64,000 bases of DNA from Patellaria atrata CBS 101060 (GCA_010093705.1 MU006124.1:1-64000), one strand, 5' to 3'. Counted from the first letter of the stretch, positions 1 to 64,000 are shown. Notes: generated by a model from the sequence alone, not told the origin. A program made the numbers and translations.

Positions 1-138
1 AGTGTAAAGAGATTAAGTTAAGGAAAGAAGAAGTTATAGTCGCGCGATCTACTAGTATCAAGCACGTAGCGGTAGAACCTCGGCGCGACTACTACTAATA
101 AGGGAAAGTAGGAAATGATAATCTATGATATCGTCATA
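1..138. mobile_element. End of an LTR-like element (third family) inserted into the family-B element; truncated by the window edge
   Basis: Higher-GC segment ending ...CGTCATA (RIP form of ...TCACA). Sequence from 139 onward is the reverse complement of family-B internal sequence (cf. 57801-57821). Confidence 0.5.
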
Positions 139-2514
139 AATATAATTTAGATAAAATCTATTATAAGTAATAACTTTAATTAATTACTCTAATAATAGTT
201 TATAAAAAATTAAAGTTATAAATTTATATATTAATTAATAATCTTTATATCTTTATTTATTTATAAGTAATAAATTATAAATAGTTTCTATTTCACTTTT
301 ATTAATTTATAAAGTTTATCTATAAATATAAAAATAAATTATAGACTATAATTTAATATTATTATCTTTAATATACTATATATCTATTATATATATTTAT
401 AGTATAGCTTTATAGCTATTTTAATCGAGATATCTTTAATATAAAAAAGTAAAATCGCTTTCTTTTCTAGTTAATCTATTACTATAAATATTATTTCGAA
501 TTCGTGCGTATTCTTAGAGAATAATTTAAAGTTAAAGATAATATATTACTAATATTTATCTCTAATTAATAGTAATTTTAATAAATTAGGGATTTTATCT
601 CTTAATATATATATTTAATAATAGATATAATAGTTCTAAATATATTTATTTATATTAATTATTAATCTAAATTAATAATATTATATTTAAATTAGTTCTT
701 TTATCTTTTTAATTTCTAGATATTCTATAATTAATATATTATATATATTTTATATTAAATATATTCTAAAATTATTTATATCTAAAATTATAAATCTATT
801 AAATTTAATAAATAAATTATTCTATAATTTTTAATATCTTTTTTTAACTTTAACTTATTTTTAATATATTAATAGAGAGTTATACTTCTAGTTTATTTCT
901 AATATTTAATTTATTAATAAATATATTACTAATAACTCTTATTTTTAATTAAGTTTATTTTAAATATATTATTTTAAATTTATAAATATATCTTTTCTTT
1001 CTTCTATTTTATATTTAACTTTCTTTTCTTTTTTAATTATAGTGAGAATTATAGAGTAAATAAATATAGACTTTAACCTAAAATTAAGATTAATATATTT
1101 CTTTAATATATTATTTCTTTCTTTTAAAGTTTTAATTATTATAAACTCTTAATTTTAAGTTTTAGCTCTTTTTATCTTCTATAAAAGCTTAATTATTACT
1201 ATTTTAATTATTATTATCTAGATCTTAAATCTTAACTTTAAAGTGTACTTTTTTATTATTCTCTTTTTAAAGGTTATATATTTCTTATTACTTTAAGATA
1301 TCTTTTTAAGTAGTAATTATTATTTTATTAAAAGTTAAAAAAATATTATTATTATATTTAAGTTAATTAATATTTAAGTTTATATTATAATATTTTTATC
1401 TTTTATTATCTTTAAATCTTTTTATTTATAGGAGAATATATTTATTATAATATTTTAAACTTTAAATTAATATATAATTTAAAAGTGGAAATTAGAGAAA
1501 ACTTTACTTTATTAAATTTATTTAATATTAAATAATTATTTCGTAATAAAGTATTTTAATACTCTATAATTAATAATTATAATAAAGAGAATTTATTATA
1601 ACTTTATTAATATACTTCTTCACTTAATTAATACTTTTATTATAGTTAATATTTTCTTATTATAGATTTTATATCTTAATTTTATCTCTAATAACGTCTT
1701 AATTTAAAAGATAATTAACCTTTAAATATATCTATAAAGTTATAATATAATTATTATAATAACTCTATTACTATAGTTAAACTCGATTTTCGTCTTAAAT
1801 AGAGGATTATAATATATTAATATTTAATTTAATAAAATTAGCTTTTTTATTTTCTTAAATATCTTTTTTTCTTTTTATTTAAGTAATTTCTAAACCTCTT
1901 TTTATATCTATATTATTAATAATCGTATAACTATTACGGTTATAAGTTATAGGAATATATAGATAATAAGTGAGAGGAAGAAAGAAACACCACTTAAAAG
2001 AACTACGAATAAAATAAGTAATAACGAGTTACGTGATTTAGATATTTAGATATTTAGACGTTTTAGTCGTAAAGAACGACTAAACGACCGGACGATTAAA
2101 ACGACTAGAGTATAGGCAATTAAATTAATTATAAAGGATAAAAATATTTAAAAACGGTCTTTTCTTTATATATTTAGATTCTTCTTAATTATTCTTACTA
2201 TTAATCTTATTTATAGATTTAGATATTACGGTTTTAAACTTAACTTCACTTATTATACTATTTCTATATAGTACGTCTTATCTTATTATAAGTAGTACCT
2301 GAAGTTAAGGAGTTAATAAGTTATACCGATAACTTAAAATATCTTTATTATACGTATCCTATCACTTTATTAAACCTATCTTTATAGTTAACCACGTTAA
2401 GTGAGAAGCTAGGCGCGTTTCTAGACTTATCTAGTTCCGTCTTAATAAGTATAGACTCCCGTTATAATATTATAACTACTATATAGTAGAAAGCGTATAA
2501 TAGACCTAGACACG

Positions 2515-4560
2515 ATATTATTAGCCGTAACTAATATAAAGACGGATAAAGAATATATCTAAGCGTTATATAAATATATTAGTGAACTCGAAAATAAAGA
2601 GATAGTCTAAGAACTTAAGGATTAGCTCGAATAACTTACTATATAGTTACTCTTACTATAGAAGTGAACCGCGAAAGTTAAAGAACCTACACTATACGAT
2701 AGAAAGCGAGACGAGTTAAAAGGATTCTTAATTTAGGTGAGAATCTATTATAAGAGAATAAGGTTAACGGACGATAGTGAATATATACTCGATATATTAA
2801 TATACTTTAAAGGAGACGTCTTAGAATAGTTTAAATCTATCGCACGAGACTATCTTAGGAATAGTGAAGAACACTAAGAAGACGAAATAGTGAAAATCTT
2901 TAAATTATTTCTAAAGTTTAAAGAAACGCTAAAGAATATCTTTAGGGAAGTCGATGAATAATAGATAGTTAAAAGAAAGCTTTAGGGACTTAAATAGAAA
3001 GAGTTAACTTCGAAATATATAACTATATTTTAATAGGTAGTATTAATATTAGGTTAGCCTAATAAACCACTAATAATCGCTTTCTATTAAGGTTTAAAGG
3101 AAGAAGTGAAGGATAAGTAGGTTTATTATAAGAGATTAACAACTATATAGAATATAGTGACCTTAGTAATTAGAATAGATAATAGGTTATATAAGCGTAG
3201 ATAGGAAAAGGGAGGACGGAAGAATATTATAGTTAGGTATAAAAAGAAGGTAATAAGGGCTATAAATAGATAAGATTAAAGGGACCCGATAAACCTCGAC
3301 CGACTATAATAGATAAAATAAAAGAAGTCGAAGAAATAATAATAATTCACCTAAAAAGAAAAAGAACGCTTTATAAATAGAGTATATCTATAATATAGAG
3401 AAGTGAGATACTTTAAGAGAGATTATCTATAAAAAACGTAACCACTCTTATAATATAACCGACGTATATAACTTAAAGTTATACACCTAATATCACTATC
3501 ACTAGTCTTATCGCTCGAAGAAGAAAAGATTAAAGAAATACCACTACCCTACTAGATAAGGGTGAGTAGGCTATTAACGCCGTTCTTAATAGTAGGAAAC
3601 TAGCTAGAAGAGGGAATACTCCGATAATATTTAGAATACTAATAATATTAGGCGTATAGAAATATATATATATATATAGTATTAGAGTGCCTAGTATAGA
3701 ATTAAGGTTAAAGGATTAGAGTATAAATATCTAATAGACTAAGCCTTACGTACCGGATTATAGAATAATAATAACGGCTTAAATAAGAATTTCGAGATTA
3801 GGAGCTAGTTAAACCCGAATTCAACGATAACGTGATTGTCGAAGAATAATAATTAAACCTTATATTAAGAGTAGAAGACTATCTAGCCTTTCGATAGATA
3901 TAATATAAAGAGGACGACTACTTATATTATAAATAGTAGAAGGCTATAGCGAAGTTTAGGAATCGAGACCTTATATATATATATTTACCTAAAAGCGAAT
4001 ACTAGGTAAAAGGATATAAAATCCATGAAGATAGAACGGGAAAACTTAAAAAGAACTAAGAATTCGAACCACTAATAGGCGATTATAGGAAGTACGATAG
4101 TTTCGACTATATAGATAAGCTTAGATATAGGCGATATTATTAGACACTAATCTATACGGGATATATAGTAGTAACGTGGGAAGACTACGAATATAGTATA
4201 GATTATTAGTACTATAAAGGTCTAGAAGAAGAGTTCTATAAAGGAAAGATATTTCTATAGGAGATAGAAGTACTCTAAAATAATAAAGAGATACTTAAGT
4301 ATATTACTAAATATAACGTATAAGACTTCGGATAGTGCGTAATAAAAAGTATATAATATAACTATTATATAGTATAGAGATAGAGAGTAGGAATTAAGAG
4401 TAATTCTAGCTACGACGTAATTACTAAGAGAGAGTGTCGAGAACTCGAATATAAAGAATATTGTAAAGGCCCGTATTATAATAGATATAATAGACTACAC
4501 TAGGTTAAGTGTATAGAACCCGGCTACCTAGCGTATAGCTACGTAAAAAACTACTAAGCC
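2515..4560 (+). pseudogene. gag: gag of element A1 (RIP-inactivated), long C-terminal extension
   Basis: Frame shared by the CX2CX4HX4C knuckle and the downstream His/Cys repeats. Stops seen are TAA/TAG at expected CAA/CAG/TGG codons. Ends just after A AAA AAC. Start approximate. Confidence 0.8.
4545..4551 (+). promoter_or_regulatory. -1 ribosomal frameshift heptamer A AAA AAC at the gag/pol junction (also 46775-46781 in A2)
   Basis: Heptamer is in the gag frame (codon starts mod 3 = 1). Protease codons (GCG at 4671) are in the -1 frame. Confidence 0.75.
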
Positions 4561-7500
4561 ACTTAAGGTAGGGATAATCGAGAAGTAAGGCTCCTAAGTT
4601 CCTTAGAATCCTATAAAGTAACGATAGAACGCTTTAAGTAGAGATTATTATACACGGTAAGAGAATGATAGCGCTAGTTAATAACGGCGCCACCGATTCG
4701 TTTATCTTACCCCGATAAGTAGAAAAGAAGAGTATATCTTATATAAAACTTAAGAATCTAGTCCCGCTACGACTAGGAAATAGCGAAGGAATAGGATATA
4801 GATAAGGTCTAATTAACTTTAGGACTATACTAGTAGAAGTTAATATATAAGGGAAGGTAACTACTTAACGTATCCTTATAACCGATCTAGGAGATATAGA
4901 TATAATTCTAGAGATAGACTAGTTATAAATAGTGAACTCGGATATTAACTAGAAGATAAGAAGTATCTAAATTAATCGAGACGCCTTAAGAAAGGATAGA
5001 GTTAAGCGAATAAAATATACTAAGAAGACGGACGCTAGTATATCCGTAGAGCGTATTTCGTATTATAAGATAATAAAGATCTATAGAAATAAATCTAAGA
5101 GCGTAGGAGTAGTATAGCTTAGGAAAATAAACGTTAAGAAGATTTCTAAAGAATCTAAGATACCTAAAGAGTATAGCGAGTTTAAAGATTTATTTAAGGA
5201 AGATATAACGACTATACTTCCGGATCACTAGACGTGGGATTATAAAATAATGCTAAAGGAGGGTATAAAACTATAACCTAGTCCTATTTACCTATTATCA
5301 CGAGAATAATATATAGCACTCGAAGAATATATCCGCACTAACTTAAAAAAGGGATATATACGATCTAGCGAAAGCTCGATAGCTTCACCGATTCTATTCG
5401 TACTAAAAAAGAATAGTAAGCTAAGATTATATATCGACTATAGATAGCTAAACGATACCACGGTTAAGAATAGATATCTATTACCCTTAATCTTAGAAAT
5501 CTAAGATAGATTATAAGGAGTAAAATAGTTCACGAAATTCGATATTCGAGAAGGTTACTATCGAATTAGAATGAAAGAAGATAAAGAATAGAAGATAGCT
5601 ATAAGAACGAGGTTTAGACTATATAAATATATAGTAATACTATTCGACTTAACTAACGCCCTAGCGACGTTTTAAGTAATAATTAATTATATACTAAGAG
5701 AATATTTAGACGTATTTATAACTACTTACCTAGATAATATATTAATATACACGAACGGAACACTCGAAGAGTATAGGAAGTATATAAAGAAAGTATTAAC
5801 GAAGTTACGAGAGAAGAGACTCCTAGTACACCTAGATAAATACGAATTCTATATTAGAGAAACGGAATTCCTAGGCTTTATTATTACCACTAAAGGTATA
5901 TAAGTAGACCCGAAGAAGATAGCCGTAGTTAAAGACTAGTCGACGCTAAAAAACGTAAAGAACGTATAATCGTTCTTAGGCTTCGTGAACTACTATAGAA
6001 AGTTTATTTAAGGGTACTTAAAGATAATCACACTACTATCGGAATTAATAAAGAAGGAAAATACCTTCGTTTAGATAGAAAAGGCGTAGAAAATATTTAA
6101 TAAACTTAAGAAAAGATTTACTATAGTATCTATCCTAGTTATATTTAACCTAGAGAAATTAATAGTGCTCGAAACTAACGTATCTAACTATATACTAGGT
6201 GTATATATAAGTTAACTAGATAAGAAAGGACGACTATATCTAATAACCTTTCATTCACGGAAGTTTATAGCTATAGAGTTAAACTACGACGTACACGATA
6301 AAGAATTATTAGCAATTGTCGACGTATTTAAATAGTGGAGGTTATACCTTAAAGAACCTAAGTACACTATAAAAGTTTAGTTAGATTATCAAAACTTAAT
6401 AAACTTCCTCACGATAAAGAAGTTAAATCGAAGATAAGTAAGATAGATAGAAACACTCGTATCTTTTAACTTTAAAATATTCTATAGGCTAGAAGTCGAA
6501 AATAAACTAGCCGACGTTATAAGTAAAAGATCTAACTACTTAAAAAGAACGAAACCGGTATATAACGCGATACTAAAGAGAGAAAATAACGCGATTATCT
6601 ATAACTAGCTAAGATTAGCTATAATACTAATAATCGAATCTACGAGAGAATAACAAATTCGTGATACCTATTAGAAGGATAGTATAATAGAAGAGTTCCG
6701 AAAGGGTAATAACCCTAGAGTAATAAAAATAGCTTAAGGAATATAGCTATATAATAGACTCGTATATATACTAACGATACTACGAAAGACTCTTACTAAA
6801 GAGATCTATAAGGCACTAGTATATAGTCACTAAGGTATTAATAAAACCTTAGAAAGGATCTTAAGGAATTACTATTTCCTAGGAGTAAGAAGTATAGTAA
6901 AGTAAGTTATCTTAAAGTATAATAATTATATACGAAATAAGAGTGTAAAGCACGCATTTTACGGATAAATACAATATATCGAGTCACCGAAGCGAGTATA
7001 GAACTTAATAATAATGGACTTTATTATAGGTCTACTAGGATCTAAAGATCTAACGATAAAAGTAAAGTATAACACGATACTAGTTATCGTGGAATAACTA
7101 ATAAAGTTCACCTACTTTATACTAGTAAAGACGACGATAATAGCACTATAAGTAGTAGTATTAGTGATAAAAATAATACTAGCGAATCACTAGATACTAA
7201 GAGAGATTATCTTAGATAGAGATAAACTATTTAAATTAGCGTTTTAGTAGACTCTAGTACAAAGTTTAGGGGTAAATTATAAGCTATTAACTAGCTTTTA
7301 TCTATAGATAGATAGCTAAACTAAGAGAATAAATTAATCTCTAAAATAGTACTTACGTAACTATATAAATTACTAGTAGAATAACTAGGTAGAACTACTA
7401 CTAATAGCGTAATTCGTATATAATAACGCGAAATCCGATACTATAAAGGTTTTACCCTTCTATACGAATTACGGTTTCGAACTAGAAGTATATCGTGAGC

Positions 7501-8190
7501 CTAGAATAGTTTAAAGTATTTTATAAGAAGTAACGTTAAAAGTCGGGTAAATTAAAGAATTATATATATAGCTATTACGAGATATAACTTTCTAGACGAT
7601 AAGGGCTATAAAGTATAGCAATTAATATAGGTCGCTAGAACCGATCTTTAAAAGGGGGGATAAAGTTTACTTATTATAGAAAAACCTTAAAATAAAACGA
7701 CCTAATAAGAAACTAGACTATAAAAAAATCGGCCCTTTTAGAATTAAATAAGTTAAAGGAAAAGTTAATTACGAGTTAAAGCTATTATAGAGGATAAAGA
7801 TATATCTAGTTTTCCACGTATCACTTCTAGAACTAGTATATACTAACGCTAAACTCTAAACACGATCTATAGAACTTAAGGAAGAAGATATCTACGAAGT
7901 AGAACGAATCTTAGACCTATAACGAGTAGATAGTTAGTATAAATACTTAGTAAAGTGAAAAGGCTATAAATATATAGATAACACGTGGGAACCACTTAAG
8001 TATTTAACGAACTACGATTAGAAACTTAAATAGTTTTATCGCTAAAACTAGAGAATTCTAGACCCTCGAGGGCGGAGAAATCTAAACTAGACTAACTAGA
8101 AGAAGATACGATAGCGGAGGAAGAAGAAACGATCGAGGAAGCTCGCTACCCTTTAACTACTCGCTCTAAAGTCTTAAGTTCCTTAATAGA
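4551..8190 (+). pseudogene. pol: pol of element A1 (PR-RT-RH-IN-chromodomain), RIP-inactivated
   Basis: Recognisable FTKFDIREGYYRIRMKE, (P)F(G)LTNA(P)ATF, ELNYDVHDKELLAIV and chromodomain motifs. End approximate. Confidence 0.85.
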
Positions 8191-8598
8191 ACTAAGTTTA
8201 TAGCGAGATATCTTAAATTCCTTCTCTTTAAGGGAACGAAGTTATTTATAAAGACGACGGGCGTGAACGCGAGCGGCTCTCACCTAAGCACTCGCCTAAG
8301 TACGGACTTACTCCTTATAATTAAGAGTAAGTTCTTTATCGTTCTTAATAGTAGCTAACTTAGAACGAGTTCGGGCTTTTAAAGTATCGAGCTTATCTTA
8401 ATCCTTTTATATCACTATAAGATCGCATTTTAAACCACGAGCGAGACACTTAGAATAGAAACTAGAAGGGATATCGATAATATAAGAATAAGAAGAATAA
8501 CGATAAGCGGAATAAAGAGTTAGTATAGGACGACCGTATAGAGTAATACGGGTAGCGTAACGTTAGCGATAGACTAGACGGGGTTTAGCTTTTAGTAT
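7996..8598 (-). pseudogene. Antisense ORF3 of element A1: Zn(II)2Cys6-like domain + coiled coil (~200 aa, RIP-inactivated)
   Basis: No frameshifts. Stops are TAA/TAG at Gln/Trp-compatible positions. Six positions with spacing C-x2-C-x6-C-x8-C-x2-C-x6-C read TAT,TAT,TAT,TAT,TGT,TGC. The 3' end is inferred. Confidence 0.72.
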
Positions 8599-9315
8599 CT
8601 CGGAAGAAAGGAAAGAGAGGTATATACGACTTAATAGATAGATAACACGTCTATTATATATCTAAGTAAAAGAAATAAACTCTTAGAATAAGAGTTAAGA
8701 AGAGGGAGGATAGTATTACGGCTATAAGTTATAGGAATATATAGATAACGAGTAAGGGGAAGAAAGGAACACCACTCGGGAGAACTATAGATAAAATGAG
8801 TAATAGCGAGTCACGTGATTTGGACGTTTAGACGTTTGGACGTTTTAATCGTAGAGAACGACTAAACGACCGAACGATTAGAACGACTAGGGAGGATTAT
8901 ATAACTTAGACGTTTAGACGTTTAGACGTTTTAGTCGTAGAGAACGACTAAATAACCGGACGACTAAAACGACTAAAGTATAGGCAACCAAATTAACTAT
9001 AGAGGATAGAAATATTTAAAGATAATCTTTCCCTTATATATTTAGATTCTTCGTAGTTATTCTTACTATTAATCTTACCTATAAATTTAAATATTATAGT
9101 TTTAAACTTAACTTCACTTATTATATTATTTCTATATAATACGTCTTATCTTATTATAAGTAGTACCCGAAGTTAAGAAGTTAGTAAATTATACTAATAA
9201 CTTAAAATATCTTTATTATATATATTCTATTATTTTACTAAATTTACCTTTATAGTTAACCACGTTAAGTGAGAAGTTAGGCGTATTTCTAAACTTATTT
9301 AATTTTATTTTAATA

Positions 9316-9537
9316 TAATAATTATCACTTATTAATCTTTTTACTTTCCTATATTTAGCGGGTTTATTTATATTTAACTTAATTATATTATTAGGAAATT
9401 CCGTTAACCGATAAGGCTATTTAAGCTTATAATTATTATTTATAACTCTCTCTTTTTCTTAACTTAATCTTTTTACTTAATAGTAGTTATATATAATTAA
9501 TATTAATAGATTAACTCTTAATACTATAAATATTATA
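9316..9537. mobile_element. ~222-bp insertion (probable RIP-degraded solo LTR) inside the A1 3' LTR
   Basis: The A LTR breaks at ...TTTAATA (9315) and resumes after a repeated TTTAATA (9538-9544). The insert is absent from the other three A LTRs. Confidence 0.6.
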
Positions 9538-12500
9538 TTTAATAAATATAAACTCCTATTATAATAATAATTTATCTAAATTTCTTTAGAAATTTTCGAT
9601 AAAAGTTATAGAATTTATTAAATAATAAAATTCTCTTTATATTTATTAGTAACTTTTAATTTTAGACTATTTTAGTCTTTTCTAAATCTATTACTATTCT
9701 ATTAATATTAATAATAAAGCTAAGAAATTTTATTTTTATTATATAAAATTTACTTTTCTTAATATTAATTTATAGACCGGCCTTAATTAATACTTTTAAT
9801 ATTTTCGCGACGTGAGTTTAATACTTTAATAGATATTTAAAGTAGATTAATATATTATTAATATATATTATATAAAAGTTATTTAAATATTAAAAGAACG
9901 CCTTATTAATAAATTATTAAAATAAGATTAAACTATTATATAATTTAAAAGATAGTATTTTATACTTAAATAATTTATATTTTATTTAAAAGATAATAAA
10001 ATTTTCGACTAATTTCTTTATTTAAATTTAATAGAATATTTATTTTATATTAAGTTTTATAAATATCTTTATTTATCGAAGGCGTATTAATATTTCTTTA
10101 ATTAGAGATAATAGATATTTATTCTTCTTAATAATATTATTTAACTTTTTATAGTTAATATAAAATCTTTAACCTCTTTTTAACTTTTTAATAAATAATA
10201 CTAAAGACGCGTATAATATCTCGCTTAAAATAATAAATCTCTTTTAAAAATACTTTTTTAGATAGTTCTTTATTAGCTATAAATATTTAATAAATATATT
10301 ATATAAAAAGTTAATAGTAAGATTATTATTTTAATCTAATATTATATTATAATTTATATTTTCTCTAAATAATAGTAATTTATTAAATATAAATTTCGAG
10401 AATATATAAATTAAATAATAATATTTCTTAAGTAACTTTTTATAAATTATCGCTTTATAAATATCTTTATTTTTATTTAGAGAATTTTTATTTTTTAAAA
10501 GTTAATTTTATATTAAAAAGTTAATTTTATATAAATTTATAATATTTATAATAATATCTTTATACTTTATATTTTTTAGATAATTTTCTCTATTAACTAA
10601 GTAGATATTTATATAGATTCTAGTAATATTAACTTATTTATTTAACTTTAACTTTAACTTTTTAGAGAGTTCCGATATCTTTCTCTCTATTAGATTTAAT
10701 AGTTTTAATTTTATTTTTTAAAAATTAAAGTTAATATTTTTAGTCTATAAACTTAATTACTTTTATTAAAATAGTTATAATTTTCTTCTTTAATTAATTA
10801 ATATTTTCTATTAATTACGTTCTTATTTATTAATAGCTTTATCTTATTATTTTATATCGAATTAATATTATAAGTTAATTTAAGTTTATAGCTCGTTCTT
10901 TAAAATTATAATATCTTATTATTAGTCTTTAATTATAATAGTTTATTCTAGTTAAATAATTCGATAATACTTATAATTAAGTAAATTATTAGTTTTAGAA
11001 AACTACTTCTTACTTATAAGTATATTATTATAATTTATATCTATTATTATAATCGATATTAATTACTTTTATTCTTTAATTATAAGACTTATTTTAAGTA
11101 TTTAATTAATTAATACTATTTTTAAATTATTAAAAGTATTAACTTTAATCTTCTAATTTATCTTTCTAACTTTAATTTTAAGATATTATTTTAAAGCGGG
11201 TAACTATCTCTTATTTAATAAAATATACTTTTAAACTTTAATATTAATTAAAGCTTTAAGTTATATTATAATTCTATTCTTTAAGATTTAATATAATATT
11301 ATAAATAGTTTTTTTAATACTAGATTATTAATTAATATTATTAATACTTCTATTATTAATTTTAATATAAAGTCTTTATTTAAAATTTCTTATTTTTCGA
11401 ATTTAATTTTAAATTAAATTTTAAGTTCTAATATTTATCTTTTTAAATTAACTTTATTTTAATTATCTTCTTTAATCTCTAATATTTTAACGTTTTATAT
11501 TTAGTCTTATTATAGTTAAAGTAGTTACTTATAAATTTCTAAATAATTATAATCTACTTTATTACTTATAATATTATAAATAAGATAATTTCTCCACTTT
11601 TTAATTAATATAAAATTCTATTTATTATTATTAAAATAAAAGTTATTTTAATTAGTTTATTATATTTTTAACTCTTTTTATAAACTTTATTAGCTTTATT
11701 TAATCTTTTTAACTTTTATATCTATATTATAACTTTATTATAGTATTTTTAAAAGTTAATTTTATTATTATTTATAACTTTCGTTATTATTAGTTTTAAA
11801 TTATTATAAAGTTTATTATAAAGTTCCTCTTTCTATTAATTATATAATAATTTAACTTTATTAGCTAGCTAGATAAATATAAACTAGAATTTTAGAAAAT
11901 TTATTAAATAACTTTATTTTAACTTCTTTAATTTATCTTTAACTTTTAATTATCTATTTAAGTTCTTATAAATTTAGTCTAGAAATCTTATTAATTTTAT
12001 TAAAATTATATTATTTTTCTCTAATTTTAAGAAAAAGTATATATATTTAATTATTTTACTATTAATTTATATTTTAATATAGATAATTTTCGTTCTTTTA
12101 TCTTAAAATTAATTATTATTAATATAAAGTTTATTATTTATCTTACTCTTTTACTTTTTATAGATTAACTTCTTACTATTAATTAATTTTAATAGATTAA
12201 AGAACTTTTTTATCTTATTATCGCCTTTACTTTTAAAGTTTTTAGTTAAGTTAGCTATTCTAATTTAATTATTCTAATTTAATTATTATAATTATATAAT
12301 ATTAATAATTCTTTATTATTAAATTTATCGTTAAATTAAATGTTTTTTTAATCTAGTTTAGATTATTTAATTTATCTCTTTAAATTATTAATCTTATTTT
12401 AAAGGCGTTTTATAATTTCTTTATTTATTTAATATATTTATAGCTTTAATTATAAGTTAAATATTATTTTATTAATAAGATTTACTATCTTTCTAAGTTA

Positions 12501-15161
12501 TATCTCTTAAATTATAAGCTTTATTTTTATATAAAAATACTTTATTATAAACTAGTCTAGACTTTTAATTATCTATTTTTTCGCTTTATCGATTATATTA
12601 ATATTTTAATTATCTATAATAATAGTATATTTAAAAGACTTTTCTTTTTTTATTATTTTAAAGATTTCTTTTAATAGATTCTATAAATTTACTTTTAAAA
12701 TATTATTAGTAATTTACTAATTAATTATTTCTAATATTAATTTATATTAATATATTTTTTCTTTTTCTTTTAATTTAATATTACTCTTTATTTCTAAATT
12801 TATAGTTAACTTATTATCTATTTATTTTATTAAGATTATTAAAAGTTTAACTATTTTATTTAATTTACTATAATATTTATTTCTTTAAATAATTTATATT
12901 TATTAGTTCTAATCTTTTTTAAATATTAGATTATTATTATTATTAATATTAATACTTTTAAATATTAAATATTTTATTATTAGTAGAGTTTAGCTATTTA
13001 TAAATTCTTAATTAGTCTAATAATTATTTATCGATTAAACTAATATTATACTTTAGTTAAAATATTATATTATCTTTTTAAAGACTATTAAAAGAGAACT
13101 TAATCTAATATAATAATATAATATAACTATAATAATTATATTTTAACTATCTTTATTATTAACTACTAAATATAAAGATTAAGTTAAGAAATAATAATAT
13201 TATAGATTAAATATTTATATATAATAATTTTATTTTATTAAATTTTAATTTAACTATCTTTTATTTAATTAATTAGCGCTTAAAGATCTTTTTTATATTT
13301 AATTTAATAAAGATTTCTTATAAATAAACTAAATACTTAATATAGAAAATATAGAATTAATATTATAATATATTATTATATTAGTTAAATAGAAAATAAT
13401 TAAATTAAAACTTAATAAGATAAAATTATTATATATAAATATTTAATTTATAATATTATTATTTCTTAATTTAATCTCTATATTTAATAGTTAATAATAA
13501 AGATAATTAAAATATAATTATTATAATTATACTATATTATTATACTTTTTAAGTTTAATAAGATAATTATAAAAATTTATATAATTAATTATATAATTAA
13601 TAAATTATATAAAAATAATATTATAAATAAAGTTTATAATTTCTTTTATAAATTAATATTTATTAATATATTCTTTTAATATTAAAGAATTTTTAACTTT
13701 CTTAATTATTAAAATTAAAAGAAAATTAAAGAAAAATAAATTTAAATTTATATATTTCTAAATATTTCTATTTATAACTTTTTCTTTAATAATATTTATT
13801 TATCTTTATTAGTTTATATAATTATTTAATATTATTTAAATAGAGATTATTTTTAAAGATAATATCTTAATTTAATATAATAATAATAAAGTTATAACTT
13901 TCTTTAAATTAAAAAGAATAAAGATAATTAATTAAATTATAAATAAATAAAGATAATAAATATTATTATTAATTTAAAATATTATTAAATTTTAATAAAT
14001 AGATTAAAAAGTATTTAAGTTTTAATATAAATTAAATTTATAATTATTAAATATAAAAATATTAAAAATAATTAAAATAATTATTTTATTATTTAATAAC
14101 TATTTTAAAAAACGTAAAAATATATAAAAATATATAGATAATAACGTTTATATTTATTAAATAATTAAAAATATATAAATAATAATATTAATATTTATTA
14201 AATAATTATTTTAAAGAAATAATATTAATAATTAATATAAAATAATAAAAGATATATTTTATTATTCTTTTTATTAAAACCTTTAATTTAATAAAAAGAC
14301 TTATACTTTAATAAAATTTAAATATATAAGAAAAAGATTATTCTTAAATATTTCTATTTTTTATAATTAATTTAATTATTTATACTTTAATTATTTTAAT
14401 CGTTAATTATTTATAATAATTAATATAATTAAATAATTAATATTTAATTATTTTAATTATTAATTATTTATAATAATTAGTATAATTAAATAATTAATAT
14501 TTAAATTATATAATTCTTTATTATTTATTTTATTTATAATTTTTTTAAATAATATTTTTTTCTTTTCTTTATTTATTATCTATATATTTCTATAATTTAT
14601 AGTTATAATATTTTTATAAATAAACTAAATATTTAATATAGAAAATATAGAATTAATATTATAATATATTATTATAATAATAAAATTATTAAGATATTAA
14701 TTCTTATAATAATTAGAAATAATAAGCTAATTATTTATACTATTATAATTATAATATTATTATAATCTAGAGTTTTTAAATTAATATAATATTATCTTTT
14801 AATTCTTATATTAATACTATTTTCGTTATTTTCTAAGATATAGATTTTATACTATTCTATCCGTTTTAGTATATATCTATAGTATATTATAGCTAGATAG
14901 AACCTCTCTATTAAGAATTAAGCGATATATATTAGATGGTGAGGCTCGCTACCGGGTAAATGGATACTTACTAGTTCAAAACAGTGGTGAAAACAATAGT
15001 ATAGAACGGTAGCTTGAGATAGAGCGTTAAACCGTATTAAAATAGATCTCTGACGAGAGCACGGAGCTGTAGTGTTTTATCTGTTCTCTTTCTAACCTAG
15101 TATCATTGTCAACTATTCAGTATATAGTCCATATCTCTCTCAGTAGTTGCAAATCAAGCGA

Positions 15162-15235
15162 CATATTCATGCACCTGCAGATCCAGTTTATCTCACAACA
15201 TATTCCATGCACCTGTAGATCCAGTTTATCTCACA
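15162..15235. repeat. Short imperfect tandem duplication (~36 bp)
   Basis: CATATTCATGCACCTGCAGATCCAGTTTATCTCACA / CATATTCCATGCACCTGTAGATCCAGTTTATCTCACA. Confidence 0.85.
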
Positions 15236-15389
15236 CTAGGCCTTCCATCTCATCACTTTGGTCATCAATTGCTCCACCATCTTGAGGCTGCATTGTCTAC
15301 AACAATCAGAAATGGTTTTGCGACGACTTCTTGATTTGAATGATATACGTTTCAGCTATAAGGCAAATGATAAAATTTCTTGTGCGGTT

Positions 15390-15868
15390 TTTTTTTTCGA
15401 AGAGTATATCTATCTCCAAGCGGCTTGCTAGACGGCTTGAGAGAAACGCGAAAAGTACTATAATATGGCTGATTCTAATCCGGTATATTATGCTGCTCAG
15501 TTTCTACAGCCCGGGCTTAAATGGTCATGGTTCAGCGATAAGATGGATGGTCATATTGAAAAGAAACACTGGCTTAGGGGGAACCCGAGAATAGATGGAG
15601 ATACGGGCATTTAGGGCAAAGTTCGATAGCTATATACTAACGAATATAAGGGTCGCTACAGCCAAATCGAGGTCCCTTCCCAATCCACCCACCCCCGTAG
15701 GCACGGCGACGACTTTGGTGGCCTATAAGCCCATCAGGCTGTTCGCAATCGATCATCACAAGCCATCGACTTCTTCGACGAATACTCAGCCCACGATACA
15801 CGCGAAATCGAAGCTCTGATATACTGGAACGAACGCTACAACAGCCAACCGGATCTAGCCCGGATGGG
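15390..15868 (+). mobile_element. hAT-family transposase relic (C-terminal part), running into the assembly gap
   Basis: Translates A*EKREKYYNMADSNPVYYAAQFLQPGLKWSWF and IYWNERYNSQPDLARM, typical of the fungal hAT C-terminal/dimerisation region. Contains stops and frameshifts. Confidence 0.7.
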
Positions 15869-16553
15869 NNNNNNNNNNNNNNNNNNNNNNNNNNNNNNNN
15901 NNNNNNNNNNNNNNNNNNNNNNNNNNNNNNNNNNNNNNNNNNNNNNNNNNNNNNNNNNNNNNNNNNNNNNNNNNNNNNNNNNNNNNNNNNNNNNNNNNNN
16001 NNNNNNNNNNNNNNNNNNNNNNNNNNNNNNNNNNNNNNNNNNNNNNNNNNNNNNNNNNNNNNNNNNNNNNNNNNNNNNNNNNNNNNNNNNNNNNNNNNNN
16101 NNNNNNNNNNNNNNNNNNNNNNNNNNNNNNNNNNNNNNNNNNNNNNNNNNNNNNNNNNNNNNNNNNNNNNNNNNNNNNNNNNNNNNNNNNNNNNNNNNNN
16201 NNNNNNNNNNNNNNNNNNNNNNNNNNNNNNNNNNNNNNNNNNNNNNNNNNNNNNNNNNNNNNNNNNNNNNNNNNNNNNNNNNNNNNNNNNNNNNNNNNNN
16301 NNNNNNNNNNNNNNNNNNNNNNNNNNNNNNNNNNNNNNNNNNNNNNNNNNNNNNNNNNNNNNNNNNNNNNNNNNNNNNNNNNNNNNNNNNNNNNNNNNNN
16401 NNNNNNNNNNNNNNNNNNNNNNNNNNNNNNNNNNNNNNNNNNNNNNNNNNNNNNNNNNNNNNNNNNNNNNNNNNNNNNNNNNNNNNNNNNNNNNNNNNNN
16501 NNNNNNNNNNNNNNNNNNNNNNNNNNNNNNNNNNNNNNNNNNNNNNNNNNNNN
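15869..16553. other. Assembly gap (685 N)
   Basis: Run of N. Confidence 1.
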
Positions 16554-16690
16554 TGGGGTCAGTGGTCGGCGATCAGCACGACCGATCAGAACAGAGAATA
16601 GAAGAAACACTACTGCCACCACTGCCACCACTGCCACCACCAGGATATCCAGTCTGACACCAGATGCCAATGAAAACCTGCCCCTCTGGC

Positions 16691-18705
16691 CTATAACTTC
16701 GACAGCAAGAAGCCTTCCTTCTGTAACGTTTGAAACACTCCTGTACGATCATACTTTCTCGCAATAGCTTTCAATCTGGCCAAGTTGGCTTGCGGGTACG
16801 TCGCTAACGGATTCTGATCTCTCGACGCGTCGTTCATATAAACGAACGGGAGATGCGACGCTCGCAACTGACCCAATTCCTTCCACTTCCGAGTCGTGGC
16901 GATACCAACACCACGGACGAGCTCATCGTGCTCTGGGGAGGTCCAGTCCATTATTGAGGTCCACCCTAGATTTCTTTTAGTCTGGCGTTGACGTTGTTTG
17001 GCTATGACAGTTTCAAGTGTTCAATTAAGGTCATGTGGGCTCACATTGCTGCGTAATAGACTCTAAACCAAGCGGATTCCCCCCATTCCTGTTCCCAGCG
17101 TCGACAGCACTTTTCGGGATATGCTGTACTACAAAAGTCATATTGGCCCCGGTAGCAGCGCTCACCTCTGCGGTCTTGGCGGCCCAGAATGCATGCACCT
17201 CTTTGTAAAGTTGGATGTCGACTTTGCTGCTTGCGCCACGATAGTCGTGCCTAATTTGAGATTGAGGTTAGTGAGTCCTCGACAGCGTCTACGAAGGACT
17301 GTTCGTGGAATGTATAATAATGAATTGCCTACCGAATAGGAGTCGGAGGCGATGCGGCCGCAATGATATTACTTAAGTTTAGCACCGAGGCTTTTATAGA
17401 AGGGACTGCTGTCTGTAAGACTGGGATATCGTAAAAGGGCCTAAAACAAGGCGGCAGCTCAACTGGTGCTGAGTACACGAGTCCAATGTTGCAGAAAGTA
17501 TTTGTTATTACGATGATAGTTGATCCCTTCGGATCGTCATTGTTCTGCCATTCTGCAAATGCTTCAAGGATGGCCGTCGCTTGGTCAGGGGCATGAGTCG
17601 TGGATTGGAACCAGAGGTTATTGATAGGGACGGTCGCGAGGTCGAATCGGGTGACGATTCCTTAGTGCTAGTTTAAGAAATATTGCAAGCCACGCATTTT
17701 AGAGGACTCATACCGAAATTCGGACCACCTCCTTTCAAAGCCCAGAACAAGTCCGCATTTTGATTAGGATTTGCGTTCACTATCGTACCATCCGCAAGAA
17801 CGACCTGGCAAGTTAATCAAAGCTACTCATGGGCCCCTGATGTACAATACCTCTACATTTTTGAGGGTGTCTGCAACGAGGCCATATTCAGCGGTGAAAT
17901 GTGAGACACCTCCTACTTAAGGATTAGTGATCGTCTCAAGAAGGAGCGATTTTCAGTCCAAAGTTGACCTCCAAGTATAAGTCCACCGACTCCAACGCTA
18001 GGGACTCTTCCTCCAAGCACCGTCAAACTGTACGGATCCAGGTACTCAATGACATCAGACCACTTTGCACCAGGCCCTACCTGTGCAACTTCTTGAGAAG
18101 AGGTTACTGTGGTCCGGTTGAGACGACCCAAGTCTATGAGGATTCCAGAGTCGATGCTAGACCAACCAGGATTTGGAGAGTGGCCACCGGAACGAACGGC
18201 GAATTCGACGTGGAGAAATGCGACGATCTTGATGATCTTGGAGACTCCTGTTGCCGAGTCTGGGCGGACAACGCATGCTGGGTTGAACCAGCAGGTTTGT
18301 GACCTTCGATGGAATTAGTGGAAAGCCAAACGCTTCGAGATTATACAGTGTGTCGTGCACTTACCAACTTCTTTCAACATCTTGCTCGACATCTTCGCCA
18401 ATATGGAATGCTTCTGAGTCAAACACAAGTTTTGAGATAAAACATGCCGTATGAACTAATCCAGTAGTTTTCTTAATTTCCGTCTTATCAGAAAGGAAGT
18501 CGGCGACTTCGGGACTGCTCCGCAGGTGCTCGGTGATTTCGCTCGCAATAATATCTCCTACGTCGAGAGAGGCGACGAAATCGCCAATGAATCCGAAACC
18601 CGTTTTGTTGGAGGCCCTTCCATCATACACATCGGAAATTACTTCTACCATGGAGGCTACAAGAAGCTGTAGACAGCAGAATAGAAAAACGCAAGGTGCA
18701 AGCAT
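16691..18705 (-). CDS. FAD-linked oxidoreductase (BBE/VAO-type, FAD_binding_4), 545 aa, probable signal peptide
   Basis: Exons 18705-18365, 18303-17969, 17912-17851, 17804-17714, 17660-17333, 17250-17045, 16965-16691. GT-AG introns, 1638 nt, open. Motifs [52 protein letters not shown]. Confidence 0.93.
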
Positions 18706-20149
18706 GACTTACAGGTCAGATTCAGGAAGCCTACGATGGCTTGAGGGAATCGGCTTTTCTTATAAGAGTTTCAAGTCGGTGATCATCCCGTCCTTACTAC
18801 GTTAGTTCAGGAAAGCGCCGACTTTTACTGCTATCCCGCTGTTCCTAGTTGAGATGACTCAACCTACCTCAATCTATCCGATAAATTCACGACTTGATCA
18901 GGCTTTCAAATCATGCACACCCAGCAACTTGTGGAATGTGGCTGGAGGAGAGCAAAAGAGGTCAGCGCGGGTGGTTCATCTGAAGTTGCGCTAGCGTCAA
19001 ATCAGAACAAGTTGCGAGTGAAGGTGCAGTGTGGCTTTAGAAGGAGAAACATGATTTGGTCTCGCTCGAAGAACTCTTATATACCGCATCTACTTCCAGT
19101 TGCTCCCAGGGCGCACATCGCGGGATCGGATCATGGCATGCCCGCAACGTGGAACTAGGATCTACGGTAGTTGTTTCTACATTACATACTAGAGCCCTTC
19201 CGTGGGCCGTCGGTAGAACTAAGGTAGAATTATAACCTAGTTCTAGTTCTAAAGAGCGGAAGAGCTAAGTATTATTAGAACTAGACCTCCCTTCCTTCGA
19301 AACTTAAATATAACATACATCCATCGCTAACAATAATAATGCGAAAAGGTAACAGAAAAGAAGTTGCTTTCCTAAACCCCGCCAGTATTATCGAACCTCT
19401 GATTTATACGACTTCAAAAAGGGTCCTCCTGTACGGTGTTGATTCTATATGCCGATGGTGGGGGGCGAAGTTCAAACAGCTAAGTGTTGGTAAAAAAAAG
19501 CATCCCCTATGCTCTATACTGTACGACGTCGGTTAGAACTATGGTCGTACAGAGCTGGGCATTGGTGCCATATATGTGATGCTATTGCAAGCAACTTAAT
19601 AACAGTAAGAGCCAGGATCAATAGCATTTGAATTGAAGCGCGTGCCCTCCCGTCAGGGTATTCCAATCTTTGGGGAAGCTCCACGCTCAGCTAAGTTACT
19701 CGCCGCAGCCTGTATGTCAGCAACTATGCCCCAATCCGTTGCAATACCCACGAGGGCAACTTTCAATAATATTGGTACAAGTGGGGCCATTAAATTGTAT
19801 CAACCAGTTTTGAGTGCAACTTGTAAAGGACGAATGTCTGTTTTCAGCCGCGCTCCGATAATACTCACTATCTAGATTCACTCTGTATACCTTATAACTT
19901 GTGAGGAAGAGGCTGGGTTCTGCTTATATCCATATAAACTCTTTCAAGGGAACCGATAGTTCTGAACAAGCACGGCCTAAGCACTAATACTCCTAAGTGA
20001 CGCCTCTAAATAGTGACTACTAGATCCCGAATCACGTATTCCAAGCCCGGTAGCGCTGCAAAGCGTCACGTCACTTAAAAAGGGTTGGTTCAAACAATCG
20101 CGCAAGCCCTTAAGTTACGAAGATCTAACGTTCTCCCGACCGTAGAAAC

Positions 20150-21456
20150 ATGTCTGCACCGCTACCTTCCTTTATCCCGCCTCCTACTCATATCAACGAT
20201 ACGCATAAACATTACGATGTAGCAGCCGGTATCATTATCATGCTCATAGTCGGAACTTCTGTAACAATATTACGTCTATGGTGTCAATGGAGAGCGCAGC
20301 TATTAGGATATGACGATTGGGCAATAATGCCAGCGCTAGTATGCCCCTACCCTTACTCTTAAACCTTGAGTGACTATGCGGTACCCAAAAACACGAGCTC
20401 TCCTACATCATTAAACGAATCTCTGTCGCTAATTCTCTATAGGTTCTCTATATCGGCCATTCTATTATGGGGGTCTACTGTAACCTATGTGGCGGCATTG
20501 GCAAACCACTGTGGGAAGTGTCATATCCGGAGTTTCAGATTTGGTTCAAGGGTATCGTAGGCACGACGTTCCTCTACCCACTGATGACGGCCTCAGTGCG
20601 AATCAGTATTCTTTTGTTCTACCAGCGCATCTTCTCCCAAGCGCACACAGTCACCCGCTGGGCAATACGAGTGACTCTGTCGCTAACTGCGATTTTTGTT
20701 GTAGTCTATAGTATCCTTCCAGGCTTCGTATGCACCCCGATAAGCTACGGGTGGCGCCTGTTAGAAGACCGGGCGACTCATTGCAAGAGCAACCAATATT
20801 ATTATGAGTATACGTTGAGTCTATACAGCTTAAGTATTGCGTTCGACGTGCTTTTAATAATTATTCCGATCTACCCTGTCATGAAGCTGCAGATGTCACT
20901 TCAGAAACGGGTCGGTGCTATTGTAATGTTTGCCTTAGGAGCAAGTAGCTGCGTTGCGGCGAGCTATAAGTTGGCGGTATATGTGGATCAGTGGGATAGG
21001 ATTGGGAATATCGATCCTCGATGTAAGTGATCGTTCGATCGAGTGATGGTCAAGGAGCTTCCACTGACTAAGTTTGAAGGGCTCACCAACCCCCTCTCCC
21101 TAGTTATACCCCCTCAATTCGACGACTACGGCTACACTTTCTGGATCCCTTCCCAAGTAGAACCCACAACCGCGATGATTGGTGCATCACTACCCGCGCT
21201 ACGACGTCTATTCAAGACACCCTTCAAGTTTCTCACATCCACATTAAGGAGTTGGACTGGGACCACGAAGATTGGAACAGGGAGTAGTAGTAGCCGGGGC
21301 AGCGGGAGAAGTGGTCAAGGTTATGGAGGCTTCAGGAAGATGCCGGGAGGGGATTCTAGGAGGGGAGCGGAGACCGTTACGGGCGGTACAGATTCATGGG
21401 AAGTATCAAGGGAGGAGTGGGAACTAAGGGACTTAAGGGGTAGCAGAAGAGTTTAA
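20150..21456 (+). CDS. PTH11-like / fungal rhodopsin-domain integral membrane protein, no CFEM domain, 381 aa
   Basis: Exons 20150-20338, 20443-21022, 21080-21456 (1146 nt, open). Motifs LRLW..GYDDW, RISILLFYQRIF, CTPISYGW, DVLLIIIPI..VMKLQMSLQKR, VEPTTAMIGASLPALR. Confidence 0.9.
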
Positions 21457-21795
21457 ATATTTACACATCACAGTTACGGCTTGTACATATTCCTTCTGGT
21501 TAGGGACAGGACAGTCTTGGCTCATCGTAGGTCTTTCTAAATCGGGACTCCCTACTGTGATACAGTATGAGATAGCCGTATATGATGACTTGAAACTCCA
21601 CGACATGTACCCCTAATCGGCTGATGAAACTTTCATGCTAATACTATCTAGACTGTTGGATGTGTTCGCCCCCTATTGTGGCTCAGACGTGAAAGATTAT
21701 GGCGTTACATAGAGACATATATATTTCGTAATCATCCACCCCGAAGACGGGTATCTCTCATTCCTCGTCTCCAAAGCACCTTATTAGACCCTCCA

Positions 21796-23068
21796 TTACA
21801 CACTCAATCTCAACCTCCACTCCTCGGTCCTGCGTATGGCCTCTATAATTAGTACACTCACCCATAGCAAACCAATGCAGATATTCCACCGGAATATCAA
21901 ACCACCACTCTCCGGTTCCTCTGGCTTCAGCATTTGCACCTGCAGCGCTGTACTCGCACCCCATGCAGCTAGGCCGACACTTACTAACATACCTGCGTCA
22001 GCCCGGGTTGCAGCAATCTGTAGAATTATTACGGTAATGAGGTTCAACGCAATCATGAACGGGTTATACCAGCGTGTTCCCAGCATTTGAGCCAGTGATC
22101 CGGTTCCCGAGATTCGATCACCAGAGATATCTTGCAATCCATACGCAGTATCGAAATAGAGCGTCCATGCTGCATATGCTGCTGCTACTGGAGTACAAAC
22201 GCGCCAGTCAACCGTGACAAACGCACTTTTCGCGATGTCAACAATCCAGTCCAGAAACCCATCGGGTCGTAGAAAGTCAGTTGGTACAGTGGACGAATGC
22301 GGAGCTATAGAGCTTAAGGAGACCCACCCAGCAATTACTCCTCCCGACAGACTTGCGGCAAGCACAAACTGTGGCCATCCTACGATTCTCTTAGCCCAGG
22401 GATAGACAAAAGCTAAAATACAACTCGGTATGACGGCTACAAGGGTGCTGGTACCCAGGAGCTTTTTTGTAAGGAAGCCGCATTGGAAGATCTGGATAAG
22501 AAACCATAACAAGGCAAAGTGAGGCGAGCAGCTACCAGAGGGCAGAGGGCGTTTAGATGTGCGAACCGCGAATGAGTCGATGTGTGCATCAAGAATATCA
22601 CTGTAAGTGAAGTTTCTTAGTCAGACTGTCTTACTCATCTTCCGGGAATATGTACTTTGAATTCATGAGAAGATCGGATGGGACGCAAATGGTGCAAAGT
22701 AGATAGGAGAGAGGGAGAGTCTCACTTCCACGTGCAGAAACACCCATGGATCATTGTCATGCATAGCCAATTACTCAATATCAGCCACATGATCTGCTTA
22801 GCCGACAGGAGATCCGGGTTGCAAAACGTTGCGAAGCAAAGGCCCCATACTATAGCACAGCAGTGTCAGTATGAGTAGAAATAATTGAACTGTCTGGATG
22901 CCGAATTCCATTGTAAGATGCAACTAGAAATGTCGACATGAAAGCGAGTGACCTACTAGCTGGATACCATGCGAACCACGACTCACGGGTGTGAAACCGG
23001 GAGAGTTCCCATAGGGTGCGGAGTTTGTGTCGAAGATGTAGATTGCTGGATCCTAAATGTTGTTTCAT
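21796..23068 (-). CDS. UbiA-family (Coq2-like) membrane aromatic prenyltransferase, 346 aa
   Basis: Exons 23068-22957, 22849-22726, 22600-21796 (1041 nt, open). Aspartate-rich motifs NDILDAHID..RTSKRPLPSG and YFDTAYGLQDISGD, plus YPWAKR and multiple hydrophobic segments. Confidence 0.92.
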
Positions 23069-23532
23069 ACCTTTTGATTACCCATTCTTGCAATATACTG
23101 TGGAAGTAGTTGGGATATATATACCCTCTTAGGTCATTTTGTCATATTGGGGTAAATATCTTTCTATCACACGACTTCAAGGAAATCCGTTGTACAACTC
23201 CTTTTGTTGGTGCCTGTTTCCGGTGAGATGAGTTCGGGATTGATCAATGATGATGTTCTTAGTTCTATTCGCTTGAAGGTGCAGCTCAAATCCTCAAGGG
23301 TCACAGTAAATGAGAGTTGTGTAACAGACAAGAATGGAACCTCGCATTTCTCGCATCACCTCGAGCTTCCAGTGCATCAGTGCTGCAGTTCACAAACTCC
23401 AACAGTCCAACCTATTATAGCACCCAACCATTTACGCCCTTAGCTGCATGGGAGTACTATAAAATTCCCATCTTGCACCCCGGACGTCCGCTAGAACCAG
23501 ACTCAGTGCTCACATAAGTTATATGAATTGTA

Positions 23533-24610
23533 TCAACCATCGACAACGTTCTTCCATGTAAGACCACACCACAGTAAGCTAATCTCGAATAATTTTCCCT
23601 GCCTCTCCTTGTCTCGAGTCTCTGGGCTCGATTCCGACTCTTTTCTGAGGACGAAGTATCCACTCTTGTTTTTGAAGGCCGCCCCAACTGCTGCCTCTGC
23701 AACATCGGGTCCAGCATCCCTCGCACGGCGTAGCGTTGGTTTTACGAACCTCAGTACCGGCTGCAAGTGATTGAGCACTGTACTGAGGAGGAGCTTCCAC
23801 GAGCGTGGCACATCAGGCTGTTGGAAGGCCCTCGAGTCGAGGATCGTTCCGGGATCAATCGCCAGCGCGGAAATGTTGTGGAATCTTGGTGTCTGGCAAG
23901 TGTTAGATAACTAGCGCACGGACAAGATATACTGCGGGTTTTGTTTGCTTATATGCGTTAGATTTCCTTACCTCTTTTAGTCTTCTGCCTAATTCATACA
24001 TGCACATAATAACTGCCAACTTTGCAACACTGTACCGATAGAACCCCTTCCCAACTTCGTCCTGCTCTCTCTCTTTCGGCGGGTGGATAAGTTCATCTAG
24101 GTTGTCCGGTATGGCCGGTGGGAACCTCTCCATTGGGGCGCTCCTTCCTGGCCAATGTACCTCGCTACCTAGGAGCAAGATTCGGCCACCTTCTTTACTG
24201 AAGCTTTTGAGCAACCTGAGGGTAAGATTTAGATGGGCAAGATGCGCGATAGCCATGGAGCGCTCATAACCGTCTTCAGAAAACTTAGGACCTCCCGCTA
24301 ACGACCAGCAGAACGCATTGCATATGGTTGCAACGAGAGGAGGATACTTTCCCTTTGCAATATCATTGCTAAGGGCATCCGCAAAGGTGCTGACATCTCT
24401 AAGGGATGCCAAGTCTAGGGTCTTGAGCTGCGTGCGAGCCGTTGGAAACTCCTCGATTACATTAAGAAGTTTCTTCGTGTTGGGATCATCCGGTGAGCTG
24501 CGTCGGACAGTAAGAAAGAGAGTAAGCTCCGGATAATGGAAGAGCAGATGGCGGGTTGTAGGAATTGCTAGAGAAGAGTTAGCACCGGTGATAAGTACTG
24601 TGCCAGTCAT
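23533..24610 (-). CDS. Short-chain dehydrogenase/reductase, 332 aa
   Basis: Exons 24610-23972 and 23892-23533 (999 nt). Motifs VLITGANSSLA, LDLASL, ICNA, catalytic YSVAK, AIDPG. Confidence 0.92.
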
Positions 24611-25181
24611 GGTGGTTGACGAATTGATTCTAAGTACGTGATGTTGTGAGTGTACTGTACGTCTCAAGTCAGATTATTGCAGACTTTATAGAGGGGTTAA
24701 GTCAACCGTCAGTCGCTTGTAGTAGGTAATGCGAAGATTTCTTTATTACGGCCTTAATAGTCTTAACGCCATAACCGTTGTGGCTGGGGTTGTAGAGTGT
24801 CTAAGAGGACATGGTCAAACTGAGCTAAATCCGGAGGTTTATCCTTTCTTGGATCCCTGGCGATGTGCTGGTTGTACATATGCATACCAATATTGATAAT
24901 AGGGCCAATTTCGTTCTAGGAATGTATATCGAGCAACTGAGAAATTAACAGACGACTGCATGCAGATAATTGGGGAATGGGTAACTTCGTATTTAGCCGG
25001 ACTAGAGCTCATTCCTCCTCACATTACTGACTAATCTGAGAATAGGTTTCCGCAATTAGTTCAATATTGACCATTGAGCGTATATCAACGGCCGAGGAGT
25101 CCCAACTGTCGCAAGCGAAAAGATAAGGGCACGAGTATTTCTTGCTCCTCGAAGGGGAGACGCTGCGTATCTACTTCAAAA

Positions 25182-26952
25182 ATGGGAATATTAACAATGA
25201 TTCAAGTATTGGCCTCAATTTGGACGCTTTTTACCTTACCCACCAACGCACAAAACAACTCCTCCGCATTTTCCCTCTGTTCCTCTCTCCAGTCCACGCT
25301 GTTCTGCTCCATCATTCTGCCCTCTGATGCACCTTATATAAACCTCACAAGAAAGAACTGGTAACACCATCGCTTCCAAAGCGTTTCCCTAGTCTGAATC
25401 TATTATTAGGGCCGAAGTTGCTGAGAACTTTCCCGCCTGCATTCTCCTCCCATTCTCCGTTTCGCAACTTCAAAGAGCGCTTAATCAGCTCACCGCCCAC
25501 CGCGTCCCGTTTGCTATCCGCAGTGGTGGCCATGCAGTCGCGCCCAATGCAGCGAGTATCGGAGCGGAAGGAATTCTGATTGATATGGGTGGTTTCAATG
25601 AAGTCGAACATGACCTTGAGAGAGAGGTGGTGAGGGTTGGAAGCGGCGTGAAATGGGGTGATGTGTATAGGGTTCTGACTCCAAAAAACTTGACTACTGT
25701 TGGCGGACGCTTGTTGGATGTTGGGGTAGCAGGATTAACGTTGGGAGGTAGGTTCTTCTGGATTTAAGAAGATGAGCTGGAAGCATCTGGTATATTCTAG
25801 TAAGCCTGATCCGTGAATAGGTGGTTTGTCGTACCTTAGCGATAGGGAAGGTCTGGCGTGTGACAATGTGCTCAATTATGAGGTTTGTTTCTTCTATTAC
25901 TCTTTAAGTCAAGGCTTATAAGTCAAGTGAAGGTACTCTTAGCGGATGGGCGGATTGTAAATGCGAATACATCGTCAAATGTCGAACTATTCCGTGCATT
26001 AAAAGGCGGCGGTAACAATTTTGGTATAGTATTCGCCTAGACCAATGACGAGTAGAGAAAACTCATATAGTAATGCAGGTATTGTAACCCATTTCACGCT
26101 CCGAACCTTTCCGCAAGATTTTGTCTGGGGTGGAATCCGGGCCTATAGCTACGACCAGCTTCCTGCAATTCTATCAGCAGTAGCAGAATACCAATCCACA
26201 CCGAACAAGGACTTAAATGCAAACCTTATGATTCAGGTTCCTGTCACAAATGCGTCGATTGGAATAATTCTGAATATGGTATACTTAAACCCTACTGCGA
26301 ATCCACCAGCATTTAGAGCTTTTGAAAACCTGAGTTCTTTTGCGGATACTGTAAGTATACGATCTTTCGAGGATTTCATGGCAGATTCATTGTTATTAAG
26401 TACGGTAGATTACCCAAGGTATGTGTCCCTTTCACTAAGGGTAATGCGAAACTAATTGGCTCTACTAGATGGGATTTTCGAACTACGACATTCCTACTCA
26501 ACGCGTCGTTGTACACTGAGGTATTTGAACTATTAGCGAACGCCCATGAACTAACAACTTTATCGAACATTTCTTCCGGTACATTGGTTGTCGGGATACA
26601 GCCGATAGCGGAAACCGCAGTTCTTCAAGGCGATGTACGAGGTGGAAACTCCCTAGGGTTGAGTTCCCGGCCACAGATATGGTTGTCACTTAACACGGGT
26701 TGGAGGAAGAGTGAAGATGACGTAGCAGTTTACGGCGTATCAAGAGATTTGGCAAAGAAGGTTGAACAGCTGACCAGACCAAGCGGACACTATCATCGAT
26801 ACATATTCATGAATGATGCCAGTTGGGATCAAGAAGTTATACAACACTATGGTGACCACAATGTCGCAAGAATGAGGGCAGTACAAGCGAAATATGATCC
26901 AGACAGAGTATTTCAGGATCTCGTGCGTGGGGGTTGGAAGCTTGCCCTGTAA
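25182..26952 (+). CDS. FAD-linked oxidoreductase (BBE/VAO-type), 497 aa, probable signal peptide
   Basis: Exons 25182-25360, 25410-25747, 25821-25882, 25933-26023, 26079-26418, 26469-26952 (1494 nt, open). Motifs [51 protein letters not shown]. Confidence 0.93.
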
Positions 26953-27624
26953 TGCAAAGTGCCTCGAACACTAGTCGAATACACATATTCCCCAAGACTT
27001 CTCCGGCAGTGCACGCTTTCATCTTGACGTTATCTCGGGTTTCGGGGGTCCACTACCTTTGCAATGCAACGAAGGAACTGCGCGGTGTCATATCTCAAAA
27101 GAGCAATCCAAACCGAGATGTGCATGTTGATCACATATGTGCGGCAGCAGTCATACTCGCGGCACTGGAGGAGATAGCGAAAGTATTGGGGTACTAAATC
27201 GCGGGATTTATCTCTCTTTAGTCTGTCGTAGTCGTAACCTCACACGGTGTTCCTTATATATCCAGAATAAATAGGCTTCCGCAGTGGCCCGAGAGATGAT
27301 CTCAACGTGAAAGCGTCTGAAAAACTAAGTTTTAGTTAGCGAATAAAGTGAACTTTATTTCCATTGGTGCGAAGATTATACTTCAAACAGAATCTTATAA
27401 ATCGTAAAAAGTGCGAGAGGTTTCCCCAAACACTTTCTTCTCCCATAACCCCATGCAAAGTCATATTTGAGAACGTCGTCCGCCCATTTAGGGTCCTCAA
27501 GAAACCTCTCAGGCCTAAACTTGTCAAAGTCTGAGCCATAAATCTGTTCGTTACGACCAATAACCCAGGGGGAGGAAGCAAGCTCGGTCCCATCAGGTAT
27601 AAATCGTCCGTTATTCGGTATTTG

Positions 27625-27860
27625 TGTGAGACTACTAACCCCCTAGGTGATGTCAGATGGCTGATCCCCGACAGCCTTATGTTGGAAGATCGTCAGGATC
27701 TCCAGGAGTTCGTGTTGGAGATCTTCAGAGCTAAATGCTAGGCTTTATGACGTTAAAGGATTAATTAATCAAAGGTGGTCTGTCATTATATAAACACTAG
27801 ATAGAATCCGTAGTTGTACGGAGAATCAAGCGACTACATTCAGTTACCCACAATCTCACA
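27625..27860. mobile_element. Solo LTR (236 bp) inside the P450
   Basis: TGTGAGA...TCTCACA termini and 5-bp TSD ATTTG (27620-27624, 27861-27865). Removal restores the frame GGLQIPNNGRFIPDGTE. Confidence 0.9.
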
Positions 27861-28242
27861 ATTTGCAGACCTCCCTTTTTGACATATCGTGGTAGATAGC
27901 TTACAGTGGGTGGGTCTAACCGTAACGTTTCTCTCACACAAGCTTTCAAGTAAGGAAGATTGCGCACTTTATCGTATTTTAATGGTTCGTCCGAGCTCGC
28001 CTCATCCGGGGATAGATTAGCGAGAGTAACCTTAAACTTCTGCTACGAGTTTCTTCAAACACGCTTTGTTTTCAAACACATAACTTACATAATCGTATAG
28101 AAGATCGTGTGGCCGGACGTTTCATGCCTAACTGTAAGGAAGGTATTAAGATCTTCCTTCACCTCTGCTAGTGTTATAAGAGTGCCATCGTAATTCTTCG
28201 CTTTGCGGAGCATGTAGTTTAGCATATGCGTACTAGAATAAG

Positions 28243-28470
28243 TGTCAGACGTAAGGGTGCTGAAAATGATCAAGATAATCGCTCGATTGTTTAATGACTG
28301 TTCTAAAGAGCGTTTAAATACATGAGAACATGCAGGCAACAGCGTTGATACCTACTAGGCAGCTGTTTTAAAGGAATGATGCTAATAACTAGCGTAAGGC
28401 AGTAGGAGATATACTTGATTATCCTTTCCACCAAGATCTTCAGTCTAACAAGGGGACCCATACTTCAACA
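28243..28470. mobile_element. Solo LTR (228 bp) inside the P450
   Basis: TGTCAG...TCAACA termini and 5-bp TSD ATAAG (28238-28242, 28471-28475). Removal restores the frame NPEPYSSTHMLNYML. Confidence 0.9.
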
Positions 28471-29765
28471 ATAAGGTTCCGGATTCTGGATTCTTTCTGC
28501 GATGAGGTCATCTCTGAATCTAAGCATCCGCCCAAGGGGTGTGGTATCTCCAACATTAGGTGTTAGTAACCACTTCAGCGGTCCGCGAAAGAGAAACTTT
28601 TTTAGAGATGGAAGTCGTCCTAATGTATGCATAGCTTTTACCCCTCCTTGCATGGTTTTTATCAAATTAAGGGCTTCCTCGTAACCGCTGGGAATTTGTG
28701 AATAAGACCAGCCCATTAAGCGAATCATATTGGCGTCTGCGGCGATGAGACTAATAAGTCAATAAATCCTATCTATCCCAAACAAAATTTCTACCAAGAC
28801 TTACATAGGCCAATTGGTGAACTCAAAAATCTGCCCCGTGACTGCGAACCTATTAGTTAGTTCACAAATCCACGTTTTAATTGCGGAGTCCAATATTATT
28901 TCATCAGTACGAATAGCATCTAATCTGAACTGCGAATGATCAACGCGTGTTCTACTCTCATTGAGTACATATTCATTCACATACAGTTTCTGCGATTCGA
29001 TGCCTTGCGTTACGATGCATCTGCCAATCCTTCGACTCGACGATTGATTCCACATCATCGATGGAAGAGTTATAATGTGGAGTCTTGTCTGCACGATGAT
29101 GGTAGATATCAGGCAGCAAACGAGGGTCGTTGCAAAGTAGTAAGTTCGGTTGCCACCGTATGACTGCGCCTGCATAAAGTAGTCAGTCAAAGGTCGCTAC
29201 CGAACTGACGAGTTGATAATGATTAAGCCAAAGAAGCCGCACCAAATCTTTTATGTGCATCTAACATTAATTCGTGCTCCTTGCCGGATAAAAATGCTTT
29301 GACTGAATACAAGCGAGACAACCCGGCGAGACTTGGTCCAGGGAACATGGAAAGACGTTTGTAGGGAGCCCAAAATATATAAGACAACGTGATAAGTATA
29401 GTAAAAAGCGATGGTAGCACTTCGGTCACAAATATCAAAGCCGCCATAACTGCGCGGTCCAGGAATACTATGGAAAATTAATCGAGAAGGAGATAATCAA
29501 AAGTACAGAGACAGGGCATAGATATACAAGTAGGAAGAAGTTGAAGAAGTGGATTATACTTGCCGAGCACTGAAGGATCCCCGCTTTACTACATTAACTT
29601 TGTAACAGCGTCGTGTAAGCTAAGACCCTTAACTCATGCGTGCTAAAGATTCTAAGGTAGGTTATATGCGAGTGTCCGAAAGTAACTTGAACCCCGGTTT
29701 TCAGCTCTGCAAGATTTAGGGAGATACTGTGCCGCGCGGGAGTGGATGAAGCTCATGCATGAATT

Positions 29766-30561
29766 CTAATTTAGAGCAAAACGTCTTTGAAAGATGCAGT
29801 TACTCATCCTCTGACATGCCGTGTCCCAATCATTAGTCCATTCCCTGTGAAAGGGTTGGTATCCTAGTAAACCGCCAATCCATCTTCCAATAACTATGTT
29901 CAGGAAATACATCGATATGGTCTTTCCGAACGGAACATACCATGGAAGAGAAAGGCAGGAACCACCGCCGTCAAAAAGCTGTGATTAAGGTCAGTGTCTT
30001 AGCCAACTAACGGAAACCGGAACTCACCGAGAATACCTGGATGGGATCAGGATATTCCCCATAAAGGACAATCTGATCCTGATATCCGTACCAATTCTGA
30101 AAGAATACAGTATCGAGAGGATAGTTCTCCTTAGTTACGGATCCACTCATCAGAAACTTAGTAATATTCTGCTCTGTAACGGGAGCAGGATAAGAGCGAT
30201 GATGCACCCAAGGCTTGATATCGACCTCGCCATCAGCAGGAGTGATGATGCGCGCCTTGCCTTCGATTTCGATAATAATTCTGCCTTCAAGAACTTCAAA
30301 ATACTCTGTCTGATAGGGGTGAAAGTGAGTCGGCGGCTTCTTGTCCGAGCGTTCCATGACTTCAATAAGTCTTGGGTGATGAGAATCAAAGAGTACTTCA
30401 ATCATAAATGCGCGATTCGGATATGGGACAATCTTAGCTTCTATCGCGCCTTCAAATCTACCGAAATAAAGTTAGATGTGGACACCATAGTAAGGAAATT
30501 TCACGTACGCAAGCACTAGGTCATTTCCTATATTTGAAAAAAGTGGTTTAACTGGCGCCAT
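29766..30561 (-). CDS. Cupin-domain oxidoreductase resembling VirC/FogC of salicylaldehyde clusters, 231 aa
   Basis: Exons 30561-30509, 30457-30028, 29978-29766 (696 nt, open). Motifs PPTHFHPYQTEYFEVLEG, PWVHH, LDTVFFQNWYGYQD, GRWIGGLLGYQPFHREWTNDWDTAC. Confidence 0.88.
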
Positions 30562-30689
30562 ACTAGCGGAAAGATAACCTCGAAAAGAGTTCCCGAATCT
30601 TACTGTAAGGTGGCAAGGGCACATATAGTGAGATGTAGAATTGAGGTGTGTGATCTAGAAGAGACTGGAGGAAGACAGGCATATATAAG

Positions 30690-30980
30690 GGTCTTGTTCA
30701 GGCCGTGCACGGTTTCAGAGCGTGCACGGTCGCCCACCAAAATTCAGTTGTTAAAATGCACCTATCCGGAGAATAATAAGGACTACTTTTTACTCCACCA
30801 CCACCGATATGACTCCAATTGAGGCCGCGCTTGAGAGTCTACAGCTTCAAGATATCCCTAATATAACGCAAACTGCAAAAGAGTATAATTGCGACCGCAC
30901 GACGTTATCGCGGCGTTTTCGTAATGTCACTATTTCCCGCGAGGTAGTAATCGAAAACTTTAAATTAATGACCGATATTA
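30690..30980 (+). mobile_element. 5' fragment of a Tc1/mariner-pogo-type transposon (HTH start), truncated
   Basis: ORF from 30809, MTPIEAALESL..NITQTAKEYNCDRTTLSRRFR, is a typical transposase HTH N-terminus. Repeated CGTGCACGGT motifs at 30704-30730 suggest a terminal region. Exact left end uncertain. Confidence 0.7.
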
Positions 30981-31779
30981 GACGGCTAGATCCCGATAAC
31001 CTTATTCTATACCTAACGTAGTTAGCATGTATTAGACTATATTATCAAAAACTTTTTTACTACCTTAAAGTTAAAAACCCTACTATTTAAATTAAAAATT
31101 TATAAGGAACTTAAATTTAAAGACTATTAATAATAGAGTCTTTAGATAGAAGTGCTATTAATAATAAAAGAGATAGAAAAAAAGGAAATAAAAATTTAAT
31201 ATTACTATTAAGCTTAATCTTAATAAATTTAACTAACTAAATTAGATAATTAAAAGCTATAAAATCTAGATATTTAATAGAGAATATTAATAAAAAAAAC
31301 TAAGATAACTTTAATTATATAAATTTAAATAATAAATTAGAAACTAATTTAATAATTAAGTTATTTTAAATATAAATAAATCTTCTATTTATATTTTTAA
31401 AGAGAAAAAAAGGCTCTTATAAAGTTATCTCTTCTTAAAAATTTATAAAAGAACTTAAAAAGAGTATTATTAATTATTAATAACTAATATCTATACTAAA
31501 TAAAATAAAACACTTTAAAGAAACTTATAATATAATATAAAAAACCTTAAAAGTATATATAAATATAGAAAAATAAGGATAAATAAAGAGCCTTTTAAAG
31601 ATTAATATAAAATATTATTAAGTATTATATATTATTAAGTATTATAGAATTTCTTAATAATTATTACCTTTATTATAACACGAAATATCTTAATAATAAT
31701 AAAATAATAAAGCTTAATAAGAAAATTAAATAAAGTTTATATTTTAAGTTTATAAAAAAGATTAATTTTAAAGTTTATA

Positions 31780-33440
31780 ATATACTACTATCGCGTATAA
31801 CGCGTGTCTATAAAAGCTTTAACGAAGATATAACTAAACTCTCACTTAAATTAATTATTAACCTAATTACTAGAAGCTTACCGCGATTAAAAAGTAACTA
31901 ATTATCTAATATATTCTTAACCTCGATTCGCGAGGATTTACGCCCCGGCTATATAAGATAGTAGATATAGTAGATAAACTATTAAACGCGTGAGATAAGA
32001 AGTGAGTAGATAAGAACTAACTTAAAAAATTTATAATATATTTAGATAAACTAAAGATAGCCTTTAATCGAGTAAAGAATTATTAAAAAATACTTTAAAA
32101 AGATTCTAAGATAATTAACGCGTAGTTTAAACTTATTAAGAAGATAAAAGTTAAATATAATATTTATAATAATAATATCTATAATTTCGACGAGACTAGC
32201 TTCTAGATAAGTATAATTAGGTTAATAAAAGTTATTATAGATATAAAAAGATATATAAAATTTAATTTTATTTAATTAAATAATTAAGAGTAAATTATAA
32301 TTATCTAAAATATCTATATTATAAGATACGCGATTCTACTCTTTATTATCTATAAAGGCCGCGTCTATATCTCTATATAGTATAAGGAGATAGATATATC
32401 GCGTAATTAGAAGATTTTAATCTCTAAAAACGGTTAAATAAATAATATATTTAGTCTTAAGTGATTAAAATATTTTAACGCGTATATAAAGACGTATATA
32501 GTAGGGGTATACTAGCTATTTATTCTCGATAATTATAAGAGCTATTTTAACTAGAATTTTAAGAATTATTATCTAAAGAATAAGATTTTAATACTTTATA
32601 TATTTTCTTACTTATTATATATACTTTAACTATTTAATATAATCTATTTTTTATTATTAAAGCGTAAGTACTTCTAGCGTATTTAAGACTTAATATATTA
32701 ATATATCTTTTATATTAATAAAAAGGGCTTTCTACTAGTCTTTAAAAACGCGTTTTTTAATATATTTATAGAGAAGAACTATTATAAAGTCTTTAAAATA
32801 TTAGATTTTATCTTTATTAATATATAGATAGTGCTAAATCGTCTTAAAGTATATCTATATACTTTACTAAAACCTTTACTATTATAAATATTATAGTAAT
32901 TAAAGACTTTAAGTAATATATTTAAATTTAAATTATAATTAAAATTTATATAGAATTCTATTACTAGATTATCTACTATAACTTAATCTAAACTTATATA
33001 GCTTATAAAAGGAGCTAAATTAATAATATATAAAAGCGCGTTTATAGACGCCTATATTATTAAGTTTAAAAAGTAATTAATAGTAATAATTAAAAGAAAA
33101 ACGCGTAAATAAAAGCGAATTTAATATAGCGATATAATAGAATATAGTGAGATATTAATAAAGATAATTATTAAAGCGTCTACGACGTCTTAGCGATTAA
33201 AGAAGGCTTAAAATAATAATAATTATAAAATAATCTAATTAGCTATATAATATTATAGGAACTATAAAGGAATTAGATATAACGCTTAAATATATAAAAA
33301 GAATTTAGAAGAGACTTCTAAATTTAATATAAATATAAATTATATAAATTCTCTATTTAATAACGATTAATTTAATATTCTTTATAATAAATTATTTATA
33401 TTAAGAAATTCTATAATATTTAATAGTATATAATACTCGA
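31780..33440 (+). mobile_element. RIP-degraded Fot1/pogo-like DDE transposon
   Basis: Same-frame motifs LDSRGF (31922) and YNFDET(G)F (32180-32203), plus degraded LDGH, QPLD and a terminal CxxC..GH..C knuckle (~33255-33295). Ends approximate. Confidence 0.82.
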
Positions 33441-33590
33441 TAATATTTTATATTATTATTAAAATTTAATAAAATAAAAACTTTTTTTTTTTTTAATTTT
33501 ATTATATTATATTATTTATAATATTATATATATAGTCTTTAAATTATAATATAACTTTTTATATATATAAATTTCTTTTTAAAATCTTTA

Positions 33591-36500
33591 TATAATAATT
33601 TATTATAATATTAATTTTATTCCTATATTTAGTAAGTTTATATAAGATCTTAATTAGCTTAAATACGAAAGAGATCTTATAGCTATAATTAGTTAAATAG
33701 AAGATAATTAGGCTAAAATTTAATAAAATAAGATTATTATAAATAAATATTTAGTTTATAATATAATTATTTCTTAATTTAATCTTTATATTTAGTAATT
33801 AATAATAGAGATAATTAAAATATAATTATTATAATTATATTATATTATTATATTAGATTAAGTTCTTCTTTAATAATTTTTAAAAAGACGATATAATATT
33901 CTAATTAAAATATAATATTAGTCTAATCGATAAACGATTATTAGATTAATTAGGAATTTATAAATAACTAAGCTCTATTAATAATAAGATATCTAATATT
34001 TAAAAGTATTAATATTAATAATAATAATAATTTAATATTTAAAAGAGATTAAAATTAATAAATATAAATTATTTAAAAAAATAAATATTATAGTAAATTA
34101 AATAAAATAGTTAAATCTTTAGTAATCTTAATAAAATAGATAAATAATAAATTAATTATAAATTTAAAAGTAAAGAATAATATTAAATTAAAAGAAAAAA
34201 GAAAAATATATTAATATAAATTAATATTAAAAATAATTAATTAATAAATTATTAATAATATTTTAGAAATAGATCTATAGAATTTATTAAAAGAAATTCC
34301 CGAAATAATAAAAGAAAAGAAACCTTTTAGATATATTATTATTATAAATAATTAAAACGCCGATATAATTAATAAAGTAAAGAAATAGATAATTAAAAGT
34401 TTAAATTAATTTATAATAAAATATTTTTATATAAAAGTAAAACTTATAACTTAAAAGATATAATTTAGAAAAATAGTAAATCTTATTAATAAGATAATAT
34501 CTAACTTATAGTTAAAATTATAAGTATATTAAATAAATAAAGAAATTATAAAATATTTTTAAAATAAGATTAATAACTTAAAAAGATAAATTAAATAGTC
34601 TAAACTAAATTAAAAAAGCGTTTAATTTAACGATAAATTTAATAATAAAGAATTATTAATATTATATAATTATAATAATTAAATTAAAATAGTCGATTTA
34701 ATTAAAAGCTTTAGAAATAAAGATAATAATAAAATAAAGAAATTTCCTAATCTATTAAAATTAACTAATAATAAAAAACTAATTTATAAAAAATAAAAGA
34801 GTAAAATAAATAATAAACTTTATATTAATAGCGATTAATTTTAAGATAAAAGGACGAAAACTACTTATATTAAAATATAAATTAGTGATAAAGTAGTTAA
34901 ATATATATATTTTTTCTTAAAATTAAAGAAGGATAATATAATTTTAATAAAGCTAATAAAATTTCTAGACTAAATTTATAAAGACTTAAATAAACGATTA
35001 AAAGTTAAAGATAAATTAAAGAAATTAAAATAAGATTATTTAATAAACTTTTTAAAGTTCTAGTTTATATTTATCTAACTAGCTAATAAAGCTAGATTAT
35101 TATATAATTAATAGAAAAAGAAACTCTATAATAGACTCTATAATAGTTTAAGATTAATAATAGTAGAAGTTATAAATAATAATAAAATTAACTTCTAAAA
35201 ATATTATAATAAAGTTATAATATAAATATAAAAGTTAGAAAGATTAAATAAAGCTAATAAAGTTTATAAAAAAAGTTAAAAATATAGTAAATCGACTAGA
35301 ATAACTTTTATTTTAATAATAATAAATAGAACTTTATATTAATTAAAGAATAGAGAAATTATCTTATCTATAATATTATAAATAATAGAGTAGATTATAA
35401 CTATTTAAAAGTTTATAAATAATTACTTTAACTATAATAAGGCCGGATATAAAACGTTAAAATACTAGAAATTAAAGAAGATAATTAAAGTAAAGTTAAT
35501 CTAGAAAGATAAATATTAAAGTTTAAAGTTTAATTTAAAATTAGATTTAGAAAATAAGAAACTCTAAATAAAGACTTTATATTAAAGTTAATAATAGAAG
35601 TATTAATAATATTAATTAACGATTTAATATTAAAAAAACTATTTACGATATTATATTAAATCTCGAAAAACGTAATTATAATATAGCTTAAAACCTTAAT
35701 TAATATTAAAGTTTAAAAGTATATTCTACTAAATAAGAGATAACTATTTACTTTAAAATAACGTCTTAGAATTAAAGTTAAAAAGATAAATTAAAAGATT
35801 AAAATTAATATCTTTAATAATTTAAAGATAATATTAATTAATTAAGTACTTAAAATAAGCCTTATAATTAAAGAACGAAAATAGTTAATATTAATTATAA
35901 TAATAAATATAGACTATAATAATATATTTATAAATAAAGAGTAATTTTTTAAAACTAGTAATTTATCTAATTATAAATATTATTAAATTATTTAACTAGA
36001 ATAGACTATTATAATTAAAGACTAATAACGAGATATTATAATTCTAAAAAGCGAGCTACGAATTTAAACTAACTTATAATATTAATTCGATATAAAATAA
36101 TAAGATAAAGCTATTAATAAATAAGAACGTAATTAATAAAAAGTATTAATTAATTAAAGAAAAAAACTATAATTATTCTAATAAAAATAACTAAGTTTAT
36201 AGGCTAAGAATATTAACTTTAATCTTTAAAAGATAAAATTAAAATTATCGAATCTAATAAAGAAAAAGATACTAAAACTCTTTAAAAAATTAAAGTTAAA
36301 GTTAAGTAAATAGATTAATATTACTAGAATCTATATAAATATTTATTTAGTTAGTGGAGAGAATTATCTATAAAATATAAAATATAAATATATTATTATA
36401 GATATTATAAGTTTATATAAAATTAACTTCTTAATATAAAATTAACTTATAAAAGATAAAAACTCTTTAAATAAAGATAAAGATATTTATAAAATAATAA

Positions 36501-39500
36501 TTTATAAAAAGCTATTTAAGAAGTATTATTATTTAATCTATATATTCTTAAAATTTATATTAGATAAATTACTACTATTTAGAGAAAATATAAATTATAA
36601 TATAATATTAAATTAAGATAATAATCTCACTATTAATCTTTTATATAATATATCTATTAAGTATTTATAATTAGCGAAAAACTATTTAGAAAAGTATTTT
36701 TAAAAGAAGTTTATTATTTTAAACGAAGTATTATATATAACTTTAGTGTTATTCGTTAAGAAGTTAGAAGATAATTAAAGATTTTATATTAACTATTAAA
36801 AGTTAAATAGTATTATAAAAAAGGATAAATACCTATTACTATTAATTAAAGAGATATTAATATAATTATAACGAGTTAAAATCTTTATTAGATTAAATAT
36901 AAAATAAATATTCTATTAAATTTAAATAAAAGAGATAATTAAAGATCTTACTATATTTTAAATAAAATATAGATTATTTAAATATAAAATATTACTATTT
37001 AAATTATATAATAAATCGACTTTATTTTAATAATTTATTAATAAAGTACTCTTTAATTACTTAAATAACTTTTATATAATATATATCGATAATATCTTAA
37101 TCTACTTTATATACCTATTAAAATATAAGATTCACGTCACTAAAATATTAAAAGTATTAATAAAAGCCGGTTTATAAGCTAATATAAAAAAGAGTAAATT
37201 CTATATAATAAAAACTAAATTTCTAGGATTTATTATTAATATTAATAGAATAGTAATAGACCTAAAAAAGACTAAAATAATTTAAAATTAAAAGCTATTT
37301 ATAAATATAAAAGATATTCTATTATTTAATAAATTTTATAATTTCTATTAAAAGTTTCTTAAGAAGTTTAGTTAGGTAATATAATTATTAATAGTTTAAA
37401 TCTAAAAAGAAGTATAATAACCGCTCGGATTAAAAGAAGAAGAAGTATTTAAAAAAGTTAAAAAACTAATTTTATTAAATTAAATATTAGTATATTATAA
37501 TTCTTTACTTAAAATAAAAGTCGAATTTAACTATAGTAATAAAGTTATTATAATAATTTTATCTTAACTTTACGGAAAGATTTAGAGACCGGTTATCTTT
37601 TAAATAAAAACGTTATTAGAAATGGAATTAAGATATAAAATTTATAATAAAGAGATATTAATTATAATAAAAGTATTAACTAAATAGAGAAATATATTAA
37701 TAAAATTATAGTAAGTTTTATTTACTATAATTATTAATTATAAAGTATTAAAATACTTTATTATAAAATAATTATTTAATACTTAATAAACTTAATAAAG
37801 TAAAACTTTATCTAATTTCTACTTCTAAATTATATACCGGCCCGGAGTCTAGAATATTATCGTGAATATATTTTTATATAAGTAAGAGGACCTAAAGACG
37901 GTAAAAAATAAAGATATTATAATATAAATTTAAATATTAATCGATTTAAATATAATAGTAGTATCTCTTTAATTCTTTATAAAATAATAACTATTATTTA
38001 AAAAGATATTTTAGAATAATAGATAATATATAATCTTTAAAGAAGAAAAGAAGGTTAGATTTTAAAAAAAAGAAAAAAAGAATATACTTATAAATTTAAA
38101 GTAATATATCTAAAATAAACTTAATCGGAACTAGAAACTATTAATAATATATTTATTAATAGACTAGATTTTAGAAGTAAATAAGAAATATAACTCTCTA
38201 TTAATATATTAAAAGTAAATTAAAGTTAAGAAGAGATATTAAAAATTATAAAATAGCTTATTTATTAAATTTAATAGGTTTATAATTTTAAATATAAATA
38301 ATCTTAAAATATATTTAATATAAAATATATATAATACGTTAATTATAAGATATCTAGAAATAAAAAAAATAAGAAAGTTAATTTAAGTATAATATTATTA
38401 GTCTAACTTAATAGCTAATATAAAAAGATATATTCGAAACTATTATACTTATCGCTAAATATATATATTAAGAGATAAAATCTCTAATTTACTAAAATTA
38501 CTACTAATAAAAGATAAATATTAATAATATATCTCTTTTAACTTTAAATTATTCTTTAAAGATATATATAGTTTCGAAATAATATTTATAATAATAGATT
38601 AATTAGAAAAGAAAGTAATTTTATTTCTTTATATTAAAGATATTTTAGCTAAGATAGTTATAAAGCTATATTATAAATATATATAACGAATATATAGTAT
38701 ATTAAAAACGGTGATATTAGATTATAATCTATAATTTATATTTATATTTATAAATAAACTTTATAAACTAATAAAAATAAAATAAAAACTATTTATAATC
38801 TATTACTTATAAATAAATAAAGAAATAGAGATTATTAATTAATATATAAATTTATAACTTTAATTCTTTATAAATTATTATTAAAGTAATTAGTTAAAAT
38901 TATTATTTATAATAAATTTTATCTAAATTATATTAATTTATAAATTAATAGATATTTTTTTTTATAAATTAGAATTTAGTTATTAATTATAAATATATTT
39001 TAATTAATAAGAGTAAATAAAGTTTAATATATATAAAATAATTTAAGAAAAGATAAATAGAGAGAAAGCTTAATTATTCACGAAATATATTTACGATATT
39101 ATTAAATAGGTGAGAAATAATCTAGAAAAGATATAAATAATATAGATAAAATTAGCTAATAAGTATTAAAGAGAACTAGATTTTAAATTAAAAGACTATA
39201 TTTTTATCTTATATAAAGATTAAATATTAAATAGATTAAATATTAAATTAGACTATTAAAATATAAATTTATATAAAATAATAAAAATAAAAAGATATTT
39301 TTATATAATTAACTTATCTATTAATATAAAGATATTAAATATATTCTATATAAATAGACTTTATAAAATATCGATAAATCTATTATTTAGATAATAGTTA
39401 GAATTACTATCGTCGATTAAAATAGATAGTAAATCTAAATATAAAGTAAATAAAATTCTAATAAATTATATCTTTTATAGTAAATTATAGTATAAAGTAA

Positions 39501-40070
39501 GTTAAATTAAATATAATTTTAATAAAATATAGTATCTAGTTTATAATTTTATTAAAATATTATATAAACTCGAAGAATTTTATAATTAAAGATTAATTAA
39601 TATTAGATTATTAATCTAACTTAAAAAATAGCTTTAAATCTTTAAATCTAAGATAAAAGTAAAATTATATAATAATAATAATATAGCTAAAAAGAAAGAA
39701 TCTATATAAATTTTAAGATATTATAAATAGATAATAAATTAAGTTATAAAATACTATTAATATTATTATAAAAATTAAGGCTAATTTCTACTATTAAAAA
39801 GAGGATAATATAATAATTTATTATAATACTAGTCTTATTTCTATATTTAATAAGTTTATATAAGATTTTAACCGGCTTAAATATAGAAGAGATTTTATAG
39901 CTATAATTAGTTAAACGAAAAATAGTCGGATTAAAACTTAATAAAATAGAATTATTATAAGTAAATATTTAATTTATAATATAATTATTTTTTAACTTAA
40001 TCTCTATACTTAATAATTAATAATAAAGATAATTAAAATATAATTATTATAGTTATACTATATTATTATA
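33591..40070 (+). mobile_element. Full-length RIP-degraded Gypsy family-B element (B1)
   Basis: 262-bp LTRs 33591-33852 and 39809-40070. Perfect TSD CTTTA. PPT before 39809. RT YID(D)ILIY at 37082. Degraded chromodomain ~39435-39540. Confidence 0.93.
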
Positions 40071-40743
40071 CTTTATATATTTAATAAAGTTTAATAGCTT
40101 AATCTATTAATATTTTAATTATAAAGGAAAATTAAAAAGTTTATATTTTATATAAAGAAAATTATTAAAAAACTATTTTTTTTTTCTTTTTATTATTTAT
40201 TTTTTATTTTTAATTTTATATTATATATTTTATTATTTTTTATAAACTTTATATTTTCATTTTATTTATATCTTTTATATATATTAATTATTTAATAATA
40301 AAGATTTAAGTTTTTATTATATATTTAAATAATATTTATTTATTTAATTTTATATAAAAAATTTTATTATTATTAACTTTAATTTTAATTATTTTCTTAT
40401 TTCTTTATATTCTTTTAAATAGTTTATATAATATAAGATAAAATATATTAATATTTAAAATAATTAATAATTTTTAAAGTATTTTTTTTTTTTATCTTTT
40501 TTAATTATTTTAAAATAAAATTTAAAGAATTTAATATTAATTTTAAATTAAAAATAAATTATTTAAATCTTTTTTTAAATATTAAATTTAAATATATTAA
40601 GTAAAAAGTATATATAATTTTTATAAATATATATATAATATTTATTTTATATTATATTTAATTAAATATTTAATTAAATATATATATTATTTTTTTTAAT
40701 TTTCTTTAAATTAAATACTTTAATTTATATTTTTCTTTATTTT

Positions 40744-41140
40744 TATAATAATATATTATAATATTAATTTTATATTTTCTATATTAAATATTTAGTTTAT
40801 TTATAAAAAATTTTTATTAAATTAAATATAGAAAAAATCTTTAAATATTAATTAATTAAATAGAAAATAATTAAATTAAAATTTAATAAAATAAAACTAT
40901 TATATATAAATATTTAATTTATAATATTATTATTTTTTAATTTAATCTTTATATTTAATACTTAATAATAAAGATAATTAAAATATAATTATTATAATTA
41001 TATTATATTATTATATTAAATTAAATTTATCTTTTATAATCTTTTAAAAAAGCGATAAAATATTCTAATTAAAATATAATATTAATTTTATAGATAAATA
41101 ATTATCGAATTAATTAAAATTAATAAATTAATAAATTTTA
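40744..41140 (+). mobile_element. Family-B LTR (40744-41015) with a short stub of internal sequence
   Basis: 272-bp match to the other B LTRs, followed by ~125 bp of B leader. Confidence 0.75.
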
Positions 41141-42663
41141 TTAATTAATAAAAAGAGATTATTATTTTAAATAATAATAATTAATAATTAATAAAATTAT
41201 TTATATTAATAATAATTTTAATAATAAATTAAAAGTAAATATTATAAATAATTATTTAAAAATAATTAATAATTATTAAAAAGATAATAAAGAAAAAGAT
41301 TTAAAGAATAAATAATTATTAAAAATTAAAAAAAATAAAAGATTCTTTTAATTAAAATAATATAAAAAAAACTTTTTTATAAATTTATTAAAATTATATT
41401 ATATTATTAAAGTAAAATTATAATTTAATTTAAAAGTATTTATTATATTTTATTAATTAATAAATATAATTAAAAAGATTATTATAATAATATATTATAA
41501 TATTAATTCTATATTTTTTATATTAAATATTTAATTTATTTATAAAAGATTTTTATTAAATTAAATATAGAAAAAATTTTTAAATATTAATTAATTAAAT
41601 AGAAAATAATTAAATTAAAACTTAATAAAATAAAATTATTATATATAAATATTTAATTTATAATATTATTATTTCTTAATTTAATCTTTATATTTAATAG
41701 TTAATAATAAAGATAATTAAAATATAATTATTATAATTATATTATATTATTATACTAAATTAAGTTCTCTTTTAATAGTTTTTAAAAAGACGATATAATA
41801 TTTTAATTAAAGTATAATATTAGTTTAATTAATAAATAATTATTAGATTAATTAAAAATTTATAAATAATTAAATTTTATTAATAATAAAATATTTAATA
41901 TTTAAAAGTATTAATATTAATAATAATAATAATCTAATATTTAAAAGAGATTAAAACTAATAAATATAAATTATTTAAAAAAATAAATATTATAATAAAT
42001 TAAATAAAATAATTAAATCTTTAATAATTTTAATAAAATAAATAAATAATAAGTTAACTATAAATTTAAAAGTAAAAAGTAATATTAAATTAAAAAGAAA
42101 AGAAAAAATATATTAATATAAATTAATATTAAAAATAGTTAACTAAAAAATTATTAATAATATTTTAGAAATAGATTTATAGAATCTATTAAAAGAAATT
42201 CTTATAATAATAGAAAAAAAAAAGTCTTTTAAATATACTATTATTATAAATAATTAAAATATTAATATAATTAATAAAATAAAGAAATAAATAATTAAAA
42301 GTTTAAATTAATTTATAATAAAATACTTTTATATAAAAGTAAAACTTATAATTTAAGAGATATAATTTAGAAAGATAAAAAATCTTATTAATAAAATAAT
42401 ATTTAATTTATAATTAAAGCTATAAATATATTAAATAAATAAAGAAGTTATAAAATATTTTTAAAATAAAATTAATAATTTAAAAAGATAGATTAAATAG
42501 TTTAAACTAAATTAAAAAAATATTCGATTTAATAATAAATTTAATAATAAAGAATTATTAATATTATATAATTATAATAATTAAATTAAAATAGTCGATT
42601 TAACTAAAAACTTTAGAAATAAAGATAATAATAAAATAAAAAAATTCTTTAATTTATTAAAAT

Positions 42664-42935
42664 TATAATAATATAATATAATTATAATAATTATATTTTA
42701 ATTATCTCTATTATTAACTATTAAATATAAAGATTAAATTAAAGAATAATAATATTATAAATTAAATATTTATATATAATAATTTTATTTTATTAAATTT
42801 TAGTTTAATTATCTTTTATTTAATTAATTAATAATTAAAGATCTTTTTTATATTTAATTTAATAAAAATCTTTTATAAATAAATTAAATATTTAATATAA
42901 AAAATATAGAATTAATATTATAATATATTATTATA
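42664..42935 (-). mobile_element. Family-B solo LTR inserted in B2
   Basis: 272-bp reverse-complement LTR with TSD AAAAT/AGAAT. Confidence 0.85.
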
Positions 42936-44159
42936 AGAATTAACTAATAATAAGAAATTAATTTATAAAAAATAAAATAAATAAAATAAATAATAAACTT
43001 TATATTAATAATAATTAATTTTAAGATAAAAGAATAAAAATTATTTATATTAAAATATAAATTAATAGTAAAATAGTTAAATATATATACTTTTTCTTAA
43101 AATTAAAGAAGAATAATATAATTTTAATAAAGTTAATAAGATTTTTAAACTAGATTTATAAGAATTTAAATAAATAATTAAAAGTTAAAAATAAATTAAA
43201 AAAGTTAAGATAAAATTATTTAATAAACTTTTTAAAGTTTTAATCTATATTTATTTAGCTAATTAATAAAACTAGATTATTATATAATTAATAAAAAGAG
43301 AAACTTTATAATAAACTCTATAATAATTTAAGACTAATAATAATAGAAATTATAAATAATAATAAAATTAACTTCTAAAAATATTATAATAAAGTTATAA
43401 TATAGATATAAAAGTTAGAAAAATTAGATAAAACTAATAAAACTTATAAAAAAAGTTAAAAATATAATAAATTAATTAAAATAATTTCTATTTTAATAAT
43501 AATAAATAGAATTTTATATTAATTAAAAAATAAAGAAATTATTTTATCTATAATATTATAAATAATAAAGTAAATTATAATTATTTAAAAGTTTATAAAT
43601 AACTATTTTAATTATAATAAAGTTAAATATAAAGTATTAAAATATTAAAAATTAAAGAAAATAATTAAAATAAAGTTAATTTAAAAAAATAAATATTAAA
43701 GTTTAAAATTTAATTTAAGATTAAATTTAGAAAATAAGAAACTTTAAATAAAGACTTTATATTAAAGTTAATAATAGAAGTATTAATAATATTAATTAAT
43801 AATTTAGTATTAGAAAAGCTATTTATAATATTATATTAAATTTTAAAGAATAAAATTATAATATAATTTAAAGTCTTAATTAATATTAAAACTTAAAAGT
43901 ATATTTTATTAAATAAAAGATAATTATCTATTTTAAAATAATATCTTAAAATTAAAGTTAAAAAGATAGATTAAAAGATTAAAATTAATATTTTTAATAA
44001 TTTAAAGATAATATTAATTAATTAAATACTTAAAATAAGCTTTATAATTAAAGAATAAAGATAATTAATATTAATTATAATAATAGATATAAACTATAAT
44101 AATATATTTATAAGTAAAAAATAATTCTTTAAAATTAATAATTTATTTAATTATAAATA

Positions 44160-47100
44160 TATTATAGCTATAAGTTATAGGAATATATAGATAACGAGTA
44201 AGGGGAAGAAAGGAACACCACTTAGGAGAACTATAGATAAAACGAGTAATAGCGAGTCACGTGATTTGGATATTTAGACGTTTAGACGTTTTAGTCGTAG
44301 AAAACGACTAAACGACTAAACGACTAGAGCGACTAGAGTATAAGTAACTAAATTAACTATAAAGGATAAAAATATTTAAGGATAGTCTTTCTCTTATATA
44401 TTTAGATTTTTCGTAGTTATTCTTACTATTAATCTTACCTATAGATTTAGATATTATAGTTTTAAACTTAACTTCACTTATTACACTATTTCTATATAGT
44501 ACGTCTTATCTTATTATAAGTATTACCCGAAGTTAAGGAGTTAGTAAGTTATATCGTTAACTTAAAATATCTTTTATTATATATATCCTATTACTTTACT
44601 AAACCTATCTTTATAGTTAACCACGTTAAGTGAGAAGCTAGGCGCGTTTCTAGACTTATCTAGTTCCGTCTTAATAAGTATAGACTCCTATTATAATATT
44701 ATAACTACTATATAGTAGGAAAGCGTATAATAGACTTAGACACGATATCGTTAACCGTAGCTAATACGAAGACGGATAAAGAATATATTTAAGCGTTATA
44801 TAAACGTATTAGCGAACTCGAAAATAAAGGGATAGTTTAAGAACTTAGGGACTAGCTCAAACAACTTACTATATAGTTACTCTCACTATAAAAGCGAACC
44901 GCGAAAGTAAAAGAACCTATATTATATAATAGTAAACGAGATAAGCTAAGAGGATTCTTAATCTAGGTAAAGATCTATTATAAAAGAATAGAGCTAATAG
45001 ACGATAGTGAATATATACTCGATATATTAATATACCTTAAAGGAGACGCGTTAGAATGGTTTAAATCCATTATACGAGACTATCTTAAGAATAGTGAAGA
45101 ATAATAGGAAGACGAAATAGTGGAGATCTTTAAGTCGTTTCTAAAGTTCGAAGAAACGCTTAAGAACGTCTTTAAGGAAGTCGATAAATAATAGATAATA
45201 AAAAGAAAGCTTTAAGAATTTAGGTAAAAAGGGTTAACTTTAAAGTATACGACTATATTCTAGTAGGTAGTATTAATATTAGGTTAGCCTAATAAACCAC
45301 TAATAATCGCTTTCTATTAAGGTTTAAAGGAAGAAGTAAAGGACGAGTGGGTTTATTATAAGAGACTAATAATAATATAGGATATAGTGACTTTAGTAGT
45401 TAGAATAGATAATAGGTTATATAAGCGTAAATAGGAAAAGAAAGAACGGAAGAATATTATAGTTAGATATAGAAAGAAGGTAATAAGGGCCACGAATAGA
45501 TAAGATTAGGGAGATCCGATAAATCTCGACCGACTATAATAAATAAAATAAAAGAAGTTAAAGAAATAATAATAGTTTATCTAAGAAGAAAAAGAGCGCT
45601 TTATAAATAAAGTATATCTATAATATAGAGAAGTGGGATATTTTAAGAAAGACTATCTATAGAAGACGTAACTATCCTCGCGATATAATTAACGTATATA
45701 ACTTAGAGTTATACACCTAACACCACTATCACTAGTCTCATCGCTCGAAGAAGAAGAGATTAAGGAAATACCGCTACCCTACTAGATAGGGGTGAGTAGG
45801 CTATTAACGCCGTTTCTAATAGTAGGAAACTAGCTAAAGGAGGAAACACTCCGATAATATCTAGATAACTAATAATATTAGGCGTGTGGAAACGTATATA
45901 TATATATAGTATTAGAATGCCTAGTATAAAACTAGGGTTAGAGGATTAAAGTATAAATATCTAACGGACTAAGCCTTATATACCGGATTATAGAATAATA
46001 ACGTTAGCTTAAATAAGAATTCTAAGATTAGGAACCGATCGAACCCGAATCTAGTACCGACGCGATCGTCGAAGAATAATAATCGAACCTTACACCGAGA
46101 GTAGAAGACTATTTAGCCTTTCGATAGATATAATATAAAGAGGATAACTACTTATACTATAAATAGTAAAAGGCTATAGCGAAGTTTAGGGATTAAGACC
46201 CTATTTATATACACTTACCTAAAGGCGAATACTAGGTGAAAGGATATAAAATCCACGAAGATAAAATAAGAAAAATTGAAAAGAATTAAGAACTCGAACC
46301 ACTAATAGGCGATTATAGAAAGTACGATAGTTTCGACTACACGGATAAGTTTAGGTGTAGGCGACACTATTAAACACTAATCTATATAAAATATATAGTA
46401 ATAACGTGGAAAGACTACGAATATAGCACGGATTACTAGTACTATAAAGGATTAGAAGAAGAGTTCTATAAAGGAAAAGTATTCCCGTGGGAGATAAAAG
46501 TACTCTAAAACGATAAAGAAGTACCTAAACACGTTACTAAGTATAATATATAAGACTTCGGACAATATATAATAAGAGGTATATAGTATAACTATTATAT
46601 AGTATAGAGGTAGAGAGTAGGAATTAAAAGTAACCCTAATTATAACGTAGTTATTAAGAGAGAGTATTAAGAGCTCGAATACGAAGAACACCGTAAAGGC
46701 CCGTATTACGATAGACACGATAGACTATATTAGACTAAATGTATAGAACCCGGTTACCTAGCGTATAGCTATATAAAAAACTACTAAGCTACTCGAGATA
46801 GGAATAATTAAGAAGTATAGCTTCTAAGTTCCTTAAGACCCTATAAAGTAATAATAGAACACTTTAGGTAGACGTTACTATATATAGTAAGAGAACGATA
46901 GCGCTAGTTAATAGCGGCGCCACCGATTCGTTTATCTCACCCCGATAGATAGAAAAAAAGAGTATACCTTATATAAAACTTGAAAATCTAGTCCCGTTAC
47001 GACTAGGAAATAGCGAAGGAATAGGATATAGACGAGGTCTAATTAACTTTAAGACTATACTAGTAGAAGTTAACGTATAAAGGAAGGTAACTACTTAGCG

Positions 47101-50100
47101 TATCTCTATAACCGACCTAGGAGATATAGATATAATTCTAGGAATAGACTAGTTATAAATAGTGAACCTAGATATTAATTAAAAGACGAGAAGTATCTAG
47201 ATTAACCGAGACACCTTATAAAAGGATAGAGTTAAGCGAATAAGGCGTATTAAATAGACGGACGCTAGTATATCTATAGGACGTATTTCGCACTATAAGA
47301 TAATAAAGATCTATAGAAATAAACCTAAGAGCGTAAAAGTAGTATAGTTTAGGAAAGTAAACGTCGAGAAGATTTCCGAAGAACCTAAAATACCCGAAGA
47401 GTATAACGAGTTTAAAGATTTATTTAAAGAAGATATAGCGACTATACTTCTAAATCACTAGACGTGAGATTATAAAATAGTGCTAAAGAAGAGTATAAAA
47501 TTACGACCCGGTCTAATTTACCCGCTAATAAGAGAATAATATAAAGCACTTAAAGAATATATCCGCACTAACTTAGAAAAGGGATATATACGACCTAGCG
47601 AAAGCCCGATAGCTTCACCGATTCTATTTATACTAAAGAAGAATAGTAAGCTAAGATTATATATTAACTATAAATAGCTAAATAATATTATAGTTAAGAA
47701 TAAATACCTATTACCCCTAATCTTAAAAATCTAGGATAGGTTATAAGAAGTAAAATGGTTTACGAAATTCGATATCCGAGACGGTTACTATCGAATTAGA
47801 ATGAAAGAAGGCGAAGAATAGAAGATAGCTATAAGAACGAGGTTCGGACTATATAAATATATAGTAATACCGTTTAACTTAATTAACGCCCTAGTAACGT
47901 TCTAAGTAGTGATTAATTATATACTAAAAGAGTATTTAGACGTATTTATAACTACTTACCTAGATAATATACTAGTGTACACGAACGGAACACTCGAAGA
48001 GTATAGGGAGTATATAAAGAAAGTATTAGCGAAACTATAAGAAAAGAGACTCCTAATATATCTAGATAAGTGTAAATTCTATATTAAAGAAATAGAATTC
48101 TTAGGCTTTATTATTACCACTAAAGGTATACGAGTAGACCTAAAAAAGATAGCCGTAATCCAAGATTAGCTAATACCGAAAAACGTAAAAGATATATAAT
48201 CATTTTTAGGTTTCGTGAACTACTATAGAAAGTTTATCTAGAGGTACTTAAGGGTAATAACGTCGCTATTAGAATTAATAAAGAAGGAAAATACCTTCGT
48301 TTAGATAAAGAAGGTATAGAAAGTATTTAATAAACTTAAGAAGAAGTTCACTATAGTATCTATCTTAGTTATATTTAACCTAGAGAAATCGATAGTGCTA
48401 GAGACTAACGTATCTAATTATACACTAGGTGTATATATAAGTTAGCTAGATAAGAAAGAACGATTATATTTAATAGCCTTTTATTCGCGAAAGTTCACGG
48501 CCGTAGAGCTAAACTACGATATACACGATAAGGAATTATTAGCGATTATCGACGTATTCGAATAGTGGAGGTTATACCTTAAAGGACCTAAATACACTAT
48601 AAAAGTTTAGTTAGATCACTAAAACCTAATAAATTTCCTCACGATAAAGAAGTTAAATCGAAGATAAGTAAAGTGGGCGGAAATACTCGTATCCTTTAAC
48701 TTTAAAATATTTTATAGACTAAAAGTCGAAAATAAACTAGCCGATACTATAAGTAGAAGATCCGACTACCTAAAAGAAATAAAACCGGTATATAACACGG
48801 TATTAAAGAAAGAAAACGACGCGATCACCTATAATTAGCTAAGATTAGCTATAATACTAATAATCGAATCTATAAGAGAATAATAAATTCGTAATACCTA
48901 TTAGAAGGATAGTATAATAGAGGAGTTCTAAAGAGGTAACGATTTTAGGGCAATATAAATAGCTTAAGGAATATAGCTATATAACGGGCTCGTATACGTG
49001 CTAACGACACTACGAAAGACCCTTACTAAAGAGATCCACGAAGCACCAGCGTATAGTCACTAAGGTATTAATAAAACCTTAGAAAGGATCCTAAGAAATT
49101 ACTATTTCCCGGGGGTAAGAAGTATAGTGAAGTAAGTTATCTTAAAGTGTAATAACTACGTACGGAATAAGAGTGTAAAACACGTACCCTACGGATAAAT
49201 ATAATATATTAAGCCACTAAAGCGAGTATAGGACTTAATAATAATGGATTTTATTATAGGTCTACTAGGATCTAAAGATCTAATAATAGAAGTAGAGTAT
49301 AACGCGATATTAGTTATCGTGGAGCGACTAATAAAGTTCACCTACTTTATACTAGTAAAGATAACGATAATAGTATTATAAGTAGCAGTATTAATGATAA
49401 AAATAATACTAGTAAATCACTAAATATCGAGAGAGATTATCTTAAATAGAGATAAACTATTTAAATTAGCGTTTTAATAGATTCTAATATAGAGTTTAGG
49501 GATAAACTATAAGCTATTAACGAGCTTCTATCTATAAATAGATAGTTAAATTAAAAGAATAAATTAATCTCTAGAGTAATACTTACGTAATTATATAAAT
49601 TACTAGTAGAATAACTAGGTAGAGTTACTACTAATAGTATAATTCGTATATAATAGCGCGAAATCCGATACTATAAAGGTTTTACCCTTCTATACGAACT
49701 ATAGTTTCGAACTAGAAGTATATCGTGAGCCGAGAATAATTTAGAGTATTTTATAAGAAGTAGCGTTAAAAGTCGAGCAAATTAAGGAATTATATATATA
49801 ATTATCACGAGATATAGCTTTCTAGACGATAAGAGCTACGAAGTATAGTAACTAGTATAGATCGCTAGAACTAATCTTTAAAAGAGGGGATAAAGTTTAC
49901 TTATTATAAAAAAATCTTAAAACTAAAAGACCTAATAAGAAACTAGACTATAAGAAAATTAGCCCTTTTAAAATTAAATAGATTAAAGGAAAAGTTAATT
50001 ATAAGTTAAAATTACTATAAGAAATAAAGATATACCTAATTTTTTATATATCACTCCTAGAACTAGTATATATTAACGCTAAACTCTAAATACAATCTAT

Positions 50101-51482
50101 AGAATTCGAGGAAGAAGATATTTATAAGATAGAATAAATCTTAGACCTATAATAAGTAGATAGTTAGTATAAATACTTAATAAAATGAAAAGGCTATAAA
50201 TACGTAGATAATACGTGGGAACCACTTAAACACTTAACGAACTACGATTAAAAACTTAAATAGTTTTATCGCTAAAACTAGAGAATTCTAGACCCTCGAG
50301 GGTAGAAAAATCTAAACTAGACTAACTAGAAGAAGACACGATAGTAAAGGAAGAAAAAGCGACCGAGGAAGCTCGCTACCCTTTAGCTACTCGCTTTAAA
50401 GCCTTAAGTTCCTCGATAGAACTAAGCTTACGATAAGATATCTTAAATTCCTTCTCTTTAAGAGAACGAAGTTATTTATAAAGGCGATAAACGCGAGCGC
50501 GAGCGACCCTCACCTAAGCACTCGCCTAAATATAGACTTACTCCTCGTGATTAAGAGTAAGTTCTTTATCGTTTTTAGTAATAGTTAACTTAAAACGAGT
50601 TCGGGCTTTTAAAGTATCGAGCTTATCTTAATCCTTTTATATCACTATAAGATCGTATTTTAAACTATAAGCGAGACACTTAGAATAGAAACTAGAAGGA
50701 ATATCGATAATATAAAAATAAGAAAAATGACGATAAGCGGAATAGGGAGTCGGTATAGGACGACCGTGTAGAGTAATACGGGTAGCGTAACGTTAGTGAC
50801 GGACTAGACGGGGTTTAGCTTTTAGCATCTTGGAAGAAAGGAAAGAGAGGTATATATAACTTAATAAATAGGCGACACGTCTATTATATACCTAAGTAAA
50901 AGAAATAAACTCTTAAAATAAAAGTTAAGAAGGGAAAGGATAGTGTTACAGCTATAAGTTATAGAAATATATAGATAATAAGTAAGGGGAAGAAAGGAAC
51001 ACCACTCGGGAGAATTATAGATAAAACGAGTAATAGCGAGTCACGTGATTTAGACGTTTAGATATTTAGACGTTTTAGTCGTAGAAAACGACTAAACGAC
51101 CGAACGACTAAAGCGACTAGAGTATAGGTAATTAAATTAACTATAGAGGATAAAAATATTTAAAAACGATCTTTCCTTTATATATTTAGATTCTTTATAG
51201 TTATTCTTACTATTAATCTTACCTATAAATTTGGATATTACGGTTTTAAACTTAACTTTATTTATTACACTACTTCTATATAGTACGTCTTATCTTATTA
51301 TAAGTATTACCCGAAGTTAAGGAGTTAGTAAGTTATATCGCTAACTTAAAATACCTTTTATTATATATATTTTATCACTTTACTAAACTTACCTTTATAG
51401 TTAACTATATTAAGTGAGAAGCTAGACGTGTTTCTAGACTTATCTAGTTCCGTCTTAATAAGTATAGACTCCCGTTATAATA
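44160..51482 (+). mobile_element. Full-length RIP-degraded chromovirus, family A copy 2
   Basis: 539-bp LTRs 44160-44698 and 50944-51482 (the latter retains TGTTAC). TSD AAATA on both sides. PPT 50927-50943. Collinear with A1 at offset ~42230. Confidence 0.95.
50226..50828 (-). pseudogene. Antisense ORF3 of element A2 (Zn2Cys6-like + coiled coil)
   Basis: ATG retained at 50828-50826. Collinear with the A1 copy. Confidence 0.72.
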
Positions 51483-52234
51483 AAATATTATTAAATTATT
51501 TAATTAAAATAAACTATTATAATTAAAGATTAATAATAAAATATTATAATTTTAAAAAGTAAATTATAAATTTAAATTAATCTATAATATTAATTTAATA
51601 TAAAATAATTAAATAAAATTATTAATAAATAAAAATAAAATTAATAAAAAGTATTAATTTATTAAAAAAGAAAATTATAATTATTTTAATAGAAATAATT
51701 AAGTTTATAGACTAAAAATATTAACTTTAATCTTTAAAAAATAAAATTAAAACTATTAAATTTAATAAAAAGAAAAATATTAAAACTTTTTAAAAAGTTA
51801 AAGTTAAAACTAAATAAGTAAATTAATATTATTAGATTTATATAAATATTTACTTAATTAATAAAGAGAATTATCTATAAAATAAAAAATATAAATATAT
51901 TATTATAAATATTATAAATTTATATAAAATTAACTTTTTAATATAAAATTAATTTATAAAAGATAAAGACTTTTTAAATAAAGATAAAAATATTTATAAA
52001 ATAATAATTTATAAAAAACTATTTAAGAAATATTATTATTTAATTTATATATTCTTAAAATTTATATTAAATAAATTACTATTATTTAAAGAAGATATAA
52101 ACTATAATATAATATTAAATTAAAATAATAATTTTATTATTAATCTTTTATATAATATATTTATCGAATATTTATAATTAGTAAAAAATTATTTAAAGAA
52201 ATATTTTTAAAAGAAGTTTATTATTTTAAACGAG

Positions 52235-55200
52235 TATAATAATATATTATAATATTAATCTTATATTTTCTATATTAAATATTTAATTTATTTATAAAAA
52301 ATCTTTATTAAATTAAATATAGAAAAGATCTTTAAATATTAATTAATTAAATAAAAGATAATTAAATTAAAATTTAATAAAATAAGATTATTATATATAA
52401 ATATTTAATTTATAATATTATTATTTTTTAATTTAATCTTTATATTTAATAATTAATAATAAAGATAATTAAAATATAATTACTATAATTATATTATATT
52501 ATTATACTAGATTAAATTCTCCTTTAATAATTTTTAAAAAGACGATATAATATTCTAATTAAAGTATAATATTAATTTAATTAATAAATTATTATTAGAT
52601 TAATCGGGAATTTATAAATAATTAAGTTTTATTAATAATAAAATATTTAATATTTAAAAGTATTAATATTAATAATAATAATAATCTAATATTTAAAAGA
52701 GATTAGAACTAATAAATATAAATTATTTAAAGAAATAAATATTATAATAAACTAAATAAGATAATTAAATTTTTAGTAATTTTAATAAAATAGATAAATA
52801 ATAAATTAATTATAAATTTAGAAATAGAGAATAATATTAAATTAAAAGAAAAAGGAAAAATATATTAATATAAATTAATATTAGAAATAGTCGATTAGTA
52901 AATTATTAATAATATTTTAGAAATAAATTTATAGAATCTATTAAAAGAAATTTCTAGAATAATAGAAAAAGGAAAATCTTTTAAATATATTATTATTATA
53001 GATAATTAAAACGTTAATATAATTAATAAAGTAAAGAAATAAATAATTAAAAGTCTAAATTAATTTATAATAAAATATCTTTATATAAAAATAAAATTTA
53101 TAGTTTAAAAGATATAATTTAGAAAGATAATAAACTTTATTAATAAAATAATATTTAATTTATAGTTAAAGCTATAAATATATTAAATAAATAAAAAAGC
53201 TATAAAATATCTTTAAAATAAGATTAATAATTTAAAAAAATAGACTAAATAATTTAAATTAAATTAAAAAAGTATTTAATTTAATAATAAATTTAATAAT
53301 AAAGAATTATTAATATTATATAATTATAATAATTAAGTTAAAATAGTTAACTTAATTAGAAACTTTAGAAATAAAAATAATAATAAAATAAAGAAGTTTC
53401 TTAATCTATTAAAATTAATTAATAATAAGAAGTTAATTTATAAAAAATAAAAGAGTAAAATAAATAATAAACTTTATATTAATAATAATTAGTTTTAAAA
53501 TAAAAGGATAAAGACTATTTATATTAAAATATAAATTAATAATAAAATAATTAAATATATATACTTTTTCTTAAAATTAAAAAAGGATAATATAATTTTA
53601 ATAAAGTTAATAAAATTTCTAAACTAAATTTATAAGAATCTAAATAGATAATTAAAAGTTAAAGATAAATTAAAGAAGTTAAAATAAGATTATTTAATAA
53701 ATTTTCTAAAATTCTAATTTATATTTATTTAGTTAGCTAATAAAGTTAGATTATTATATAATTAATAGAAATAGAAACTTTATAATAAACTTTATAATAA
53801 TTTAAGATTAATAATAGTAAAAGCTATAAATAACGACGAAATTAGCTTCTAGAAATATTATAATAAAGTTATAATATAAATATAAGAGTTAAAAAGATTA
53901 AATAAAATTAATAAAATCTATAAAAAAAATTAAAAATATATTAAATTAACTAAAATAACTTCTATTTTAATAATAATAAATAGAATTTTATATTAATTAA
54001 AGAATAAAAGAATTATTTTATTTATAATATTATAAATAATAAAGTAGATTATAATTATTTAAAAGTTTATAAATAACTACTTTAATTATAATAAAATTAG
54101 ATATAAAGTATTAAAATATTAAGAATTAAAGAAAATAATTAAAGTAAAGTTAATTTAAAAAGATAAATATTAGAGCTTAAAATCTAATTTAAAATTAAAT
54201 TCGAAAAACGAGAAACTTTAAATAAAGACTTTATATTAAAATTAATAATAGAAGTATTAATAATATTAATTAATAATTTAATATTAGAAAAGCTATTTAT
54301 AATATTATATTAAATCTTAAAAAATAGAATTATAATATAATTTAAAGCTTTAATTAATATTAAAATTTAAGAATATATTCTATTAAATAAAAAATAATTA
54401 CCCGCTCTAAAATAATATCTTAAAATTAAAGTTAAAAAGATAAATTAAAAGATTAAAGTTAATATTTTTAATAATTTAAAGATAATATTAATTAACTAAA
54501 TATTTAAGATAAGCCTCGTAATTAAAAGATAAAAGTGGTTAATATTAATTATAATAATAAATATAAGTTATAATAATATATTTATAAATAAGAAATAGTT
54601 TTTTAAAATTAATAATTTATTTAATTATAAATATTATCGAATTATTTAACTAAAATAAACTATTATAGTTAAAGATTAATAATAAGATATTATAATTTTA
54701 AAGAGTAAGTTATAAATTTAAATTAATCTATAATATTAATTTAATATAAAATAATAAGATAAAATTATTAATAAATAAAAATATAATTAATAGAAAGTAT
54801 TAATTAACTAAAGAAAAAAATTATAATTATTTTAATAAAAGTAATTAAGTTTATAAACTAAAAATATTAACTTTAATCTTTAAAAGATAAAATTAGAATT
54901 ATTAAATCTAATAAAGAAAAAAACGCTAAAACTCTTTAAAAAATTAAAATTAAAATTAAGTAAATAGATTAATATTACTAAAATCTATATAAATATTTAT
55001 TTAATTAGCGGAGAAAACTATCTAAAAAATATAAAATATAAAGATATTATTATAAATATTATAAGTTTATATAAAATTAACTCTTTAATATAAGTTTAAC
55101 TTTTAAAAGATAAAAACTCTTTAAATAAAGATAAAAATATTTATAAAACGATAATTTATAAAAAGTTACTTAAGAAATATTATTATTTAATCTATATATT

Positions 55201-58200
55201 CTTAAAATCTATATTCGATAAATTATTACCGTTTAAAGAAAGTATAGACTATAATATAATATTAAACTAAAATAGTAATCTTATTATTAACTTTTTATAT
55301 AATATATTTATCGAATATTTATAGCTAATAAAGAATTATTTAAAAAAATATCTTTAAAAGAGATTTATTACTCTAAATAAAGTATTATATATATCTTTAA
55401 TATTATTATTAAAAAGTTAAGAGGAAATTAAAGATTCTATATTAATTATAAAAAGTTAAATAGTATTATTAAAAAAAATAAGTATCTATTATCTTTAATT
55501 AAAGAAATATTAACGCGTCTCTAATAAATAAAGATATTTATAAAACTTAATATAAAATAAGTATTTTATTAAATTTAAATAAAGAAATTAACTAAAAATC
55601 TTATTATCTTTTAAATAAAATATAAATTATTTAAATATAAAATATTATTCTTTAAATTATATAATAGTTTAATCTTATTTTAATAATTTATTAATAAGAT
55701 ATTTTTCTAATATCTAAATAACTTTTATATAATATATATTAATAATATATTAATCTATTTTAAGTATCTATTAAAGCACTAAACTTATATCGCGAAAATA
55801 TTAGAAATATTAATTAAAGCCGACCTATAAACTAATATTAAGAAAAGTAAGTTTTATATAATAAAGATAAAATTTCTTAGCTTTATTATTAATATTAACG
55901 AAATAATAATAAATTTAAAAAAGACTAAAATAGTCTAAAATTAAAAGTTATTAATAAATATAAAAAGAATCTTATTATTTAATAAATTCTATAACTTCTA
56001 TTAAAAGTTTTTAAAGAAATTTAGATAAATTATATAACTATTAATAATATAAATATAAAAAGGAATTTAGAAACTATTTAAATAGAAAAAAGAAAAGATA
56101 TTTAAGAAAATAAAAAAGCTAATTCTATTAAATTAAATATTAATATATTATAATTTTTTACTTAAAATAAAAGTTAAGTTTAATTATAATAATAAAATTA
56201 TTATAATAGTTATATTATAATTTTATAAATATATTTAAAAGTTAATTATCTTCTAGATTAAAATATTATTAGAGATAAAATTAAAATATAAAATTTATAA
56301 TAAGAAAATATTAACTATAATAAGAATATTAATTAAATAGAAAAATATATTAATAAAGTTATAATAAGTTCCTTTTATTATAATTATTAATTATAAAGTA
56401 CTAAAATATTTCACTATAAAATAGTTACTTAATATTAGATAAATTTAATAAAATAAAGCTTTCTTTAATTTTTATTTCTAAATTATATATTAGTTTAAAG
56501 TTTAAAATATTATAATAAACATGTTTTTCTATAGATAAAAAGACTTAAAAATAATAAAAGATAAAAATATTATAGTATAAACTTAAATATTAATTAACTT
56601 AAATATAATAATAATATTTTTTTAACTTTTAATAAAATAATAATTATTATTTAAGAAAATATTTTAAAGTAGTAAAAAATATATAATTTTTAAAAAGAAA
56701 ATAATAAAAAAGTACGTTTTAAAGTTAAAATTTAGAATCTAGATAATAATAATTAAAATAATAATAATTAAACTTTTATAAAGAATAAAAGAAGCTAAAA
56801 TTTAGGACTAAAAATCTATAATAACTAAAATTTTAAAAGAAAGAAATAATATATTAAAGAAATATATTAACTTTAATTTTAAATTAAAATCTATATCTAT
56901 TTACTCTATAATTTTCATTATAACTAAAAAAGAAAAGAAAGTTAAATATAAAATAAAAAAAAGAAAAGATATATCTATAAATTTAAAATAATATATTTAA
57001 AATAAACTTAATCGAAAATAAAAGCTATTAATAATATATTTACTAATAGATTAAATATTAGAAGTAAATTAGAAGTATAACTCTCTATTAATATATTAAA
57101 AATAAGTTAAAATTAAAGAGAAGTATTAAAAATTATAGAATAATTTATTTATTAAATTTAATAAATTTATAGTTTTAAATATAAATAATTTTAAAATATA
57201 TTTAATATAAGATATATATAATATATTAATTATAGAATATTTAGAAATTAAGAAGATAAAAGAATTAATTTAAATATAATATTATTAGCTTAAATTAATA
57301 ATTAATATAAATAGATATATTTAAAACTATTATATTTATTATTAAATATATATATTAAGAGATAAAATTCCCGGTTTATTAAAATTACTACTAATTAAAG
57401 ATAAATATTAGTAATATATTATCTTTAACTTTAAATTATTTTTTAAGAATACGTATAAATTCGAAATAATATTTATAGTAATAGATTAACTAGAAAAAAG
57501 AGCGATTTTATTTCTTTATATTAAAGATATTTTAATTAAAATAACCGTAAAGTTATACTATAAATATATATAATAAATATATAGTATATTAAAGATAATA
57601 ATATTAGATTATAATCTATAATTTATATTTATATTTATAGATAAGCTTTATAAATTAACGAAAATAAAATAAAAGCTATCTATAATTTATTATTTATAGA
57701 TAAATAAAAGTATAAAAATTATTAATTAATATATAAATTTATAGTTTTAGCTCTTTATAAATTATTATTAAAGTAATTAATTAAAACTATTATTTATAAT
57801 AGATTTTATTTAAACTATATTAATTTATAAATTAATAGGTATTTTCTTTTATAAATTAAAATTTAATTATTAACTATAAATATATTTCGATTAATAAAAA
57901 TAGATAAATTTTAATATATATAAAATTATTTAAGAAAAAATAAATAGAGAGAAAGTTTAATTATTTATAAAATATATCTACGACGTTATTAAATAAATAA
58001 GAAATAATCTAGAAAAGATATAAATAATATAGATAAAATTAGCTAATAAATATTAAAGAGAATTAAACTTTAAATTAAAAGATTATATTTTTATCTTATA
58101 TAAAGATTAAATATTAAATAGATTAAATATTAAATTAGACTATTAAAATATAGATTTATATAAAATAATAGAAATAAAGAAATACTTTTATATAATTAAT

Positions 58201-58967
58201 TTATCTATTAATATAAAGATATTAAATATATTTTATATAGATAAATTTTATAAAATATCGATAGATCTATTATTTAGATAATAGTTAAAATTATCACCGC
58301 CGATTAAAATAGACGATAAGCTTAAATATAAAGTAAATAAGATTTTAATAAATTATATCTCTCGCGGTAAATTATAATATAAAGTAAATTAGATCGAATA
58401 TAATTTTAATAAGATATAATATCTAGCTTATAACTTTATTAAAATATTATATAAACTTAAAGAATTTTATAATTAAAGATTAATTAATATTAAATCACTA
58501 ATTTAACTTAAAAAATAGCTTTAAACCTTTAAATTTAAGATAAAAGTAAAGCTATATAATAATAATAATATAATTAAAAAGAAAGAATTTATATAGATTT
58601 TAAGATATTATAAATAGATAATAAATTATATTATAAAATATTATTAATATTATTATAGAAATTAGAGCTAATTTTTACTATTAAAGAGAGGATAATATAA
58701 TAATATATTATAATATTAATTCTATATTTTCTATATTAAATATTTAGTTTATTTATAAGAGATTTTTATAAAGTTAAATATAGAAAAAATCTCTAAATAT
58801 TAATTAGTTAAATAGAAAATAATTAGATTAAAACTTAATAAGATAAAATTATTATATATAAATATTAAATTTATAATTTTATTATTTCTTAATTTAATCT
58901 CTATATTTAATAGTTAATAATAAAGATAATTAAAATATAATTATTATAGCTATACTATATTATTATA
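52235..58967 (+). mobile_element. Full-length family-B element B3 nested in B2
   Basis: 272-bp LTRs 52235-52506 and 58696-58967. TSD ACGAG/ATAAG (RIP-compatible). PPT AAAGAGAGGATAA. Confidence 0.9.
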
Positions 58968-61208
58968 ATAAGGTATTATATACGTTTTTAATATTATTTA
59001 TTAAGAAGTTAAAAGAAGGTTAAAGATTTTATATTAATTATAGAAAGTTAAATAATATTATTAAGAAAGATAAATATTTATTATCTTTAATTAAAGAAAT
59101 ATTAACACGTCTTTAATAAGTAAAGATATTTATAAAACTTAATATAAAATAAATATTCTATTAAATCTAGATAAAGAAATTAACTAAAAATTTTATTATC
59201 TTTTAAATAAAATATAAATTATTTAAATATAAGATATTATTCTTTAAATTATATAATAATTTAATCTTATTTTAATAATTTATTAATAAAATATTTTTCT
59301 AATATTTAAATAACTTTTATATAATATATATTAATAATATATTAATTTATTTTAAATATCTATTAAAGTATTAAACTTATATTTTAAAAGTATTAAAAAT
59401 ATTAATTAAAATTAATCTATAAGCTAATATTAAGAAAAGTAAATTCTATATAATAAAGATAAAGTTTCTTAGCTTTATTATTAATATTAATAAAATAGCG
59501 ATAAATTTAGAAAAAACTAAAATAATTTAAAACTAAAAATTATTAATAAATATAAAGGGAATTTTATTATTTAATAAATTCTATAATTTTTATTAAAAGT
59601 TTCTAGAGAAATTTAGACGAGTTATATAATTATTAATAATATAAATATAAAAAGAGATTTAGAAACTATTTAAATAAAAAGAAAAAAAAATATTTAAAAA
59701 AAATAAAAAAGCTAATTCTATTAAATTAAATATTAATATATTATAACTTTTTATTTAAAATAAAAGTTAAATTTAATTATAATAATAAGATTACTATAAT
59801 AATTATATTATAGCTTTATAAATATATTTAAAAGTTAATTACCTTCTAGATTAAAATATTATTAAAGATAAAATTAAAGTATAAAATTTATAATAAGAAA
59901 ATATTAGCTATAATAAAAGTATTAACTAAATAGAGAAATATATTAATAAAGTTATAATAAGTTCCTTTTATTATAATTATTAATTATAAAGTATTAAAAT
60001 ATTTTATCGCGAAATAATTATTTAATATTAGATAAACTCGATAAAATAAAACTCTCTTTAATTTCTATTTTCGAATTATATATTAGCCCGGAACTTAAAA
60101 TATTATAATAGATATATTTTTCTATAAATAAAAAGATTTAAAGATAATAAAAGATAAAAATATTATAATATAAATTTAAATATTAATTAACTTAAATATA
60201 ATAATAATATTTTTTTAACTTTTAATAAAATAATAATTATTATTTAAAAAGATATTTTAAAGTAATAAGAAATATATAATCTTTAAAAAGAAAATAGTAA
60301 AAAAGTATACTTTAAAATTAAGACTTAAAGTTTAAATAATAATAATTAAGATAATAATAATTAAGTCTTTATAAAGAATAGAGAAAGTTAAAACTTAAAA
60401 TTAAAAGTTTATAATAATTAAAATTTTAAAAGAAAGAAATAATATATTAAAGAAATATATTAATCTCGATTTTAGATTAAGATTTATATTTATCTACTTT
60501 ATAATTTTTATTATAACTAAAAAAGAAAAGGAAGTTAAATATAAAATAAAAGAAAAGAAAGATATATTTATAAATTTAAAATAATATATTTAAAATAAAC
60601 TTAATTAAAAATAAAAGTTATTAGTAATATATTTATTAATAAATTAAATATTAAAAGTAAATTAGAAATATAACTTTTTATTAATATATTAAAAGTAAAT
60701 TAAAGTTAAAAAGAGATATTAAAAATTATAAAATAATTTATTTATTAAATTTAATAAATTTATAGTTTTAAATATAAATAATTTTAGAATATATTTAATA
60801 TAAGATATATATAATATATTAATTATAAAATATCTAGAAATTAAGAAAATAAAAGAATTAATTTAAATATAATATTATTAACTTAAATTAATAGTTAATA
60901 TAAATAGATATATTTAAAACTATTATATTTATTATTAAATATATATATTAAAAGATAAAATCTTTAGTTTATTAAAATTATTATTAATTAAAGATAAATA
61001 TTAATAATATAATATTTTTAACTTTAAATTATTCTTTAAAAATATATATAGATTTAAAATAATATTTATAATAGTAAATTAACTAGAAAAAAGAGTAATC
61101 TTATTTCTTTATATTAAAAATATCTCGATTAAGATAGTTATAAAGCTATACTATAAATATATATAATAGATATATAATATATTAAAGATAATAATATTAG
61201 ATTATAAT

Positions 61209-64000
61209 TATAATAATATATTATAATATTAATTCTATATTTTCTATATTAAATATTTAGTTTATTAATAAAAGATTTTTATTAAATTAAATATAAAAAA
61301 AATCTTTAAACGTTAATTAATTAAATAAAAGATAATTAAATTAAAATTTAATAAAATAGAATTATTATATATAAATATTTAATTTATAATATTATTATTT
61401 CTTAACTTAGTCTCTATACTTAGTAATTAGTAATAAAGATAATTAAAATATAATTATTATAATTATATTATATTATTATACTAAATTAAGTTCTTCTTTA
61501 ATAATCTTTAAAAAGATAATATAATATTTTAACTAAAACACGATATTAGTCTAGCTAATAAATAATTATTAAATTAATTAGAAATTTATAAGTAACTAAA
61601 CTTTATTAATAATAAAATATTTAATACTTAAAAGTATTAACGCTAATAATAATAATAATCTAATATTTAAAAAAGATTATAATTAATAAATATAAATTAT
61701 TTAAAAAAGTAAATATTATAATAAATTAAATAAAATAGTTAAATCTTTAATAATTTTAATAAAATAGATAAATAATAAATTAATTATAAATTTAGAAATA
61801 GAGAATAGCACTAAATTAAAAGAAAAAGAAAAAATATATTAATATAAATTAATATTAAAAGTAATCGATTAATAGATTATTAATAATATTTTAGAAACGA
61901 ATCTATAGAATTTACTAAAAAAAATTCCCGAAATAATAGAAGAAAAAAAGTCTTTTAAATATATCGCTATTATAAATAATTAAAACGCTAATATAATCGA
62001 TAAAATAAAAAAATAAATAATTAAAAGTCTAAACTAATTTATAATAAAGTATTTTTATATAAAAGTAAAATTTTTAGTTTAAAAAATATAATTTAAAAAA
62101 ATAATAAATATTATTAATAAGATAATATCTAATTTATAGCTAAAACTATAAATATATTAAATAAATAAAGAAACTATAAAATATCTTTAAAATAAAATTA
62201 ATAATTTAAAGAAATAAATTAAATAATCTAAATTAAACTAAAAAAGCGTCTAATTTAATAATAAATTTAATAATAAAAAACTATTAATATTATATAATTA
62301 TAATAATTAAATTAAAATAGTCGATTTAATTAAAAACTTTAAAAGTAAAGATAATAATAAGATAAAGAAGTTCTTTAATTTATTAAAATTAATTAATAAT
62401 AAGAAATTAATTTATAAAATATAAAAGAATAAAATAAATAATAAACTTTATATTAATAATAATTAATTTTAAAATAAAAAAGTGAAGACTATCTATATTA
62501 AAATATAAATTAATAACGAGATAGCTAAATATATATACTTTTTCTTAAAATTAAAGAAGAACGATATAATCTTAATAAGATTAATAAAATTTCTAGATTA
62601 AATTTATAAGAATTTAAATAGATAATTAAAAGTTAAAGATAAATTAAAGAAATTAAAATAAAATTATTTAATAAACTTTTTAAAGTTTTAGTCTATATTT
62701 ATCTAACTAATTAATAAAGTTAAATTATCACGTGATTAATAGAAAAAGGAACTTTATAATAAACTTTATAATAGTCTAAAACTAATAATAATAGAAGTTA
62801 TAAATAATAATAAAATTAACTTTTAAGGAATTATAATAAAGCTATAATATAAATATAAGAGTTAAAAAGATTAAATAAAGTTAATAAAGTTTATAAAAAA
62901 AGTTAAAAATATAATAAATTAACTAAAATAATTTCTATCTTAATAATAATAAATAGAACTTTATATTAATTAAAAAGTAAAGAAATTATCTTATCTATAA
63001 TATTATAAATAATAAAGTAAACTATAATTATTTAAAAGTTTATAAGTAACTACTTTAATTATAATAAGATTAGATATAAAGTATTAAAATATTAAAGATT
63101 AAAGAAGATAATTAAAGTAAAGTTAATCTAGAAAAATAAGTATTAAAGTTTAAAGTTTAATTTAAGATTAAATTCGAAAAATAAGAAATTCTAAATAAAG
63201 ATTTTATATTAAAATTAATAATAAAAGTATTAATAATATTAATTAATAATCTAATATTAAAAAAACTATTCACGATATTATATTAAATTTTAAAAAATAG
63301 AATTATAATATAATTTAAGACTTTAATTAATATTAAAGCTTAAAGATATACTTTATTAAATAAGAAATAACTATTTACTCTAAAATAATATCTTAAAATT
63401 AAAGTTAAAAAGATAGACTAGAAGATTAAAATTAATATTTTTAATAATTTAAAAGTAATATTAATTAATTAAATACTTAAGATAAATTTTATAATTAAAG
63501 AATAAAGATAACTAATATCGATTATAAGAATAGATATAAACTATAATAATATATTTATAAGTAAAAAATAATTTTTTAAGACTAATAATTTACTTAATTA
63601 TAAATATTATTAAATTATTTAGCTAAAATAGACTATTATAGTTAAAAACTAATAATAAAATATTATAATTTTAAAGAGTAAGTTATAAATTTAAACTAAT
63701 TTATAGTATTAATTTAATATAAAATAATAAGATAAAGCTATTAATAAATAAGAATATAATTAATAGAAAATATTAATTAATTAAAGAAAGAAACTATAAT
63801 TATTTTAATAGAAATAATTAAGTTTATAAATTAAGAATATTAATTTTAATCTCTAAAAAATAAAATTAAAACTATCGAATTTAATAAAAAAAAAGACGCC
63901 GAAACTCTTTAAAAAGTTAAAGTTAAAGTTAAGTAAATAGATTAATATTACTAAGATTTATATAAATATTTATTTAATTAATAGAGAAAATTACCTAAAA
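61209..64000 (+). mobile_element. Family-B element B4 nested in the B2 integrase region (truncated by window end)
   Basis: 5' LTR 61209-61480 followed by B internal sequence. Confidence 0.85.

Follow-up and report, generated by a model that had tools for sequence, protein, structure and literature searches.

The yan, mac, par and AOL_s00215g clusters (yanuthones, macrophorins, paraphaeones and arthrobotrisins, respectively) share with the locus reported here an epoxidase-family cupin that has its four ligands at identical positions, a UbiA prenyltransferase of similar type, an SDR, a P450 and a FAD oxidase. The clusters for asperpentyn, biscognienyne B and iso-A82775C (aty, bis and iac) and the basidiomycete pan cluster have a PKS-independent logic in common with our locus (PMC12720273). 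In the aty/bis/iac route, a benzenoid from 4-hydroxybenzoate is prenylated by a UbiA enzyme, epoxidised by a cupin and reduced by an SDR, and the PKS-free precedents aty and bis contain UbiA, a 4-hydroxybenzoate (4-HB) 1-hydroxylase, a cupin and SDRs (PMC12720273). A third group comprises the alkyl-salicylaldehyde clusters (vir, fog, srd, anu, str and px), whose defining set is an HR-PKS, two SDRs and a cupin (PMC13463297, PMC11915489); the latter paper lists 493 salicylaldehyde clusters. These have the broad classes of cupin, SDR, P450 and BBE-like oxidase in common with our locus, and the vir cluster also holds an epoxidase cupin, VirH. A literature search, mainly outside subscription journals, found no paper on the locus, on metabolites of the genus or on a UbiA-BBE-cupin-SDR cassette.

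We analysed a 64,000-nt stretch of the Patellaria atrata CBS 101060 genome (GCA_010093705.1 MU006124.1:1-64000, hereafter the window). A sequence-only reading had described seven genes at 16691..30561 as an alkyl-salicylaldehyde-type (VirC/FogC-type) tailoring cluster with a membrane UbiA enzyme and no backbone enzyme. All seven are present at these coordinates and form an island of about 14 kb, with a Pfam content of two FAD_binding_4/BBE, Fung_rhodopsin, UbiA, SDR (a weak Pfam match), P450 pieces and Cupin_2. Six are open spliced models that retain their catalytic motifs, and the P450 is the exception. The GC content of the island is 41-49%, while the flanking blocks have 5-37% GC and RIP-type dinucleotide indices, and contig C36 stays AT-rich up to about 86.5 kb. 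The left border (14932..16660, no strand assigned) consists of multi-copy repeats (14932-15197, 15398-15868 and 16554-16660) around an assembly gap of 685 N (15869-16553), and no additional cluster gene was seen in it.

A tblastn search of contig C36 with 14 queries found no remnant of a PKS, decarboxylase, transcription factor or terpene cyclase, nor of an O-methyltransferase or MFS transporter, and no Zn2Cys6 regulator was found in the island or on the contig. The island holds one SDR rather than two. The absence of a backbone enzyme, as read from the sequence at the outset, is borne out for the contig. Upstream words common to the island genes did not rise above shuffled controls (136 and 170 of 200). 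Coverage by two sequencing runs is even across introns and intergenic stretches; both probably derive from the DNA of a single sample, so the reads serve as a check on bases rather than on transcription.

The cupin gene (29766..30561, minus strand) encodes an open 231-aa protein of the hydroquinone-epoxidase family (YanE/MacE/ParE/AR277/PatJ-like). It is homologous over its full length to the named cupins of this family, with 46% identity to Swiss-Prot YanE and 45% to both MacE and AOL_s00215g277 (AR277) over 211-216 residues; the last of these, gene 277, has been tied to epoxide formation (PMC9780802). Residues H62, H64, E69 and H104 are identical, in residue and in number (62, 64, 69 and 104), to the published metal ligands of ParE (PMC12720273). 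The predicted structure is a cupin fold with a pLDDT of 92. Sequence and fold searches of the PDB returned generic cupins and quercetinases alone (best Z 9.9, rmsd 3.0, 128 aligned residues), with no fungal pathway cupin among the matches listed. In a tree of 122 rows that contains neither VirC nor FogC, the protein is placed alongside epoxidase cupins from yanuthone, macrophorin, arthrobotrisin and patulin-like clusters, and among the 120 cupin matches listed none is named VirC, FogC or StrC. It falls outside the YanE/MacE clade, in a sister subgroup of 95 rows (support 99 in a quick tree and 59 in an exon-1 tree) that is common in wood-inhabiting Xylariales and includes no characterised enzyme. 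The cupin is thus a member of the hydroquinone-epoxidase family, and epoxidation is its predicted activity.

The UbiA prenyltransferase (21796..23068, minus strand; 346 aa, open) has both Asp-rich motifs, at residues 79 and 232, and occupies the place of a DMATS enzyme, as the sequence-only reading had noted. A genome search for DMATS gave no match, but its control matched nothing either. The UbiA is divergent, with 26-41% identity to seven other UbiAs compared, and a word search gave nothing closely related to it. In a tree it falls together with the UbiA from L064, a mac/par-like cluster (FastTree 0.99, long branches), apart from COQ2-like UbiAs, and by Atlas features it resembles polyketide-prenylating UbiAs (diterpenoid pyrone protein C cluster) with a very high score. 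The island pairs an epoxidase cupin with a UbiA of predicted polyprenyl class, as the yan, mac and par clusters do.

Directly adjoining the UbiA gene is the SDR gene (23533..24610, minus strand), which encodes an open 332-aa protein with YxxxK at 193 and belongs to a protochlorophyllide-reductase-like (POR-like) type, as do its PDB matches. None of 10 relatives looked up is named, and the SDR has no match at the mac/par-like locus L064. We propose it as a putative epoxyquinone ketoreductase. BBE-like FAD oxidase 2 (BBE2; 25182..26952, plus strand; 497 aa, 6 exons, open) is divergent from the SDR gene and gave no PDB match with its exon. BBE-like FAD oxidase 1 (BBE1; 16691..18705, minus strand; 545 aa, 7 exons, open) has a hydrophobic N-terminal stretch and the FAD-attachment His motif at residue 151. 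Between BBE1 and UbiA lies a Fung_rhodopsin (PTH11-like) membrane protein gene (20150..21456, plus strand; 381 aa, open), a family that also flanks cupin/BBE genes in loci of the L053 and L066 types.

The P450 gene (27250..29447, minus strand, 3' end approximate) is a pseudogene. Its frame is open for 265 codons and is then followed by an LTR, frame breaks, a second LTR and the haem-Cys exon. Both insertions lie in P450 exon sequence without assigned strand and have 5-bp target duplications: solo LTR B (28243..28470, 228 bp, TG..CA ends) has many genomic copies, and solo LTR A (27625..27860, 236 bp, 7-bp terminal inverted repeat) is 97% identical to a copy on contig C41. Two frame breaks with stop codons (28040..28090, minus strand) lie just past helix I, where the read contigs of both runs agree without differences, and the RIP index is raised between the LTRs. 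In-frame splicing could in principle excise each LTR (one way for B, six for A), so the LTRs alone are no proof of the death of the gene; the middle segment opens only if 30-44 codons around helices I-J are dropped. The P450 was lost recently in this isolate, and any present product is made without its step. Decay had been suspected from the sequence at the outset, although the broken P450 itself had been missed.

Compared with yan, mac, par and AOL_s00215g, the locus has a sister-subgroup cupin, another SDR family, two BBE oxidases and a dead P450, and has no Zn2Cys6 regulator, 6-MSA synthase or decarboxylase. Orthologues of the latter two are also absent from the assembly, which is possibly incomplete (best matches 30-31% over long stretches and 30-32%, respectively). 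Unlike aty, bis and iac, it has a single SDR and a UbiA that is not COQ2-like, and neither PAL nor a 4-HB 1-hydroxylase is clustered with UbiA, cupin and SDR; candidates for these lie on other contigs (C5 and C16). Nor is there an intact enyne-forming P450 of the AtyI/BisI type, the island P450 being broken. From vir, fog, srd, anu, str and px it differs in the lack of an HR-PKS, a second SDR and DMATS, and in an epoxidase-family cupin that does not match the aromatase role and whose relatives are not linked to HR-PKSs.

Elsewhere in the genome, an FMO at G000:C16:62114-63493 matches PDB 8GSM, '4-hydroxybenzoate decarboxylase' (E 2.7e-99), and the vanillate 1-hydroxylase 8X38 (E 4e-84). This 4-HB 1-hydroxylase homologue, a widespread catabolic enzyme type, could supply hydroquinone from outside the island. 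We rejected two loci as the other half of a split cluster. The single PAL of the genome, on C5, has one BBE oxidase and housekeeping genes as neighbours; C23 holds a fragment 83-86% identical to the BBE1 3' end beside FMO and MFS genes, and there the FMO is Tet(50)-like rather than a 4-HB hydroxylase, and the BBE1 piece lies among gene fragments. A second COQ2-like UbiA on C31 and a cupin on C17 have no cluster around them.

We then surveyed 57 metagenome loci with a cupin of this family (15 PatJ-like, 22 YanE/AR277-like, 18 of the nearest subgroup and 2 weak), using 6-MSA synthase and HR-PKS as neighbour queries and an NR-PKS query in a separate search. An ER-bearing HR-PKS match was found in none of the 57. 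Where a PKS does lie nearby, it is a 6-MSA synthase; this applies to 6 of the 15 PatJ-like and 2 of the 22 YanE/AR277-like loci, and the 18 nearest-subgroup loci show no PKS. These 18 represent 10 lineages, 4 of which have about 10 kb of flank on both sides; the same SDR family lies within about 2 kb of the cupin in 7 of the 10 and a UbiA occurs in 3; of the 7 with a linked SDR, 4 showed no UbiA. At both L042 and L052, a cupin, an SDR, a UbiA and a BBE oxidase occur together, and the 9-10 kb on each side of them contain no PKS. Both loci have this four-gene core in common with the island (cupin 50-51%, SDR 44-45% and BBE2 44% identical), but their gene order differs, and we saw neither a P450 nor a second oxidase nor a rhodopsin-domain gene in them. 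The UbiAs of L042, L051 and L052 are COQ2-like, unlike that of the window, and these cassettes are therefore not strict orthologues of the island. In Podospora, a cupin (P0098) and an SDR (P0214) lie on one 33,782-nt contig; P0066 is a fused UbiA-cupin model. In Xanthoria and A. brasiliensis, cupin and SDR matches fall on contigs of unequal size. Further matches include OCL14902.1 from Glonium (69%) and CAG8979679.1 from Hymenoscyphus (60%).

We therefore propose, at about even odds, that the island is a PKS-independent cassette that would convert a prenyl-hydroquinone to an epoxyquinol (an epoxycyclohexenone meroterpenoid), now without the P450 step. We infer the substrate, the length of the chain, the order of the reactions and the activity from enzyme families. 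The cell would form a simple hydroquinone outside the island, the simplest source being 4-hydroxybenzoate or vanillate acted on by the C16 decarboxylative 1-hydroxylase homologue, and the UbiA would prenylate it, probably with a long (farnesyl-type) chain. The metal-binding cupin would then use O2 to oxidise and epoxidise the prenyl-hydroquinone to an epoxyquinone, like ParE and AtyE, and the SDR would reduce one ring ketone to give the epoxyquinol. Both BBE-like oxidases, for which secretion or a luminal location is probable, may re-oxidise an alcohol or close the prenyl chain into a ring. Before its loss, the P450 may have hydroxylated a phenol to the hydroquinone or oxidised the side chain.

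One alternative, to which we give a modest chance, is that the island is the dying relic of a formerly complete yan/mac/par-like cluster, in which the repeat blocks would have consumed the 6-MSA synthase, the decarboxylase and the regulator. The P450 would have died first, the six open genes would simply not have decayed yet, and the same chemistry would once have been performed with nothing made today. The wrecked P450 with its raised RIP index, the enclosure of the island in RIP-type DNA, the grouping of the UbiA with that of L064 and the missing synthase, decarboxylase and regulator are consistent with this, but open frames and catalytic motifs persist in six of seven genes. Moreover, the cupin is not part of the YanE/MacE clade and the other loci of its subgroup lack a PKS, so the island may never have contained one; C36 yields no PKS remnant by tblastn, although RIP could have erased one. 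The pathway first suggested from the sequence, in which an HR-PKS elsewhere in the genome makes an alkyl salicyl alcohol that the island hydroxylates and prenylates with UbiA, appears improbable. In its best form the island would also epoxidise, like the late steps of trichoxide biosynthesis, and because the trichoxide epoxidase VirH acts in an HR-PKS cluster, an epoxidase cupin alone leaves a polyketide acceptor possible. The vir/fog/px parts list includes cupin, SDR, P450 and FAD oxidases as well, and the genome has four HR-PKSs. None of these is on C36, and no cupin was found in the 33-40 kb around any of them among ORFs of at least 105 aa, a search that could miss short exons; none of 10 genome-wide Cupin_2 matches falls on the HR-PKS stretches, and the C1 and C3 neighbourhoods contain an alpha/beta hydrolase. 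At the metagenome loci visible, homologous clusters lack an HR-PKS, and the SDR, at 332 aa, is longer than the px homologues of VirB/FogB, VirD/FogD and VirK (273, 291 and 274 aa), an indirect comparison. The salicylaldehyde assignment is thus probably wrong, while a meroterpenoid, also proposed in the sequence-only reading, is still the likely product.

It is very improbable that the acceptor is supplied in trans by a cluster on C15 built around an orsellinate-type NR-PKS (SAT-KS-AT-PT-ACP-TE) and also encoding an NRPS-like reductase, an O-methyltransferase and a phenol hydroxylase, to give a prenylated, epoxidised orsellinate derivative. That cluster has no prenyltransferase in the 55 kb covered, the UbiA resembles polyketide-prenylating enzymes by its Atlas features, and split meroterpenoid pathways are known (PMC12891896); the NR-PKS query nonetheless revealed no such neighbour in the cupin subgroup. 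The reading we credit least is that the cupin and SDR form a core that detoxifies lignin-derived quinones by first epoxidising and later reducing them, the UbiA and the oxidases being accessories. The SDR-linked lineages without a visible UbiA, the position of L047, L049 and L061 among non-biosynthetic genes, a cupin 6 kb from a tyrosinase (L040) and the frequency of the subgroup in wood-inhabiting Xylariales all suit such a role. Against it, epoxyquinones are themselves reactive, the characterised members of the cupin family are all biosynthetic, and here the UbiA sits directly beside the SDR.

At this locus, LTR insertions are dismantling a biosynthetic island that borders on repeats. Beyond the PKS-independent cassette itself, it is possible, though on balance doubtful, that the island belongs to a widespread PKS-free fungal family, with its own epoxidase-cupin subgroup and a POR-like SDR, often with UbiA and BBE oxidase, of which this member would be active without its P450; such cassettes would draw on hydroquinones released by the catabolism of aromatics or lignin and turn them into prenyl epoxyquinols, with a divergent long-chain UbiA swapped in here. 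The type of chemistry is already known and the cluster may be silent. Epoxyquinoids are reactive and often antimicrobial, and a 2025 review counts the enzymes that install the epoxide, and the rules of their selectivity, among the open questions (PMC12720273). The locus offers three assayable components: a cupin subgroup, a divergent UbiA and an SDR family in which no relative looked up bears a name. If the proposal is true, cassettes of this kind, having no PKS or NRPS core, would be easily overlooked in genome mining.

Pfam bears out the gene content listed for this locus by the sequence-only reading. Splice models assembled from coordinates give open frames for the BBE-like oxidases BBE1 (16691..18705, minus strand, 545 aa) and BBE2 (25182..26952, plus strand, 497 aa), a rhodopsin-domain protein (20150..21456, plus, 381 aa), a UbiA prenyltransferase (21796..23068, minus, 346 aa), an SDR (23533..24610, minus, 332 aa, identical to the deposited protein P0196) and a cupin (29766..30561, minus, 231 aa, containing the deposited P0001). 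P0001 and the UbiA protein in the database, P0195, bear the source label Patellaria atrata. The UbiA model deposited there (328 aa) is not the same as ours: its first Asp-rich motif is disturbed, whereas the new model keeps both. G000:C23:10015-10268 (L184:5015-5268) matches the final intron and exon of BBE1 at 83-86% DNA identity; this piece is stranded among gene fragments, and we read it as the trace of a former duplicate or a captured piece.

The genes occupy a GC-normal island from ~15 to 31 kb, flanked by blocks whose GC is 5-37% and whose dinucleotide indices are of the RIP type; the flanking blocks at 2-9 kb and 44-51 kb are stop-rich and 87% identical to each other. The contig (88,802 nt of the 28.7-Mb assembly, its first 64 kb forming the window) runs on AT-rich to ~86.5 kb, and 14 queries found no PKS, decarboxylase, regulator, cyclase, methyltransferase, transporter or other remnant on it. 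The left border of the island consists of repeats surrounding a 685-N gap. At 15398-15868 lies a young multi-copy repeat, 96-99% identical to four other places, whose decayed ORF enters that gap. A high-copy repeat at 30685-31018 has a short helix-turn-helix-like ORF (weak Pfam match, E 0.025), which we take to resemble the beginning of a Fot1/pogo transposase; its distance upstream of the cupin's first codon is 124 nt, so that very little promoter is left for the cupin.

The P450 gene (27250..29447, minus strand) is a pseudogene. Its coding sequence contains two multi-copy repeats (at least 61 matches in a genome search, with 40 of 85 candidates scored), the solo LTRs A (27625-27860) and B (28243-28470), each with TG..CA ends and a 5-bp target duplication, and read-contig depth rises from ~300-400 to 8,000-55,000 in two bins spanning 27443-28524. 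Its reading frame stays open over 265 codons and meets a stop at codon 267, just within LTR B. The segment between LTR B and LTR A has two frame shifts with stops past helix I, changes in conserved helix-I residues, and a TpA/ApT ratio of 1.31 versus 0.71-1.05 in open genes. Since contigs of both read runs, which may derive from the source sample, are identical to the window at 27834-28257, these lesions are not an assembly error. Each LTR could in principle be removed by in-frame splicing, while the middle segment opens only on loss of 30-44 codons. The loss looks recent, judging by the clean 5' part and by another copy of LTR A at 97% identity. Close to the end of a contig, G000:C21:5324-21942 contains four P450 genes in 17 kb.

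A profile search with the cupin returned 342 proteins at E <=1e-5 among 5,594 candidates. The named relatives among the matches listed, drawn from the best 120 of the 342, are YanE of A. niger (Swiss-Prot), MacE and AOL_s00215g277 (AR277), with 46%, 45% and 45% identity over 211-216 residues. ParE is a Zn-dependent epoxidase with His62, His64, Glu69 and His104, according to the available part of PMC12720273, and these residues stand at identical numbers in our model, YanE, MacE and AR277, a shared numbering that depends on the chosen start and first intron. In a quick tree built on 122 of the 128 rows (six excluded by length), the window protein groups with Glonium (69%) and Hymenoscyphus (60%) proteins, and the 95-row group holding it is sister to YanE/MacE/AR277 with support 99; the same group has support of only 59 when the tree is built on 25 rows and 143 columns. 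The 10 clusters looked up yielded no characterised enzyme within the group, and one of its members bears the automatic name 'putative oxidoreductase yanE'. Judged by its named relatives, its ligand residues and its gene context, the cupin probably belongs apart from VirC.

The UbiA has no relative but itself among 1,842 word-sharing candidates. By Atlas features its neighbours are UbiAs of ascomycetes, among them a diterpenoid-pyrone prenyltransferase cluster, and in an eight-sequence tree it pairs (0.99, on long branches and at 26% identity) with the UbiA of metagenome locus L064, apart from COQ2-like UbiAs. L064 resembles the mac and par clusters, with PKS, Pyr4 cyclase, regulator, P450, cupin, amidohydrolase and UbiA. 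As far as the accessible text of the two sources goes, ParG (PMC12720273) and gene 276 of the AOL_s00215g cluster (PMC9780802) farnesylate methylhydroquinone; by analogy, the window UbiA may attach a long chain to a hydroquinone. For the SDR, 921 relatives were found at E 0.001, along with weak PDB matches to protochlorophyllide reductases; none of 10 relatives looked up has a characterised name. ESF1 lies 13 kb from a second COQ2-like UbiA (G000:C31:81320-97989) and 3 kb from a window-subgroup cupin in L040:1864-7471, perhaps by chance or through old linkage.

The cupin alignment, run against metagenome contigs, yielded 57 loci out of 150 pattern matches, which by best score comprise 15 PatJ-like, 22 YanE/AR277-like, 18 nearest-subgroup and 2 weak loci; the PatJ-like label is our assumption, based on patulin-like gene content. 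All PKSs seen near cupins are of the 6-MSA-synthase type (~1,780 aa), present in 6 of 15 PatJ-like and 2 of 22 YanE/AR277-like loci. Queries with the ER and DH parts of HR-PKSs matched nothing beside the cupin in any of the 57 loci, which argues against the HR-PKS-linked family to which the cluster had been assigned. The 18 nearest-subgroup loci represent 10 lineages (flanked by ~10 kb on both sides in only 4); in 7 of them the window's SDR family adjoins the cupin, 3 carry a UbiA and none a PKS. At L042:4205-12085 and L052:296-12180, on two unrelated contigs, a cassette without a PKS, made up of COQ2-like UbiA, BBE oxidase, cupin and SDR, lies amid unrelated genes. The L066 group joins both oxidase types, a rhodopsin-domain gene, a YanE-like cupin and a P450. 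From this gene content, the window's parts co-occur elsewhere without an HR-PKS. The L066-type set, with two BBE oxidases and an O-methyltransferase, recurs in L066, L068, L070, L072, L074, L076 and L079 (~1-15000), and L079 also has an SDR and another cupin fragment, its second; neither PKS nor UbiA was found in the stretches covered for these seven loci.

Our best reading of the sequence is a probable epoxyquinoid-type prenylation cassette, PKS-free and with its P450 dead, of a known type of chemistry. A hydroquinone would be prenylated by the UbiA, the prenyl-hydroquinone epoxidised by the cupin and the product reduced by the SDR, with oxidase tailoring last; BBE-like enzymes oxidise alcohols or cyclise prenyl-phenols through quinone methides, in the available portion of PMC11375781. 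We give about an even chance to a pathway of this kind, PKS-free and still working. That the locus is a silent relic of the same chemistry is rather unlikely. Quinone detoxification by these enzymes is the most doubtful of the alternatives.

The sequence-only reading had proposed an orphan tailoring cluster of salicylaldehyde type, related to the HR-PKS pathways to alkyl salicyl alcohols and aldehydes. The cluster is real; the salicylaldehyde assignment is probably wrong, because the cupin's named relatives are epoxidase-type and no HR-PKS was hit in the 57 metagenome loci. The salicylaldehyde core requires an HR-PKS, two SDRs and a cupin, in what is accessible of PMC13463297 and PMC11915489. 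With all 17 KS candidates scored, the genome has two NR-PKSs and four HR-PKSs, and none of its 10 Cupin_2 matches lies near an HR-PKS; we consider an HR-PKS origin improbable. The HR-PKSs adjoin an SDR, a dehydrogenase and an FMO on C10, an esterase and a P450 on C6, and a hydrolase, SDR, BBE oxidase and P450 on C1 and C3. The C1 and C3 clusters (G000:C1:1384000-1405000 and C3:1801000-1819000) have the same parts, including an alpha/beta hydrolase and an ankyrin protein, and an almost intact copia-type element follows the C3 PKS.

Supply of the acceptor by the NR-PKS on C15 seems slightly less probable still. This orsellinate-type enzyme (G000:C15:614000-653000; L143-L146, L182, L183) lies with an NRPS-like reductase, an O-methyltransferase, a phenol hydroxylase and an MBOAT, and farther out with an MFS protein, an aldo-keto reductase and a BBE oxidase. 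No 6-MSA synthase or matching decarboxylase was found in the genome. One PAL is present, and an FMO on C16, adjoining a regulator and a phenol hydroxylase, matches the 4-hydroxybenzoate decarboxylase 8GSM (E 2.7e-99), which we take to be VibMO1, and the vanillate 1-hydroxylase 8X38. PAL and 4-hydroxybenzoate 1-hydroxylase-type enzymes begin the PKS-free aty and bis pathways, according to the parts of PMC12720273 and PMC12356543 available; since such enzymes are widespread, the two are a possible supply rather than a link.

No literature on this locus or cassette was found, subscription journals being poorly covered; related work appears in the accessible parts of PMC11161606, PMC9780802, PMC13720968 and PMC7806857. 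The L042/L052 cassette appears to be an intact cluster of an uncharacterised type and a better expression target than the window.
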